Assembly: GCA_964576115.1 (NCBI GenBank)
Contig: CAZNUA010000007.1
Location: 62,001-115,509 of the forward strand
Length of the DNA: 53,509 bases
Direction of reading: 5' to 3'
DNA from: an uncultured Gemmatimonadota bacterium
Lineage (GTDB): Bacteria > Blakebacterota > Blakebacteria > Blakebacterales > Blakebacteraceae
Positions 1 through 53,509 of this stretch are shown one piece after another. Position 1 is the stretch's first letter; every line of letters begins with the position of its first letter. A program made the position numbers and the translations under genes. The notes under the pieces were generated by a model that saw only the letters and a program-made list of their open reading frames with translations, was not told the origin of the DNA and ran no database searches.

Positions 1-2
1 GT

Positions 3-1340
3 TTCGAAGCCAGTCTGCCGGTCGTCCTCTCGATCATCGCCATCACGGTCACGGCCGGGATCCTCTTCGGTCTGGCACCGGCGCTCAGTTCCTCGCGGCC
101 CGACCTGGCCACCTTCATCCAGGGAGCCGGCCAGCGGACCGCCGGAAGCAGGCGGCGCAGCATGCTGCGTTCCGGATTGATCATCTTCGAAGTGGCGGTG
201 GCGACGGTCGTGCTCATCGGGGCCGGGCTGATGCTGCGCAGCTTCTTCAACGCCCGGCAGACTGAACCCGGTTTCGATCTCGACGGCGTCGTGAGCGTTC
301 ACATCTCCCTGCCCGAGCAGAGCTATCCCGACGGAACCAGTCACCGCGCTTTCGCCGATGCCCTGACCGAGCGCATCGACCGCCTGCCGGGGATCGAGAG
401 CGCCTCTTTGATCTCCACCGTCCCGATGGCCCGTCCCGCCTATGCCCGCTTCTACACACCCGAGGGCCATCAACCAGAGGAAGGGGAACGACCCCGTTTC
501 AGTTTCTACTACAGCATACAGCCCGATCTGTTCGACATCCTGCGGATACCACTGCTGCAGGGACGCCCGTTCACGCCCGAGGACGGCCGTAGCGGCTCGC
601 CGGTAGTGATCGTCTCGCAGGCCTTTGCCGAACTGAACTGGCCCGGCGAGAACCCGGTCGGCAAGCGCCTGAAGTGGGGTCCGGTCGATTCGGATAATCC
701 CTGGATCGAAATCATCGGCGTGACCGGTGACGTGCGGGAACAGGCTCTGGCCCAGGAAGTGTCGCCCTGCTGCTTCCTGCCCATGCCTCAGGAACCGGAA
801 GCGGAGTTCGATCTGGTCGTGCGCACCGCAGGCGATCCCCTCGAGCTGGTGCCTTCCGTCCGCGAAGCAGTGGCGCAGATCGATTCCGACCTGCCGATCT
901 ATGACATCCTCACCGCCCGCGACGTGATGCGGCGGGCCAACTGGCGAGCCAATCTGACCACCTGGCTCTTCGGCGTGTTTTCGACCATCGCCCTGATCCT
1001 GGCAGCGGTGGGGATCTATGGCGTGATCTCTTTCGCCGTTTCCCAGCGTCTGCGCGAGATGGGCATCCGGATCGCGCTGGGAGCCCGCCCGGGTGACATC
1101 GTGGGTCTCATCATGCGCCAGACGACCCTGCTGACGGCGATCGGGATCGGCCTGGGGCTGGCCGGTGCCGCAGCCGGCACGCGGGTGCTCGAGAGTCTGC
1201 TCTTCCGGACCGGGACCTTCGATGCGCCGACCTATCTGGGCATGGCGGCGATCATGCTCGCTGCCGCTCTGGCGGCCGGCGCCATCCCCCTGCGTCGGGC
1301 CCTGAGAGCCGATCCGGTGGAGGCGATTCGTCATGAATAG
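3..1340 (+). CDS. ADOP-type (MacB/FtsX duplicated) orphan ABC permease, 5'-truncated by the window edge
   Basis: Frame is open from nt 3 (FEASLPVV...GILFGLAPAL...). Contains typical ADOP motifs EPGFD, GIYGVISFAVSQRLREMGIRIALGA and C-terminal DPVEAIRHE. Confidence 0.92.
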   Translation, partial: FEASLPVVLSIIAITVTAGILFGLAPALSSSRPDLATFIQGAGQRTAGSRRRSMLRSGLIIFEVAVATVVLIGAGLMLRSFFNARQTEPGFDLDGVVSVHISLPEQSYPDGTSHRAFADALTERIDRLPGIESASLISTVPMARPAYARFYTPEGHQPEEGERPRFSFYYSIQPDLFDILRIPLLQGRPFTPEDGRSGSPVVIVSQAFAELNWPGENPVGKRLKWGPVDSDNPWIEIIGVTGDVREQALAQEVSPCCFLPMPQEPEAEFDLVVRTAGDPLELVPSVREAVAQIDSDLPIYDILTARDVMRRANWRANLTTWLFGVFSTIALILAAVGIYGVISFAVSQRLREMGIRIALGARPGDIVGLIMRQTTLLTAIGIGLGLAGAAAGTRVLESLLFRTGTFDAPTYLGMAAIMLAAALAAGAIPLRRALRADPVEAIRHE

Positions 1341-4092
1341 CGGACGCGCCCCGATCCTGCTCCGGTTCGGCCTGCGGCTCTGCCTGCCGCCGAACGAGCG
1401 GGTCCTGCTCCTGGCCGATCTCGAAGAGGAGTACGGCAGCCGGATCAGGCCGCGGCGCAGTCCGCTCTGCGCCCGGCTGTGGTACTGGCGCGAGGGACTC
1501 TCTCTGCTCTTCTCCTGCCTGGGAAGCCGCCTGCGCGGCGAGGCCCCCCGCGACCTCACGATCGTGCTCGAAAGCCGGCGCTTCCGGCGACACCTGAAAG
1601 AACACCGTGAACCCGAGGAGACACGAGGCCACCTGATGGAGAATCTCTGGTACGATCTGCGCCATGCCCTGAGCAGCCTGCGCCGTCAGCCGAAGTACAC
1701 CCTGGCCGCCCTGCTGACCCTGGCTCTGGGCATCGGAGCCAATACCGCCCTCTTCACCGTTCTCAACGGGGTAATCCTGCAGCCCCTGCCGTACGATGAT
1801 CCCGGTCAGCTCGTCAAGCTCGATCACCGGGAGATCGGCCAGGAGAATTTCACCTCCTACCTGACCGGTCTCGATTTCCTCGACGTGCGCGAGCGCGCCA
1901 CCACCCTGTCCGAGGTCGCCTGTTACTACGACTACCGCCTGACCGGTTTCGATCTGACCGGGGGGGACACTCCCCGCCGGATCATCACCATGCCGATCAG
2001 CGCCGGCTACTTCACGGTGCTGGGAACCGAGCCGATACTGGGACGAACGTTCACCCGTGACGAGGAACGGTACGACACCACTGATGTCATTATCAGTCAT
2101 CGGCTCTGGCAGGAATACTTCGCCGGGGAATCCTCGGCCCTGGGTTCGAGCATTATTCTCGACGGGGATCCCCGCCGGGTGATCGGGATCATGCCGCACG
2201 ATTTCTCCGAACCCTTCGGCCGCCGGGTGGATGTCTGGATGGCCCTGAACCTGGTCCCCGGCTCACCTCCCCCCGGCTTCCCCCATGCCTCCAACAACAG
2301 TCGCGACAATTACTATCTCAGCAGCATCGGCCGGCTCCGTTCCGACGTGAGTCTCGAAGAGAATCAGGCCGAACTGGATGCGATCGCGACCGCCATCGAT
2401 GTCGAATTCTCACCCGACCGCGATGCCTGGACTGTCGGAGCCGTGCCGCTGTCCGAAAAGGTCATCGGCGGCAGCGACACCATGCTCTGGATCCTCTTCG
2501 CCGCGGTCGGCTTCGTCCTGCTGATCGCCTGCGTCAACGTAGCCAATCTCACGTTGGCCCGGGGCAACTACATGGAACGGGAGCTGGCCATCCGATCCGC
2601 GCTCGGATCGAGCCGGGGCCGTCTGCTGCGCCAGCGTCTGACCGAGAGCCTGGTCCTGGCCGCCCTGGGGGCTCTGCTCGGCCTGCTGCTGGCCGCCGGC
2701 GGCATCCGTTTCCTGCTCGCCCTGTGCCCCGACGCCCTGCCCCGGGTCGATGAGATCGGCTTCAACGCCGCCGTTTTCTTCTTCACCGCCGGCCTGGCTG
2801 TCATCACCGGTCTTCTTTTCGGTCTGGTTCCGGCTCTGCGCTCGACCCGCCCTGACATCGAGCGCACCCTGCGCGAGGTGGGGCACAGCACCAGCGCCGG
2901 GATCCGCCAGCGCTACCTGCGAAGTGCCCTGGTAGTGGTGCAGACCGCCCTGGCCCTGCTGCTCCTCGTCGGGGCTGCCCTGCTGGTCCAGAGTTTCAAC
3001 CGGCTGAGGGCCATCGACCTCGGGATCGAACCCGCCAACGTGCTGACCTTCGAGATCAGCCTGCCGACATCAGCCTACCCGGTCGCCGAACCCGCCCGCC
3101 GGCTGACCTTCGACTCCGAGTTCCGCTCCCGGCTCGAAGCCCTGCCCGGCGTGGTGTCAGCCGGCGCGGTCTCCCGCCTGCCCGCGCAGGGTGCATACCA
3201 CAGCTGGGGGTACGTCATCAGGAGCGAGTACGAGGCCACCGGGGAAGCCGGCTGGCACCTGGCCAATGTCCGGATCGTGGCGGGCGACTACTTCGACGTC
3301 ACGGGTATCGATCTCGTCGCCGGCCGTTCCTTTCAACCTGCCGATGGCAGCGAGGCTCCGCCGGTCCTCCTCATCAGCCGAAGTCTGGCCGATCGGAATT
3401 TCACCGATGGCGATCCGATCGGTGACCAGATCTGGTACAACGGTATCATGCGCGAGATCGTCGGGATCGTCGAGGATGTGCGGATCGGTTACCGCGAGGA
3501 GGTGATCGATCACATCTACTATCCCTACGAGCAGTGGGCCGGGGACCGCCCCTGGGTCATGACCTGGACGGTGAAGTACCGGGGCGAACTGCCGGCGGTG
3601 ACCGAGGCGGTGCGGGCCGAACTGGCCGATCTCGATCCCGCCCTGGTGTTTTACAATCCCCGTTCCCTCGATAACATCGTCGGTTCGGTCATCGCCCGCG
3701 ATCGCTTCGCCATGGCCCTGATGACGATCTTCGCCGCCGTGGCCCTGCTGCTGGCCGTGACCGGCATCTACGGGGTGCTCTCGTATACCGTCAGCCAGCG
3801 ACAGTATGAACTCGGCATCCACCTGGCGATCGGCGCCCGCATCTCCCAGGTACGCGGTCTCATCCTCCGCGAGGGCATGGTGCTGGCCGGGACGGGAATC
3901 GCCCTCGGGCTCGCCGCGTCGATCGTGCTGACCCGCTGGCTGGCTTCGCTGGTCTACGAGGTCGACCTGACCGATCCCCTGATCCTGGCCGGCTCGGCGG
4001 TCGTGCTCGGCCTGGTGGCCTGGCTGGCCAGTCTGCTGCCGGCCCGGCGCGCGGCCCGGACCGATCCCCTGACCGTGATGCGGACCGAGTAG
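1333..4092 (+). CDS. ADOP-type ABC permease with N-terminal prefix segment (DLEEEY...RLWYWRE)
   Basis: 919 aa. Motifs DLRHALSSLRRQP, TLALGIGANTALF, LLIACVNVANL, GIYGVLSYTVSQR, DPLTVMRTE. Start overlaps the upstream gene's end. Confidence 0.93.
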   Translation: MNSGRAPILLRFGLRLCLPPNERVLLLADLEEEYGSRIRPRRSPLCARLWYWREGLSLLFSCLGSRLRGEAPRDLTIVLESRRFRRHLKEHREPEETRGHLMENLWYDLRHALSSLRRQPKYTLAALLTLALGIGANTALFTVLNGVILQPLPYDDPGQLVKLDHREIGQENFTSYLTGLDFLDVRERATTLSEVACYYDYRLTGFDLTGGDTPRRIITMPISAGYFTVLGTEPILGRTFTRDEERYDTTDVIISHRLWQEYFAGESSALGSSIILDGDPRRVIGIMPHDFSEPFGRRVDVWMALNLVPGSPPPGFPHASNNSRDNYYLSSIGRLRSDVSLEENQAELDAIATAIDVEFSPDRDAWTVGAVPLSEKVIGGSDTMLWILFAAVGFVLLIACVNVANLTLARGNYMERELAIRSALGSSRGRLLRQRLTESLVLAALGALLGLLLAAGGIRFLLALCPDALPRVDEIGFNAAVFFFTAGLAVITGLLFGLVPALRSTRPDIERTLREVGHSTSAGIRQRYLRSALVVVQTALALLLLVGAALLVQSFNRLRAIDLGIEPANVLTFEISLPTSAYPVAEPARRLTFDSEFRSRLEALPGVVSAGAVSRLPAQGAYHSWGYVIRSEYEATGEAGWHLANVRIVAGDYFDVTGIDLVAGRSFQPADGSEAPPVLLISRSLADRNFTDGDPIGDQIWYNGIMREIVGIVEDVRIGYREEVIDHIYYPYEQWAGDRPWVMTWTVKYRGELPAVTEAVRAELADLDPALVFYNPRSLDNIVGSVIARDRFAMALMTIFAAVALLLAVTGIYGVLSYTVSQRQYELGIHLAIGARISQVRGLILREGMVLAGTGIALGLAASIVLTRWLASLVYEVDLTDPLILAGSAVVLGLVAWLASLLPARRAARTDPLTVMRTE

Positions 4093-4115
4093 AAAAACCC
4101 GCCTCGGCCGAAATC

Positions 4116-4143
4116 TGCAACCTGGTTACCCCAACCAGCGTAT
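4116..4143 (+). promoter_or_regulatory. ECF-sigma-type promoter TGCAAC-N17-CGTAT
   Basis: Read directly. AAC/CGT cores with ECF-like spacing, in the intergenic region before the lipoprotein gene. Confidence 0.55.
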
Positions 4144-4155
4144 ATATCAACTAAT

Positions 4156-4182
4156 CCTATATATATGATTCATATATATAGG
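4156..4182. promoter_or_regulatory. Perfect AT-rich palindrome CCTATATATATGA-T-TCATATATATAGG (candidate operator or hairpin)
   Basis: 13-bp perfect arms with a 1-nt spacer in a GC-rich background, just downstream of the putative -10. Confidence 0.6.
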
Positions 4183-4254
4183 TCCGGCGCGGGTGCCGCC
4201 GACATAAGGGATCGGTGTCGCCCGCAAAAACTGCTGTTTCAGGAGGAAATGATC

Positions 4255-5085
4255 ATGAGAACCCGGTTTGAACGGTACCGTTTCGCCTCGCTCCTTGCGG
4301 TCCTGCTCACGACAGCCGCCTGTGCTTCCTCCGGTGCCGGCCGTGGGGCGGTCGCCCACCACTGGCCGTCTGGAACGGCAGTCGCCTACACGCTGACGAA
4401 TGGACAGACGCAGACCATCACCATCCCGGGGCAGGGCGAGCAGGTCCTCGACGCGGACACAACCTTCGAACTCACTCTCACCAGCATCGAAGACGCTACC
4501 TTCCGCCTGAGGGTGGAAACAGCTACCAGCGTCGACGATGCGGCGGCGGGAGGGGAAGCCGCCGATATTGCCGACGTCATCGGCCTCGAAAGCATCCTTA
4601 CTCTGAACGACCGGGGTCGGATCAGTACCGCAACCGGCCTGGAAGACAACCAGTATGTCCTCGATCAGGGCGGGATTCCTTCCTTCGATGACCTGCTGCA
4701 GTTCCTCTTTCTCTACCTCCCCGAGGGAGATCTGCAGGAGGGAACAACGTGGACGAGGGAATACAGCTACCCGATCGACCAGCTCGATGGTACCCACCTC
4801 GATCTCGTTTTCATCGATCATTATACCTGCCGCGGATTGAGCGAGTATGAGGGTGCTCGTGCCTGGCGGATCGAAGTCACCTCCGAGGCTGCTCTCAGCG
4901 GTTTCGGCGAGGGTATCGACGTCGGAATAAGCGGCGTGGGTACGAGCGTTTTCCATGCCGCCCCGGGAACGGCCATGATCCTTGCGGCGGAGATGGAGAT
5001 CATCATGGAGGGAAGCGTTTCTATCCAGGGTATGGACCTGCCCCTCAGGATGCACTTCCGGCGGGCAGCACGAATCAAGGAGTAG
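4255..5085 (+). CDS. Hypothetical lipoprotein, beta-rich (~276 aa)
   Basis: RBS AGGAGG at 4241-4246 and ATG at 4255. Signal peptide with lipobox LLTTAA-C, followed by amphipathic beta-strand patterns. Confidence 0.75.
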   Translation: MRTRFERYRFASLLAVLLTTAACASSGAGRGAVAHHWPSGTAVAYTLTNGQTQTITIPGQGEQVLDADTTFELTLTSIEDATFRLRVETATSVDDAAAGGEAADIADVIGLESILTLNDRGRISTATGLEDNQYVLDQGGIPSFDDLLQFLFLYLPEGDLQEGTTWTREYSYPIDQLDGTHLDLVFIDHYTCRGLSEYEGARAWRIEVTSEAALSGFGEGIDVGISGVGTSVFHAAPGTAMILAAEMEIIMEGSVSIQGMDLPLRMHFRRAARIKE

Positions 5086-5109
5086 CCGGAAAAACCACAC
5101 TTTCTTCCT

Positions 5110-5137
5110 AACAACAGCCGGAGCGATCGACCCGTAT
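5110..5137 (+). promoter_or_regulatory. ECF-sigma-type promoter AACAAC-N17-CGTAT
   Basis: Same AAC-N17-CGTAT geometry as at 4116, upstream of an ADOP permease. Confidence 0.45.
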
Positions 5138-5236
5138 CCCCCGTCAGACCGGTAGCCGCGCTCCTTCGCGACGCTTGAATGTGGCAGGGAAATCGTGGCT
5201 GTCCCCCGAACAGGACACCCGTGCCTGGAGCCCGAC

Positions 5237-7663
5237 ATGTTCGATCTCGTACGCGATATCCGCCTGGCCTTTCGGACCTTACGCCGCTCCTGGAAGATTT
5301 CCGTGGTAGCCGTTCTCTCGCTGGCCCTGGCGATCGCCGGCAATACGATCGTCTTCAGCATGATCAACGGCGTCTTCTACCGTCCCCTGCCCTACCATGA
5401 GGCCGACCGGCTTTCCTTCATCGGCGACCGCGCTCTCGATGCCCCGCGCGGGGCTATCTCGGGCATGTCGGTCCCCAACTTTGTCGACCTGCGCGAACGG
5501 CAGAATTCCTATGAGGACCTGGCGGCAATGCAGATCCAGCCCTTTGTCCTCCAGGATGGCGGTGAGACCCCCGAAACGATCCTCGGGGCCACCGTGACCT
5601 CGGAGTTCTTTCCCCTGTTCGGAGTCGATGTCGTCCGCGGACGACACTTTGCGGCCGAGGAAGCCGTCGCGGGCGGCGAGCGGGTCATCGTGGTCAGCCA
5701 TACCTTCTGGAGCGAACGGCTCGGCAACGAGGAGGAAACAGCGACCGGACTGGAGCCGGTCACGGTTCCGCTCAACGGCCAGCCGCATACGATCATCGGC
5801 GTTCTGCCCGCCGACTTCGATTTCCTGGTCCCCAATCTCGAGGTCTTCACTCCCCTGGCCATCGATCCATCGGCGGCGAACCGGGCCCAGCGGAGTCTGC
5901 TCGTCTTCGGCCGGCTTGGCGCGGGGATCGGAGACGAGGTGGCCCAGATCGAGATGGCCGCTTTGATGGAGCGTCTGATCGAAGAACACCCCGAGGCCAA
6001 TCGCGGCTATACCATCGACGCCCTGAACCTGCGTCACGAGATCCCGAATCGGCAGAACCGGATCCTCTTCGCCATCATCCAGGGAGCGATGCTTTTCATC
6101 CTGCTGATTGCCTGCGCCAACCTGGCCAACCTGCTGCTGGCCCGCAGCCTGGCCCGTCGGCGCGAGATGGCGATCCGGATGAGCATCGGCGCCGGTCGAT
6201 TGCAGATCGTGCGCCAGCTCTTCACCGAAAGCGGTCTCATGGCTCTGGCCGCCGGGGCCCTGAGCCTGCTGGTGAGCTCACAGGGGGTGCAGATAGTCAA
6301 CCGGATGTTATCCGCCAACCTGCCGGGACCCTACCAGCCGGTCATGGATGTCGCTGTCCTTCTCTTCACCCTGGGGATCACCCTGGTGGGGATGTTCCTG
6401 TTCGGTTTTTTCCCTCTGCTGCACCTGCGCGAGTTCGACACCGCCGGCACGCTGCGCGAGGGTTCGGCCGGCCTGGGGGGCGGCCGGCGCCAGCGGCGGA
6501 CTTCGGGCGTGCTGGTAGTAGCCGAAGTGGCCCTGGCCCTGATGGCCCTGGGCGGCGCCGGAGTGTTGATCCGCTCTTTCCAGGTCCTGCAGAACACCGA
6601 TCCCGGGTTCGAGACAGCGAACCTGCTCACCTTCGGTCTCAATCTGCCGGCGGAACGGTATGCCGAGGAGGAGGTGATCGCCAATGCCGGCGAGCAGCTC
6701 GGCGAGCGTCTGGCCGCCCTGCCGGGAGTCGAGGGGGTGATCCTGGCCAACGCCCGTCCGCGTACCCCCTTCGTGCCGCAGGAGTACTTCACCATCGACG
6801 CCCGGCCCCCGGAAGATCCCGATTCGCGCCCCCAGGTGAGCCGGCTGATGGTCACCCCCGGCTTCTTCGAGATTCTCGAGATTCCGCACCGGTCCGGTCG
6901 CACCTTCACCGGCGGCGACCGACTCGGGACCGCCCCGGTCATCATCATCAACGAGGCCATGGCCGAACTGTACTGGACCGGCGAGGATCCCCTCGGTCAG
7001 CACATCACGATTCTCGGCGAATCCCGCGAGATCGTCGGGATCGTCGGCACCGTGCGGCACGGGCTGGCAATCAATACCGACCTGCTCCCCGTTCTCTACC
7101 TGCCCTGGTACCAGGTACCGGCCAGCGGGGTCAATGTCGCCCTCAAGACCGCCATGCCCCCCCAGGCCCTGGCCGATGCCGTGCGCCGGCAGATCTATGA
7201 TTTCGAAGCCGAGGCCGCCATCGTACAGATGCTGCCGCTCGAAGACTTCATGGAGCAGTTCTTCGTGGCCCAGAACGTCATCATGGGGATCCTCTTCGGC
7301 TTCGGGGCGATGGGATTGTTGCTGGCCGCCCTGGGCATCTACGGCGTGCTGGCCTACCGGGTCACCCTGCAGGTACGCGAGATCGGTCTGCGGATGGCGA
7401 TGGGCGCCCGGCGGGGTCGGATCATCCGGGGGGTGACCCTCAACGGCCTGAAGATGGCGGGGATCGGGATGGCGATCGGATTGCCCGGCGCGGTGGCGGT
7501 CACGATCATCATCGGGAATTTGTCACAGAACGCCGTGCCGATCCAACCGGTGGGCCTGGTGGCGGCGGCCGTCGTTCTGATGGTCGTTTCGGTTCTGGCC
7601 ACCCTGGCCCCGGCCCACCGGGCCTCCCGGGTCGACCCGGTCATCGCCCTGCGGATGGAATAA
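5237..7663 (+). CDS. ADOP-type ABC permease (~808 aa)
   Basis: GGAG RBS then ATG 5237 (MFDLVRDIRLAFRTLRRS). Motifs LLIACANLANLLLAR, DPGFET, GIYGVLAY, DPVIALRME. Confidence 0.93.
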   Translation: MFDLVRDIRLAFRTLRRSWKISVVAVLSLALAIAGNTIVFSMINGVFYRPLPYHEADRLSFIGDRALDAPRGAISGMSVPNFVDLRERQNSYEDLAAMQIQPFVLQDGGETPETILGATVTSEFFPLFGVDVVRGRHFAAEEAVAGGERVIVVSHTFWSERLGNEEETATGLEPVTVPLNGQPHTIIGVLPADFDFLVPNLEVFTPLAIDPSAANRAQRSLLVFGRLGAGIGDEVAQIEMAALMERLIEEHPEANRGYTIDALNLRHEIPNRQNRILFAIIQGAMLFILLIACANLANLLLARSLARRREMAIRMSIGAGRLQIVRQLFTESGLMALAAGALSLLVSSQGVQIVNRMLSANLPGPYQPVMDVAVLLFTLGITLVGMFLFGFFPLLHLREFDTAGTLREGSAGLGGGRRQRRTSGVLVVAEVALALMALGGAGVLIRSFQVLQNTDPGFETANLLTFGLNLPAERYAEEEVIANAGEQLGERLAALPGVEGVILANARPRTPFVPQEYFTIDARPPEDPDSRPQVSRLMVTPGFFEILEIPHRSGRTFTGGDRLGTAPVIIINEAMAELYWTGEDPLGQHITILGESREIVGIVGTVRHGLAINTDLLPVLYLPWYQVPASGVNVALKTAMPPQALADAVRRQIYDFEAEAAIVQMLPLEDFMEQFFVAQNVIMGILFGFGAMGLLLAALGIYGVLAYRVTLQVREIGLRMAMGARRGRIIRGVTLNGLKMAGIGMAIGLPGAVAVTIIIGNLSQNAVPIQPVGLVAAAVVLMVVSVLATLAPAHRASRVDPVIALRME

Positions 7664-7672
7664 AGGGAACAA

Positions 7673-7700
7673 GAGGTCGGCCCGTCTCCGGACCGACCTC
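7673..7700. terminator. GC-rich hairpin between convergent genes
   Basis: Inverted repeat GAGGTCGG...CCGACCTC between the stops at 7663 and 7729. No strong U-tract. Confidence 0.5.
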
Positions 7701-7728
7701 CATACCCGTCTGCCCGTTCCCCCGTCGT

Positions 7729-8616
7729 TCAGGAACCTGGCGGCAGGGTGGTCTCTACCGTGATCCGGCGGCCATCCCGCTCGACTGTCCAGGTGATCGT
7801 CTGGCCGGGTTTGATTCGAGAGAACTCACGCCCCCCGGCGTCCCGGGTAAGGCGGGTACCGTCGATATGCGTCAGAACATCCCACGGGCGTATCCCGCCG
7901 ATATCCGCCGGACTCCCCGGCTCCACGGTCTTGACCAGAGGGGAATCGTTGAAAATCCAGATCTGATCCTTGCCCCGCCGGTCGATCAAAGAGCCCCGGA
8001 AAGAAAGGCCCAGGCCGAGGCCGAAGGCTTCCTGCCACACGGCTGAACTCGGGTCGTACGAGCCCTGACCGAGGTTGTTCTCGATCTCTTCGACATACCT
8101 GTCGATAGAACCCAGCAGAGAGTCCAGCAGCGCTATTGTTTCCTCGGGCGGCAAGACCGGAACCGTGACGGAATCACTGCTCGCAGGTTCTCTCGGGACG
8201 ATAGTGAGGGTTCTGTGCCGCCTCCCCCGGCGCACTGTTACTTTGACCGGCTCGCCGGCTTTCAGAGCAGCATAGCGCCGCCCGGCCTGACGGGTCGTGA
8301 TCAGCAGACCGTCGATGGCCACAATGGTGTCTCCGCGCCTGAGGATTCCGGCGGCCGGACCGTCGGGATCGATCGCCTTGATCTTCGGTTCGGTCGGGAA
8401 TGTGTAATACATATCGTCCCGGCTGATGGTCAGATCGGCATTGGGGCCCGTTGACAGCTCCAGTATCCCCAGCATCTCCGTCGGTTGGGGAATCCTCTCC
8501 CGCAGATTCCGGGCCCGCAGGTCGAAATCACGCTGAGCTGATGCCGAACCCGCAAAGACGCCCGTTATGAGCAGAATCGCGACCCCTACGCTCAGATAGT
8601 GCCCCCTCCGCTTCAT
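7729..8616 (-). CDS. Exported tandem-PDZ-domain protein without a protease domain
   Basis: GGAGG RBS, ATG 8616, signal peptide ending ASA-Q. Two PDZ signatures: IDPDGPAAGILRRGDTIVAIDG and VEPGSPADIGGIRPWDVLTHIDG. Confidence 0.8.
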   Translation of the reverse strand: MKRRGHYLSVGVAILLITGVFAGSASAQRDFDLRARNLRERIPQPTEMLGILELSTGPNADLTISRDDMYYTFPTEPKIKAIDPDGPAAGILRRGDTIVAIDGLLITTRQAGRRYAALKAGEPVKVTVRRGRRHRTLTIVPREPASSDSVTVPVLPPEETIALLDSLLGSIDRYVEEIENNLGQGSYDPSSAVWQEAFGLGLGLSFRGSLIDRRGKDQIWIFNDSPLVKTVEPGSPADIGGIRPWDVLTHIDGTRLTRDAGGREFSRIKPGQTITWTVERDGRRITVETTLPPGS

Positions 8617-8648
8617 GATACGGCCTCCTCTCAGGGTGGAATTCACGG

Positions 8649-9191
8649 TTAGAATTGAACGTTCAGCCGGTCTGCAGAAACCGGTATGACAGACGTCCCG
8701 GGCCGGAGGACGGCCGCCAGCATCTGTCTGAGGATCTCATCACTCGGGGCCAGTCCGGCGATTGCACGGGCGGCCGAACCCAGGGTGGCCAGAGCGACCT
8801 CCCGCCCCTGCTCGCGCTCCTGTTCGGTCAAAATCTGCTCGTAAAGAGCCAGATCCTGCAGGGCCGCGAGGTAATCGCTGCTCGCCCGCTGAACCTCCAC
8901 GGCGAGGTGGAAACCGTCGTTCGCTGACGTAACCACCGCTCCCCGTGCCCGCCAGGTTCCCGTCAGGTAACCCATGGCAAATCCGCTCGTGATGAGCAGG
9001 GCCACCGCCGCCGCCACGCCGGCCAGGCGCCGGCCGGTCAGTTCGATCACGGATCGCCGCCGCGGCCCGAGGATTCCCCGCCGGGTAAGCTCGTCGACCA
9101 CCCGTTCCTCCAGCTCCGGATCGGGTTCGCGCTCCCGGGGCAGTGCGGCCAGGGCCTCGATCTCGGGAGACATCTCTTCATCGGTGTTCAT
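8649..9191 (-). CDS. Putative single-pass anti-sigma factor
   Basis: Overlaps the ECF sigma stop. N-terminal LAALPREREPDPELEERV, one TM helix, helical C-terminal domain. Confidence 0.7.
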   Translation of the reverse strand: MNTDEEMSPEIEALAALPREREPDPELEERVVDELTRRGILGPRRRSVIELTGRRLAGVAAAVALLITSGFAMGYLTGTWRARGAVVTSANDGFHLAVEVQRASSDYLAALQDLALYEQILTEQEREQGREVALATLGSAARAIAGLAPSDEILRQMLAAVLRPGTSVIPVSADRLNVQF

Positions 9192-9744
9192 GCTCGATCT
9201 CCTTCACACCGGTCAGCTGCCAGCGCAGTGTTCGGCGCGCTCTCGAGAGGTGACTCTTCGACGTCCCCTCCGGCATAGCCAGCCGCTCGGCGATCTCGCG
9301 GTGTTTCATCCCTTCGATGTCATGCAGCACCAGGACGAACCGCTGTTCATCGGGCAGCGCCCGGATGAGACGTTCCAGGTCGATCCGGTCATCGTCGGGA
9401 GCCGGCGGAACGACAGTGGTGGGAATGACGTCCCCTGGTATCAGCGGGGAACGGCTTTGCTGACGGAGATGCTCGCGAACCACGTTGAGTCCGATCTCCT
9501 GAAGCCAGGTCCCGAAGGCCGAGCGCCACCGGAAGCTGTCGAACGACTCGCAGGCCCGGATCCAGGTCTCCTGGACGACATCCTCCACATTGCTCTCCGG
9601 ACCCGCCAGCAGGCGGGTCACAAAACCGGTCAGACGGGGTGTGTAGCGCCGGAAGAGCTCGCGAAAAGCTCCCTCATCGCCCTGCTGGCGGATGCGGGAG
9701 ATGAGCCGGCGGTCTCCGGCCTGGATGTCTTGCGGGGTATCCAT
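9178..9744 (-). CDS. ECF RNA polymerase sigma-70 factor
   Basis: Region 2 (GDEGAFRELFRRY...EDVVQETWIRA...FGTWL) and region 4 (LPDEQRFVLVLHDIEGMKHREIAERLAMPEGTSKSHLSRAR). Confidence 0.95.
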   Translation of the reverse strand: MDTPQDIQAGDRRLISRIRQQGDEGAFRELFRRYTPRLTGFVTRLLAGPESNVEDVVQETWIRACESFDSFRWRSAFGTWLQEIGLNVVREHLRQQSRSPLIPGDVIPTTVVPPAPDDDRIDLERLIRALPDEQRFVLVLHDIEGMKHREIAERLAMPEGTSKSHLSRARRTLRWQLTGVKEIEHEHR

Positions 9745-9755
9745 TCTATCAAGTG

Positions 9756-9783
9756 AGTCGGGATATGGAACGCAATGGTTGCA
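9756..9783 (-). promoter_or_regulatory. Putative autoregulatory ECF promoter TGCAAC-N17-CGACT, with a near-leaderless transcript
   Basis: Minus strand reads TGCAACCATTGCGTTCCATATCCCGACT, 11 nt before the sigma ATG. No SD sequence. Confidence 0.6.
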
Positions 9784-9828
9784 GGAAAAGATCGATGCTG
9801 CTCAGGTTGCCGGTACCGCAGGGATCGA

Positions 9829-11358
9829 TCAGAACAGCAGCAGGCCGTCAGCCCGCGGCCGCCACTGAGGAAGAGCCATGCTGCTGACAGCCCAGATGCT
9901 GGTCGGCCGGTAGAGGAATATCCAGGGCGCATCATCCCGGACCAGGGTGTAAATCCGCCTGTAGATCGCCTGGCGGTCCTGATCGGAGAAGGTCGCCTCC
10001 GCCTCGGCGATCAGGGAATTCACCCGTGGGTTGTCATACCCCTGCCACCAGGGACCCTGCAGAGTCGAGTGCAGCTTCTCGCGCAGCACCCGCCAGGTAC
10101 TGCGCGGACTCGAATCGAAGCAGCAGGCATCATTTATCCGCTTCTCCCTTACCATCTCGGAGTAGGCGGCTCGATCTTCGTGCACCACGACTTCGACCGA
10201 GATCCCCACCTCCCGGTACTGTTCGGTCATCATCTGCGCCAGAGCGGGAGCCTCATCGGGCATTGCCGCCGGAATATCGAGTACCAGTTCCAGCCCCCCG
10301 GCGAAGCCTGCCTCCGCCAGAAGAGTCCTGGCCCGATCGGGATCGTACCCATAGACCGGTGTCTGCGGATTGTGCCCGAAATGATGGGGCGTCAGATATC
10401 CGTTCAGGGGGGTTGCGGCACCCTCCTTCACATCCCTGATGATGGCCTCGACATCGAGAGCGTAGTTCAGTGCCTGCCTGACCCGGCGGTCGGCGCACGG
10501 CCCCTCGAAAGCGTTGCACATGAAGATGATGCAGAGACCGCTCTCGAGTTCATGAATCAGTCCGCTCCCCTCTCCTTCCATCCGCTCCCGGTCCGCCGGT
10601 CTGAGACCGGCGATGACATCGACCCGACCGTTCATGAGGGCTTCGACCCGGACTTCCGGATCGGGCTCCGCCAGCCAGTGGATCTCGCGGTATTCCGGTT
10701 CCGGACCCCAGTAGCCGCTATGAGCCTCGAGGATGGCCTGACCTTCCCGGATCGCCCCGATCCGGTAGGGTCCGCTGCCGATATACTCCCCGGGCAGGCG
10801 GTGGAGTTCGCTGGCGGGTCCGATCGGCATGGCCACGAGCAGGTCGAGCAGATCGGCCATCGGTTCCGGGGTGACGATCCGGACGGTCAGTTCGTCGTGA
10901 GCCGAGATCCCGGCGTCACCCAGATAGCTGAGATAGACCCCCTGAGTACCGAAAGCACCGCCGATCGCCGGATCGAGCACCCTCTCCAGGGTGGCGACGA
11001 CGTCATCAGCTGTGAGAATCTCGCCGTTGTGGAACTGCACGTCCGGGCGCAGGTGGAACGTCCAGGTCAGGTCGTCTTCGGCCACACTCCAGCTCCGGGC
11101 CAGGGCAGGCACATAGTTCCCGGCGGCGTCGCGGGTAATGAGGGCATCGTAGATCGAGAAGACAAGGCTGAGGCGGTTGACCGAATCACTGCAGATGTGG
11201 GGATCCCCGATCGCAACCGAGGATTGCATGACCGTGAGTATTCCGGGACGGCCGTCTGAGCGGGTATCACCCGAACAGCCGGCGAGTAACAGGAAACCGA
11301 GCAACAGGAATGGAGCCAGGAGTCGGCAGGACCCGGTTCTGAAACTGGGACCATTCAT
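9829..11358 (-). CDS. ABC transporter substrate-binding lipoprotein, family 5 (peptide/nickel type)
   Basis: Lipobox LLAG-C. Motifs IYDALI, PALARSW, TWTFHLRPDVQFHNG, GSGPY, RVRQALNYALD. Confidence 0.92.
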   Translation of the reverse strand: MNGPSFRTGSCRLLAPFLLLGFLLLAGCSGDTRSDGRPGILTVMQSSVAIGDPHICSDSVNRLSLVFSIYDALITRDAAGNYVPALARSWSVAEDDLTWTFHLRPDVQFHNGEILTADDVVATLERVLDPAIGGAFGTQGVYLSYLGDAGISAHDELTVRIVTPEPMADLLDLLVAMPIGPASELHRLPGEYIGSGPYRIGAIREGQAILEAHSGYWGPEPEYREIHWLAEPDPEVRVEALMNGRVDVIAGLRPADRERMEGEGSGLIHELESGLCIIFMCNAFEGPCADRRVRQALNYALDVEAIIRDVKEGAATPLNGYLTPHHFGHNPQTPVYGYDPDRARTLLAEAGFAGGLELVLDIPAAMPDEAPALAQMMTEQYREVGISVEVVVHEDRAAYSEMVREKRINDACCFDSSPRSTWRVLREKLHSTLQGPWWQGYDNPRVNSLIAEAEATFSDQDRQAIYRRIYTLVRDDAPWIFLYRPTSIWAVSSMALPQWRPRADGLLLF

Positions 11359-11407
11359 GGCGATGTCCTCTCTCTCTGACTCTCCCCGGAGGGCTTGTAG
11401 TGCATCC

Positions 11408-12457
11408 TCACCCCAGGAAGAACCCCTCTGCGAGGGGGTCGTCGGGATCGATGACGAACTCGTGGCGGCCGGTGAGGTGGGCCGAGCCCTCGACCTCGGG
11501 AATGACGGCCGGCACTTCCCCGACTGTCGCGGTGTCGATGACCCGGCCGGTGAAGGTCGTGCCGATGATACTCTCGATGACCATCTCCTCCCCCGGACCG
11601 ATCTCGCCACGGGTGTGATGGATCGCCAGACGAGCGCTCACCCCGGTGCCGGTGGGAGAACGATCCACCTGGCCGTCGGCGAAGATACAGACGTTGCGGG
11701 AATCGACCCCGGCGGAGAGCGGCGGGGCGATGAAGATGGTGCCGTAGAGATACCCCAGGTCGGGTTCGCGCGGATGTTCGATCGGCCGGTCGACCATCAC
11801 GGCATGTTTGATCGCCATACCGATCCGGATCAGGCGATCGTGCTCGTCGGCGGTACAGCGCAGATCGAAGTCGGCCGCCTGCACGAAGGCGTAGTAGGCT
11901 CCACCGAAGGCCAGGTCGTAGCGCACCTCCCCCAGGCCGGGGACATTGACGACGGCATCGAGCGTGTCGACGAAGCTGGGAACATTGCGGAAACGCGTCC
12001 GGCGCACCTGCCCGGCCTCGACGAGGGCTACAGCCTCGACCGGTCCGGCCGGAGTGTCGATCCGCATCGCCGTTTCCGGTTCGGCGAACGGGACCAGATC
12101 CAGGTGGGGGGCGGCGGTGGCAATGCCGATGATGCCGTGGCCGCACATGGTCGAATAGCCCTCGTTGTGCAGGAAGAGCACCCCGAAATCGCTTCCGGCC
12201 TCGACCGGCGGGGTGAGGATGCAACCGTACATCTCGCGGTGCCCGCGCGGTTCCCACATCAGGGCCGTGCGCACCTCATCGAGGTGTTCGTGCAGCCAGC
12301 GGCGGCGCTCGAGGATCGTCGCTCCTGCAGGTTCGTCCATGCCGCCGGTCACGATCCGCAGGGGCTCGCCGGCGGTATGGACGTCGACGGTGCGCAAGCG
12401 CCGCCATTCGCCGGGCGGGATCCAGTCGCGGGTTGTTTCCGGCACGCCGTCGGACAT
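11408..12457 (-). CDS. Proline racemase family protein, Cys/Thr type: probable trans-3-hydroxy-L-proline dehydratase
   Basis: Motifs DVHTAGEPLR, EPRGH, STMCGH and DRSPTGTG (Thr in place of the second catalytic Cys). AGGAG RBS before ATG 12457. Confidence 0.85.
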   Translation of the reverse strand: MSDGVPETTRDWIPPGEWRRLRTVDVHTAGEPLRIVTGGMDEPAGATILERRRWLHEHLDEVRTALMWEPRGHREMYGCILTPPVEAGSDFGVLFLHNEGYSTMCGHGIIGIATAAPHLDLVPFAEPETAMRIDTPAGPVEAVALVEAGQVRRTRFRNVPSFVDTLDAVVNVPGLGEVRYDLAFGGAYYAFVQAADFDLRCTADEHDRLIRIGMAIKHAVMVDRPIEHPREPDLGYLYGTIFIAPPLSAGVDSRNVCIFADGQVDRSPTGTGVSARLAIHHTRGEIGPGEEMVIESIIGTTFTGRVIDTATVGEVPAVIPEVEGSAHLTGRHEFVIDPDDPLAEGFFLG

Positions 12458-12610
12458 CTGCTTTTCTCCTGTGCGAGTTCCGGGCTGTTCCAGCCTGACC
12501 ATCATGGTCCATCCCGATCGGTCCTGCAACGCCCGGGCACCGGCTGGCACCGCCGGAACGGCTGGAGTAGAATGAAAGGTGTCGACCGTCATCCGTTCAG
12601 GAGGTCCGTC

Positions 12611-13687
12611 GTGTCCCTGGTCTGCGAAAGCCGCCGGCGGCCGTTCCCCGCTCTGGCCGCCAGTGTCCTGTTCCTCAATCTCACCGCTCTGCCTCTATTC
12701 GCCCAGGCGCCCCTGGCTGTGGGCCGGCTCGTCGCCCGTCCGGGCCAGAGTGTCTCGGGCTTTCTCGATGTGCCGGCCGGCGTCGATGAGGGCACCCAGA
12801 TCCCGATCAGCCTCATCAACGGTTCCCGTCCCGGACCGACCCTGGCCCTGATCGCGGGAGTGCACGGTTATGAGTACCCGCCGATCACGGCTCTGCAGAA
12901 CATCCGGGCCGAGCTCTCGCCCAGAGAACTCTCGGGCCAGGTGATCATCGTGCATGTCGCCAACCTGCCCTCATTCCTGGGCCGAACGATCTATTACAGC
13001 CCGATTGACGGTAAGAACCTCAACCGGGTCTACCCCGGTTCGGCCGACGGTACCGTGTCCGACCGAATCGCCCACGTCATCACAACCGAGATCATCGCCC
13101 GGGCCGACTTCGTGGTGGATATGCACGGCGGGGATGGCAACGAGGCCCTGCGCCCGTACTGCTACTGGATGCAGACCGGCAACCGCAGTCTGGATGAAGC
13201 CGCCCGGCGGCTGGTCATCGCTTTCGGGCTTGATCATATCGTCATCGATCCCGACCGGCCCGGCGATCCGAACCGCTCGCTCTACACCGCCAATACCGCC
13301 CTGACCCGGGGCAAACCGGCTATCACCACCGAGACGGGCCAGCTCGGTTCCAACGACGCCCACTGGGTCGCGATGGCCGAGCGGGGGGTCTGGAACGTGC
13401 TGCGCCATCTCGAGATGGTGACTGGAGAACCGGAAGATCCACCGGCGGTAGTCTGGCTCGAAGGTTACGAAGTTCTGCGCAGCGAGGTGACCGGCATCTT
13501 CCGGGCTACGGTGCGGGACGGCTACGTGGTGGCCGAGGGAGCCCTGCTGGGCACCCTGCACGATTTTTTCGGCCGGCAGGTCGGGCAGGTACGGGCCCCC
13601 TTCGCCGGTGTGGTCAATTACGTCATCGACACCCCGCCGATCAGCGCGGGGGAGCCGGTGGCTATGATCAGCCGGATCAGGCCGTGA
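12611..13687 (+). CDS. Exported succinylglutamate desuccinylase/aspartoacylase (AstE/AspA, M14-like) hydrolase
   Basis: AGGAGG RBS then GTG 12611 (alternative ATG 12572), signal peptide. Motifs GVHGYE, NLNRVYPG, DMHGG, TTETG. Confidence 0.88.
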   Translation: MSLVCESRRRPFPALAASVLFLNLTALPLFAQAPLAVGRLVARPGQSVSGFLDVPAGVDEGTQIPISLINGSRPGPTLALIAGVHGYEYPPITALQNIRAELSPRELSGQVIIVHVANLPSFLGRTIYYSPIDGKNLNRVYPGSADGTVSDRIAHVITTEIIARADFVVDMHGGDGNEALRPYCYWMQTGNRSLDEAARRLVIAFGLDHIVIDPDRPGDPNRSLYTANTALTRGKPAITTETGQLGSNDAHWVAMAERGVWNVLRHLEMVTGEPEDPPAVVWLEGYEVLRSEVTGIFRATVRDGYVVAEGALLGTLHDFFGRQVGQVRAPFAGVVNYVIDTPPISAGEPVAMISRIRP

Positions 13688-15264
13688 AGCCCACCGTATT
13701 GCATCCGCTTACCCGCCGGCGCGAGGTGCTTTCCGCCCTGGCGACGGCCGCGATCATTGCCCTCGCCGGCGGCAGAGCCGGCGCCGCAGGAACGGATGGT
13801 ACCATGACTCAGGATCAGACACCGACCGAACCCCAGGAGAGCGGCCGCGTCCAGCGCTGCGGCACCGACGGGATGTGGTTCCCGGCCGAGCGCGGGGCGC
13901 TCGAGACCATGGTCGACGGCTATCTGGCGGGTCCCGCCTCAGATATCCCCAGTGCTCCGATCGCCCTGATCGTCCCCCATGCCGGTTATGTCTGGTCGGG
14001 CAAGGCAGCCGGAACCGCCTTCGCCGCCCTGCGCGGCCACGCCTATGACCGGGTCATCGTCATGGGTCTGAGCCACCGGACTCCCCTACAGGGAGCCAGT
14101 GTGCTCACCGTCGATGCCTGGGAAACCCCCCTGGGCCGGATCCCGGCCGACGGCGAGGCCATCCAGACTCTGCTCGAGTCTCCGGTTGTCCGCGAACACC
14201 CCGCCGCGCACCGTGACGAGCATTCGGCAGTCAACCAGTATCCCTTTCTGCAGCGGGCGATCGGGGGGCAATTCCGGCTGGTCGAGATGCTGGTGGGCGA
14301 GCTTTCCGATCGCAACCGCACCCGCCTGGCCCGGGCGGTGAGCGAGGTGATGACCGACCGGACCCTGCTGGTCGTGAGCAGCGATTTCACCCACTACGGG
14401 GCCCAGTTCGGCTATGTGCCCTTCTCGGAGAATGTCCCGCACAATCTCGAAGCCCTCAACAACCTGGCCGTGCAGGAGATCCTGCAGGTCGACGTACCCG
14501 GCTTCGATGCCTACCTGGAGCGGACCCACGACACGATCTGCGGCCGCAATGCCATCAGCCTGCTGCTCGAGATACTTACGCCTCTCGAAGACGTTCGCGG
14601 CCTGCGGGTGTCCTTCGACATGAGCGGCCGGCAGAGCGGCGACTGGCGTTCCTCGGTCTCCTATGCCGGGATCGTCTTCTGGCGCGAGTCGGAGGGGCTG
14701 AACGAGCACGAACAACAGGTCCTGCTCGAGATCGCCCGCCGGGCCGCCGGCCTTTTTCTCGAGACCGGCGAGGTACTCACGGTCGAGGAAGCCGGATTCG
14801 ATCTCACGCCCCGGCTCAGAGCCCCGGGAGCGGCTTTCGTGACCTTGAAGAACCGCGGTGAACTGCGCGGCTGCATCGGACATGTGGTGGCGGTGATGCC
14901 GCTGTACCGCTCGGTCGCCCAGAATGCCGTTCAGGCCTGCCGCGACCCGCGCTTTACCTACCAGCCTGTCACCGCCGGCGAGCTCGACGACATCGACCTG
15001 GAAATATCGGTCCTGACGCCCATGCGGCGACTGCTCGATCCCGATCGGGTCGAGGTCGGACGCGACGGGCTGATGATGACCCGGGGGCAGCTCAGCGGCC
15101 TGCTTCTGCCCCAGGTGCCGGTCGAGCAGGGCTGGAACCGGACCGAGTTTCTGGCCCATACCTGTCTCAAGGCCGGCCTGCCCTCCGACGCCTGGCGCGA
15201 CTCCGAGACCGAGATCCTGCGTTTCTCGGCCCAGGTTTTCGGCGAAAACGGACCTCGGGACTGA
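13684..15264 (+). CDS. amrB-amrA: AmmeMemoRadiSam protein B (Memo) - protein A (AMMECR1) fusion with Tat-like signal
   Basis: Memo motifs PHAGY, GLSH, EHS, SSDFTHYG, TICG. AMMECR1 motifs FVTL, LRGCIG, DPRF, EISVL, GLLLPQV, CLKAG. N-terminus TRRREVL plus a hydrophobic region. Confidence 0.92.
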   Translation: MKPTVLHPLTRRREVLSALATAAIIALAGGRAGAAGTDGTMTQDQTPTEPQESGRVQRCGTDGMWFPAERGALETMVDGYLAGPASDIPSAPIALIVPHAGYVWSGKAAGTAFAALRGHAYDRVIVMGLSHRTPLQGASVLTVDAWETPLGRIPADGEAIQTLLESPVVREHPAAHRDEHSAVNQYPFLQRAIGGQFRLVEMLVGELSDRNRTRLARAVSEVMTDRTLLVVSSDFTHYGAQFGYVPFSENVPHNLEALNNLAVQEILQVDVPGFDAYLERTHDTICGRNAISLLLEILTPLEDVRGLRVSFDMSGRQSGDWRSSVSYAGIVFWRESEGLNEHEQQVLLEIARRAAGLFLETGEVLTVEEAGFDLTPRLRAPGAAFVTLKNRGELRGCIGHVVAVMPLYRSVAQNAVQACRDPRFTYQPVTAGELDDIDLEISVLTPMRRLLDPDRVEVGRDGLMMTRGQLSGLLLPQVPVEQGWNRTEFLAHTCLKAGLPSDAWRDSETEILRFSAQVFGENGPRD

Positions 15265-15279
15265 GGTCCGGAGCCGGTC

Positions 15280-16191
15280 GTGGCCTCGCGCGTCGTCGTC
15301 ATGCGTCACGCCGGACTCGCCGGCGACGGCGAACCCGACGCCGGCCTGCTGCCCACCCTCTTCGACCGGGCCGTCTGCGCCCTGACCGGCGAGACCGAAC
15401 CGGCCCGGGCCTGGCATCGCCTGTTTCCGCGCCCGGAACGGATCGGCATCAAGGTCAACTGCCTTGGACTGCCCACCTCTCCCGTTCTCGCCACCGGGCT
15501 GGCCGAAGCCCTCGCGGCGGGCGATTCCGGACCGGAGCGGATCGTGATCTGGGACCGCACCGACCGGGAACTGCGCAGTGCCGGCTACCGCCTGAGCCGC
15601 AACGGCCCGGTGCGCTGCTACGGCACCGATGCTCTTGCCGGAGGGGACGTCATCAGCGGGTACGAATCACGGATCGAGGTGAGCGGTCGGATCGGCAGCA
15701 TGTACAGCCGGATCGTGACCCGCGAGACCGATGCCCTGGTGAGCGCGGCGGTCCTCAAGGACCACAATCTGGCCGGTATCTCGGGCTGTCTGAAAAATTT
15801 CTTCGGGGCCATCCACAACCCCAACAAGTATCACGATGACGGCTGCGATCCCTTCGTCGCCGATGTCTGCGTCCACCCCCTGATCGCCGACCGGCTGCGC
15901 CTGGTGTTCTGCGATGCACTCAGACCCCAGTACCACGGCGGTCCGCCGAGCCGGCCCGCCTGGCAGTGGCCTTACGGCGGCTTCCTGCTCGCCACCGACC
16001 CGGTGGCCCTGGACCGGGTCGGGGTCGAGATCATCGAGCGGAAGCGGCGTGCGGCCGGCATGGCCCCCCTGGCAGCCGAGGACCGTCCGCCCCGGCACCT
16101 GGCCAGCGCCCGGGAGCGCGGTCTGGGCACCGACCGGCTCGAGGAGATCGAGATCGTCTGCCCGGGTCTGGACTGGGAGGAGATTGCATGA
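15280..16191 (+). CDS. DUF362 family protein
   Basis: Motifs IGIKVNC, IVIWDR, LKDHNLAGISGCLKNFFG, DPVALD, HLASARERGLG. Confidence 0.82.
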   Translation: MASRVVVMRHAGLAGDGEPDAGLLPTLFDRAVCALTGETEPARAWHRLFPRPERIGIKVNCLGLPTSPVLATGLAEALAAGDSGPERIVIWDRTDRELRSAGYRLSRNGPVRCYGTDALAGGDVISGYESRIEVSGRIGSMYSRIVTRETDALVSAAVLKDHNLAGISGCLKNFFGAIHNPNKYHDDGCDPFVADVCVHPLIADRLRLVFCDALRPQYHGGPPSRPAWQWPYGGFLLATDPVALDRVGVEIIERKRRAAGMAPLAAEDRPPRHLASARERGLGTDRLEEIEIVCPGLDWEEIA

Positions 16192-17471
16192 GCGGCTCAT
16201 CGTCATCCTCCTATCGGCGCCCGGCGCAGAGCCGCCGTCGCTTCCTGCGCACCGCCGGCGGCGGAGCCGGAGCGCTGTGCACCGGCGCGCTGGGAGCGGG
16301 AGCGATACAAGCCGGCATGGCGGCCCCCGAACCCCCGTTCTGTATGGGGTGCGGAACCGACCGACGCCCGCCGATCGACACCAATCTGATCGATACCGCG
16401 AGACCGGTCCGCAGCGGCCGGCCGGGGGGATTCGCGGTCCGGCCGGCCCGGTGGTACGACGAGTTGGATGACGGCATGGTCCGCTGCCGGCTCTGCCCGC
16501 GAGAATGCGTGGTGGCCGACGTGGAACGCGGCTACTGCGGGGTGCGCGAGAACCGCGGCGGCGAGTACGTCACGCTGGTTTACGGAAGCGTCTGCAGTTT
16601 CGCCATCGACCCGATCGAGAAGAAACCCCTCTATCACTACCTGCCCGGCACCAATGCCCTGAGCCTGGCCACGGCCGGCTGCAACATGGAATGCCTCTTC
16701 TGCCAGAACTGGGAGATCAGCCAGGTGCGCCCCGAGCAGGTCGAGTCGATCGAGCTGCTCCCCGAGCGGATCGTCGAAACCGCCCGGGCCCAGCAATGTC
16801 CCACCATCGCCTACACCTACTCCGAACCGGTGATCTTCTACGAGTACATGTACGATACCGCCGAACTGGGCCGGGAGCGGGGCGTGGGCAGTGTCATGAT
16901 CTCGAACGGCTACATCCACGAGGAACCGCTGCGGGAGGTCTGCCGCCAGCTGACCGGGGTCAAGATCGACCTGAAGGCCTTCACCGAGGAATTCTATACC
17001 GAGTGGTGCGCCGGCGAGCTGGCCCCGGTGCTCGAAACCCTCGAAGTTCTGATCGATATCGGTATCCACACCGAGATCGTGGTCCTGCTCATCCCGACCC
17101 TGAACGATTCGGTCGAGGAGATCGGGGCCATGGCCCGCTGGATCGTGGAGCACCTGGGTCCCGACGTGCCTCTGCAGTTCTCCCGCTTCCACCCCATCTA
17201 CCGGTTGCAGAACCTTCCCCCCACCCCGGTCGCGACCCTGGAACGGGCCCGCACGACCGCTCTGGAAACCGGAGTCAACTATGTCTATATCGGCAACGTA
17301 CCGATGCACGAGGGCAGTCACACGTACTGCCCTTCATGCGGCCGGGTCGTCATTCGCCGGGTAGGGTATTCAACCGATGCTTCGGGACTCGTCGACGGCC
17401 GGTGCGCGGGCTGCGGACGGGCTATCCCGGGGATATGGACCCAGGAGCAGGCCCTCGCTTCACGAGGGTGA
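16188..17471 (+). CDS. amrS: AmmeMemoRadiSam radical SAM enzyme with Tat signal
   Basis: ATGA-coupled to DUF362. Motifs CRLCPREC...GYCGVREN, DPIEKKPLYH, CNMECLFCQNWEISQ, AYTYSEP, IDLK, RFHP, TYCPSCG. N-terminal SRRRFLR. Confidence 0.95.
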   Translation: MSGSSSSSYRRPAQSRRRFLRTAGGGAGALCTGALGAGAIQAGMAAPEPPFCMGCGTDRRPPIDTNLIDTARPVRSGRPGGFAVRPARWYDELDDGMVRCRLCPRECVVADVERGYCGVRENRGGEYVTLVYGSVCSFAIDPIEKKPLYHYLPGTNALSLATAGCNMECLFCQNWEISQVRPEQVESIELLPERIVETARAQQCPTIAYTYSEPVIFYEYMYDTAELGRERGVGSVMISNGYIHEEPLREVCRQLTGVKIDLKAFTEEFYTEWCAGELAPVLETLEVLIDIGIHTEIVVLLIPTLNDSVEEIGAMARWIVEHLGPDVPLQFSRFHPIYRLQNLPPTPVATLERARTTALETGVNYVYIGNVPMHEGSHTYCPSCGRVVIRRVGYSTDASGLVDGRCAGCGRAIPGIWTQEQALASRG

Positions 17472-19845
17472 TTCCCGTCAATCCGGCCGCGGCGATCAGG
17501 CCCACGGCCAGCAGGACACAGGCGGCTCCGGTTCCCACCACCGGGACCAGGACGGTACCGGTCAGCAGGGCTCCGGCGGCTCCGCCCAGATGATCGGCCC
17601 AGGCCACCCGCCCGGCTGCCTCGGCGGTCCCGAAGCCTGTACCGAGCCCGACCCGGGCCGCCATCGGAAAGAGGGCCCCGCCGAGTACTCCCGCCGCTCC
17701 CACCAGTCCGAAAATGGCGGTTTCACCGACCAGGCTCGCCGCTGACGCAGAGCGCAGCCAGGGCAGCAGCAGAGCCAGCAGTAGCGCGAAGAGAGCCGCG
17801 GCTGAGTCGAGAACCATCATGCCCCGCAGCCCGCGTCGAACCGCCTCCGAGCCGGTTCGCGCTTCACCGGCCGCCTGCCCCGGAAAACCGGTCGACAGAG
17901 CGCGGTTGGCGAGCAGGCTGCCGATGACCAGTCCGGCCATGAAGATCCCCACGATCAGACCGATCATGCGGTAGACGTAGCCGAAGAGAACCTGGAAGGC
18001 GTAGAGCAGGATGATCTCGACCGCCATGCTGAAGCAGCCCACCGAGGCCGTCGACCAGAGCACTGCCGTACGGACCGGCACGGGATCGACACGGCGCAGC
18101 CCGACGAAACCGACGGCCAGAGTCAGGGCGAGGATCAGCAGTGCGATCGGAACCGGACGCAGTCCGAGGACGAACCCGACCAGACCCTGACCGCGCATCG
18201 GGGGCGCCTGCCCGGCGGCGTGCGCGCCCCGCGCCGTGGCGAACCAGAGCCGGTGATGGTACAGGGTCGCGACGGGATGGTCGTCGGTGTTGACACGGTC
18301 GGGGGTGTGGGTGTGCAGGGCCTGATCGACCACCGCCCGCTTGGCGGGATCGAACATGTCTGTCGCCCCGGTAAACCAGAGGGGATCGAAGTGAGCCGAG
18401 TCGATCTCCCGCTCGTTGTAGCGGCGAGCGAGTCCGGAGCCCTGGCGGGTCAGCATCCCCTCACGCCGGGCGGCAAAAATATCGGTCGGATAGGCGAAAG
18501 TCACCAGGACGTCAGTGAAGACCGTCCGGAGGGGCTCCACGATGCTGGCCACATACGCCGAGGCTTCGGCTCCCCAGTAACCGGTCGAACCCCGCAGCGT
18601 GAAGGCGAGAACTCCGTCGGGAGCCATGATCCGTTCCAGTTCGGCGAAGAACTCCCGGGTGTAGAGCCGGGCGGAGAGGATCGTGGCCGGTTCGGGGGCC
18701 GCGAGGATGACCAGATCCCATCCTGCCCGCCCCTCCCGGGCAAGCCTCTTGACCCGGTAACGGATGTCGCCATAGCGCACGCGCACGGCCGGTGAGCGCA
18801 GAGCGGCCAGATCGTCGGCCTCGAGAAAGCGACTCTGGGCCGTGAAGGCCTGTTCGTCGAGGGTGACCAGTTCCACTTCGACGGGGTGGTGGCGGAGCAG
18901 TTCGGCGACCAGCCCCTCCTGGCCGCCGCCGAGCAGGAGGATCCGCTTCGGATCGGGATGCTGGCAGGCGGTAAAATGGGCCGTGATGGCATGGGCCACG
19001 GGATCGGGCCAGGTGGCTTCGACCTGGCCGTTGAGATAGAGACTGTATTCATTCTCGAGCCGCCCGATATCGATGTGCTGGTAACGCGAATCGGCAGCCA
19101 GGCCGAGTTCGAGCCCGGGGGCGAAACTGCTCCAGCGCCACCGCCCGGTCAACTGGTCGAGCCGGGCCGGCAGCGAAAGCAGGGTCAGGGCAGCCAGCAG
19201 CGTCGCCAGTGCGACGGCGGCGAACCGCGCGGTACGATGACGCTCCTCACCGGCCAGCAGGAGCAGCAGAGCGGCCGGAAGCAGGGTGCCGAGACCGATC
19301 GCCAGAGTGAAAGAATCGAGCCGGGCCACCAGGAAAAAGCTGAAGAGAGCGCCGCCGACCAGGCTCCCCGCCGCCTCGACGGCATAGATCCTTCCGACCG
19401 AGCGCGCCCGGACGGTATCGTCGCCGGCATCTTCTGCCAGCACGGCGCTGGCGGTCGGAAAGGCCGCCCCGATCGGAATCCCCACCGGCAGAGCGGCAAG
19501 CAGGTCGATCAGCAGTACCGCTCCCGGGCCCGGGTACGCTCCCGCTCCAAGCCCGAAGATGAGTCGCGAAGCGCGCAGGAAGACGAGCACCGCCGTCAGA
19601 GAGAGAGGCAGCACCAGGACGGCTCCGGCCAGCCATCGCCGGGCGCTGTCGGCAGTGCGGGCGCGGTGCCGGACGCCGGCCGCCCCCAGAGCCACACCCA
19701 CGAGCCAGAAGGTGAAGATGAAGCCCCAGGCCAGTTCGGAACCGAGCAGAACGACCTGGGCTTCGCGCAGCAGCAGGGCCTGGGCGCAAACGGCGTAGGC
19801 GCCGAGCAGGAAATACAAGGTCAGGGGCGTGCGTCGGGACGGCAT
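17422..19845 (-). CDS. Polytopic membrane protein with a central spermidine-synthase-like domain (fused MFS/spermidine synthase type), catalytically degenerate
   Basis: Multiple TM helices flank the segment DSRYQHI...HPDPKRILLLGGG...DLVIL...LYTREFF...PDGVL. The 3' end overlaps amrS by 50 bp. Confidence 0.85.
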   Translation of the reverse strand: MPSRRTPLTLYFLLGAYAVCAQALLLREAQVVLLGSELAWGFIFTFWLVGVALGAAGVRHRARTADSARRWLAGAVLVLPLSLTAVLVFLRASRLIFGLGAGAYPGPGAVLLIDLLAALPVGIPIGAAFPTASAVLAEDAGDDTVRARSVGRIYAVEAAGSLVGGALFSFFLVARLDSFTLAIGLGTLLPAALLLLLAGEERHRTARFAAVALATLLAALTLLSLPARLDQLTGRWRWSSFAPGLELGLAADSRYQHIDIGRLENEYSLYLNGQVEATWPDPVAHAITAHFTACQHPDPKRILLLGGGQEGLVAELLRHHPVEVELVTLDEQAFTAQSRFLEADDLAALRSPAVRVRYGDIRYRVKRLAREGRAGWDLVILAAPEPATILSARLYTREFFAELERIMAPDGVLAFTLRGSTGYWGAEASAYVASIVEPLRTVFTDVLVTFAYPTDIFAARREGMLTRQGSGLARRYNEREIDSAHFDPLWFTGATDMFDPAKRAVVDQALHTHTPDRVNTDDHPVATLYHHRLWFATARGAHAAGQAPPMRGQGLVGFVLGLRPVPIALLILALTLAVGFVGLRRVDPVPVRTAVLWSTASVGCFSMAVEIILLYAFQVLFGYVYRMIGLIVGIFMAGLVIGSLLANRALSTGFPGQAAGEARTGSEAVRRGLRGMMVLDSAAALFALLLALLLPWLRSASAASLVGETAIFGLVGAAGVLGGALFPMAARVGLGTGFGTAEAAGRVAWADHLGGAAGALLTGTVLVPVVGTGAACVLLAVGLIAAAGLTGITLVKRGPAPGSISPG

Positions 19846-19876
19846 ACCTGCATCTTAGGCGCCCCCCCGCCCACCT

Positions 19877-20503
19877 TCAAGACGACGTCAGCCGCCCGGA
19901 TAACGGAGCCGAAGCCCCCCACCAGAGGAAACTCTCCCGGAAGAGCACCGGCCGCAGCGACGAACGCAGGATGACTTCCCGTCCCTCGGGCAAGGTCCAG
20001 GCACTACGGAAGACCGGCTCGACCAGGCCGAACCACGAGCGCCTGATGTCGTGCATGAGAAGCTGCCCGCTCGGGCGGAGCACCCGTTCGAATTCACCCA
20101 GCATTGTGATCGGATCTTCGACGATATGCAGCATGCCGATACAGATCACCGCCTCGAAAGCATCGAGAGGCCAGGGAATGTCGTGCACATCGGCGTGGGT
20201 GAACCGCACCCGTTCGGTTACCCCTTCGGCCTCGGCGTGCGCCCGGGCCAGGCGCAGGAGCGGTTCGGAGAGGTCGATCCCGATCACGTCGGCATCGGGC
20301 AGGGCTCGGGCCAGGGCGAGGGCGGTGGTGCCCGGCCCGCAGCCGGCGTCGAGGATTCTCCCGCCCCGGAACCCCAGAGCCTTCAGCTCGCGCGCATACC
20401 GGCGACCGCGCCGGGCCCCGGCTCCCCCCTCGCGACGGGCATAGGTGCGGGCCCATTCGGGATCATCGAACACCCGATCGTGTCGCAGTGCCTGCCGTTC
20501 CAT
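19877..20503 (-). CDS. Class I SAM-dependent methyltransferase
   Basis: Motifs ILDAGCGPG, GIDLS, ADVHDIP, RVLRPSG. AAGGAG RBS before ATG 20503. Confidence 0.9.
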   Translation of the reverse strand: MERQALRHDRVFDDPEWARTYARREGGAGARRGRRYARELKALGFRGGRILDAGCGPGTTALALARALPDADVIGIDLSEPLLRLARAHAEAEGVTERVRFTHADVHDIPWPLDAFEAVICIGMLHIVEDPITMLGEFERVLRPSGQLLMHDIRRSWFGLVEPVFRSAWTLPEGREVILRSSLRPVLFRESFLWWGASAPLSGRLTSS

Positions 20504-20574
20504 GAGTCCATCTCCTTGTCCTGCCTCCACGGCACTCAATACCCACCGATGTTCTGCTCCTTCCTCTCATACAG

Positions 20575-20608
20575 GGGTCGTCCGGCGGAGCGATTCTCTT
20601 GCCGGAAA
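20575..20608 (-). promoter_or_regulatory. ECF-type promoter TTTCCGGCAAgAGA-N14-CGACCC, matching the promoter of the sigma gene at 47632
   Basis: 25 of 34 nt identical, ungapped, to 47577-47610 by manual alignment. Confidence 0.65.
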
Positions 20609-20663
20609 AATCGGCGGGACGATTCGGCGCGTGGGATCCGGACGGTCAGCGGGTCAGGAGAGT

Positions 20664-20691
20664 GGGAACCGCCGGGCCCGCCCGCCCGTAC
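20664..20691 (+). promoter_or_regulatory. ECF-sigma-type promoter GGGAAC-N17-CGTAC
   Basis: Read directly, upstream of the ADOP permease at 20768. Confidence 0.55.
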
Positions 20692-20767
20692 TTCAGGGCA
20701 AGCCCGGCACAGTGAACCGGAACTGAATCGGCCGCCGACACACGGTTCGGCCCGGGAAAGGCGGGAC

Positions 20768-23176
20768 ATGGGATCTCTCGGTCGTGATCTGCGGTACGGT
20801 CTGCGCACCCTTCGGCGCACCCCTCTGTTCACCGTCGTCACCCTGCTCTGTCTCGGGCTCGGGATCGGCCTGAACGTCACTGTCTTCACCTTCGTCAACG
20901 GCATCTTCCTCCGGCCTCTGCCCTTCGCCGAACCCGACCGGCTGGTGGGAATCTACGAAAACGACCTGGAACGCGGTTTTACCCGCTCCTCGGTGGCCTG
21001 GGGAAATTTCGCGGCCTGGCGCGAACGTAGCGGCTCGTTCAGCACCCTGGCGGCGTACGACGACAGGAGTCTGAACCTGACCGGGAGCGGCGATCCGGCC
21101 CGGATTCCCGCCGCAGCCGTCTCCCACGAACTGTTTGCCGTGCTGGGGACCGCACCCGCCCGCGGACGGCACTTTACACCTGCCGATGACGAGCCCGGCG
21201 CTCCGGGCACGGTCATCCTGAGTCATGGTCTCTGGCGGAACCGTTTTACCCTGGATCCCGCCGTCATCGGGACCACCCTCACCCTGGATGGGGAGGCGCA
21301 CACCGTCATCGGGATCATGCCCGAGGGCTTCCGCTTCCCCGAGACTGCCGACTGCTGGATCCCCCTGCGTCTTTCCCACCCGCCGGGTATCGGCAACCAC
21401 AATCTGGAGGTCGTGGCCCGGCTGGCACAGGGGAGGACCATGACCTCCGCTCAGGCCGACCTCGACGACGTCATGGCGGCCCTGCAGGCCGAGTACCCGG
21501 CAACGGTGGGAACCCGCGGGGCGGTCGTGACCTCCCTGCGTGACGAACTGCTCTACCGGCCCCGCACGACCGTTCTGCTCTTTTCAGGTGTGGTCTGCTT
21601 CGTGCTCCTGCTGGTCTGCGCCAACGTCGCCAACCTGATGCTCACCCGGTCCGAGGTCCGGCAGCGGGAGATCGCGATCCGCACCTCGCTCGGGGCGAAC
21701 CGGAGGCGGATCGTGCAGCAGTTCGGAATCGAGAGCCTCCTGCTGGCCGGCGGCGGAGGCCTGCTCGGTCTGCTGCTGGCGGTTCTCGGACGCGACCTGG
21801 TCCTGGCCCTGGCTCCCGGCCCGATCCCCTACTACTACTCCTTTGCGATCGGAATCCCGGTGATCGCGGCCGCTGTCGGTCTGAGTATCCTGAGTGCAAT
21901 CCTCTTCGGAACGGCTCCGGCTGTCCGCTCCTCTCGTTTCCCGCTGGCTGCAGCCCTGCGTGAGGGGGGCGGCCTGACCGGCTCGCTGCGCCGGCGTCAG
22001 CTGCGTTCGGCCCTGGTGGTGATCGAGATCGCTCTCACCCTGACCATCCTGACCGGGAGCGGGCTCATGCTGCGCACCCTGGGGGAACTGCGTTCGCTCG
22101 AGCCGGGTTTCGAGACCGATCGCCTGCTCACCCTGGGGGTTTCACTGCCCGATGAGATGGCAGAGGAACCGGCTCTCCTGCGCTCTTTCTTTGCGCGTGT
22201 CCTGACCCGGATCGAAGCCCTGCCCGGAGTCGAGCAGGCCTCCTCGGTCTCGAATCTGCCCCTGGGCCGGGGGATGTCGTACGGGAGTTTCTCGATCGAG
22301 GGTCAGGAGGCACCGCCCGAAGGACAGCAGTTCTACGCGTCCAACCGGATCGTGCAGCCCTCCTACTTTTCGACTATGGGAGTGCCCCTTCTCAGCGGCC
22401 GCATCTTCGATGGACGTGACACCCCGGAAAGCGCTCCGGCGGCCATCATCAGCCGGACCTTCGCCGAGAGGTTCTGGCCGGGGGGTGACTGCCTGGGAGC
22501 GAGGATCAAATACGGTGACGCCGATTCACGCTGGCCGTGGATGGAGATCGTCGGAGTGGTCGGCGATACCCGGCACTGGGGCTACACCAGCGATCCCGAA
22601 CCCGAACTCTACCAGGTTTTCGCCCAGCTCCCGGTCCCCTTCCAGACCTTCGTGGTCAGGACTGCCGGCGATCCCGGTCAGCAGGCCGAAGCCGTCTGTG
22701 GCCAGATCTGGGCTGAAGCCCCCGACCTGCCGGTCTTCGACATCCTCACCATGGAAGAAGTCGTGAGCAGCAATTACCGCGACAGCACCCTGATCTCCTG
22801 GCTCTTCGGATTCTTCTCGGCGGTGGCGGTCATGCTCGCGCTGATCGGTATCTACGGCGTGATCTCCTGTTCGGTCGAACGGCAGATGAGGGAATTCGGG
22901 CTGCGCCTGGCCCTGGGAGCTCAGAATCGCGACGTGATCGGGCTCGTCCTGGGACGAGTGGGTGTCCTGGTGGCGATCGGGATCGTTCTCGGCTTCGGTC
23001 TGGCCGGCACCGGTTCGCGCCTCATCCGGGATCTTCTCTTCGGGGTGAGTGCGCTGGATCCCGCGGTCTGGCTAGCGACCGTGCCGCTCGTCGCCGGGAT
23101 CGCCCTGCTGGCCAGCTGGCTGCCGGTCCGTCGGGCGACCCGGGTCGATCCGACCGTGACCCTGCGCTGCGAATAG
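20768..23176 (+). CDS. ADOP-type ABC permease (~802 aa)
   Basis: Starts MGSLGRDLRYGLRTLRRTP. Motifs LLLVCANVANL, EPGFET, GIYGVIS, DPTVTLRCE. The 5' extension in the ORF track is probably not translated. Confidence 0.93.
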   Translation: MGSLGRDLRYGLRTLRRTPLFTVVTLLCLGLGIGLNVTVFTFVNGIFLRPLPFAEPDRLVGIYENDLERGFTRSSVAWGNFAAWRERSGSFSTLAAYDDRSLNLTGSGDPARIPAAAVSHELFAVLGTAPARGRHFTPADDEPGAPGTVILSHGLWRNRFTLDPAVIGTTLTLDGEAHTVIGIMPEGFRFPETADCWIPLRLSHPPGIGNHNLEVVARLAQGRTMTSAQADLDDVMAALQAEYPATVGTRGAVVTSLRDELLYRPRTTVLLFSGVVCFVLLLVCANVANLMLTRSEVRQREIAIRTSLGANRRRIVQQFGIESLLLAGGGGLLGLLLAVLGRDLVLALAPGPIPYYYSFAIGIPVIAAAVGLSILSAILFGTAPAVRSSRFPLAAALREGGGLTGSLRRRQLRSALVVIEIALTLTILTGSGLMLRTLGELRSLEPGFETDRLLTLGVSLPDEMAEEPALLRSFFARVLTRIEALPGVEQASSVSNLPLGRGMSYGSFSIEGQEAPPEGQQFYASNRIVQPSYFSTMGVPLLSGRIFDGRDTPESAPAAIISRTFAERFWPGGDCLGARIKYGDADSRWPWMEIVGVVGDTRHWGYTSDPEPELYQVFAQLPVPFQTFVVRTAGDPGQQAEAVCGQIWAEAPDLPVFDILTMEEVVSSNYRDSTLISWLFGFFSAVAVMLALIGIYGVISCSVERQMREFGLRLALGAQNRDVIGLVLGRVGVLVAIGIVLGFGLAGTGSRLIRDLLFGVSALDPAVWLATVPLVAGIALLASWLPVRRATRVDPTVTLRCE

Positions 23177-23218
23177 GTTCCGCTCCTGGACGTCCGCGAT
23201 CGTCGAAGATAAAACACC

Positions 23219-23269
23219 TGGAACGACGAAACACCGCCCCCGCCTATATCATATACAATGTAGTTGATA
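23219..23269 (+). promoter_or_regulatory. ECF-like promoter TGGAAC-N16-CGCCT followed by the imperfect palindrome TATCATATACA-A-TGTAGTTGATA (candidate PadR operator)
   Basis: AT-rich island immediately before a padR remnant. 9 of 11 arm positions pair. Confidence 0.5.
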
Positions 23270-23287
23270 ATACCGGTCGGTTATTGC

Positions 23288-23395
23288 CGCCGCCTCTACC
23301 GGGTGGAACCGGAGGGAGTCGCCGCCCTGCAGGCCGCCCGCGAGACGATCCGCAGTATGTGGGCCGGCCTCGAACCGCTGCTGGGCGAGCTGTGA
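23288..23395 (+). pseudogene. C-terminal remnant of a PadR-family regulator
   Basis: Not in the ORF track. Translates RRLYRVEPEGVAALQAARETIRSMWAGLEPLLGEL*, resembling the wing and C-terminal helix of ADOP-associated PadRs. The N-terminal HTH and a good start are missing. Confidence 0.7.
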
Positions 23396-23475
23396 GGAAC
23401 TCCCGTCGCCGCCGGCCAATGGGGACCGGAGCGCAACCAGCCGCCGCGGCACCATCAGAAGAAAAGGACCTGCGT

Positions 23476-24204
23476 ATGACCTTCCCCCAGGATATCTGTT
23501 TCGGCCTGCGCACCCTGCTCCGGAGCCCGCTCTTCACGGTCACGGCGATCATCTGCATCGCCCTGGGGATCGGCGCCAACGCCGCCGTCTTTCCTTTTAT
23601 CCGCGCCATCGTGATCAACCCCCTGCCCTACCCCGAATCGCAGGGGCTCGTCCGGGTCACATCGACCGACTCAAACCGACCGGGGCATGAAATCGGGGCG
23701 TGCTATGCCGACTTCGTCGAATGGCGCGACGCCCTGTGGTCGGTGGACGCCGCTATCCCCCTCGAATCTGTGGTGACAGTACCCGAGTACATCCGCACGC
23801 AGAACTGGGAGAGTTACTTCTTCGCCTATCTCTTCGCGATCTTCACCGCTATCGCCCTGCTGCTCGCTGTGGCCGGCGTCTACGGCGTGGTGGCCTTCAT
23901 TGCCGGTCAGCGCTCCCGCGAGTTCGGCATCCGCCTGACCCTGGGGGCCGATCCGGGGGGGATCAGGCGCATGGTTCTCAAACAGGGACTCAAGCTCTCG
24001 GCGATCGGGGTCGGGATCGGGACCGTCATTGCCTACGTCGGCATGCAGTTCGCCGGAGCCATGATGACCGGTGTGAACCCTGGTGATCCGGTGGTCTACG
24101 GACTGGCGATCGTACTCATGGGTGTCATTACCCTGACCGCCAGCATCATCCCGGCCCGGCGGGCCACCCGCATCGATCCGATCCGGACCCTGCAGAGCGA
24201 GTGA
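23476..24204 (+). pseudogene. Internally deleted ADOP permease (242-aa in-frame mini-ADOP; possible GTG start at 23392 coupled to the padR stop)
   Basis: About 85 aa of ADOP N-terminus (QDICFGLRTLLRSP...IALGIGANAAVF...ADFVEWRD) joined directly to the final ~157 aa (ALWSVDAAIPL...GVYGVV...DPIRTLQSE). Confidence 0.8.
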
Positions 24205-24272
24205 CTGGCCAGGCTGGCGGGTATCCCCGCCGGCCGAAAAGCCGACCGCTACAGGAATCCTGCCGGCAGACT

Positions 24273-25304
24273 TCAGAACTCCGGACGCAGGTCCTCGATG
24301 AAGGCGGCCTCGACCCACCAGATGTCGGGGAAGCCGTTGCGCGGCGAGGCGTGCAGCTCGAGCAGACGGGAGAGCGGAGCGCCCGCACAGGCCGTGACCG
24401 CATCGTCATCCCGGCGATCGGTCATGAAAAAGAAATACCGGCCGTCGGGGGAGACATACGGGGCGTAATCCATCGGGCTGGCGGTGTTGATCTTCTCCCC
24501 CATGTTGACCGGTTCGCTCCAGCGGTCGTCATCCGAACGAAAAACGACATAGTAATCGGTTCCGCCGTACGAATCCTGCATCCCGGCCACCCCGACGATG
24601 AGGTAGCGTTCGTCGGGATCGATGAAGGCATTGAAGCGGTTGGTACCGCAGTTGACCTGCCCGGGCAGGCGAACCGGCTCCTCGTACTGCCCGTCGACCA
24701 GCCGCGAGCGCCAGATCGCGTTCTCCACTTCGCCGACGAGCCGGCGGGTGAAATACCAGGTGCCGTCGCGGGTCAGAGAGGGGAAGAATTCGTCGTTGGC
24801 CGAATTGACCGGCGGAGCCAGGCGGTAGGGCTCCCCCCACTCCCTTTCCTGCCGGTCACAGACATAGATGTCCTGGCCCTGCCCGGCAGGATCGTTGGAA
24901 ACGAAATAGAAATGCCGACCGTCGGCAGAGATGTGCGGTTCGATGACATAGACACCCGGCCGGACCGAGAACGGCAGCGCCCTCGGTTCGGTCCAGCGCC
25001 CCTGCTCGAGGCGCGATCCCATGATCGCCGTCCAGGTATAGTTGGCACCGATCACACACCAGTAAATTTCATCACCCTCCGGAGTCATGGCGATATCGCG
25101 CACGAACATGCCGGTCGAGACGATCCCGGGTGCGAAGAGCTCGGGTTCGGCGCCCGGCGGAGTCTGCCCCAGCCAGGGACCGCTCAGAACGGGAAAGCTC
25201 TCCCGGGCGGTGCCGCAGGCGGCAAGGAGAAGGATCGTGACCAGGGGGGTGAGGAACATGAGAACGGAAGCAGGTTTCGAGAGAAAACGGTATCTGCCGG
25301 GCAC
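24273..25304 (-). CDS. PD40/TolB-like beta-propeller lipoprotein
   Basis: Lipobox LLAA-C. Motifs WLGQTPPG..PELFAPGIVST, PHISADG, WSEPVNMGEKINT, PYVSPDGRYFFF. Confidence 0.85.
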   Translation of the reverse strand: MPGRYRFLSKPASVLMFLTPLVTILLLAACGTARESFPVLSGPWLGQTPPGAEPELFAPGIVSTGMFVRDIAMTPEGDEIYWCVIGANYTWTAIMGSRLEQGRWTEPRALPFSVRPGVYVIEPHISADGRHFYFVSNDPAGQGQDIYVCDRQEREWGEPYRLAPPVNSANDEFFPSLTRDGTWYFTRRLVGEVENAIWRSRLVDGQYEEPVRLPGQVNCGTNRFNAFIDPDERYLIVGVAGMQDSYGGTDYYVVFRSDDDRWSEPVNMGEKINTASPMDYAPYVSPDGRYFFFMTDRRDDDAVTACAGAPLSRLLELHASPRNGFPDIWWVEAAFIEDLRPEF

Positions 25305-25373
25305 GGGGAGGATTCTCCTGTTTGGAGTCAGACGACGGGTATCTCAACACACCGGACGGGCACTTGCAGAGCA

Positions 25374-25401
25374 CGACGCGGCCCGACCGGGGGATGTTGA
25401 C
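25374..25401 (-). promoter_or_regulatory. ECF-sigma-type promoter GTCAAC-N17-CGTCG
   Basis: Read on the minus strand, upstream of the PD40 lipoprotein gene. Confidence 0.45.
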
Positions 25402-25533
25402 GTTTCAGGCACCGATTGTACCGGCCTCGGTATCACTGTCGAGCGGGTGCGGGCCGGAAGCCGGACCGGTGATAACCGCTTTATCGCTAAACGTATACCG
25501 GACAGAACAGTCCTTTCTGCAGGAGGGAAGGTT

Positions 25534-25764
25534 ATGTTCTACTCATATCAGTTCGCTATCCATCTCCTGCTCCTCATCTTCGCTCTGGTCCTCGCCATGA
25601 ACGGAGCAGTGATGCTCAGCACCCGGTCCTTCCGCCACCCCCTGGATCGAAAACGGGTCTATGAAGGCACCCCGGCGGTCGTCTTCGGCTCGGTGCTCAT
25701 CCTCTGTTCGCTCGGATGCCTGACCGGTTTCGTGATCTTGATCGGGATGATCAATCTGCCCTGA
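25534..25764 (+). CDS. Small two-TM membrane protein (76 aa)
   Basis: AGGAGG RBS at 25521 and ATG 25534. Two hydrophobic helices joined by a basic loop. Confidence 0.7.
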   Translation: MFYSYQFAIHLLLLIFALVLAMNGAVMLSTRSFRHPLDRKRVYEGTPAVVFGSVLILCSLGCLTGFVILIGMINLP

Positions 25765-25806
25765 GTCAGCTACGCCGGATAGTCAGAGCAGGCGGTCGGT
25801 ACCGGG

Positions 25807-26898
25807 TCAATCGATCCGATAGAGAACCGCGACCGGCACGCCCTCGGCGGTAAACCCGCTCGCGACCAGCCAGGGCCCGCGGATATCGTACCGGCTGATC
25901 ACCCGGTCGACCTCGACTTCTCCGAGAAAGGAACCGTCAGGGGCAAAGAGGTCGAACACCGAGCGGTTTTCATCACCCCGCCCGGTCAGAATCCAGAGTC
26001 GTTCCGTGTCATCGAAACGCAGAGCGTCGGCATAGAAATAGTGCTTGAGAGGATCGGTCTCGGGCCGGGTCATCATAGCTTCCCTTCCCCCTTCTCGGGC
26101 GATCCGATCCGCCCCCTGTTCCAGCCTCTCTTCTTCCCTTTCGATCTCTTCGTCGGTCTTGTGCCTGCGCGCGATCTCCCTCTCGATCGTCCGCAGGGGA
26201 CGTCCTTTCGAATCGAAGATCCTGATCTCATAGGCGAGGTCTCCATCGCCGATCGCGAGTACGCCCCCCGGTCCCGCGGCGAGCGGGTAGAACATGGCCG
26301 GGGAACCATCCACTTTCAGCGGCCACTCCTCGACCCTCATGACATCTTCCAGCTCGTTCCCGTCCGTGGTCGGCTTCGAGATGACGGTCGAGAAGGTCCG
26401 GAAGTCGAGATGGACGTAGTAGAGGGCGATGCCGGTCGGGTCGCCGACCGCACTCCTCAGTGTGGACGAACCGATAGCGGGAATCGGCCGGGTGTCGAGC
26501 AGGGATCCATCCGGCCCAAAACGCGTCACCCGGTTCAGGCGCATATCCAGAACCGTGAACGAACCGTCGGGGGCAAGCAGCAGAGCGATCGGCAAACGGG
26601 TCTCGCCCGGCCCGGACCCCTCGATCCCGGTCTCGATGAAACAGGTTCCCTCACGGTCGAAGGCCCTGATACGGGGAGCGAGGGCATCCAGGACGAAGAT
26701 CTCGCCGTCAGGACCGGCAGTGACCGACTGGATGCGGGAGAAAAGCGCCGGCCCCTCATCAGCCTCGGCCCCGATGATCCTGACCTCCTGCAGTCGGGGA
26801 AGTGCCGATTGAGCGATGACCTGACCCGACAGTGCCGGCGAGAGACAACACAGCAGGCCCCACACACAACACCCCGAGCAGATGCGAAACGATCTCAT
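25807..26898 (-). CDS. Exported six-bladed beta-propeller (NHL/TolB-like) protein
   Basis: Signal peptide. Motifs DGEIFVLD...IRAFDREG, GIEGSGPGE, FDLFAPDGSFLGEV. Confidence 0.8.
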   Translation of the reverse strand: MRSFRICSGCCVWGLLCCLSPALSGQVIAQSALPRLQEVRIIGAEADEGPALFSRIQSVTAGPDGEIFVLDALAPRIRAFDREGTCFIETGIEGSGPGETRLPIALLLAPDGSFTVLDMRLNRVTRFGPDGSLLDTRPIPAIGSSTLRSAVGDPTGIALYYVHLDFRTFSTVISKPTTDGNELEDVMRVEEWPLKVDGSPAMFYPLAAGPGGVLAIGDGDLAYEIRIFDSKGRPLRTIEREIARRHKTDEEIEREEERLEQGADRIAREGGREAMMTRPETDPLKHYFYADALRFDDTERLWILTGRGDENRSVFDLFAPDGSFLGEVEVDRVISRYDIRGPWLVASGFTAEGVPVAVLYRID

Positions 26899-26948
26899 CT
26901 GAAGATGTCCTTTCCGTCCCGGGCCGGGCGGCATTCTCTGTTATGGAG

Positions 26949-28883
26949 TTACTTTTCCTTGTTGCTGTTCCGGATCTCTTCCGCGACCCGTCGGGCCGCC
27001 TGCCTGACATCGGTGTCAGTATCTTCACGACCGACCAGATCGCAGAGATATAGCGCATTCGGGGTGCCGAGCATCCCCAGAGCTTCGACGGCCGCGATCC
27101 GGGCGTAGGGGTGAGGATCCTTGCGGGCGGTTGCATTCAACGCGCTCTGAACATCCTTGACCGGTTCGCCGATTGCACCCAGAGCGTGCGCGGCCACGGC
27201 CCGGATCTTGACGAACTCGTCCCCGATGAGAATCAGGTTCGCCTCGATGAGCGCTTTATCGGGCAGCGAGGCGACGGCCTCGGCCCCGGCCATGCGGAAC
27301 TCGTCCTCGGGTTCGCCGGCAAGGGTCTGCGCGATCCGCCGGCCCAGATCCATCCGGGTCTCGTCCCCGGCCTGCGAGAGCGCCTTCATGACCGCGAACC
27401 AGCCGCCCTTCCACCCCACCCGGTCGAGTTCGGCCCGGAAAGCATCACGGAGAACGGTTTGAGGACCGGCGTAGCATTCCACGAGCCACTCGACCGCCTC
27501 GGCGAGCACAGCCGGAACATGATCTTCGAGAACGACTGTGAAGAGCAGCGGCACTGTCCCGGCTTCGGCTCTTCGGCCCAGGGCCCGGACGGCTTCGTGT
27601 CTCACGGTCGGCTCGGGATCGGTAACCAGCCGGGCCAGGATCTCCCGGGACCGGCGGGATCGATCGGCGGCCATCGCCCGGGCTGCGGCCGCTCTGACGG
27701 CGGGATCGGGGGACCGGGCATCGCTCAGGTCATCGGCGAGGCCGGCCTCGAGCTCCGGTGATCTGCCGAGTTGAGCGGTGTATTGCTGGAGCGCGGAAGG
27801 GTCCGATTTCCAGGGTACGATCAGACCCAGGGGAAGGCTCAGGCAGGCACAGGCGACGATGACCGCCGGCGTGGCAAGGCGCCCCGGTTCACTGCGGCGG
27901 CGGTCCGGATCCAGAATGAAAAGCAACCTGTCCTTCAGACTGCCTCCCTGAGAGAGCGCGGCCCCGGCCTGGAGCGGGTTGCGGAGCACTCCGGGGGTAC
28001 CGGCCAGGGCGAGCAGCTGGCCGGCGTACTCCGAGGGTCGCGAGCCGTCGGCCAGCACAGCGTCGTCACAGGTACGTTCCCGTTCGATCCGCAACCGGCC
28101 GGCTGCGAACCAGACAGCGGGATTGAACCAGAAGAGGGTGAGGACCACCTGACTCAGCGTTTCGAACAGCGCGTCCCGGCGCCTGATGTGCGTCAGCTCG
28201 TGTACCAGCACGCAGCGCAGGGCTCCCTTATCCCACTCCCCGGCCCCGGCCGGTAAAACGATCTGCGGACGGCGCACTCCGCGGGTGAAGGCGACCGGCG
28301 CCCTAGCCGAAAGCCCGATCTCGACCGGCCCTGTGATCCCGATCCGATGCGCGGTACGCGCGAGCAGACCGGTTATCTCAGCCCGGGTGCAGGCTCGGCA
28401 CGACGTGCACAGGCGGGCAAGCATCCAGCGCCCGGCGGCATAGCGCAGAGCGAGGAGCGAAAGACCGGCGACCCAGAGCAGAGCGGCCCAGGTGACCCAG
28501 GGCAGACGAGGAAGGACGAGACGATCCTTCCGGTTCGCGTCAGGGTAATCGGCTGCTGGAGTGATGGTTTCGTCCAGAGCCGGCGGATCGACAGTACGAG
28601 CAGCAGGCAGCACCGTCGCCCCCGCCGGGGTTGCGTCCCCGGCGGTGATGAAATCGGGCAGCAGGGGCACCTTGAGGGAGGGTCCCGCCAGCGCGAGCAA
28701 CGGCAGGATGAGCAGAGCAGTGATGACCGCGTTCCACACCAGACTGCGCACGGCGGCAGCGGCCCGGCGCAGGAGTAGTGTCACACCAACCGCACAGATG
28801 ACGAGCAGACTCCCCTTGAGGGCGAGATCGAACAGACAGAGCGTCAGGGGAGCGGTAATGTCGGAGTCGAGCAGATCCACCAC
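26949..28883 (-). CDS. BlaR1/MecR1-type M56 peptidase fused to C-terminal HEAT repeats
   Basis: Motifs RPQIVLP, VLVHELTHIRRRD (HExxH), WFNPAVW, ERERTCDD, YAGQLL. HEAT repeats DPAVRAAAARAM, DPEPTVRHEAVRALG, IRAVAAHALG. Confidence 0.9.
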   Translation of the reverse strand: MVDLLDSDITAPLTLCLFDLALKGSLLVICAVGVTLLLRRAAAAVRSLVWNAVITALLILPLLALAGPSLKVPLLPDFITAGDATPAGATVLPAARTVDPPALDETITPAADYPDANRKDRLVLPRLPWVTWAALLWVAGLSLLALRYAAGRWMLARLCTSCRACTRAEITGLLARTAHRIGITGPVEIGLSARAPVAFTRGVRRPQIVLPAGAGEWDKGALRCVLVHELTHIRRRDALFETLSQVVLTLFWFNPAVWFAAGRLRIERERTCDDAVLADGSRPSEYAGQLLALAGTPGVLRNPLQAGAALSQGGSLKDRLLFILDPDRRRSEPGRLATPAVIVACACLSLPLGLIVPWKSDPSALQQYTAQLGRSPELEAGLADDLSDARSPDPAVRAAAARAMAADRSRRSREILARLVTDPEPTVRHEAVRALGRRAEAGTVPLLFTVVLEDHVPAVLAEAVEWLVECYAGPQTVLRDAFRAELDRVGWKGGWFAVMKALSQAGDETRMDLGRRIAQTLAGEPEDEFRMAGAEAVASLPDKALIEANLILIGDEFVKIRAVAAHALGAIGEPVKDVQSALNATARKDPHPYARIAAVEALGMLGTPNALYLCDLVGREDTDTDVRQAARRVAEEIRNSNKEK

Positions 28884-29275
28884 TAACGGCCCCGGCGGCG
28901 CTCGTCGTCGATCAGGCGCGCTATCTCTTCACGCTCGTCCTCGCTCAGGTCGCTCTTCGATCGGTCGAGCAGGGCCACTACCGCCCGGGAGGCCGAGCCC
29001 ATGAAGAAAGTCTCGAGCAGGTGATCGAGAGCCCGCGAACGCGCTTTCTCCTCGGGGATGACCGGGGAGTAGACAAAGCGCTTGCCCTTCCGGACGTGAG
29101 TGAGCAGGCCCCGGGTTTCGATCTTCTTCAGGAGCGTACGCACGGTCGCATTGGTGGGGGCATCGGGCAGGTGCTCCTCGACCTCGACCGCGGAAGCTTG
29201 ACCGAGCCGGTAGATGATCTCGAGGATCTGCCGCTCCCGCCGGGGCAGGTCGGCGAAGGGTTCCCGGTTCGTCAT
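28883..29275 (-). CDS. BlaI/MecI/CopY family transcriptional repressor
   Basis: LPRRERQILEIIY...TVRTLLKKIETRGLLTH...GKRFVYSP...LLETFFMGS. RBS before ATG 29275, and coupled to the M56 gene. Confidence 0.93.
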   Translation of the reverse strand: MTNREPFADLPRRERQILEIIYRLGQASAVEVEEHLPDAPTNATVRTLLKKIETRGLLTHVRKGKRFVYSPVIPEEKARSRALDHLLETFFMGSASRAVVALLDRSKSDLSEDEREEIARLIDDERRRGR

Positions 29276-29321
29276 CTTGTCTCCCCTGAGTGAAAGGGAT
29301 CGATATCGGGCGCATCCCGAC

Positions 29322-29343
29322 ATATGTGAATTCCTTCACATAT
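29322..29343. promoter_or_regulatory. Palindrome ATATGTGAA-TTCC-TTCACATAT (core TGTGA-N6-TCACA), candidate BlaI operator
   Basis: Perfect 9-bp arms, lying just downstream of a minus-strand TGCAAC-N16-CGTGT promoter (29346-29372). Confidence 0.65.
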
Positions 29344-29379
29344 ATACACGGTTCATTCATCGAACAGTTGCACCCGAAT

Positions 29380-30435
29380 TCACCGTCCGTCGACCGGGAT
29401 CCGACCACCCGCTCGTTCAATGGTGAATACCTTGAATGTCAGCAGGACCGTATAGAGATACTCTCCCGTCCAGTGCATGGCGTGGACCGGTTCCCGCATC
29501 CCGCCCACGAACCGCGGGGTGCGGGGATCGGCGATATCGACCGCCACGATCTCGTCGTCTCCGTGGCAGAAGAGGAGCAGATTGTCGGCCGCCGTCAGTT
29601 TGTGGATCTGGCCGGACCAGTCGTCGTAGCCCCCGAGGCTGGACAGGTACCGCGGGGTAAGAGGATCGGTCACATCATAGAAGTCCATCGCCGTCCGGGT
29701 GCCGACGATGAGCAGATTGTTGAAGACCAGACTTTCGCACAGCCGGTTGCGCAGCTCCGGAGGCCGGGAAGGATCATCGTGCGCTCCGGTCCCCGGTACC
29801 GTCATCACCCGGACCGGTGCGGCCGGATCGGAGATATCGAGCACTTCCAGGCCACCATGCAGGTGGGCCAGATACGCTGCCTCATTATTGAGAAGGACCT
29901 GGACGTACCCGCCGTCGGTCCGCCCGGAGTACCGACCGAGCAGACTCGGTCGGATCGGATCGCGGATATCGAGCACCTCCAGACCGCGGTCATAGATGAC
30001 CGTAAAGAGCAGGGTGCCGCGGGCGGCCAGGCCGGCACACCGGTTCCCCCGTCCGTATACCTCCACTACCTCGGCTTCACCGGTACGGCCGATGTCCAAG
30101 ATCTGAAGCCCTCCGGACTGGAGGTAGAGATGATCCCCTATCCGGGCTATCTCGAAGGCATTCCCTCCGAGGGAGAGAGCCTCGCGCAGGACCGGACGGT
30201 GTGGATCGGAGAGATCGACGATATCGAGACCTTCCATCGTGCTGATGAAGGCCTGGTGGTCATCAACGACCATGAAGTTGCCGAAATGCAGATCGCACTC
30301 GCCGATACAGGTCAGGATGTCGCTCCCTTGAGCCGATACCACCCCCGGGGTACACCCGCAGACCGGCAGGGTGACAAAGGCGAAGCAGACGCTGCGGATG
30401 ACAGGGATGAAGCGGGCCGGAACGGTTCTGGACAT
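29380..30435 (-). CDS. LVIVD-repeat exported beta-propeller protein
   Basis: Repeats GLDIVDLSDP, GLQILDI, GLEVLDIRDP, GLEVLDISDP, IVAVDIADP. AAGGAG RBS. Confidence 0.85.
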   Translation of the reverse strand: MSRTVPARFIPVIRSVCFAFVTLPVCGCTPGVVSAQGSDILTCIGECDLHFGNFMVVDDHQAFISTMEGLDIVDLSDPHRPVLREALSLGGNAFEIARIGDHLYLQSGGLQILDIGRTGEAEVVEVYGRGNRCAGLAARGTLLFTVIYDRGLEVLDIRDPIRPSLLGRYSGRTDGGYVQVLLNNEAAYLAHLHGGLEVLDISDPAAPVRVMTVPGTGAHDDPSRPPELRNRLCESLVFNNLLIVGTRTAMDFYDVTDPLTPRYLSSLGGYDDWSGQIHKLTAADNLLLFCHGDDEIVAVDIADPRTPRFVGGMREPVHAMHWTGEYLYTVLLTFKVFTIERAGGRIPVDGR

Positions 30436-30450
30436 GCTACAACTCCTTTA

Positions 30451-30468
30451 ATGTTACTTTTATCACAT
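30451..30468. promoter_or_regulatory. Second operator copy, TGTTA-N6-TCACA
   Basis: ATGTTACTTTTATCACAT in an AT-rich island upstream of the LVIVD gene. One mismatch to the core of the blaI box. Confidence 0.55.
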
Positions 30469-30659
30469 ATTATCTCTACGGGTCCACCCCGAAAGAAGAT
30501 TCCCGGATCGTCATCGTATTTCCGATTGAAGTCCGGAGGGATCGGTCATCGACTCTCACTGCTATACTCGGCCGCACTAAACACCGGGAAATGTTGTTCG
30601 CTCCCTGGGATATACAGGCCCGCAAACAGCACCGCCCATATCCCCATGGAGGCCGACAG

Positions 30660-31916
30660 ATGAGGTGTGCCCCATCTATCGCCAGGTTGTTGCTTGGCAC
30701 CATACTCTTCCCCGTCTGCTGCTCTCCGGTAGGCCTCCAGGCCCAGCACTTCAGGGTCGTGACCGAGGGGGAGACACAGATTGCGTTCAATACCGGAGGT
30801 TCCCGCTATCCCGGTGATCTTTTTCGGCTCGAGATCGAGAGAAGCCTCGTTCAGGATACGGATCGGGAAGAATCACTTCTCTTCGGCCCGAGAAATTTCG
30901 TCGTCGATGATGACGGCTACGCCTATGTCGCCGACTCTCGCAACCATCGCCTGGCCCTTTTCGATCCCGCCGACGGATACCTGCGTTCGTACGGGAGCGA
31001 GGGCGACGGGCCGGGAGCCTTCCGGGAACTCTCCATCCAGGCTTTCCATGAGGGTGTTCTCCACCTGCACGATCGCAGCCTGAACCGAACGACCCTGATG
31101 AACACCGACGGTTCACTCGTGGACCTGCTGACCACTCCCCCGATGGGACGGATCACGGCCTACCGCTATCTGCGTCCGGGCGGGGGAGTCATCGTTCTCA
31201 CCTCGCAGGAAGATATGCGCGAAGGACACCGCTGGGGAACCGTCAGGGCCGCCCTCTTCGACGCCGCAGGCGATACGATCACGGTCCTGTCCTGCCCTTC
31301 GGCAGATATCGGCACGTACGTGGAGTTTTATCATCCGGACGGTTCATTCCGTAGCCGGGCAAACCAGTACACCCGGTATGCCGGATTCCCCCAGGCGGGT
31401 TATCATCCGAAAACCGGCATCGTCCTGGTGAACGGTCAGGTGCCCGAATTCGATATCTACCGGACCGACGGCACTCTCGACCGTCATGTTGTCCTGGATC
31501 TGGCGCCCGAACGCATTCCCCGATCAGAGATTCGTCTCGAACGGGCGGACCATGAAGAGCGGATCAGGGAGAGCACGGGCATGCAGCGGGAAATGGCCGA
31601 AGCTTCCCGCGATGCGCGCGAGTGGCGGAGGACCCGGGCTTTCTGGGAGGGTCTGCTCTTCGACGATCACGGGAATATCTGGTTGCAGGTCGTTGAGGGC
31701 CGCCTCACCAACATCGAGAACGACTCCCGCCGGCTCTTCGATGTCATCTCTCCCAGAGGTGAGCACCTGGGCCGGACACGGCTGCCGGGACGATATACTG
31801 ACCTGACAATCTGCCACGGATATGTGTGTGCCATCGAGCGTAACAGCGAGACCGGCGAGCCGGTTCCCACCCTGTACCGGCTCATCCCCCAGGCGGAGGG
31901 TTTCATCTATCCGTGA
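30660..31916 (+). CDS. Exported six-bladed beta-propeller (NHL-like) protein
   Basis: GGAGG RBS, ATG 30660, signal peptide. Motifs DGYAYVADSRNHRLALFD, GSEGDGPGAF, FDVISPRGEHLG. Confidence 0.8.
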   Translation: MRCAPSIARLLLGTILFPVCCSPVGLQAQHFRVVTEGETQIAFNTGGSRYPGDLFRLEIERSLVQDTDREESLLFGPRNFVVDDDGYAYVADSRNHRLALFDPADGYLRSYGSEGDGPGAFRELSIQAFHEGVLHLHDRSLNRTTLMNTDGSLVDLLTTPPMGRITAYRYLRPGGGVIVLTSQEDMREGHRWGTVRAALFDAAGDTITVLSCPSADIGTYVEFYHPDGSFRSRANQYTRYAGFPQAGYHPKTGIVLVNGQVPEFDIYRTDGTLDRHVVLDLAPERIPRSEIRLERADHEERIRESTGMQREMAEASRDAREWRRTRAFWEGLLFDDHGNIWLQVVEGRLTNIENDSRRLFDVISPRGEHLGRTRLPGRYTDLTICHGYVCAIERNSETGEPVPTLYRLIPQAEGFIYP

Positions 31917-32027
31917 CAGGCCTTGATCGGAGCCCTCGAGCTTCGATCGGGAGAACGGCATTCCTGTCCGAACCTGCTGGTAGTCTTCAATTGGAGGGGT
32001 GTCGGCAACGGCAGGATGGTGAGGGCG

Positions 32028-33623
32028 ATGGACGGATTCTTCGCGGGATTGGATGTTTCCACCCAGAGCACCAAGCTGGTCGTGATCGATGCCGGTGCGG
32101 GGACGGTGATCCACGTCGACGTGGTCAACTACGACGAGGACCTGCCCCACTACGGCACCCGGGACGGCACCATTCCCGACCTCGGCGAGGGGGTATCGGA
32201 ATCCGATCCCCGGATGTGGCTCGAGGCGGTCGACACCCTGCTGGGCCGGCTGAAGATGAGCCGGATCCGGGGCGAAGAAATCCGGGCCCTGGCGGTCTCG
32301 GGCCAGCAACACGGTCTGGTCGCCCTCGATGCCGACGGCGAGCTGGCTCGCCCGACGGCCAAGTTGTGGAACGATTTCTCCACCCACGAGGAGTGCCAAC
32401 TGCTGACCGATGCCGTCGGCGGCGACGAGGCCATGATCGCTGAGGTGGGCAACACCCAGCGCACCGGCTATACCGCCCCGAAGATTCTGCATCTCAAACG
32501 CCACGAACCGGAGAACTACGAACGGGCCGCCACGCTCTTCCTGGTCCACAACTACATCAACTGGTACCTGACCGGAGGCCCCGACGGTGGCGTGCGCGTC
32601 ATGGAACCGGGGGATACCTCGGGCACCGCCCTCTGGCACCCCAGGCACCGGGAGTTCTCCGGCCTGGTCCTGGCGGCAATCAGTCCCGAACTGCGGAGCA
32701 AGCTGCCGCCCGTGCGTTCCTCGGACGAGACGATCGGCACCCTCGCCCCCGCCCTGGCCGAGCGCTTCGGCCTCTCCCCGACCTGCCGGATCGACGCCGG
32801 GAGCGGGGACAACATGTACGGCGCTATTGGGACCGGGAACTACGCGCCCGGTATCGTCACGGTGAGCCTGGGCACCAGCGGCACCGCCTACACCTTCATG
32901 GAGGAGCCCTTTATCGATCCCACCGGCGAGATCGCCGCCTTCTGTGACGCCACCAGCCACTGGCTCCCCCTGCTCTGCGTGTCCAACATGGCCAACGGTT
33001 ACGCCGCGGTACGGCGCGAGTTCGATCTGGATCACGAGGCTTTCGATGACCTCGTCCAGAAGGGCGAGACTACCAACGGGAGCCGTATCCTGGTGCCGTG
33101 GTATGAAGGGGAACGCACACCCGATCTGCCCCTGGCCGCCCCCGTCTGCTTCGGTTTCAGTCCCGGCGACTTCACTCCCGAGAACCTCTGCCGGGCTGTT
33201 CTCGACGGTCACGTCCTGAACCTCTGGGCGGGTTTCTCCCGCATGCCCGTCGAGCCCCGCCAGATCCATCTCACCGGCGGGCTGACCCGCTCCAGAGCCT
33301 GGGGCTGTGCCATCTCCGAGATCTTCGGCGCCGAGACGGTGCCGGTCGAGGGCGAGGGGGCCGCCCTCGGGGCGGCGATCCACGCCGCCTGGGTGTGGTT
33401 CAAGGAAGCAGACAAGCCCGTGCCGCTGGCCGAGCTGGCCGAACCGCTGCTGCAGTTCGATACCGGCCGGCGCTGTCGGCCGCGGCCCGAAACCCGGGCG
33501 GCCCGCGACCTGCAGAAGCGGCTCTATCTGGCCGTCACCAGCCGTCTGCGGGGGCTGGAGGGTGAAGATCCCTTCGCCCTGCGCCATGCCCTGTTGACTC
33601 TGAACCGGGAGAACGGATCGTGA
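32028..33623 (+). CDS. xylB: Xylulokinase (FGGY carbohydrate kinase)
   Basis: Motifs GLDVSTQSTK, VSGQQHG, KLWND, GYTAPK, GSGDNM, SLGTSGT, GERTPDLP. Confidence 0.8.
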   Translation: MDGFFAGLDVSTQSTKLVVIDAGAGTVIHVDVVNYDEDLPHYGTRDGTIPDLGEGVSESDPRMWLEAVDTLLGRLKMSRIRGEEIRALAVSGQQHGLVALDADGELARPTAKLWNDFSTHEECQLLTDAVGGDEAMIAEVGNTQRTGYTAPKILHLKRHEPENYERAATLFLVHNYINWYLTGGPDGGVRVMEPGDTSGTALWHPRHREFSGLVLAAISPELRSKLPPVRSSDETIGTLAPALAERFGLSPTCRIDAGSGDNMYGAIGTGNYAPGIVTVSLGTSGTAYTFMEEPFIDPTGEIAAFCDATSHWLPLLCVSNMANGYAAVRREFDLDHEAFDDLVQKGETTNGSRILVPWYEGERTPDLPLAAPVCFGFSPGDFTPENLCRAVLDGHVLNLWAGFSRMPVEPRQIHLTGGLTRSRAWGCAISEIFGAETVPVEGEGAALGAAIHAAWVWFKEADKPVPLAELAEPLLQFDTGRRCRPRPETRAARDLQKRLYLAVTSRLRGLEGEDPFALRHALLTLNRENGS

Positions 33624-33636
33624 TCCGCACCCTGAC

Positions 33637-33828
33637 CCGCCGGGTACAGAGGGCGATTCCTTCATGCCCTATTTCCGCGCTCTGGCCAGCATCGGCTATA
33701 CCGGCCGGCTCTCGATCGAGTGCGGCTGGGACGATCTGGCCGCCCAGCTCCCCCGGGCGGTGGCCACCCTGCGCGAGCAGATGGCGCAGATCGGCCAGCA
33801 CCCCCTTGCCAGGAGCCTGTTGGAGTAA
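33637..33828 (+). pseudogene. C-terminal fragment of a sugar-phosphate isomerase/epimerase (AP_endonuc_2 TIM barrel)
   Basis: Not in the ORF track. Translates PPGTEGDSFMPYFRALASIGYTGRLSIECGWDDLAAQLPRAVATLREQM...*. GYxGxxSIE is the last barrel strand of this family. The frame is closed upstream at 33601. Confidence 0.7.
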
Positions 33829-33836
33829 CCCCCCTC

Positions 33837-35210
33837 CTAACGGACCACGTACGGCCGGCGGTACTCCCGGGTCAGCAGAGCGTCGGCTTCACGGTCACTC
33901 ACGAACCGCTCCCGGATCGGATCGTATTCCAGCTTGCGTCCCACCCGATACGAGATATTGGCCAGGTGGTGAAGCCGGTCGGAGCGGAAACCGGTCGCCA
34001 CGGGGCAGGTCAGGTCGGCCTGGTTGCCGGTCCGTACGGCATAGATGAAGTTGGCGAAGTGGTTGCCCCCCCCCGAACCGCCCAGGTTCATCGGGTCGGC
34101 CGCCGCCTCGACCGTGTCCGAACCGGGCCCCGGTTCGTTCTCGCGGCCGAAATAACTCTGCCAGTTCGTGCCGTCCAGATGCAGCCACCCCTCGGTCCCG
34201 AAGAAGAGGTTCCCGATCCGGATCCCGTCCTCGGCTCCTGTGTAGAGCCCCCGGACTTCAAACTGCAGAATCCTGCCGTCGGCGTACTCGAGTACGGCGG
34301 TCTGGGTGTTGGGAGTCTCCTGGGCCGAGTCGAAAGCGAAGTAACCTCCCGCCGAATGGATGAACCGGGGCGGTTCGTCGATATCGAGACCCCAGCGGGC
34401 GATGTCCCACTGGTGGGGGCCCTGGTTACCGATGTCGCCGCAGCCGTAATCCCAGTGCCAGTGCCAGTTGTAGTGAAAGCGGTTCTGGTTGAAGGGCCGT
34501 TCGGGGGCCGGCCCCAGCCAGAGGTCGTAGTGTACCCCCTCGGGGACCGGGCTGTCGGGAAAGCGCCCGATCGAATCGCGCGGCTTGAAACAGAGCCCTT
34601 TGGCCATGTAGACCTCGCCGATGCCGCCCGAATGCAGGAACGCCATGGCCTGACGCACGTTGCGTAGCGACCGGTTCTGCATGCCCACCGCCACCACCCG
34701 GCCGGTGCGGGCCTGGGCTTCGACCATCCGGTGGCCCTCGAAGATGTTGTGACAGCAGGGCTTCTCGCTGTAGACATGCTTGCCCGCCTCAACCGACCAG
34801 ATCGTCGCCAGGGCGTGCCAGTGATTGGGGGTGGCGATGGCTACGGCGTCGATGTCCCGGTCCTCGAGCATGCGGCGCAGATCCCACGCGGTACCGGGGG
34901 GAGTATCCTGAATGCCTTCGAGCCGGGCGATCGTATCGGCGAAGAGATTCTCGTCGACATCCACGATGGTTTTGATGTGCACCCCCGGCAGTCCGGCGAA
35001 ACCGGTCATGAGCTGGGCGCCGCGACTGCGGATGCCGATCACGGCCATGACGACCCGATCGTTGGCACCCTGGATGCCGGCGCCCGCCGACGGTGCCGGC
35101 AGAGCCGAGACCTTTGCCGCCAGCGTACCCCCGGCGGCGAGCCCCGCGGCAGCCCGGGCGCTGCGGGCCATGAACTCACGACGCGAGGTGGAGCTTCGAC
35201 GAACTGACAT
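33837..35210 (-). CDS. Tat-exported Gfo/Idh/MocA oxidoreductase
   Basis: SRREFM Tat motif. Motifs IATPNHWH, GKHVYSEKP, GMQNRS, DLWLGPAP, WHWDYGCGDIGNQGPH. Confidence 0.92.
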   Translation of the reverse strand: MSVRRSSTSRREFMARSARAAAGLAAGGTLAAKVSALPAPSAGAGIQGANDRVVMAVIGIRSRGAQLMTGFAGLPGVHIKTIVDVDENLFADTIARLEGIQDTPPGTAWDLRRMLEDRDIDAVAIATPNHWHALATIWSVEAGKHVYSEKPCCHNIFEGHRMVEAQARTGRVVAVGMQNRSLRNVRQAMAFLHSGGIGEVYMAKGLCFKPRDSIGRFPDSPVPEGVHYDLWLGPAPERPFNQNRFHYNWHWHWDYGCGDIGNQGPHQWDIARWGLDIDEPPRFIHSAGGYFAFDSAQETPNTQTAVLEYADGRILQFEVRGLYTGAEDGIRIGNLFFGTEGWLHLDGTNWQSYFGRENEPGPGSDTVEAAADPMNLGGSGGGNHFANFIYAVRTGNQADLTCPVATGFRSDRLHHLANISYRVGRKLEYDPIRERFVSDREADALLTREYRRPYVVR

Positions 35211-35320
35211 GACGCAACCTCCTCTTCCGTATTCCCCGGTCCCGCTGTAATCCCCTGTTTCGACCTTTCTGCGTATCCCTGTGCCGGTGTCCCCGCCCGT
35301 CGGCGGGCCGGATTCCGGAT

Positions 35321-38014
35321 TCACCTGTCGACGATCACAAAGCGCTCCCCCGTAACCGTGAACCGGCCCGTCACCACCCCCGTGGTGGCGGCATCGGCCG
35401 AACCGCTGAAGCCGGGCTGTTTACCCCCCACACCGACCTGAAAAATCCCCGGCTCGACGACGCGCAGCCAGTGCACGTCGATCAGCGACAGTTGCCGGGG
35501 GGTCAGGGTGAAACTGACCCGCTGCGAGGCGCCGGGACGCAGGTGCAGGCGCCGGAATCCGGCCAGGGCCCGGATCGGGACCGGCACGTCGGCCTCCAGA
35601 TCCGTCAGGTAGAGCTGGACCACCTCATCACCGGCCCGTTCGCCGGTATTGGTGACCGTAACCGATACGGTGACCTCCTCCCCGGTCTGCACCTCGACCG
35701 GCAGCTCCAGATCGGAGTAGGCGAAGGTGGTGTAACTCAGTCCGTGCCCGAAAGGATAGAGCGGCTCGCCCTCGAAGTAGCGGTAGGTGCGTCCGGCCAT
35801 GGCGTAGTCCTCAAAGGGGGGCAGCTGATCGACCGAGGCGTAAAACGTCACCGGCAGACGGCCGGCCGGGCTCACATCACCGAAAAGAACTTCGGCGATG
35901 GCCGTACCGGCCGCCTGCCCCGGGTACCAGGCCTCGAGGATGGCCGGTACGTGTTCATCGGCCCACCCCAGGCCCAGAGCACTGCCGTTGAGCAGGACCA
36001 GGACGACCGGTTTGCCCACCGCCGTAACGGCCTCGAGCAGGTCCTGCTGCGGGGCCGGCAGAGCGATGTCGGTCCGGTCACCGCCGGAGAAACCGGGCAC
36101 CTCGACCCGCATCTCCTCTCCCTCGAGGCGGGGTGAAAGCCCCAGGCACATGATGACGACCTCGGCCCGGCGGGCGGCTTGAAGAGCCCGCTCCCGGGCC
36201 TCGGGGCGGGGACCGGCCCAGAGCAACTGCATGGTGGCGTCGCTGTTCAGATCCCAGTACTCCACTACGATTTCGTACTCCCGTCCGGCTTCGAGTCCGA
36301 CCGTGTGGGATCGAATCCGGCTGTGATGCTGACTGGCATACTGGATGACCTGCTCGCCCTCGAAAAAGAGCCGTACGCCGCCGAAACCGTTCAGAGCCAG
36401 GTGCCAGGTACCGCTTGCCGGGGGCGTGATCCGGCCGCTCCAGCGCACCCCGAAGTCATCCTCGTCCATACCCCGGGCCGGGGCCTCGGCCCACCAGTTG
36501 AAGTCGATCTCCTCGTCCAGGCGCACGAAGCGCGGCTCGCCGTCGAAGTCTCGGTTGTCGTAGTACTCGCCGCGCAGACCAGCCACCTCGCGCCCGTCGA
36601 CGGTGGTCCGCAGGGCGGTGACGGGCACGGTCATGAAGCTGGGAGTATTCTCAGCCAGATCGCAACCCGGTTCGAAGAGCACCTCGGTGCTCCGATCAAC
36701 CCGCCGCCGGATCCCCTCCAGCGGGGTGACCGGAGCCGAGGGAATGCCGTTGTAGTTGCCGAGCAGGATCTCGACATCGTCGGCGTTGGGACCGATCACG
36801 GCGATGGTACCGACCCGGTCGTCGAGAGGCAGCAGGCCGTCGTTGGAGAGCAGGACCAGCGACTTGCGGGTGGTTTCCAGAGCCAGCCGGGCATGGGCCG
36901 GCGAGTCGTTGACGCGCCAGGGGGTGTCGGCCCACGGCACCCGTTCGGGAGGATCGAACATCCCCAGCCGGATCCGGGCTTCCATCAGGCGACGCATCGA
37001 GACATCGATTTGCTCTTCGGTCACAAGCCCCTGCCCGACCGCATCGACCAGTGAGCCGTACATGCTGCCGCAGTTCAGATCGCAGCCGGCTATGACTCCC
37101 ATGGCGGCCGCCTCGGCGCGCGTCTCGACCAGAGCGTGAGCGTTGCGACGGTAGATATTGCTGATCGCCCCGCAGTCGGAGACGACATAGCCTTCAAAGC
37201 CCCACTGCTCGCGCAGGATCCCCTGCAGCATCCAGGAGGATCCGCAACAGGCTTCGTCGAGGGTGCGATTGTAGGCGCACATCACGCTCCAGGCGCCCCC
37301 CTCGACGATCGAAGCCCGGAAGGCCGGCAGGTAGGTTTCTTCGATATCGCGCCAGTCGGCATAAGCGTTGAAGGAGTGCCGCAGCGGTTCGGGTCCGCTG
37401 TGCACGAAAAAGTGCTTCGGGGTGGCCACCGTCTTGAGATAAAACTCGTGATCGCCCTGCATGCCCCGCACGAAGGACACCGCCAGCCGTCCGGCGAGCC
37501 AGGGATCCTCGCCGTAGGTTTCCATCCCCCGCCCCCAACGGGGGTCGCGGAAGATGTTGATGTTGGGAGACCAGAAGGTCAGACCCTGGTAAATACCGCG
37601 GTGCCCGCGGCGCACGCTCTCGTGGTACTTGGCCCGGGCCTCGTCGCTGATGGCGGTGGCGACCCGGAACATGAGTTCATCATCCCAGGTCGCGGCCAGA
37701 CCGATCGCCTGGGGAAAGACCGTGGCCCGTCCCGCCCGGGCCACGCCGTGCAGGGCCTCGTTCCACCAGTTGTATTCCGGCACGCCGATCCGCTCGATCG
37801 CGGCGGCGGGATGGACCATCTGGACGGCTTTCTCTTCCAGGGTCATCCGCGAGACCAGATCCTCGACCCGCTGCTCGAGGGGCCGGTCCGGATCCTGGAA
37901 GGGAAACTCCCAGGCGATCCGGGAGGCCGGGCCGCAGCCGGCTGCAGTCATCAGCACGGCCAGGGCGGCGACTGAGAGAGTGGAAAGCTTCCATGCGATC
38001 ATGACCGGGCTCAT
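35321..38014 (-). CDS. GH3 beta-glucosidase/beta-xylosidase lipoprotein with PA14 insertion and Fn3-like domain
   Basis: Lipobox AAG-C. Motifs WWNEALHG, WSPNINIFRDPRWGRGMETYGEDP, VMCAYN, VVSDC, LEGEE, YPFGHGLSY. PA14-like segment IDFNW...FGVRWSG. Confidence 0.93.
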   Translation of the reverse strand: MSPVMIAWKLSTLSVAALAVLMTAAGCGPASRIAWEFPFQDPDRPLEQRVEDLVSRMTLEEKAVQMVHPAAAIERIGVPEYNWWNEALHGVARAGRATVFPQAIGLAATWDDELMFRVATAISDEARAKYHESVRRGHRGIYQGLTFWSPNINIFRDPRWGRGMETYGEDPWLAGRLAVSFVRGMQGDHEFYLKTVATPKHFFVHSGPEPLRHSFNAYADWRDIEETYLPAFRASIVEGGAWSVMCAYNRTLDEACCGSSWMLQGILREQWGFEGYVVSDCGAISNIYRRNAHALVETRAEAAAMGVIAGCDLNCGSMYGSLVDAVGQGLVTEEQIDVSMRRLMEARIRLGMFDPPERVPWADTPWRVNDSPAHARLALETTRKSLVLLSNDGLLPLDDRVGTIAVIGPNADDVEILLGNYNGIPSAPVTPLEGIRRRVDRSTEVLFEPGCDLAENTPSFMTVPVTALRTTVDGREVAGLRGEYYDNRDFDGEPRFVRLDEEIDFNWWAEAPARGMDEDDFGVRWSGRITPPASGTWHLALNGFGGVRLFFEGEQVIQYASQHHSRIRSHTVGLEAGREYEIVVEYWDLNSDATMQLLWAGPRPEARERALQAARRAEVVIMCLGLSPRLEGEEMRVEVPGFSGGDRTDIALPAPQQDLLEAVTAVGKPVVLVLLNGSALGLGWADEHVPAILEAWYPGQAAGTAIAEVLFGDVSPAGRLPVTFYASVDQLPPFEDYAMAGRTYRYFEGEPLYPFGHGLSYTTFAYSDLELPVEVQTGEEVTVSVTVTNTGERAGDEVVQLYLTDLEADVPVPIRALAGFRRLHLRPGASQRVSFTLTPRQLSLIDVHWLRVVEPGIFQVGVGGKQPGFSGSADAATTGVVTGRFTVTGERFVIVDR

Positions 38015-38721
38015 CCCTCCAGATAGGGGGTAAAGACGGAGCGGAATTCCTCGAGCCGGGAATCGAGCACCCGGGGCACCAGGACGGTGAACAGGTCGAG
38101 TCGAACCAGACTGTTGAGCCCGGCGTCGCGGCTGCTCACCGCCGCCAGCCGTTCCGAGAGGCCCATATTCACCGCGTGGATCTGCTCGTAGATGGCACTC
38201 AGTCCGGTGCATTTCCAGTCGGGTTCGAGCCCCTGCCGAACCCGCAGGTACTGGGCGATCAGGTACATCGAAATCGACCGCCAGGCGGTTTCGCGGGGCG
38301 AGGAGAGGGGCAGATGGATTGTCAGCATCGGGCGGAGCGGGGCCATGTGAGGACACGCGCTGGCGGCCATGTAAATACCCATGAGGGAGTGCAAAGCGTC
38401 CTGCATGGTCGTATGCAGATGACAGGTCCGATCCGTGGTCGCGACCTCCAGGTCCACTTCCTCGAAACTGAGGCGGTCGCCGAAGGTCTCGACAATGACC
38501 GAAAGGACCTCGGCCACCGGGCAGAGCGGATTGCGCGCCGGGCTCAAGGGACAGTTGGTACACTGACGGAAGGTGAGTGCGGCCCAGTCGGGCAGCACGC
38601 GGGGAGGTTCGCGTACCAGTTCGAGCGTATCGGTCCGCAGGCGGGGCGCCAGAACGACCTCTTCCCCACCGGGCAACCGGAATGAGTAGGTGATCGTGAT
38701 CTCCGACGGCTCCTCAGGCAT
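38011..38721 (-). CDS. DUF6901-like hypothetical protein with a Cys cluster
   Basis: LPDWAALTFRQCTNCPL...CPVA, SLMGIYMAASACPH, PMLTIHLP, PDW, VN...RL...DA...LD. Family recalled from sequence pattern. Confidence 0.65.
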   Translation of the reverse strand: MPEEPSEITITYSFRLPGGEEVVLAPRLRTDTLELVREPPRVLPDWAALTFRQCTNCPLSPARNPLCPVAEVLSVIVETFGDRLSFEEVDLEVATTDRTCHLHTTMQDALHSLMGIYMAASACPHMAPLRPMLTIHLPLSSPRETAWRSISMYLIAQYLRVRQGLEPDWKCTGLSAIYEQIHAVNMGLSERLAAVSSRDAGLNSLVRLDLFTVLVPRVLDSRLEEFRSVFTPYLEG

Positions 38722-39568
38722 CGAGCCAGGTCTCCCTGAATACCTCCGCCAGGCGCCGAACGACCTCGCGGCGGATCCGCTCGGGCAGATCACGGGCCGG
38801 CCCCCAGGGGGTGTTGTTGGCATCCACGATGTAGATGCGGCCGTCATCGCGGTCGCGCAGGACGTCGATCTCGCCCCAGTCGAGGCCGTACTCCGAGCAG
38901 AAACGGGCGATATCAGCCAACTCCCGCGCGGAGAGGATCTCATCGGTCTCCCGGACCTCCACCTTCAGCCAGCTACTGAAGAAGCGGTTGGAGGGGGGTT
39001 TATGCTTCAAGGTGAGCAGGGGTACCCGCCCGCCAATGACCGGAATGCGCAGTTCCTCGCAGAGCCCGTCGGGACCGATGTTATTCACCAGCCGCTGGTA
39101 CGCGCACCCCTCGACCGGGGCGGGGAGCGGGCAGGTCACGACCCGACCGCTCTTCGAGGCGTTTTCATCGGATTTCTGTACGGCTTCCCCTTCATGACTG
39201 ACGGGATTGATCGCGAGCGGATAGCCGAAAGTGCGCTCGAAGACCTCGCCCAGGTGAGTCTTGCTGACGTCGCGACAGGCCAGGTTCAGGACTGGCGCAT
39301 GTGCCGCAATATCGCGCAATTCAGGATACTCGGGGCGCCAGGTGGTGTCTTTCCAGGCAAAGGCCAGATCGCAGCGGCGATGAAGATCGGTCGTGATGTT
39401 GTACCCCTGCTCGCGGCAGATCTTGAAGATCAGCGTCTTCTTGGCCGGGTACTGCGGGTAGAAGAGGATCGTCCGGGTCCGGAAGCCGCGGCGCAGCCAC
39501 TTCCAGAGAAAGCGCAGCCGGTAGCCGAGCAGGGCTTTGAGCGGTATGCGGGTGTGCAGGAACCTCAA
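38714..39568 (-). CDS. ATP-grasp-like (glutathione synthetase/RimK-type C-domain) hypothetical protein
   Basis: Motifs KSDENA, YQRLV, ELRIPV, GLDWGEIDVLRDRDDGRIYIVDANNTP. TTG start overlaps the upstream TGA. Confidence 0.6.
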   Translation of the reverse strand: MRFLHTRIPLKALLGYRLRFLWKWLRRGFRTRTILFYPQYPAKKTLIFKICREQGYNITTDLHRRCDLAFAWKDTTWRPEYPELRDIAAHAPVLNLACRDVSKTHLGEVFERTFGYPLAINPVSHEGEAVQKSDENASKSGRVVTCPLPAPVEGCAYQRLVNNIGPDGLCEELRIPVIGGRVPLLTLKHKPPSNRFFSSWLKVEVRETDEILSARELADIARFCSEYGLDWGEIDVLRDRDDGRIYIVDANNTPWGPARDLPERIRREVVRRLAEVFRETWLDA

Positions 39569-42228
39569 CTGCCGGGCATCCCGTCACAGCCCAGGAAGAG
39601 CGAGTTGAAGAAGAGCTTGAAAGTCGCATACGACTGAGCCCGGTTGTGGAAGTTGAAACCGAACAGGACGATATCCCCTTCTCCGTAGGGAATGTGCATG
39701 ACGGTGGCCTTGAGTTGGAGCAGGTCGGTGTTCTCGGCGTAGCCGCTCAGGAGCATCTCCCCGGCAGACGGTTCTTCGCTCTCCGAGCCGGGGAAGACGG
39801 CCACAGCAATGGCTTCGCGGGTATGAGGATTCCCGGCGACGACCTCGGGCCCGGCATGGCCGAAGATGCTCCCCCGTGACCAGAAGGCGGCCCCTTCCAC
39901 GGGCATCCCCCAGGCAACCGGATGACCGTTGCTGTAATACATCTTCATGATCGAGCCGGCCGAGTAGAAACCCTCCCGGGCCAGGTCCCGGCTCAGATCC
40001 GTCACGGGCAGGTCGAACTGCTCGATCGCGAAGGCACACGAACTCCCGTTGCAGATGAGAGTGCCGCCGTTGAGGACGAACTCGAGCAGGTTCGCCATTC
40101 CCTCCTCGCCGATTCCTCCGACGTACTCGGGGGGGACCGATCCCTCCCGGTTTCCGTTGAGGATCGTCCGGGCGCCGATCGAGGCGATCGATATGACATC
40201 GAAGGATGAGTTCAGATCTCCCGCCACGATTCTCTCGTTGCGCAGCTGCTCGTGGGGAATGCCGTATTCGTCGAGAACCCAGCGCATCCACCCCTCGTCC
40301 ATGCTCCCCTGCCAGGGGGCGTAGTGCCCCAGCCGGCGGGGTTCGAGCCGGACCTTCTCGACCTCGAGATTGGTCCGCGTCATCGGCACGTGGGTCTCGG
40401 CCGCGATCCGTTCCATCTCCCGCGCCTCCAGACGCGAGGCAAAGAAGACCCCACCGGGGTAGGTGGTGCCTTCAATCTCGACCGGACGAATCGAGCGGCT
40501 CACCCGTCCGCCGGCGGCCATGATCTTGACCGCGGCGGTGAAAGCGTTGGTGTCGGTCGGCAGAAAGACGTACTCCCCCCGGTTCCCGGTCACAGTCCCC
40601 TCCGGCCAGGGCACCTCGGTCAGCCGGGTCATGGCAAAGTCCGGTGCGACGTCGAGTTCAACCGTGGCCACCCCCATCTGCAGGGGCAGGGTCCAGCCGG
40701 CCACGTCGTAGGGGCGCAGGGGCGGGGCATCACTCACATCCACCCGGCCGGGCAGACCTTGCCAGAGGTGGGTCTTGCGTCGCAGATCGGGGTAATCCTG
40801 ACGTTCGAACATGGTCTTGACGAAAGCTCCGAAGGGCTGGCCGGTGGGCACGATGAGGGTGCCGGTGGGGTATTCCTCATCCCCGATCGTGACCGCCTCA
40901 TCGGCGGCGTAGACCTCGACCCCGAGCAGCATCAGTTTGTCGAGCATCCGGGCGGTGGTGGTCGGATCGGCCTGGTCATGGAGGATCGCCCAGCCGAACG
41001 GCGGCTCGGCGGTGAAGCGCTCGATGTTGCCGGTCGCCAGCGAATACTTGCTCAGCAGCATCTCGCGGCGGTAGCGGGCGCAGACGTCGAGAACCGCTTT
41101 CGAGGCGGTCAGACAGTAGGCCACGGCATCCCCGATTCGCCACCAGCCCCCCTTCCACGGCGAGGTGTAGAAAGCGGAGGGAGTGAAACCGGCATAGGCT
41201 CCCCGCGAGGATCGGGTGACATCCTCCTCTGAGTACTCGTGCGGGGTGGCCAACCGGTAGAGCGCCGTTTCGGTCAGGATCGAGGGGATGTTGTGGGTGG
41301 TGGCGATCTGGGTCATATACCCCGGGTACCAGGCATCGAAGGATATCCGGCTGATCGCTCCCGGCTGATCGTTGACCTCGAAAGCCATGCCCATCGCCGC
41401 CCCGATCAGGTTCTCCCACCTGATGACCTGGGCCGGTTTGTTGGGATTGGTCGGTTCCCCGTAGGGGGGGATCCAGATCCGGGTCGGGAAGGGAGCCGTC
41501 TGGTGGTGGTTGTACACCACATTCGGGAACCACTCATGGTTCTGCATCCGGGCGAGGTTGCGGGTCTCAGCCTGGGTGACGTTGAAGCAGTCGCGGTTGT
41601 TGTCGTGCCCGATGTACTTGCTGTACAGCCACGGCATCCGGGCCTCGAAGCCGGTGTCGAGGTGCTCCATGTACCAGTCGGCGACCATCGACATGCCGTC
41701 GGGGTTGGCGAAGATCAGCAGGGTGATGACGTTGTCGCGGATGGTGCGGGTGAAGGCATCCTCGCCGGTCACCAGATCGTAGGCCAGCTGCAGGGCGTGC
41801 TCGGAGGGAGCGCACTCGGTCGAATGCAGGCCGACATCGATCCAGGCGATCGTCCGGCCCTCATCGGCCAGGCGCGAAGCTTCGTCAGGAGACACCCCCC
41901 GCCCCAGACTCAATCGCTCGGCGATCGACCGGTAGTGTTCGAGGCGCTGGAGGTTTTCCTCAGAAGAAATCACGGCGTACTTCATCGACCGGCCCTGCTC
42001 GGTCTCGCCCGCTTCCCGGATGAGCATCCGTCCGGTCTGGGCAGCGATTGTCTCGAAATACCCGATTGCGGTCTCGTAGTTGGTGAGTTTGTAGTCCGCT
42101 CCCGGTTCATACTCCAGGTACTCGGCCGGGGGAGTGACCTGAGCGCTGAGAATCGTGAAAGGAAGAGCGAAAGAGAGCAGCACGGCGGCGGTGCCGTGCC
42201 GGAGTCGGAAGCGGGACGTACGGTTCAT
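39565..42228 (-). CDS. Exported M14 zinc carboxypeptidase-family protein
   Basis: GGAGG RBS and signal peptide. Motifs GLHSTE, NPDG, HDNNRD, YNHHQ, ILTE, PYDVAGWTLP, MDEGW. Confidence 0.9.
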   Translation of the reverse strand: MNRTSRFRLRHGTAAVLLSFALPFTILSAQVTPPAEYLEYEPGADYKLTNYETAIGYFETIAAQTGRMLIREAGETEQGRSMKYAVISSEENLQRLEHYRSIAERLSLGRGVSPDEASRLADEGRTIAWIDVGLHSTECAPSEHALQLAYDLVTGEDAFTRTIRDNVITLLIFANPDGMSMVADWYMEHLDTGFEARMPWLYSKYIGHDNNRDCFNVTQAETRNLARMQNHEWFPNVVYNHHQTAPFPTRIWIPPYGEPTNPNKPAQVIRWENLIGAAMGMAFEVNDQPGAISRISFDAWYPGYMTQIATTHNIPSILTETALYRLATPHEYSEEDVTRSSRGAYAGFTPSAFYTSPWKGGWWRIGDAVAYCLTASKAVLDVCARYRREMLLSKYSLATGNIERFTAEPPFGWAILHDQADPTTTARMLDKLMLLGVEVYAADEAVTIGDEEYPTGTLIVPTGQPFGAFVKTMFERQDYPDLRRKTHLWQGLPGRVDVSDAPPLRPYDVAGWTLPLQMGVATVELDVAPDFAMTRLTEVPWPEGTVTGNRGEYVFLPTDTNAFTAAVKIMAAGGRVSRSIRPVEIEGTTYPGGVFFASRLEAREMERIAAETHVPMTRTNLEVEKVRLEPRRLGHYAPWQGSMDEGWMRWVLDEYGIPHEQLRNERIVAGDLNSSFDVISIASIGARTILNGNREGSVPPEYVGGIGEEGMANLLEFVLNGGTLICNGSSCAFAIEQFDLPVTDLSRDLAREGFYSAGSIMKMYYSNGHPVAWGMPVEGAAFWSRGSIFGHAGPEVVAGNPHTREAIAVAVFPGSESEEPSAGEMLLSGYAENTDLLQLKATVMHIPYGEGDIVLFGFNFHNRAQSYATFKLFFNSLFLGCDGMPGS

Positions 42229-42449
42229 GATTCCTCCGGTGCGGTTGGAGTCGAGCTCCGGTGAACGGCCGGACACTATACCGCACTCTAACCGAGGCGG
42301 AGCGGGAGGTGCAATACAGCGCCGGCAGAACAGACCGCTGCCGGTGGTGTGCGCCGACAGGTTCCGAAGAGGGTGCATGATCCGCCGTGACGGGTATACA
42401 CTTCTCATGCCCTGCCACCGCCCCGCCACTTTCGGAGAAAGGATCTGTC

Positions 42450-44066
42450 ATGCGATCCCGAGTCATTTCCGCTCTCCCCCTTCTCGCCCTGGGGGCGTTC
42501 CTGCTCGCCCCCGCCGTCACCGTCAGTGCCCAGAGCGGTATTCCGCTCGAAGACAACTGTTCCAGCCTGCTGGTTACGGCCGGAGCCTCGGTCGACGGGT
42601 CGGTGATGATCACCTATACCTGCGACGGGGAGTTCCTGAGCCACCTCGAATACACACCCGCGGCCGACCACGAACCGGACAGCTTTGTCGAGGGTATGGC
42701 CGGGGGGCGCATAAAACAGGTGCCGCACACCTATGCCGTCACCGGATACATCAACGAGCACCAGGTGGCCATCGGCGAGACGACCTTCGGCGGCCGGCGC
42801 GAGCTGACCAACCGGGAGGGGCTGCTCAGCTACCCGGCCCTGATGCAGCTGGCTCTGGAACGCTCGCGCACCGCCCGCGAAGCGATTCAGGTCATGACCT
42901 CTCTGGTGGCCGAATACGGCTACCGTTCCTCGGGGGAATCGTTCTCGATCGGGGACAAGAACGAGGCCTGGATTCTCGAGATGATCGGCCCGGGCCGGGG
43001 AGGCGAGGGAGCGATCTGGGTGGCGGTCCGGATTCCCGACGGGCACATCGCCGCCCACGCCAACAAGGCCCGTATCGGGACCTTTCCCCTCGACGATCCC
43101 GACAACTGCCTGTATTCCGAAAACGTCATCTCCTTTGCCGAAGAGCATGGCTGGTACGATCGGCACTCACGGGAGGAATTCAGTTTCTGCGAGGTCTACT
43201 GCCCGGCCGGCCCCTCTGACCTGCGGGTCACCGAGGCCCGGGTCTGGAGCATGTTCCGCAGAGCCGCGCCCTCGCTCGAGCTGTCGGCCGATTATCACCG
43301 GGGCGTGCCGGGAGCCGAGCGCTATCCGCTCTCGATCCGGCCCGACTCACAGCTCACGGTCGGGGATGTCTTTACCCTGATGCGCGACCACTACGAGGGC
43401 ACGCCCTTCGACATGACCCAGGGCATCGACGCCGGTCCCTACGGCAGTCCCCAGCGGATCCGGCCGCTGGGCTGGGAGGTGGACGGTGTATCCTACATGT
43501 GGGAGCGTCCCATCTCGACCCAGCAAACCGCCTTCAGCTTCATCAGCCAGTCGCGGGCCGATCTGCCCGACCCGGTGGGCGGGGTGATGTGGTACAGCCC
43601 CGATGACACCAACTTCGCCTGCTACGCGCCTTTCTACTGCTGTATTACCTCCCTGCCCGAATCCTACACCATCGGCAACATCCGCGATTTCTCGTGGGAC
43701 TCGGCCTGGTGGGTCTTCAACTTCGTCTCCAACTTCAGCCATCTCATGTACTCGGAGATGATCCAGGACGTGCGGGAGGTGCAGAGTGCGATCGAGGGCG
43801 ACTTCCTGGCCAGGCAGCCGGTGGTGGAAGCGACCGCAGCCGAGCTCCTGGAGCGCGATCCTGCTCTGGCCATGGCCTATCTGACTGACTACTGCACCTC
43901 CCACGCCGAGCAGCTGGTGACGCGCTGGCGGAAACTGGGCGAGTACCTGATCATGAACTATAACGACGGCTATATCGGCGGCCGCCCCCGCGGTTACCAC
44001 GAGGCCTGGCTGCGCAAGGTGCTCGAAAAGCGTCCCGACCAGTTCCGCCTGCCGCCACCGGAGTGA
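42450..44066 (+). CDS. C69 family dipeptidase (Ntn hydrolase)
   Basis: Signal peptide, then N-CSSLLVT.GAS.DGS. Motifs INEHQVAIGETTFGGR, TAREAI, GESFSIGD, AHANKARI, RDHYEGT, ERPIS. Confidence 0.9.
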   Translation: MRSRVISALPLLALGAFLLAPAVTVSAQSGIPLEDNCSSLLVTAGASVDGSVMITYTCDGEFLSHLEYTPAADHEPDSFVEGMAGGRIKQVPHTYAVTGYINEHQVAIGETTFGGRRELTNREGLLSYPALMQLALERSRTAREAIQVMTSLVAEYGYRSSGESFSIGDKNEAWILEMIGPGRGGEGAIWVAVRIPDGHIAAHANKARIGTFPLDDPDNCLYSENVISFAEEHGWYDRHSREEFSFCEVYCPAGPSDLRVTEARVWSMFRRAAPSLELSADYHRGVPGAERYPLSIRPDSQLTVGDVFTLMRDHYEGTPFDMTQGIDAGPYGSPQRIRPLGWEVDGVSYMWERPISTQQTAFSFISQSRADLPDPVGGVMWYSPDDTNFACYAPFYCCITSLPESYTIGNIRDFSWDSAWWVFNFVSNFSHLMYSEMIQDVREVQSAIEGDFLARQPVVEATAAELLERDPALAMAYLTDYCTSHAEQLVTRWRKLGEYLIMNYNDGYIGGRPRGYHEAWLRKVLEKRPDQFRLPPPE

Positions 44067-44132
44067 TGATCAGTGGATCACTGATACCTCCGGGATGGAG
44101 CGCATCCGCGACGAAACGGAGGAACAGGGAAC

Positions 44133-44175
44133 GGGCCGGAGACCGGCGGCTGGGGGTACTCCGGCCCACTTTTTT
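44133..44175 (+). terminator. Rho-independent terminator
   Basis: Stem GGGCCGGAG...CTCCGGCCC followed by ACTTTTTT. Confidence 0.65.
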
Positions 44176-44303
44176 CTTATCCCGGCCCGGCCCGTGTACT
44201 ATCGTGTCAACCGATATGCCGACCTTCAATCGACAGTCCCGACCGGTCTCTCCGTCACCCACCCCACCCCGGGGACCGGCCCACCGCAACCAGAGGTAGA
44301 CAG

Positions 44304-47300
44304 ATGAGAGAAAACAGGCTCCGTGTACTCGCGTCGCTGGCCCTCATACTCGGGCTTCTCTCTCTTCCCGCCACCGCCGCCTTCGCCCAGACCGCCATCG
44401 ACACGGACGATCTCGACCAGATCAGCTGGCGTCATATCGGCCCGTGGACGTTCTCGGGGCGGATCAGTGCGATCTGCGTTCCCGACGGCCAGAACAAGGT
44501 CTGGTACATCGGCGCGGCATCGGGAGGGGTGTGGAAGAGCGTGGACCAGGGCGTCAGCTTCACCCCAATCTTCGAGGACTACGGCAACATGAGCATCGGC
44601 TACATCGCCGTGGCGCCCTCGGATCACAACATCATCTACGTGGCCACCGGAGAGGCGATGCACGCCCGCTCCTCGAGTCACGGCAACGGCGTGTTCAAGT
44701 CCACCGACGCCGGTGAGACCTGGACCCACCTGCCCGATCTGCGCAACAGCCACTACATCAACAAGGTGACTGTTCATCCCACCAACCCCGACGTCGTCTA
44801 CGTCGCCGCCGAAGGCAAGCTCTACAGCAACGAGATGGACTGCGAGCGCGGCATGTACAAGTCGACCGACGGCGGGGAGAGTTTCGCGCGTGTCTGGCCG
44901 CTCGATGACCGCGGGGTGGGCGATTTCGTCATGGATCCCACCAATCCCGACGTCATCATCGCCATGGCCTACAAGACCTACCGCCGGGCCTGGACCTTCA
45001 TCGACCGCCAGGAGGGCAACTGGCTCTACAAGACCAGCGACGGCGGCCGGACCTGGAAGCGTCTGGAGAACGGCCTGCCGCTCGAGGGCGCCTTCGGACG
45101 AGGCGGGCTGGCGATGTATCCGAAGGATCCAAGCATCGTCTACGCCCGTATCGATGAAGTCGTCAACCTGGGCATCGCCACGAATGTGCGGGGTTCAAAC
45201 CTCAACACCCGGCGCCCCTTCGCCGGAGGCTTCAGCTTCGAGGACTGGGCCGACTTCGAGATCAACCGCGACATGGCCCGGCTGGCCCGCCACCGCAAGG
45301 TCGAAGCCGATGATATCAACGCTCTCGCCCAGGCCCTGAACGAGCTGATCGAGAACGAGGAGTTCCTCTCCGACGCCCGCGTCGACATGCCCCGTTTCGT
45401 CGCCCGGGCCCGCGAGGTCTTCGCCGATGACGAGGCCATGATCACCTACTGCGACGAGATCGAAGAGGTCTGGGCGATGGATGCCGAGGAAGGTGGTCCC
45501 GGTCGGATCCAGGCCCTGAACCGCTTCGTTCTATCGTCTCTGTATGCCGGTGCGATCCCGCCCCAGCAGCCGCAGGAACGAGAGGGCGTGATATACAAGT
45601 CGACCGATCAGGGGGAGAGCTGGACCCTCATGACGGATTATACGCAGCAGCGCATGTCCAGCCTCAACCAGACCGAAGCCGGCTACTACGGCCGGCTCGA
45701 GGTCGACCCCAACGATCCCGACATTCTTTACGCCTGCAATACCAGCGTGGTGAAGTCGGTCGACGGCGGAGTGACCTTCCAGGGGTTGAACTGGTACCGC
45801 GGCATGAACAAGCTGCACGTCGACACCCGCGTGCTGTGGGTCGATCCGCTCGACTCCGACCACATCCTCAACGGCAATGACGGCGGGCTGGGCGAGACCT
45901 GGAACGGCGGCGACAACTGGCTGCAGAAGGACACCATCAGCGCCCAGCAGTTCTACGACATCAGTGTCGACGCCGAGTTCCCCTACAACGTCATGGGCGG
46001 CACCCAGGACAACGGCGCCTGGTTCGGCCCCTCGCGCAACCGGAACTCCTCCGGCGTCTTCCAGGGCGACTGGACCTACCTGCCCACCGGGGACGCCTAC
46101 TACGTGGTGCACGACTGGTGGAACCCGGAGTGGATCTACTTCGAGAGCCAGTTCGGATCCTCGAGCCGGATGAACATGGAGACCGGCCAGCGGTGGGGTC
46201 TGGCTCCGCGGGCCGAGCGGGGCGAGCCGGCCGAGCGCTACCAGTGGGATGCCCCGATCTTTCTCAGCCCCCACAATCCGGGGATCGTTTTCGTCACCTC
46301 CCAGCACGTCTGGCGGTCGATGACACGCGGCGAGCCGGGCTCCTTCGTACGGGTGAGCCCCGACCTGAGCCGGAACGATCCCGAGCGGCAGGCCGAATCC
46401 CGGATGACCAACCTGCAGTACGCCACCGTCTACACCTTCGCGGAATCAGCCGTGCAGGCCGGCGTGTACTGGGCCGGCACCGATGACGGCAACCTGCAGC
46501 TCAGCACCGATTTCGGCACCAGCTGGACCAACATCACCTGGCGCTTCTGGAACGAGGACGGCACGCCGAAGAGCGGTATCTCGGGTGACCGGATCCCCTT
46601 CGACCGCTGGGTCGTACGGGTGACCCCCAGCCAGCACGTGCTCGAGCGCTGCTACGTGGCCTTCTCGGGGTACCGGACCCACGATGAGGATACCACCTAC
46701 CTCTTCGTGACCGAGGACTTCGGGCAGACCTGGCGCGATCTGAGCGGCGGGATGATGAACAACGTCAACGACATCGTCGAGGACCCCGACAACCCCGACA
46801 TGCTCTACCTGGCCACCGACTATGGTCTGTTCGTGAGCTGGGACCGGGGCCAGAACTGGGTCAACATGTCCGAGAGCGCTCCCGACGTGATCATGTACGA
46901 TCTCGACATCCAGACCCGGGAGCGCGACCTGGCCATCGGTACTTACGGCCGCGGCATCTACATCGCCGATGTCTGGCCCTTCAAGGAGTTCTCGACCGAG
47001 ACCTTCGCCAAGGAGGTACACCTCTTCGAACCCCAGCGGGTCATCGACTGGGCGTGGATCACGCAGGGCGGACCCAGTTACGGTGAGTTCGCCTACGCAT
47101 CGAACCCGTCGACCGAGGCCAAGATCTACTACTACCTGAAGAACGAGGTCGAGTCGGCCAGCCTCGATATCTACACCCTCGAGGGCGAACAACTCGCTTC
47201 TGCGCGCATCCAGGGCGCCACCTCGGCCGGTCTGCACCTGGGCACCTGGAATCTGCGGATCACCCCGCAGCCGGGGGCCGGCGGTGCCCGTCAGTTTGCC

Positions 47301-47438
47301 GGGGGCGGACGCGGTTTCGGCAGCCGCTCGGCCGAACCGGGGACATACAAGGTGGTCCTCATGGTCAACGGGGAGGAGGCGGCCAGCCACTACCTGCGGA
47401 TCGTGCTCGATCCAGTCCTGAACCCCGACAAGCCGTGA
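44304..47438 (+). CDS. Exported VPS10/sortilin-like (BNR/Asp-box) beta-propeller protein, GH74-like, with a large insertion
   Basis: WRHIGP..SGRI, repeated SxDxGxxW/F boxes, LHVDTR, GGTQDNG, RYQWDAP, WAGTDDG, GTYGRG. Confidence 0.88.
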   Translation: MRENRLRVLASLALILGLLSLPATAAFAQTAIDTDDLDQISWRHIGPWTFSGRISAICVPDGQNKVWYIGAASGGVWKSVDQGVSFTPIFEDYGNMSIGYIAVAPSDHNIIYVATGEAMHARSSSHGNGVFKSTDAGETWTHLPDLRNSHYINKVTVHPTNPDVVYVAAEGKLYSNEMDCERGMYKSTDGGESFARVWPLDDRGVGDFVMDPTNPDVIIAMAYKTYRRAWTFIDRQEGNWLYKTSDGGRTWKRLENGLPLEGAFGRGGLAMYPKDPSIVYARIDEVVNLGIATNVRGSNLNTRRPFAGGFSFEDWADFEINRDMARLARHRKVEADDINALAQALNELIENEEFLSDARVDMPRFVARAREVFADDEAMITYCDEIEEVWAMDAEEGGPGRIQALNRFVLSSLYAGAIPPQQPQEREGVIYKSTDQGESWTLMTDYTQQRMSSLNQTEAGYYGRLEVDPNDPDILYACNTSVVKSVDGGVTFQGLNWYRGMNKLHVDTRVLWVDPLDSDHILNGNDGGLGETWNGGDNWLQKDTISAQQFYDISVDAEFPYNVMGGTQDNGAWFGPSRNRNSSGVFQGDWTYLPTGDAYYVVHDWWNPEWIYFESQFGSSSRMNMETGQRWGLAPRAERGEPAERYQWDAPIFLSPHNPGIVFVTSQHVWRSMTRGEPGSFVRVSPDLSRNDPERQAESRMTNLQYATVYTFAESAVQAGVYWAGTDDGNLQLSTDFGTSWTNITWRFWNEDGTPKSGISGDRIPFDRWVVRVTPSQHVLERCYVAFSGYRTHDEDTTYLFVTEDFGQTWRDLSGGMMNNVNDIVEDPDNPDMLYLATDYGLFVSWDRGQNWVNMSESAPDVIMYDLDIQTRERDLAIGTYGRGIYIADVWPFKEFSTETFAKEVHLFEPQRVIDWAWITQGGPSYGEFAYASNPSTEAKIYYYLKNEVESASLDIYTLEGEQLASARIQGATSAGLHLGTWNLRITPQPGAGGARQFAGGGRGFGSRSAEPGTYKVVLMVNGEEAASHYLRIVLDPVLNPDKP

Positions 47439-47470
47439 GATAACACGGCGTGCCATCCCGGCATCACCAG

Positions 47471-47512
47471 CGGGAGCGTTCCCTCATCGCGGGGAGCGCT
47501 CCCGTTTTCTTT
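47471..47512 (+). terminator. Rho-independent terminator
   Basis: Stem CGGGAGCGTTCCC...GGGAGCGCTCCCG followed by TTTTCTTT. Confidence 0.8.
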
Positions 47513-47576
47513 GACCGGTCCCGTCCCCGGCTGCTTCCCGACCGCGTACCGATCGTGTCCCGATTCTCTGCGGCGA

Positions 47577-47610
47577 TTTCCGGCAATAGACCCCGTCTCC
47601 CGTGCGACCC
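47577..47610 (+). promoter_or_regulatory. Putative autoregulatory ECF promoter TTTCCGGCAAtAGA-N14-CGACCC
   Basis: Lies directly upstream of the sigma gene. A near-identical copy sits at 20575-20608 on the minus strand. Confidence 0.65.
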
Positions 47611-47631
47611 TGCTGTGGAAAGGGCACGACG

Positions 47632-48177
47632 ATGACGGCAGAGACAGCACAGATAGCGGGGCTGTTCAGCAGCTGGGGGGCGAAGATGCGGGCCTGGGCC
47701 GACCGCCTGCTCGGTTCGGCCGACGCCGCCGACGACATCGTCCAGGAGGTGATGCTGGGCCTGCTGAGAGCCCCGCATGTGCTGGCCGGGATCGAGAATC
47801 CCGGCGCCTGGCTCTATACCATCGTGCGGCGCAGGTGTGTCGACGAGATCCGGCGCAGTTCGCGGCGCCGCGAGGTCGAAGCCGGGGATGAACTCGCAGA
47901 ACTCTTCGGGGGTGAACTGGCAGAAACAGACGCGGTGGAGGAAGAGGAGTTCCTCGCAGCCGTCATCGCCGCCGTGGAGCGACTGCCCGGTCCGCTCCGG
48001 CAGGTCTTCATCGGCCACGTGCTCGAAGAGCGAACCTATCGGGAGATGAGCGCGGCCTCGGGGGTGCCGATGGGCACCCTCATGGCCCGCAAGAAACGCG
48101 CCGTCGACCTGATACGGATCGAACTGAAGCGCACCGGCTGGATCCCGACAGATGGGTACCGGCCCGGTACGACGTAG
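47632..48177 (+). CDS. ECF RNA polymerase sigma-70 factor
   Basis: AADDIVQEVML...AWLYTIVRRRCVD and LPGPLRQVF...TYREMSAASGVPMGTLMARKKRAV. Confidence 0.92.
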   Translation: MTAETAQIAGLFSSWGAKMRAWADRLLGSADAADDIVQEVMLGLLRAPHVLAGIENPGAWLYTIVRRRCVDEIRRSSRRREVEAGDELAELFGGELAETDAVEEEEFLAAVIAAVERLPGPLRQVFIGHVLEERTYREMSAASGVPMGTLMARKKRAVDLIRIELKRTGWIPTDGYRPGTT

Positions 48178-48224
48178 AGACACCGCGCCGCACCAGCGGC
48201 GGGATTGTGAGGGGAGCGAGAACG

Positions 48225-48581
48225 ATGCACGGACGATCGGCACTCAGGATCGGAGGCTGGGTTCTGCTGGGAGTCGCCGGCGCGGCGGCACTGGGGCTCG
48301 TGCTAGGCCTGGTCATCATGTGGCTCTGGAACTGGCTGATGCCGGGGATCTTCGGTCTGCCGACGATCACCTACTGGCAGGCGGTGGGGATCTTTATTCT
48401 CTGCCACCTGCTCTTCAAGGGCCACCCCGGCCACGGCAGGAAAGATGAAAAAGGCGAGCGAGGGCGCTTTCCGCACGGTCCCCGCGTCGGGCACTTCCGC
48501 GAGCGGTTGCGCGACCACTTCCACGAGACGACGTCCGGCGAGGACAGCGCGGAACCGACCGGGGAATCCGGCACGCTGTAA
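48225..48581 (+). CDS. Small membrane protein of the LWNWLMP type, likely the ECF partner
   Basis: VIMWLWNWLMPGIFGLPTITYWQAVGIFILCHLLF, followed by a His/Arg-rich tail. Confidence 0.75.
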   Translation: MHGRSALRIGGWVLLGVAGAAALGLVLGLVIMWLWNWLMPGIFGLPTITYWQAVGIFILCHLLFKGHPGHGRKDEKGERGRFPHGPRVGHFRERLRDHFHETTSGEDSAEPTGESGTL

Positions 48582-48603
48582 ACCCGAACCCGTCAACGAC
48601 ACT

Positions 48604-48646
48604 CGAGCCCGTTCCTGAACACAGGGACGGGCTCGCTTTCTTTTTC
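48604..48646 (+). terminator. Rho-independent terminator
   Basis: CGAGCCCGTTCCTG-AACA-CAGGGACGGGCTCG followed by CTTTCTTTTT. Confidence 0.85.
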
Positions 48647-48837
48647 ACGACCTTTCCCCGTTTCCCGGGGAGATATCACACGACCCTGACGGACAGGTAT
48701 TTCCCTGTATCTGACCGACCGCGATGCGAGAAGGGGATTGGTGTTCACCCAGGCAAGGCTTAGGATACCGTCGGGATACGCAACCACCGGTTTCATCATG
48801 AACCGATCTGCAATCCTGCCAGGTGGAGAATTCCGGG

Positions 48838-50730
48838 ATGTCTGAATACAGGACGATTGTCGAAAATCTGTCCAACCCCGTCGTCATCTTCACCCTCGAG
48901 GGCCGGATCAAGGAGGTGAATCCGGCTGCCTGCTCGTTCTACGGCTACGAACGTACCGAACTTCTCGCGTCCACCCTCTACGACCTGGTCAGCCCCGAAC
49001 AGCATGCGATTGTCGAAAGCACTCTGCGTCGAGTGACAGACGGGGAGAGCTTCTTCCTGATGAACGAGGATCGCAATCAGACCGGCGAGGTCCTGTATAT
49101 AGAGGTTTCTCTGGCACCGCTTACCTTCAAAGACGAAGCCTGCGGGATTGGGATCGTCCGCGATATCACCGAACGGCACGAAAGAGAGCGCATCCTGCAG
49201 GAGCGCACCCTTGCTCTGGCCGAACGGATCAAGGAACTGAAGACGCTTTATAGTTTCGCCGATCTCGCCCGACGCAGGGGAATCTCGATCGACGAGCTGC
49301 TGCAGAGCACGGTCGAACTCATCCCCTCCGGCTGGCAGTATCCCGAGCGGACGACGGCCCGGATCGTCTTCGGTGACCGGAGCTATCTCTCATCGGGGTT
49401 CCGGGAATCGGAGCTGGCTCTGCACCAGGAAATCACCCTCGACGGCGAGAAAGCTGGCCGCATCGACGTTTTCCTGGTCGATCACGAGCCCGACCGAAAC
49501 GGCGAGCCTTTTCTGGACGAGGAAAAGGCTCTGCTCGAAGCCCTGGCGGTGCAGATCTCCCGAACCGTTCAGCAGAGCGAGTCGGTCGAACAGTTGCAGA
49601 GATACGAACAGATCGTCGATTCGGCCCACGATCTGATGTCTCTGCGCGACAGAGAATATCGCCATCTGGCAGTCAACGAAGCCTACCTCGAGGCCTTCGA
49701 GAGCAGTCGAGACCGGATCGTGGGACAGACCACCGCCGACCTGTTCGGGCAAGACATATTCGAAGAAAAAATCCGACCTCATTTCGACCGCTGTCTGGCC
49801 GGTGAAGCCTCAAGGTTCGAAGCGTGGTTTGACCTGCCCGGCCGGGGCCGGTGCTATCTCGAGGAAGCATATTACCCCTATACCGCTCCTGACGGCGAGA
49901 TAGTCGGAGTCGTGACCAACTCCCGCGACCTGACCCAATGGAAGATCGATCAAGATGAGCGGCGGCGTCTTGAGGAACGTCTGGAACAAGCCCGAAAACT
50001 GGAGAGCATCGGTGTACTGGCGGGAGGTATCGCCCACGAGTTCAACAACCTGCTCACCGGGGTGATGGGCAATGCCGATATGGCCCGTAGCATGCTGCAA
50101 TCCTCATCTCCCATCTACTCGTACCTCGAACGGATCGTGGCTTCATCCCGCCGGGCTGCCGATCTGGTCAGCCAGATGCTGGCATATTCCGGAGCCGGAC
50201 AGTTTCTGGTTCAGGAGATCGACCTGTCCGAACTCATCATCGAGATGAAGGCGACAATCGATACGATCGTTCCCGAGGGAGTCACTCTCGATCTGCATCT
50301 CGCCGATGATCTGCCGGTCCTCGAGGCCGATCCGGCCCAGATCCGTCAGCTCGTGAAGAACCTTGTGACCAACGCCACGGAAGCCCTGGATGGTGGGCAG
50401 GGCACCGTGACGATCAGCGCCGGGATGATGACTCTCGGTCGCAACATCGATCTGTCGGACTGGGCGGGTCCCGGCGATGCCCTGCCCGAAGGACCGGCTC
50501 TCTATCTCGAAGTGGCCGATACCGGCGAGGGAATGAACGAGAAAATCCTGACCCGGGTTTTCGAACCTTTCTTCAGTACCCGTTTCGCCGGTCGCGGGCT
50601 GGGTCTGTCGGCCGTGCTGGGAATCATGCATGGTCACGGCGGGTCAGTCTTCATCCTCAGCCACCCCGGCGAAGGAACCCGGGTGCGGGCCGTCTTTCCC
50701 CTGCCCGGCGGTCCCGATGAGGATAAATAG
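48838..50730 (+). CDS. Cytoplasmic PAS/GAF-like sensor histidine kinase without a receiver domain
   Basis: PAS (VNPAAC..YGY...RDITER), GAF-like IPSGWQYP segment, second PAS. H-box AGGIAHEFNNLL, N-box NLVTNA, DTGEGM, FEPFFST, GRGLGL. Confidence 0.92.
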   Translation: MSEYRTIVENLSNPVVIFTLEGRIKEVNPAACSFYGYERTELLASTLYDLVSPEQHAIVESTLRRVTDGESFFLMNEDRNQTGEVLYIEVSLAPLTFKDEACGIGIVRDITERHERERILQERTLALAERIKELKTLYSFADLARRRGISIDELLQSTVELIPSGWQYPERTTARIVFGDRSYLSSGFRESELALHQEITLDGEKAGRIDVFLVDHEPDRNGEPFLDEEKALLEALAVQISRTVQQSESVEQLQRYEQIVDSAHDLMSLRDREYRHLAVNEAYLEAFESSRDRIVGQTTADLFGQDIFEEKIRPHFDRCLAGEASRFEAWFDLPGRGRCYLEEAYYPYTAPDGEIVGVVTNSRDLTQWKIDQDERRRLEERLEQARKLESIGVLAGGIAHEFNNLLTGVMGNADMARSMLQSSSPIYSYLERIVASSRRAADLVSQMLAYSGAGQFLVQEIDLSELIIEMKATIDTIVPEGVTLDLHLADDLPVLEADPAQIRQLVKNLVTNATEALDGGQGTVTISAGMMTLGRNIDLSDWAGPGDALPEGPALYLEVADTGEGMNEKILTRVFEPFFSTRFAGRGLGLSAVLGIMHGHGGSVFILSHPGEGTRVRAVFPLPGGPDEDK

Positions 50731-50751
50731 GATGACGAAACGACCGCCAAT

Positions 50752-53259
50752 TCACTCCTGCCGCAGGCTGTCGACCGGATCGACCCGGGTCGCCCGCTGA
50801 CTGGGTACGATCCCGGCAGTCAGGGCTGCCAGAACGAGCACGAACACCGCCGCAGCCAGCACCGGAGCATCGAAGAAAGACACCCCGTAGAGCTGGGATT
50901 CCGCGAATTTGGCCAGGACCAGTGAGAGCGGGATCCCGATCACGAGCCCGATAGCGAGCAGGCGAAGCAGGTCCCGCATGACCAGCGATCGGACCTTTCC
51001 CCGGTCGGCCCCCAGGGCCATGCGGATCCCGATCTCCCGCACCCTCTGGGCGACCGAATAGGCCATCACTCCGTAGAGCCCCATCATGGCCAGCACCGTC
51101 GCCAGCAGGGCGAAGAGAGCCGAGAGCTGCATGACGATCCGGTCGGCCATGATGTTCTCACGGACCTGTTCGCGCATCGTCCAGAGATTCTCCAGGGGCA
51201 GGTCGGGATCGATCGTCATCATGACGCGACGCAGCTCGGGTATGACCTCATCGGCCGGCAGGGCCGAGCGCACGTAGAAGGACATGTCGTTGAGCTGTCC
51301 GAGCTGGGACCAGGGCAGGTAGAAAAGACGGGGCGGATCCTGGCGCACGCTCGAGTACTGGGTATCCCGGACCAGGCCCACGATCTCGATGTCGAGTTCG
51401 ACATCATCCCCCCAGGCCTGGGCAAATCTCTTCCCCAGCGGGTTCTCCCCGGCGCAGAAGTGATCGGTCCAGGTCTGGTTCACGACCGCCACCTGCGGGG
51501 CGTCGGCTCCGTCCGCGGTGGTGAACTCGCGCCCGGCCAGCAGGGCGATACCCATGTTCGAGAAGAAGTCCGGGCTGATCATGTTCAGGTTGGAATGGGA
51601 GTCGACATCGGGGCCCCCGCCGAAGTCCTCCACCGTGAGGGAACTCCCCCAGTTACTGTTGCTTATCAGGGGCACCACCGAGGAGGAAACGACCCTGACT
51701 CCCGGTATGGCTGCCAGTTCGGTTTCCATCCGCTCGTAGAGAGTGCGGATCCGCTCCTGGGAGTAGCCGTTCTGATCGGGCGCGACCCGGAAGGTCACCA
51801 TGTCGTCGATCGGCATCCCCAGATCCACGTTGAGCAGATTCGAGAGACTGCGGGTGAAGAGTCCGGTCGGCATGAGCAGAACGATCGATACCATCACCTG
51901 GGCGGCGACCAGGGCTCGGCGAACCCGGGAGGCTCCCCGGCCGGTCGAACCTCGTCCCGATCCGTCGCCCAGGCTGGCGATGACATCGCGGCGGGAGGCT
52001 TCCCAGGCCGGATAGAAACCGAGCAGGAGACCGGTGATCGTCACCAGCCCGATGCCGAAGAAGAGGACCGGCAACTGCAGGCGGGTGGTCAGAAAGTACC
52101 CGGAGATATCGGATCCGCCGATCCAGCCGATGATCAGCGAGAGCGTCCACGATCCCAGCAGCAGGCCGACGAGGCCGCCGGCCAGAGCCAGCATCAGAGC
52201 TTCCGAGAGGAGCTGGACCATCAGGTGGCGACGGCCCGCCCCGAGAGCCACCCGTACCCCCAGCTCGCGACGCCTCATGGCCGAGCGGGCCAGGAGCAGA
52301 TTGGTGGCGTTAGCCATGGCTATGAACAACACCAGCACCGTAGCCGCCATGAGGATCTGCAGGGGGGCGCGGGCGCCGTCACGGAAACTGCTGTTCCCCT
52401 GCCGGCCCGGTTCCAGTGCCAGCCGGGACTCCCGGAACCGCTGGAGGTACTCCTCATCCCGACCTTCCACCGTTGCGGCCTGTTCTTCGACCAGCCCGGC
52501 GTAACGACCGTTGAGAGCCGCGAGTGCCTGTTCGCGGGTCACGCCCGGGGCAAGTCGACCGAAGAGATAGAGCCAGTAATCCCTGTAGTTGTCGGTCCCG
52601 TCCCAGCCCGGGGTCATGAGTGGTTTGAAAGCCAGGGGGATATAGACATCGGGGGCATTCCCAAGTGTCAGGCCGGTGAAGGTCGGCGGCGTCACCCCGA
52701 CGATGGTGAAGGAGTGGCCGTTGACCTTCATGGCCGTGTTCAGGACCAGAGGATCTCCGCCCAGCTGGTCCTGCCAGTAGCCGTACCCCAGCACGACCAC
52801 GGGGTTGCCGGCCCCGTCGACGTCATCCTGCGGAGTGAGGTAACGTCCGAGAGCGGGTTGAACCCCCAGGGCTGGAAAGTACGCTCCCGAGACGATCAGC
52901 AACGCCCCGCTCGTCGTCCCCGCTTCGGTCGCCAGGTTGGCTCCCACACTCCGGAAGGCGGCCAGTTCGATTGCACCCTCACCCGCTGTTTCCAGTTCCC
53001 GGAAGACCGGATAGCTGAAGATGTACTCGAGTTCGCCGGCATCGTTCATCGACTGCCGCCCGCCCTTGAAATCGCGCGGTGAGGTCAGGAGTACCAGCTC
53101 TCCCGGCTCGGGCACCGGCAGTGGTTTGAGCAGGATCTGATGCATCAGGCTGAAGATGGCGGTGTTGCTGCCGATACCCAGACCGAGCGAGAAGACCACC
53201 ACCAGGGTCACGAGCGGGGTACGGGTCAGGGAACGGAAGGCGGTACGCAGCAGGGTCAT
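50752..53259 (-). CDS. ADOP-type ABC permease (835 aa)
   Basis: Motifs SLGLGIGSNTAIFS, IAMANATNLLLAR, GLYGVMAYSVAQRVREIGIRMALGA, DPVDSLRQE. Confidence 0.93.
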   Translation of the reverse strand: MTLLRTAFRSLTRTPLVTLVVVFSLGLGIGSNTAIFSLMHQILLKPLPVPEPGELVLLTSPRDFKGGRQSMNDAGELEYIFSYPVFRELETAGEGAIELAAFRSVGANLATEAGTTSGALLIVSGAYFPALGVQPALGRYLTPQDDVDGAGNPVVVLGYGYWQDQLGGDPLVLNTAMKVNGHSFTIVGVTPPTFTGLTLGNAPDVYIPLAFKPLMTPGWDGTDNYRDYWLYLFGRLAPGVTREQALAALNGRYAGLVEEQAATVEGRDEEYLQRFRESRLALEPGRQGNSSFRDGARAPLQILMAATVLVLFIAMANATNLLLARSAMRRRELGVRVALGAGRRHLMVQLLSEALMLALAGGLVGLLLGSWTLSLIIGWIGGSDISGYFLTTRLQLPVLFFGIGLVTITGLLLGFYPAWEASRRDVIASLGDGSGRGSTGRGASRVRRALVAAQVMVSIVLLMPTGLFTRSLSNLLNVDLGMPIDDMVTFRVAPDQNGYSQERIRTLYERMETELAAIPGVRVVSSSVVPLISNSNWGSSLTVEDFGGGPDVDSHSNLNMISPDFFSNMGIALLAGREFTTADGADAPQVAVVNQTWTDHFCAGENPLGKRFAQAWGDDVELDIEIVGLVRDTQYSSVRQDPPRLFYLPWSQLGQLNDMSFYVRSALPADEVIPELRRVMMTIDPDLPLENLWTMREQVRENIMADRIVMQLSALFALLATVLAMMGLYGVMAYSVAQRVREIGIRMALGADRGKVRSLVMRDLLRLLAIGLVIGIPLSLVLAKFAESQLYGVSFFDAPVLAAAVFVLVLAALTAGIVPSQRATRVDPVDSLRQE

Positions 53260-53293
53260 GACCTACCTTTCCGGGTGCGGGGTTCTCTTTCTT

Positions 53294-53321
53294 GAACGAT
53301 CAGATCCCGGGTGACGTTGCT
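53294..53321 (-). promoter_or_regulatory. ECF-sigma-type promoter AGCAAC-N17-CGTTC
   Basis: Read on the minus strand, upstream of the ADOP start at 53259. Confidence 0.5.
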
Positions 53322-53420
53322 CGAAAACAGGATCATTCAAGGCGCAAGAATCTGCAATCACCAGTTCGTGTCATAGAGACTACGGACGAGTGTCCTTTCC
53401 GGCAGTGAGACCGTTCGGGC

Positions 53421-53509
53421 TTACCTGCCGGGCCAGGTGAAACCGGCCGGACGCGGGCGGATCCGCCAGACGGTGTAGTCCTCCCGCCCGGAGTCGGGAT
53501 CGCTCACGA
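53421..53509 (-). CDS. 3' end of a probable six-bladed beta-propeller gene, truncated by the window edge
   Basis: VSDPDSGREDYTVWRIRPRPAGFTWPGR* resembles the C-terminus of the 30660 protein (NSETGEPVPTLYRLIPQAEGFIYP). Confidence 0.55.
   Translation of the reverse strand, partial: VSDPDSGREDYTVWRIRPRPAGFTWPGR

What the first reader, a model, noticed from the sequence alone, without database searches (positions are those of the whole stretch)
12611..20503. Candidate extracytoplasmic AmmeMemoRadiSam system: Tat-signal radical SAM, Tat-signal Memo-AMMECR1, DUF362, exported hydrolase and a SAM-fold membrane partner
Seen: four tightly coupled + strand genes (GTGA overlap at 13684, 15-bp gap, ATGA overlap at 16188). 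AmrS begins ...SRRRFLRTAGGGAGALCTGALGAGA and AmrB-A begins TRRREVLSALATAAIIALAGGRAGA, both twin-arginine-type leaders; the AstE-like gene also has a signal peptide. A spermidine-synthase-like membrane gene and a methyltransferase converge on the operon. Established: the AMMECR1/Memo/radical SAM triad has no demonstrated function and has been proposed to act on nucleic acids; radical SAM enzymes need SAM and a reductant and are normally cytoplasmic; Tat exports folded, cofactor-loaded proteins. Inference: this variant works in the periplasm or at the membrane on a non-nucleic-acid substrate, and the SAM-fold membrane protein may supply or recycle SAM or a SAM-derived product.
Basis: partly seen in the sequence, partly recalled or inferred. 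Interest (0 to 1): 0.85.

Follow-up and report, generated by a model that had tools for sequence, protein, structure and literature searches.

The report
Exported radical SAM enzyme system
A radical SAM enzyme and its Memo-AMMECR1, DUF362 and membrane partners all carry signals that place them outside the cytoplasm, where this oxygen-sensitive, SAM-dependent chemistry has not been described.

Summary

**Window.** It holds AstE-like, Memo-AMMECR1, DUF362 and AmrS genes, tightly coupled. A membrane "SpeE-like" gene converges on them.

**AmrS leader.** The twin-arginine leader is conserved in 74 of 80 orthologues from many phyla. These form one clade, separate from leaderless canonical AmrS.

**Partners point the same way:**
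- All 29 neighbouring Memo-AMMECR1 fusions have a Tat, Sec or lipoprotein leader.
- DUF362 has either a Tat leader (26 of 55) or none (29 of 55), never a Sec leader. It is predicted to bind AmrS (score 0.84, best control 0.00).
- The membrane protein is an MFS transporter. Its SpeE-like domain lies on the outer face in 19 of 19 homologues.

**Fusions.** In other lineages the same AmrS clade is fused to transmembrane electron conduits: NapH/NosR-like FMN-binding modules and DsbD/CcdA-like modules.

**Not core parts.** The AstE-like hydrolase and the methyltransferase are not conserved.

**Caveats.** The RR motif of Memo-AMMECR1 is conserved only within the genus. Export, SAM supply and the substrate are inferred, not shown.

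This scan noted the same operon type earlier on other DNA (e1-1088509). I found no report of it in the held literature.

The parts
16188..17471 (+). AmrS: AmmeMemoRadiSam-type radical SAM enzyme with an N-terminal Tat-type leader. The core starts at residue 87. CX3CX2C at C165/C169/C172, plus N- and C-terminal Cys clusters.
   Evidence: TIGR04337 382.6 bits against a cut-off of 220. Invariant Cys and SAM-site columns in 40 orthologues. Falls in the leader-bearing clade.
16188..16322 (+). AmrS leader, residues 1-45. S-R-R-R-F-L-R at residues 15-21 (16230-16250), then about 25 uncharged Gly/Ala-rich residues with AxA-like sites.
   Evidence: GGAGGAG before the ATG. RR motif in 74 of 80 orthologues. 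TIGR01409 12.3 bits, below its cut-off.
15280..16191 (+). DUF362 protein with a LarA-like fold and no leader of its own. Predicted to dock on AmrS through its invariant H179-H185 loop.
   Evidence: PF04015 56.1 bits. Model pLDDT 94. The top 18 Foldseek hits are all LarA-type enzymes. Complex score 0.84 against 0.00 for the best control. Lies directly upstream of AmrS in 55 of 80 loci.
13684..15264 (+). Memo-AMMECR1 fusion (AmmeMemoRadiSam proteins B and A in one chain) with an N-terminal leader. The Memo His/Asp/Cys site and the AMMECR1 LRGCIG motif are intact.
   Evidence: Invariant H99, E179, H180, D234, H237, C286, G396-G399 in 29 fusions.
13684..13785 (+). Memo-AMMECR1 leader, residues 1-34: T-R-R-R at 10-13, a hydrophobic stretch, then R-A-G-A.
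   Evidence: 29 of 29 neighbouring fusions have some leader: 6 Tat-like, 19 Sec-like, 4 lipobox. The RR motif is kept only in the same genus.
17422..19845 (-). 14-TM MFS transporter with a SpeE-like (AdoMet/dcAdoMet-fold) domain inserted between TM7 and TM8, on the outer face.
   Evidence: Model pLDDT 84.5, pTM 0.87. MFS matches at Z 28-19. SpeE matches at E 3e-11. K+R count 12-21 on the N-terminal side against 1-5 on the domain side, in 19 of 19 homologues. Co-occurrence.
18310..19110 (-). SpeE-like soluble domain, residues about 246-512. The GGG, ribose-binding Asp and G-D motifs are kept. DxxDP is replaced by AAPEP here and by NLPEP/NLPDP in the family.
12611..13687 (+). AstE/AspA-like zinc hydrolase with a signal peptide (residues 1-33, RRR plus a hydrophobic stretch). 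Translationally coupled to the operon here, but a lineage-specific accessory.
   Evidence: PF24827 88.9 bits. DoeB model 128 bits, below its 402.7 cut-off. Found in 1 of 80 related loci.
19877..20539 (-). Class I SAM-dependent methyltransferase upstream of the MFS-SpeE gene on the minus strand. Not a conserved part.
   Evidence: One weak hit in 80 loci.

Best explanation
This is an extracytoplasmic branch of the AmmeMemoRadiSam system.

Proposed sequence of events:
1. AmrS is a multi-Fe-S radical SAM enzyme related to glycyl-radical activases. It is folded and loaded with its clusters in the cytoplasm.
2. It binds the LarA-like DUF362 protein. DUF362's most conserved loop sits at the mouth of the radical SAM site.
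3. AmrS is exported by Tat on its own leader. DUF362 either rides along, as here, or uses a Tat leader of its own.
4. The Memo-AMMECR1 fusion is exported separately: by an RR leader here, by Sec or as a lipoprotein elsewhere.
5. An MFS transporter carrying an outward-facing SpeE-like AdoMet-fold domain is the membrane partner. It is the likeliest route for delivering or salvaging the SAM-derived molecule.

Reducing power is expected to come across the membrane, because in sister lineages the same AmrS clade is fused to NapH/NosR-like FMN-binding modules or to DsbD/CcdA-like modules.

The target is therefore an envelope or periplasmic molecule, or DUF362 itself or a cofactor it carries. It is not RNA.

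Shown: gene content, leaders, clade structure, co-occurrence, folds, topology by the positive-inside rule, fusions.
Inferred: actual export, hitchhiking, SAM and electron supply, substrate.
For: 1. **AmrS leader.** An RRxFL-type motif occurs in 101 of 120 closest database homologues, 73 of 81 genomic loci and 74 of 80 with defined starts. Most negatives are truncated or have one charged residue in the h-region.
2. **Clade.** In a tree of 185 cores with leader columns removed, one branch (SH-like 100) separates 70 canonical from 115 leader-side rows. Among 50%-identity representatives, a clade of 56 of 149 holds 42 export-type N-termini, support 84.
3. **TatC and two TatA/B genes** are in the genome.
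4. **Independent routes.** 29 of 29 neighbouring Memo-AMMECR1 fusions have a leader, against 113 of 119 control proteins with none. In 3 of 5 genomes whose locus lacks the fusion, a fused copy with a Sec-type leader lies elsewhere. Unfused A and B in the same genomes have no leader.
5. **DUF362.** 26 of 55 are Tat-like, 29 of 55 have no leader, none is Sec-like. In 27 of 28 pairs where DUF362 has no leader, AmrS has one. 39 of 52 pairs are separated by 20 nt or less, or overlap.
6. **Complex prediction.** Score 0.84, best of 3 controls 0.00. That mark was reached by 58 of 80 solved complexes and 2 of 110 mismatched pairs; these counts hold only roughly because my own alignments were used. Runs agree in at least 92% of contacts and partner pLDDT is at least 92. 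The model supports binding; it does not show it.
7. **MFS-SpeE.** MFS fold, with VMAT2 at Z 28, rmsd 3.7 over 358 residues. The SpeE-like domain follows 7 TM helices. K+R bias places it outside in 19 of 19 homologues.
8. **Co-occurrence.** Only four families recur in the 80 loci. Within the 10-genome phylum group, Tat-type AmrS, this DUF362 subfamily and MFS-SpeE are in the same 3 genomes and in none of the other 7. MFS-SpeE is found elsewhere in 5 of 5 genomes whose locus lacks it.
9. **Fusions on the export side of the tree.** DsbD_2-AmrS (P0256, P0267). DsbD_2-FMN_bind-Fer4_5-AmrS (P0264). FMN_bind-Fer4_5-AmrS (P0263, P0266). Signal anchor-FMN_bind-AmrS (P0265). CBM- or propeller-AmrS behind a signal peptide (P0258, P0250). 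All five FMN_bind or FMN_bind-like parts (P0263-P0266 and P0270; P0270 has no Pfam hit) carry a [ST]GAT motif. FMN_bind and NapH-like modules are described as extracytosolic electron-transfer devices (PMC8238504, passages read).
Against: - No experiment exists. SignalP and TatFind were not available, so the leader calls rest on my own heuristics plus weak curated-model hits. The window's AmrS is below the TIGR01409 cut-off.
- SAM and a low-potential reductant are not known outside the cytoplasm. No dedicated reductase gene is conserved in the module.
- MFS-SpeE is in only 15 of 32 loci with at least 5 kb on both sides, and Memo-AMMECR1 in 16 of 32.
- Relatives G001 and G002 (82-85% complete) have leader-bearing Memo-AMMECR1 but no Tat-type AmrS, DUF362 subfamily or MFS-SpeE. 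G006 has a leaderless fusion. The fusion therefore does not strictly depend on exported AmrS.
- One triple fusion (P0272) has a Sec-like rather than Tat leader, which is hard to reconcile with Fe-S cargo.
- Linkers before AmrS in P0256 and P0263 are rich in K/R. TM parity for P0266 could not be settled with a crude hydropathy scan.
- MFS Z-scores do not identify a substrate.
Confidence: 0.6

Rival explanations
1. Modify, then export. AmrS does its radical SAM step in the cytoplasm, on DUF362 or on a cofactor that DUF362 carries. The Tat leader then serves only to carry the matured complex out. No SAM or low-potential electrons are needed outside.
For: The predicted interface puts DUF362's invariant loop at the AmrS active-site mouth. 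AmrS's nearest characterised relatives by NCBIfam are protein-activating enzymes: PflA, NrdG and YjjW-type. Tat exports folded complexes (established knowledge). This avoids the SAM-supply problem.
Against: AmrS keeps its own leader in 23 of 24 pairs where DUF362 already has a Tat leader. It is therefore wanted outside in its own right. Fusions tether AmrS permanently to outward-facing FMN-binding and DsbD-like electron conduits. That makes sense only if it is reduced outside. An outward-facing AdoMet-fold domain on an MFS transporter co-occurs with it.
Confidence: 0.2
2. The leader is an uncleaved membrane tether or a chaperone-binding tag. AmrS stays at the cytoplasmic face and works on a substrate that the MFS protein then exports.
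For: The h-region is weakly hydrophobic and Gly/Ala-rich. Some clade members have plain TM anchors (P0252, P0257). P0278 has a reverse-anchor charge pattern, which suggests a cytoplasmic domain.
Against: An N-in leader puts the C-terminal domain outside. A 12-25 residue uncharged stretch after S/T-R-R-x-F-L-K is the standard Tat design. Partner Memo-AMMECR1 proteins carry Sec or lipoprotein leaders, which cannot give a cytoplasmic location. Single-anchor FMN_bind-AmrS fusions place both domains on one side.
Confidence: 0.08
3. Annotation artefact. The true starts lie downstream of the RR motifs (for example ATG 13804, or Met44 of AmrS), and the leaders are untranslated chance sequence.
For: In-frame ATG codons exist downstream.
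Against: The motif is conserved at protein level across phyla while flanking residues diverge. Shine-Dalgarno sequences sit before the upstream starts. Overlapping stop-start codons couple the genes. The congener keeps an RR-plus-hydrophobic leader on Memo-AMMECR1 with a different sequence.
Confidence: 0.02

Closest known systems
AmmeMemoRadiSam system (NCBIfam TIGR04335 protein A / AMMECR1, TIGR04336 protein B / Memo-like, TIGR04337 radical SAM enzyme)
   Same: All three models are passed above their cut-offs and the genes share one operon. The catalytic motifs of all three are intact.
   Different: The canonical system is leaderless and was proposed to modify RNA bases (PMC2034487, passage read). 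Here A and B are fused and carry a leader, and the radical SAM enzyme carries a Tat-type leader and forms a separate clade. Two extra partners are added: DUF362 and MFS-SpeE. The same genome also has a leaderless orphan AmrS.
Tat-exported Fe-S enzymes with hitchhiking partners (hydrogenase and DMSO-reductase type; recalled from established knowledge)
   Same: S/T-R-R-x-F-L-K leader on a cofactor-loaded subunit. A leaderless partner is encoded next to it and predicted to bind.
   Different: The cargo is a radical SAM enzyme. I found no report of such a cargo.
Flavinylated extracytosolic electron-transfer systems (NapH-like/NosR, DsbD-type; PMC8238504)
   Same: In sister lineages AmrS is fused to FMN_bind + Fer4_5 (NapH-like) and DsbD_2 modules, with the [ST]GAT motif.
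   Different: These modules are not in the window's operon. The paper's main text has no occurrence of radical SAM, Memo or DUF362. Its supplements could not be read.
Spermidine synthase (SpeE) and NCBIfam 'fused MFS/spermidine synthase' NF037959
   Same: SpeE fold including the N-terminal beta domain. MFS fold of the membrane part.
   Different: Below every SpeE equivalog cut-off and below the NF037959 cut-off. DxxDP is replaced by AAPEP, or NLP[ED]P in the family. The domain sits between TM7 and TM8 on the outer face.
LarA-type nickel-pincer-nucleotide racemases (DUF2088; same Pfam clan as DUF362 according to PMC11770544, passage read)
   Same: Two-domain fold. The top 18 Foldseek hits are all LarA-type.
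   Different: About 120 residues shorter. No sequence match to any solved structure. Cofactor-binding residues were not mapped.

Membership tests
AmmeMemoRadiSam system | Radical SAM enzyme above the TIGR04337 cut-off, with CX3CX2C | tested here: met
   382.6 bits against 220. C165/C169/C172 invariant.
AmmeMemoRadiSam system | Protein B (Memo-like) and protein A (AMMECR1) above their cut-offs and encoded beside the radical SAM gene | tested here: met
   TIGR04336 189.8 bits against 26. TIGR04335 160.7 bits against 99. Same operon.
AmmeMemoRadiSam system | Leaderless, cytoplasmic proteins (implicit in the canonical system) | tested here: not met
   Leaders on AmrS and on Memo-AMMECR1. Separate clade.
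Tat substrate | Twin-arginine consensus followed by an uncharged h-region and an AxA-type site | tested here: met
   Sequence. 74 of 80 orthologues by own heuristic.
Tat substrate | Match to a curated Tat-signal model above its cut-off | tested here: inconclusive
   TIGR01409 12.3 bits against 16.7 for the window's AmrS. PF10518 matches 17 of 40 orthologues at E <= 1, best 3e-4.
Tat substrate | Tat machinery in the genome | tested here: met
   TatC 216 bits. Two TatA/B at 66 and 54.6 bits.
Tat substrate | Tat-dependent export demonstrated | not testable with these tools
   Needs reporter fusions or fractionation.
Spermidine synthase / aminopropyltransferase | Equivalog score | tested here: not met
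   PRK03612 128.8 against 472. PRK00811 69.6 against 260. TIGR00417 61.6 against 249.55.
Spermidine synthase / aminopropyltransferase | Fold and AdoMet-site motifs; catalytic D-x-x-D-P (motif name recalled) | tested here: inconclusive
   Fold met: E 3e-11, TMt 0.74. GGG, the acidic ribose ligand and G-D are kept. The first Asp is lost and the second is Glu or Asp.
MFS transporter | 12-helix MFS fold | tested here: met
   VIA Z 28-19 to about 40 MFS entries, 340-390 residues aligned. NF037959 scores only 17.8 against 40.
LarA-type NPN enzyme | Fold | tested here: met
   Foldseek E 4e-5 to 9e-4, probability 0.99-1.0, TMq about 0.5.
LarA-type NPN enzyme | Cofactor-binding Lys/His residues | not tested
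   No residue-level structural alignment was available. No sequence hit to solved structures.
AstE/AspA deacylase | Pfam catalytic domain; specific equivalog | tested here: inconclusive
   PF24827 88.9 against 25, met. DoeB TIGR02994 128.4 against 402.7, not met.

The most novel reading that the evidence does not exclude
Radical SAM catalysis takes place outside the cytoplasmic membrane. A Tat-exported AmrS-DUF362 complex would be supplied with a SAM-derived co-substrate by an MFS transporter that carries its own outward-facing AdoMet-binding domain. It would be reduced by electrons passed across the membrane, a connection hard-wired by fusion to NapH/NosR-like or DsbD-like modules in sister lineages. 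It would act with exported Memo-AMMECR1 on an envelope molecule. That would be the first extracytoplasmic radical SAM system, and it would imply SAM export.
Probability: 0.4. Interest if true: 0.92.

Novelty: new variant of a known kind. Interest (0 to 1): 0.82.

Why it matters
Radical SAM enzymes are taken to be cytoplasmic. They need SAM, a low-potential reductant and protection of their Fe-S clusters. A large, multi-phylum clade built for export would overturn that assumption. Its partners and its fusions also point to routes for SAM and electrons across the membrane.

It also bears on an old puzzle. AMMECR1 and Memo are conserved from archaea to humans and have no known reaction. An exported version cannot be acting on RNA. 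It also comes with extra, testable partners: DUF362, MFS-SpeE and electron conduits. This gives a new experimental handle on the chemistry of the triad.

Tried and rejected
- **RNA evidence.** No RNA holder was listed for the stretch, so no reads were laid.
- **Precursor peptide.** Clustering of 1016 small ORFs (25-90 aa) around the module in the related loci gave no family beyond one lineage. The largest has 7 loci and looks like shadow ORFs.
- **Fifth conserved gene.** After the four families, the next cluster covers 12 loci. Its one scanned representative is an M14 peptidase with a T9SS sorting tail. The members look heterogeneous and are mostly not adjacent, so I do not count it as a part.
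- **Lipoprotein reading of the conserved Cys in AmrS leaders.** Too few uncharged residues precede the Cys for a lipobox. Rejected by inspection.
- **Sequence search of DUF362 against solved structures.** No hit at E <= 1.
- **Literature.** AmmeMemoRadiSam (6 papers, all incidental mentions). AMMECR1+Memo+radical SAM (1). Radical SAM+twin-arginine+periplasmic (14, none relevant). Radical SAM+Tat signal (8). Radical SAM+extracytoplasmic (41, 15 listed). Spermidine synthase+major facilitator+fused (7). AMMECR1+radical SAM (2). Flavinylation/radical SAM/extracytosolic. None reports an exported radical SAM enzyme.
- **Burroughs et al. 2019 (J Biol Chem).** This paper extended the Memo gene contexts. 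It is not held. From recall, its abstract links Memo to nucleotide-base and isoprenoid modification. It may already list some of these neighbours.
- **NPN cofactor lead.** The genome has LarC pieces, only a weak Lar_N match and four DUF362 genes. This was not pursued further.

Full report
**What is in the window**

The plus strand carries four coupled genes.
- AstE/AspA-like hydrolase, 12611-13687.
- Memo-AMMECR1 fusion, 13684-15264, with a GTGA overlap to the gene before it.
- DUF362, 15280-16191, after a 15-nt gap.
- AmrS radical SAM enzyme, 16188-17471, with an ATGA overlap to DUF362.

Good Shine-Dalgarno sequences precede 12611 and 16188.

On the minus strand a class I methyltransferase (19877-20539) is followed by an 807-residue polytopic protein with a Spermine_synth domain (17422-19845). 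Its 3' end overlaps that of AmrS by 50 nt.

Pfam and NCBIfam confirm all assignments. The three AmmeMemoRadiSam models are passed above their cut-offs. The AmrS core starts only at residue 87. Residues 15-21 read S-R-R-R-F-L-R and are followed by about 25 uncharged residues. Memo-AMMECR1 starts with T-R-R-R, a hydrophobic stretch and R-A-G-A. The AstE-like protein has RRR plus a strongly hydrophobic stretch. DUF362 has no leader.

**Is the AmrS leader real?**

- Of the 120 closest database homologues (57-100% identity), 101 have an RRxFL-type motif in the first 45 residues. Most of the rest are truncated gene calls on short contigs or have longer N-termini.
- In 80 genomic loci from many phyla, plus the window, 73 of 81 AmrS frames have RR followed by at least 12 uncharged residues. 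By record title the phyla include Gemmatimonadota, Phycisphaerae, Sumerlaeota, Zixibacteria, KSB1, Aminicenantes, Latescibacterota, Calditrichia, Ignavibacteria and Omnitrophota. Most of the eight negatives still show [ST]RRxF[LI]K with one charged residue further on.
- With defined starts the figure is 74 of 80, against 5 of 119 for leaderless-type AmrS used as a control.
- Curated models are less sensitive. Pfam TAT_signal matches 17 of 40 at E <= 1. TIGR01409 gives 12.3 bits, below its 16.7 cut-off, for the window's protein.
- The genome encodes TatC and two TatA/B.

**One clade**

The genome has a second, leaderless AmrS on another contig. Its homologues served as the canonical set.

A FastTree of 185 cores was built with the leader cut off. 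Its rows were 81 locus-derived rows, 35 of 119 and 70 of 119 database hits drawn at random, and the paralogue; two rows without a full core were dropped. One branch (SH-like 100) separates 70 canonical rows from 115 leader-side rows. Of the canonical rows, 67 have no RR and 3 are regex false positives. Of the leader-side rows, 107 have RR and 8 are truncated or were missed by the regex.

With representatives of 50%-identity clusters (147 of the best 150, plus window and paralogue), a clade of 56 (support 84) holds 42 export-type N-termini. It also holds 14 that the regex called leaderless. By eye about nine of these are RK/RR variants, fusions or truncations. Only one flagged row lies on the other side.

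Both trees are quick trees on samples chosen by similarity to two queries, so intermediate forms may be unsampled.

**The partners**

Clustering all ORFs of the 80 loci gives only four recurrent families: AmrS (77 loci), DUF362 (55), the SpeE-like membrane protein (39) and Memo-AMMECR1 (33). The next cluster covers 12 loci.

DUF362 lies directly upstream of AmrS in 55 of 80 loci. The membrane protein lies directly downstream in 28 of 80. Among 32 loci with at least 5 kb on both sides, 26 have DUF362, 16 have Memo-AMMECR1 and 15 have the membrane protein. The AstE-like gene recurs only in the closest relative, and the methyltransferase in one weak hit.

*Memo-AMMECR1.* All 29 fusions with defined starts have a leader. 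Six are RR/RK-type, 19 Sec-type and 4 have a lipobox. In 3 of 5 genomes whose locus lacks the fusion, a fused copy with a Sec-type leader lies elsewhere. The unfused A and B proteins of the same genomes have none. A second, unrelated export route therefore points to the same compartment. The Memo metal site and the AMMECR1 LRGCIG motif are invariant.

*DUF362.* 26 of 55 have a Tat-like leader, 29 of 55 have none and none is Sec-type. In 27 of 28 leaderless cases the adjacent AmrS has a leader. 39 of 52 pairs overlap or lie within 20 nt. This is the pattern expected of a folded, possibly cofactor-bearing protein that leaves by Tat, alone or on a partner.

The complex prediction supports binding:
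- Score 0.84, best of 3 controls 0.00.
- That mark was reached by 58 of 80 solved complexes and 2 of 110 mismatched pairs. These counts hold only roughly, as my own alignments were used.
- Runs agree in at least 92% of contacts, and partner pLDDT is at least 92.

This supports binding but does not show it. The interface joins DUF362's invariant H179-H185 loop and 219-223 to AmrS 107-118, 168 and 176-185, next to the CX3CX2C.

The DUF362 model (pLDDT 94) matches only LarA-type enzymes among its significant hits. This agrees with the shared Pfam clan (PMC11770544, passage).

*The membrane protein.* The model (pLDDT 84.5, pTM 0.87) has 7 TM helices, a SpeE-like domain and 7 more TM helices. The soluble part matches aminopropyltransferases (E 3e-11). 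The membrane part matches MFS transporters, with VMAT2 at Z 28 followed by VAChT, SotB, NorA, OCTN2 and FLVCR2, down to Z 19. The Z range does not single out a substrate.

Lys+Arg counts in the short loops are 12-21 on the N-terminal side and 1-5 on the side of the SpeE-like domain, in 19 of 19 homologues. The domain therefore faces outward. This fits an MFS core with cytoplasmic termini plus one extra helix on each side of the insert.

The AdoMet-site motifs are kept. DxxDP is AAPEP here and NLP[ED]P in the family. Every SpeE equivalog cut-off is missed, so I call it SpeE-like and not a spermidine synthase.

*Genome-level co-occurrence.* In the 10-genome phylum group, all genomes have canonical AmrS. 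Only G000, G003 and G004 have the Tat-type. Exactly these three have the DUF362 subfamily and MFS-SpeE; the other seven have neither. Kin are not independent: these three fall in two genera. In 5 of 5 other genomes whose AmrS locus lacks MFS-SpeE, a full-length copy lies elsewhere.

**Fusions that bear on the reductant problem**

Among the 36 long representatives scanned (of 150), several export-side AmrS proteins are fused as follows:
- DsbD_2: P0256, P0267.
- DsbD_2 + FMN_bind + Fer4_5: P0264.
- FMN_bind + Fer4_5: P0263, P0266.
- A signal anchor + FMN_bind: P0265. P0270 has the motif only.
- A CBM or a beta-propeller behind a signal peptide: P0258, P0250.

In P0264 and P0263, helix parity with matching K+R counts puts the FMN_bind domain and AmrS outside and the Fer4_5 parts inside. 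P0266 could not be settled with my crude scan. The linkers before AmrS in P0256 and P0263 are K/R-rich.

All five FMN_bind or FMN_bind-like parts (P0263-P0266 and P0270; P0270 without a Pfam hit) have a [ST]GAT motif. I recall this as the ApbE target. PMC8238504 (passages) describes FMN_bind/NapH-like and DsbD modules as devices that carry electrons to extracytosolic enzymes. Its main text does not mention radical SAM, Memo or DUF362.

The window's operon has no such module. The genome's one FMN_bind gene is elsewhere.

**Reading**

The simplest account is an exported AmmeMemoRadiSam branch.
- AmrS, with DUF362 bound, leaves by Tat.
- Memo-AMMECR1 is exported separately.
- MFS-SpeE provides the membrane link.
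- The target lies in the envelope, or is DUF362 or its cofactor.

Because AmrS resembles glycyl-radical activases, one SAM carried out with the folded enzyme might suffice for a single activating event. The outward-facing AdoMet-fold domain on a transporter argues instead for a continuing supply or for salvage.

The main rival is that the radical step happens before export. It is weakened by two observations. AmrS keeps its leader when DUF362 has one of its own (23 of 24 pairs). The permanent fusions to outward-facing electron modules also count against it.

**Against the reading**

- There is no experiment, and the leader calls are heuristic.
- G001 and G002 have leader-bearing Memo-AMMECR1 without the other three genes. 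G006 has a leaderless fusion.
- One triple fusion has a Sec-like leader (P0272).
- Nothing shows what the MFS carries.

**Prior knowledge**

AMMECR1 with a radical SAM enzyme and a dioxygenase-like protein was proposed to modify RNA bases (PMC2034487, passage). Burroughs et al. 2019 is not held. From recall of its abstract, it adds isoprenoid modification. Eight literature searches found no exported radical SAM enzyme.

I tested its claims here and they hold. I add the Memo-AMMECR1 leaders, the MFS fold and topology, the complex prediction, the phyletic co-occurrence and the electron-conduit fusions.

Noticed in passing
G000 contig C38 (L002:1489-2583, minus strand): A second, leaderless AmrS (364 aa, TIGR04337 299.9 bits) stands alone next to a dipeptidase-like gene. 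The genome's only AMMECR1 is the exported fusion, and the only other Memo hit is partial (73 bits, C3). The canonical enzyme therefore seems to lack cytoplasmic partners here.
   Followed up: partly
window 17422-17471: The 3' ends of AmrS (+) and the MFS-SpeE gene (-) overlap convergently by 50 nt. The last 8 residues of the MFS protein are of low confidence in the model.
   Followed up: no
G000 contigs C117, C138, C106, C49, C3, C13, C46: LarC (Ni_insertion) is present in three pieces at contig ends. There is only a weak Lar_N match (27 bits), but four DUF362 genes. This raises the question of whether DUF362 proteins use a nickel-pincer-type cofactor.
   Followed up: partly
P0272 (835 aa) and P0278 (838 aa), cluster representatives: Triple fusions of Memo, AMMECR1 and AmrS lie on the export side of the tree. 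P0272 has a Sec-like N-terminus, which is odd for an Fe-S protein. P0278 has a hydrophobic N-terminus followed by Lys residues, as in a reverse anchor.
   Followed up: partly
P0341, P0348, P0354, P0357: Leaderless AmrS representatives are interrupted by inteins with LAGLIDADG domains, just before or within the radical SAM core.
   Followed up: no
P0299, P0314, P0319, P0321-P0323, P0327, P0339, P0353, P0358, P0374, P0391: Leaderless AmrS-AMMECR1-Memo triple fusions of 900-1150 residues. They are a Rosetta-stone confirmation of the canonical triad.
   Followed up: no
window 8649-12592 and 20801-23176: Flanks: ECF sigma factor (9178-9744, -) with a likely anti-sigma gene, an SBP_bac_5 solute-binding protein, and a proline-racemase family gene divergent from the AstE-like gene. 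Downstream lie MacB/FtsX-type duplicated permeases.
   Followed up: partly
L017, L026, L030, L034, L047, L049, L057, L062, L066, L068, L078, L079: Secreted proteins near the module cluster in 12 loci. The one scanned representative is an M14 carboxypeptidase with a T9SS sorting tail. Members look heterogeneous. In L049 and L062 one lies directly after AmrS. The window's AstE-like gene is a zinc hydrolase that I recall as related to the M14 fold.
   Followed up: partly
The genome search 'phylum' group of G000: The genome's phylum group holds only 10 species genomes, while the record title of the closest relative (L007) says Gemmatimonadota.
   Followed up: no
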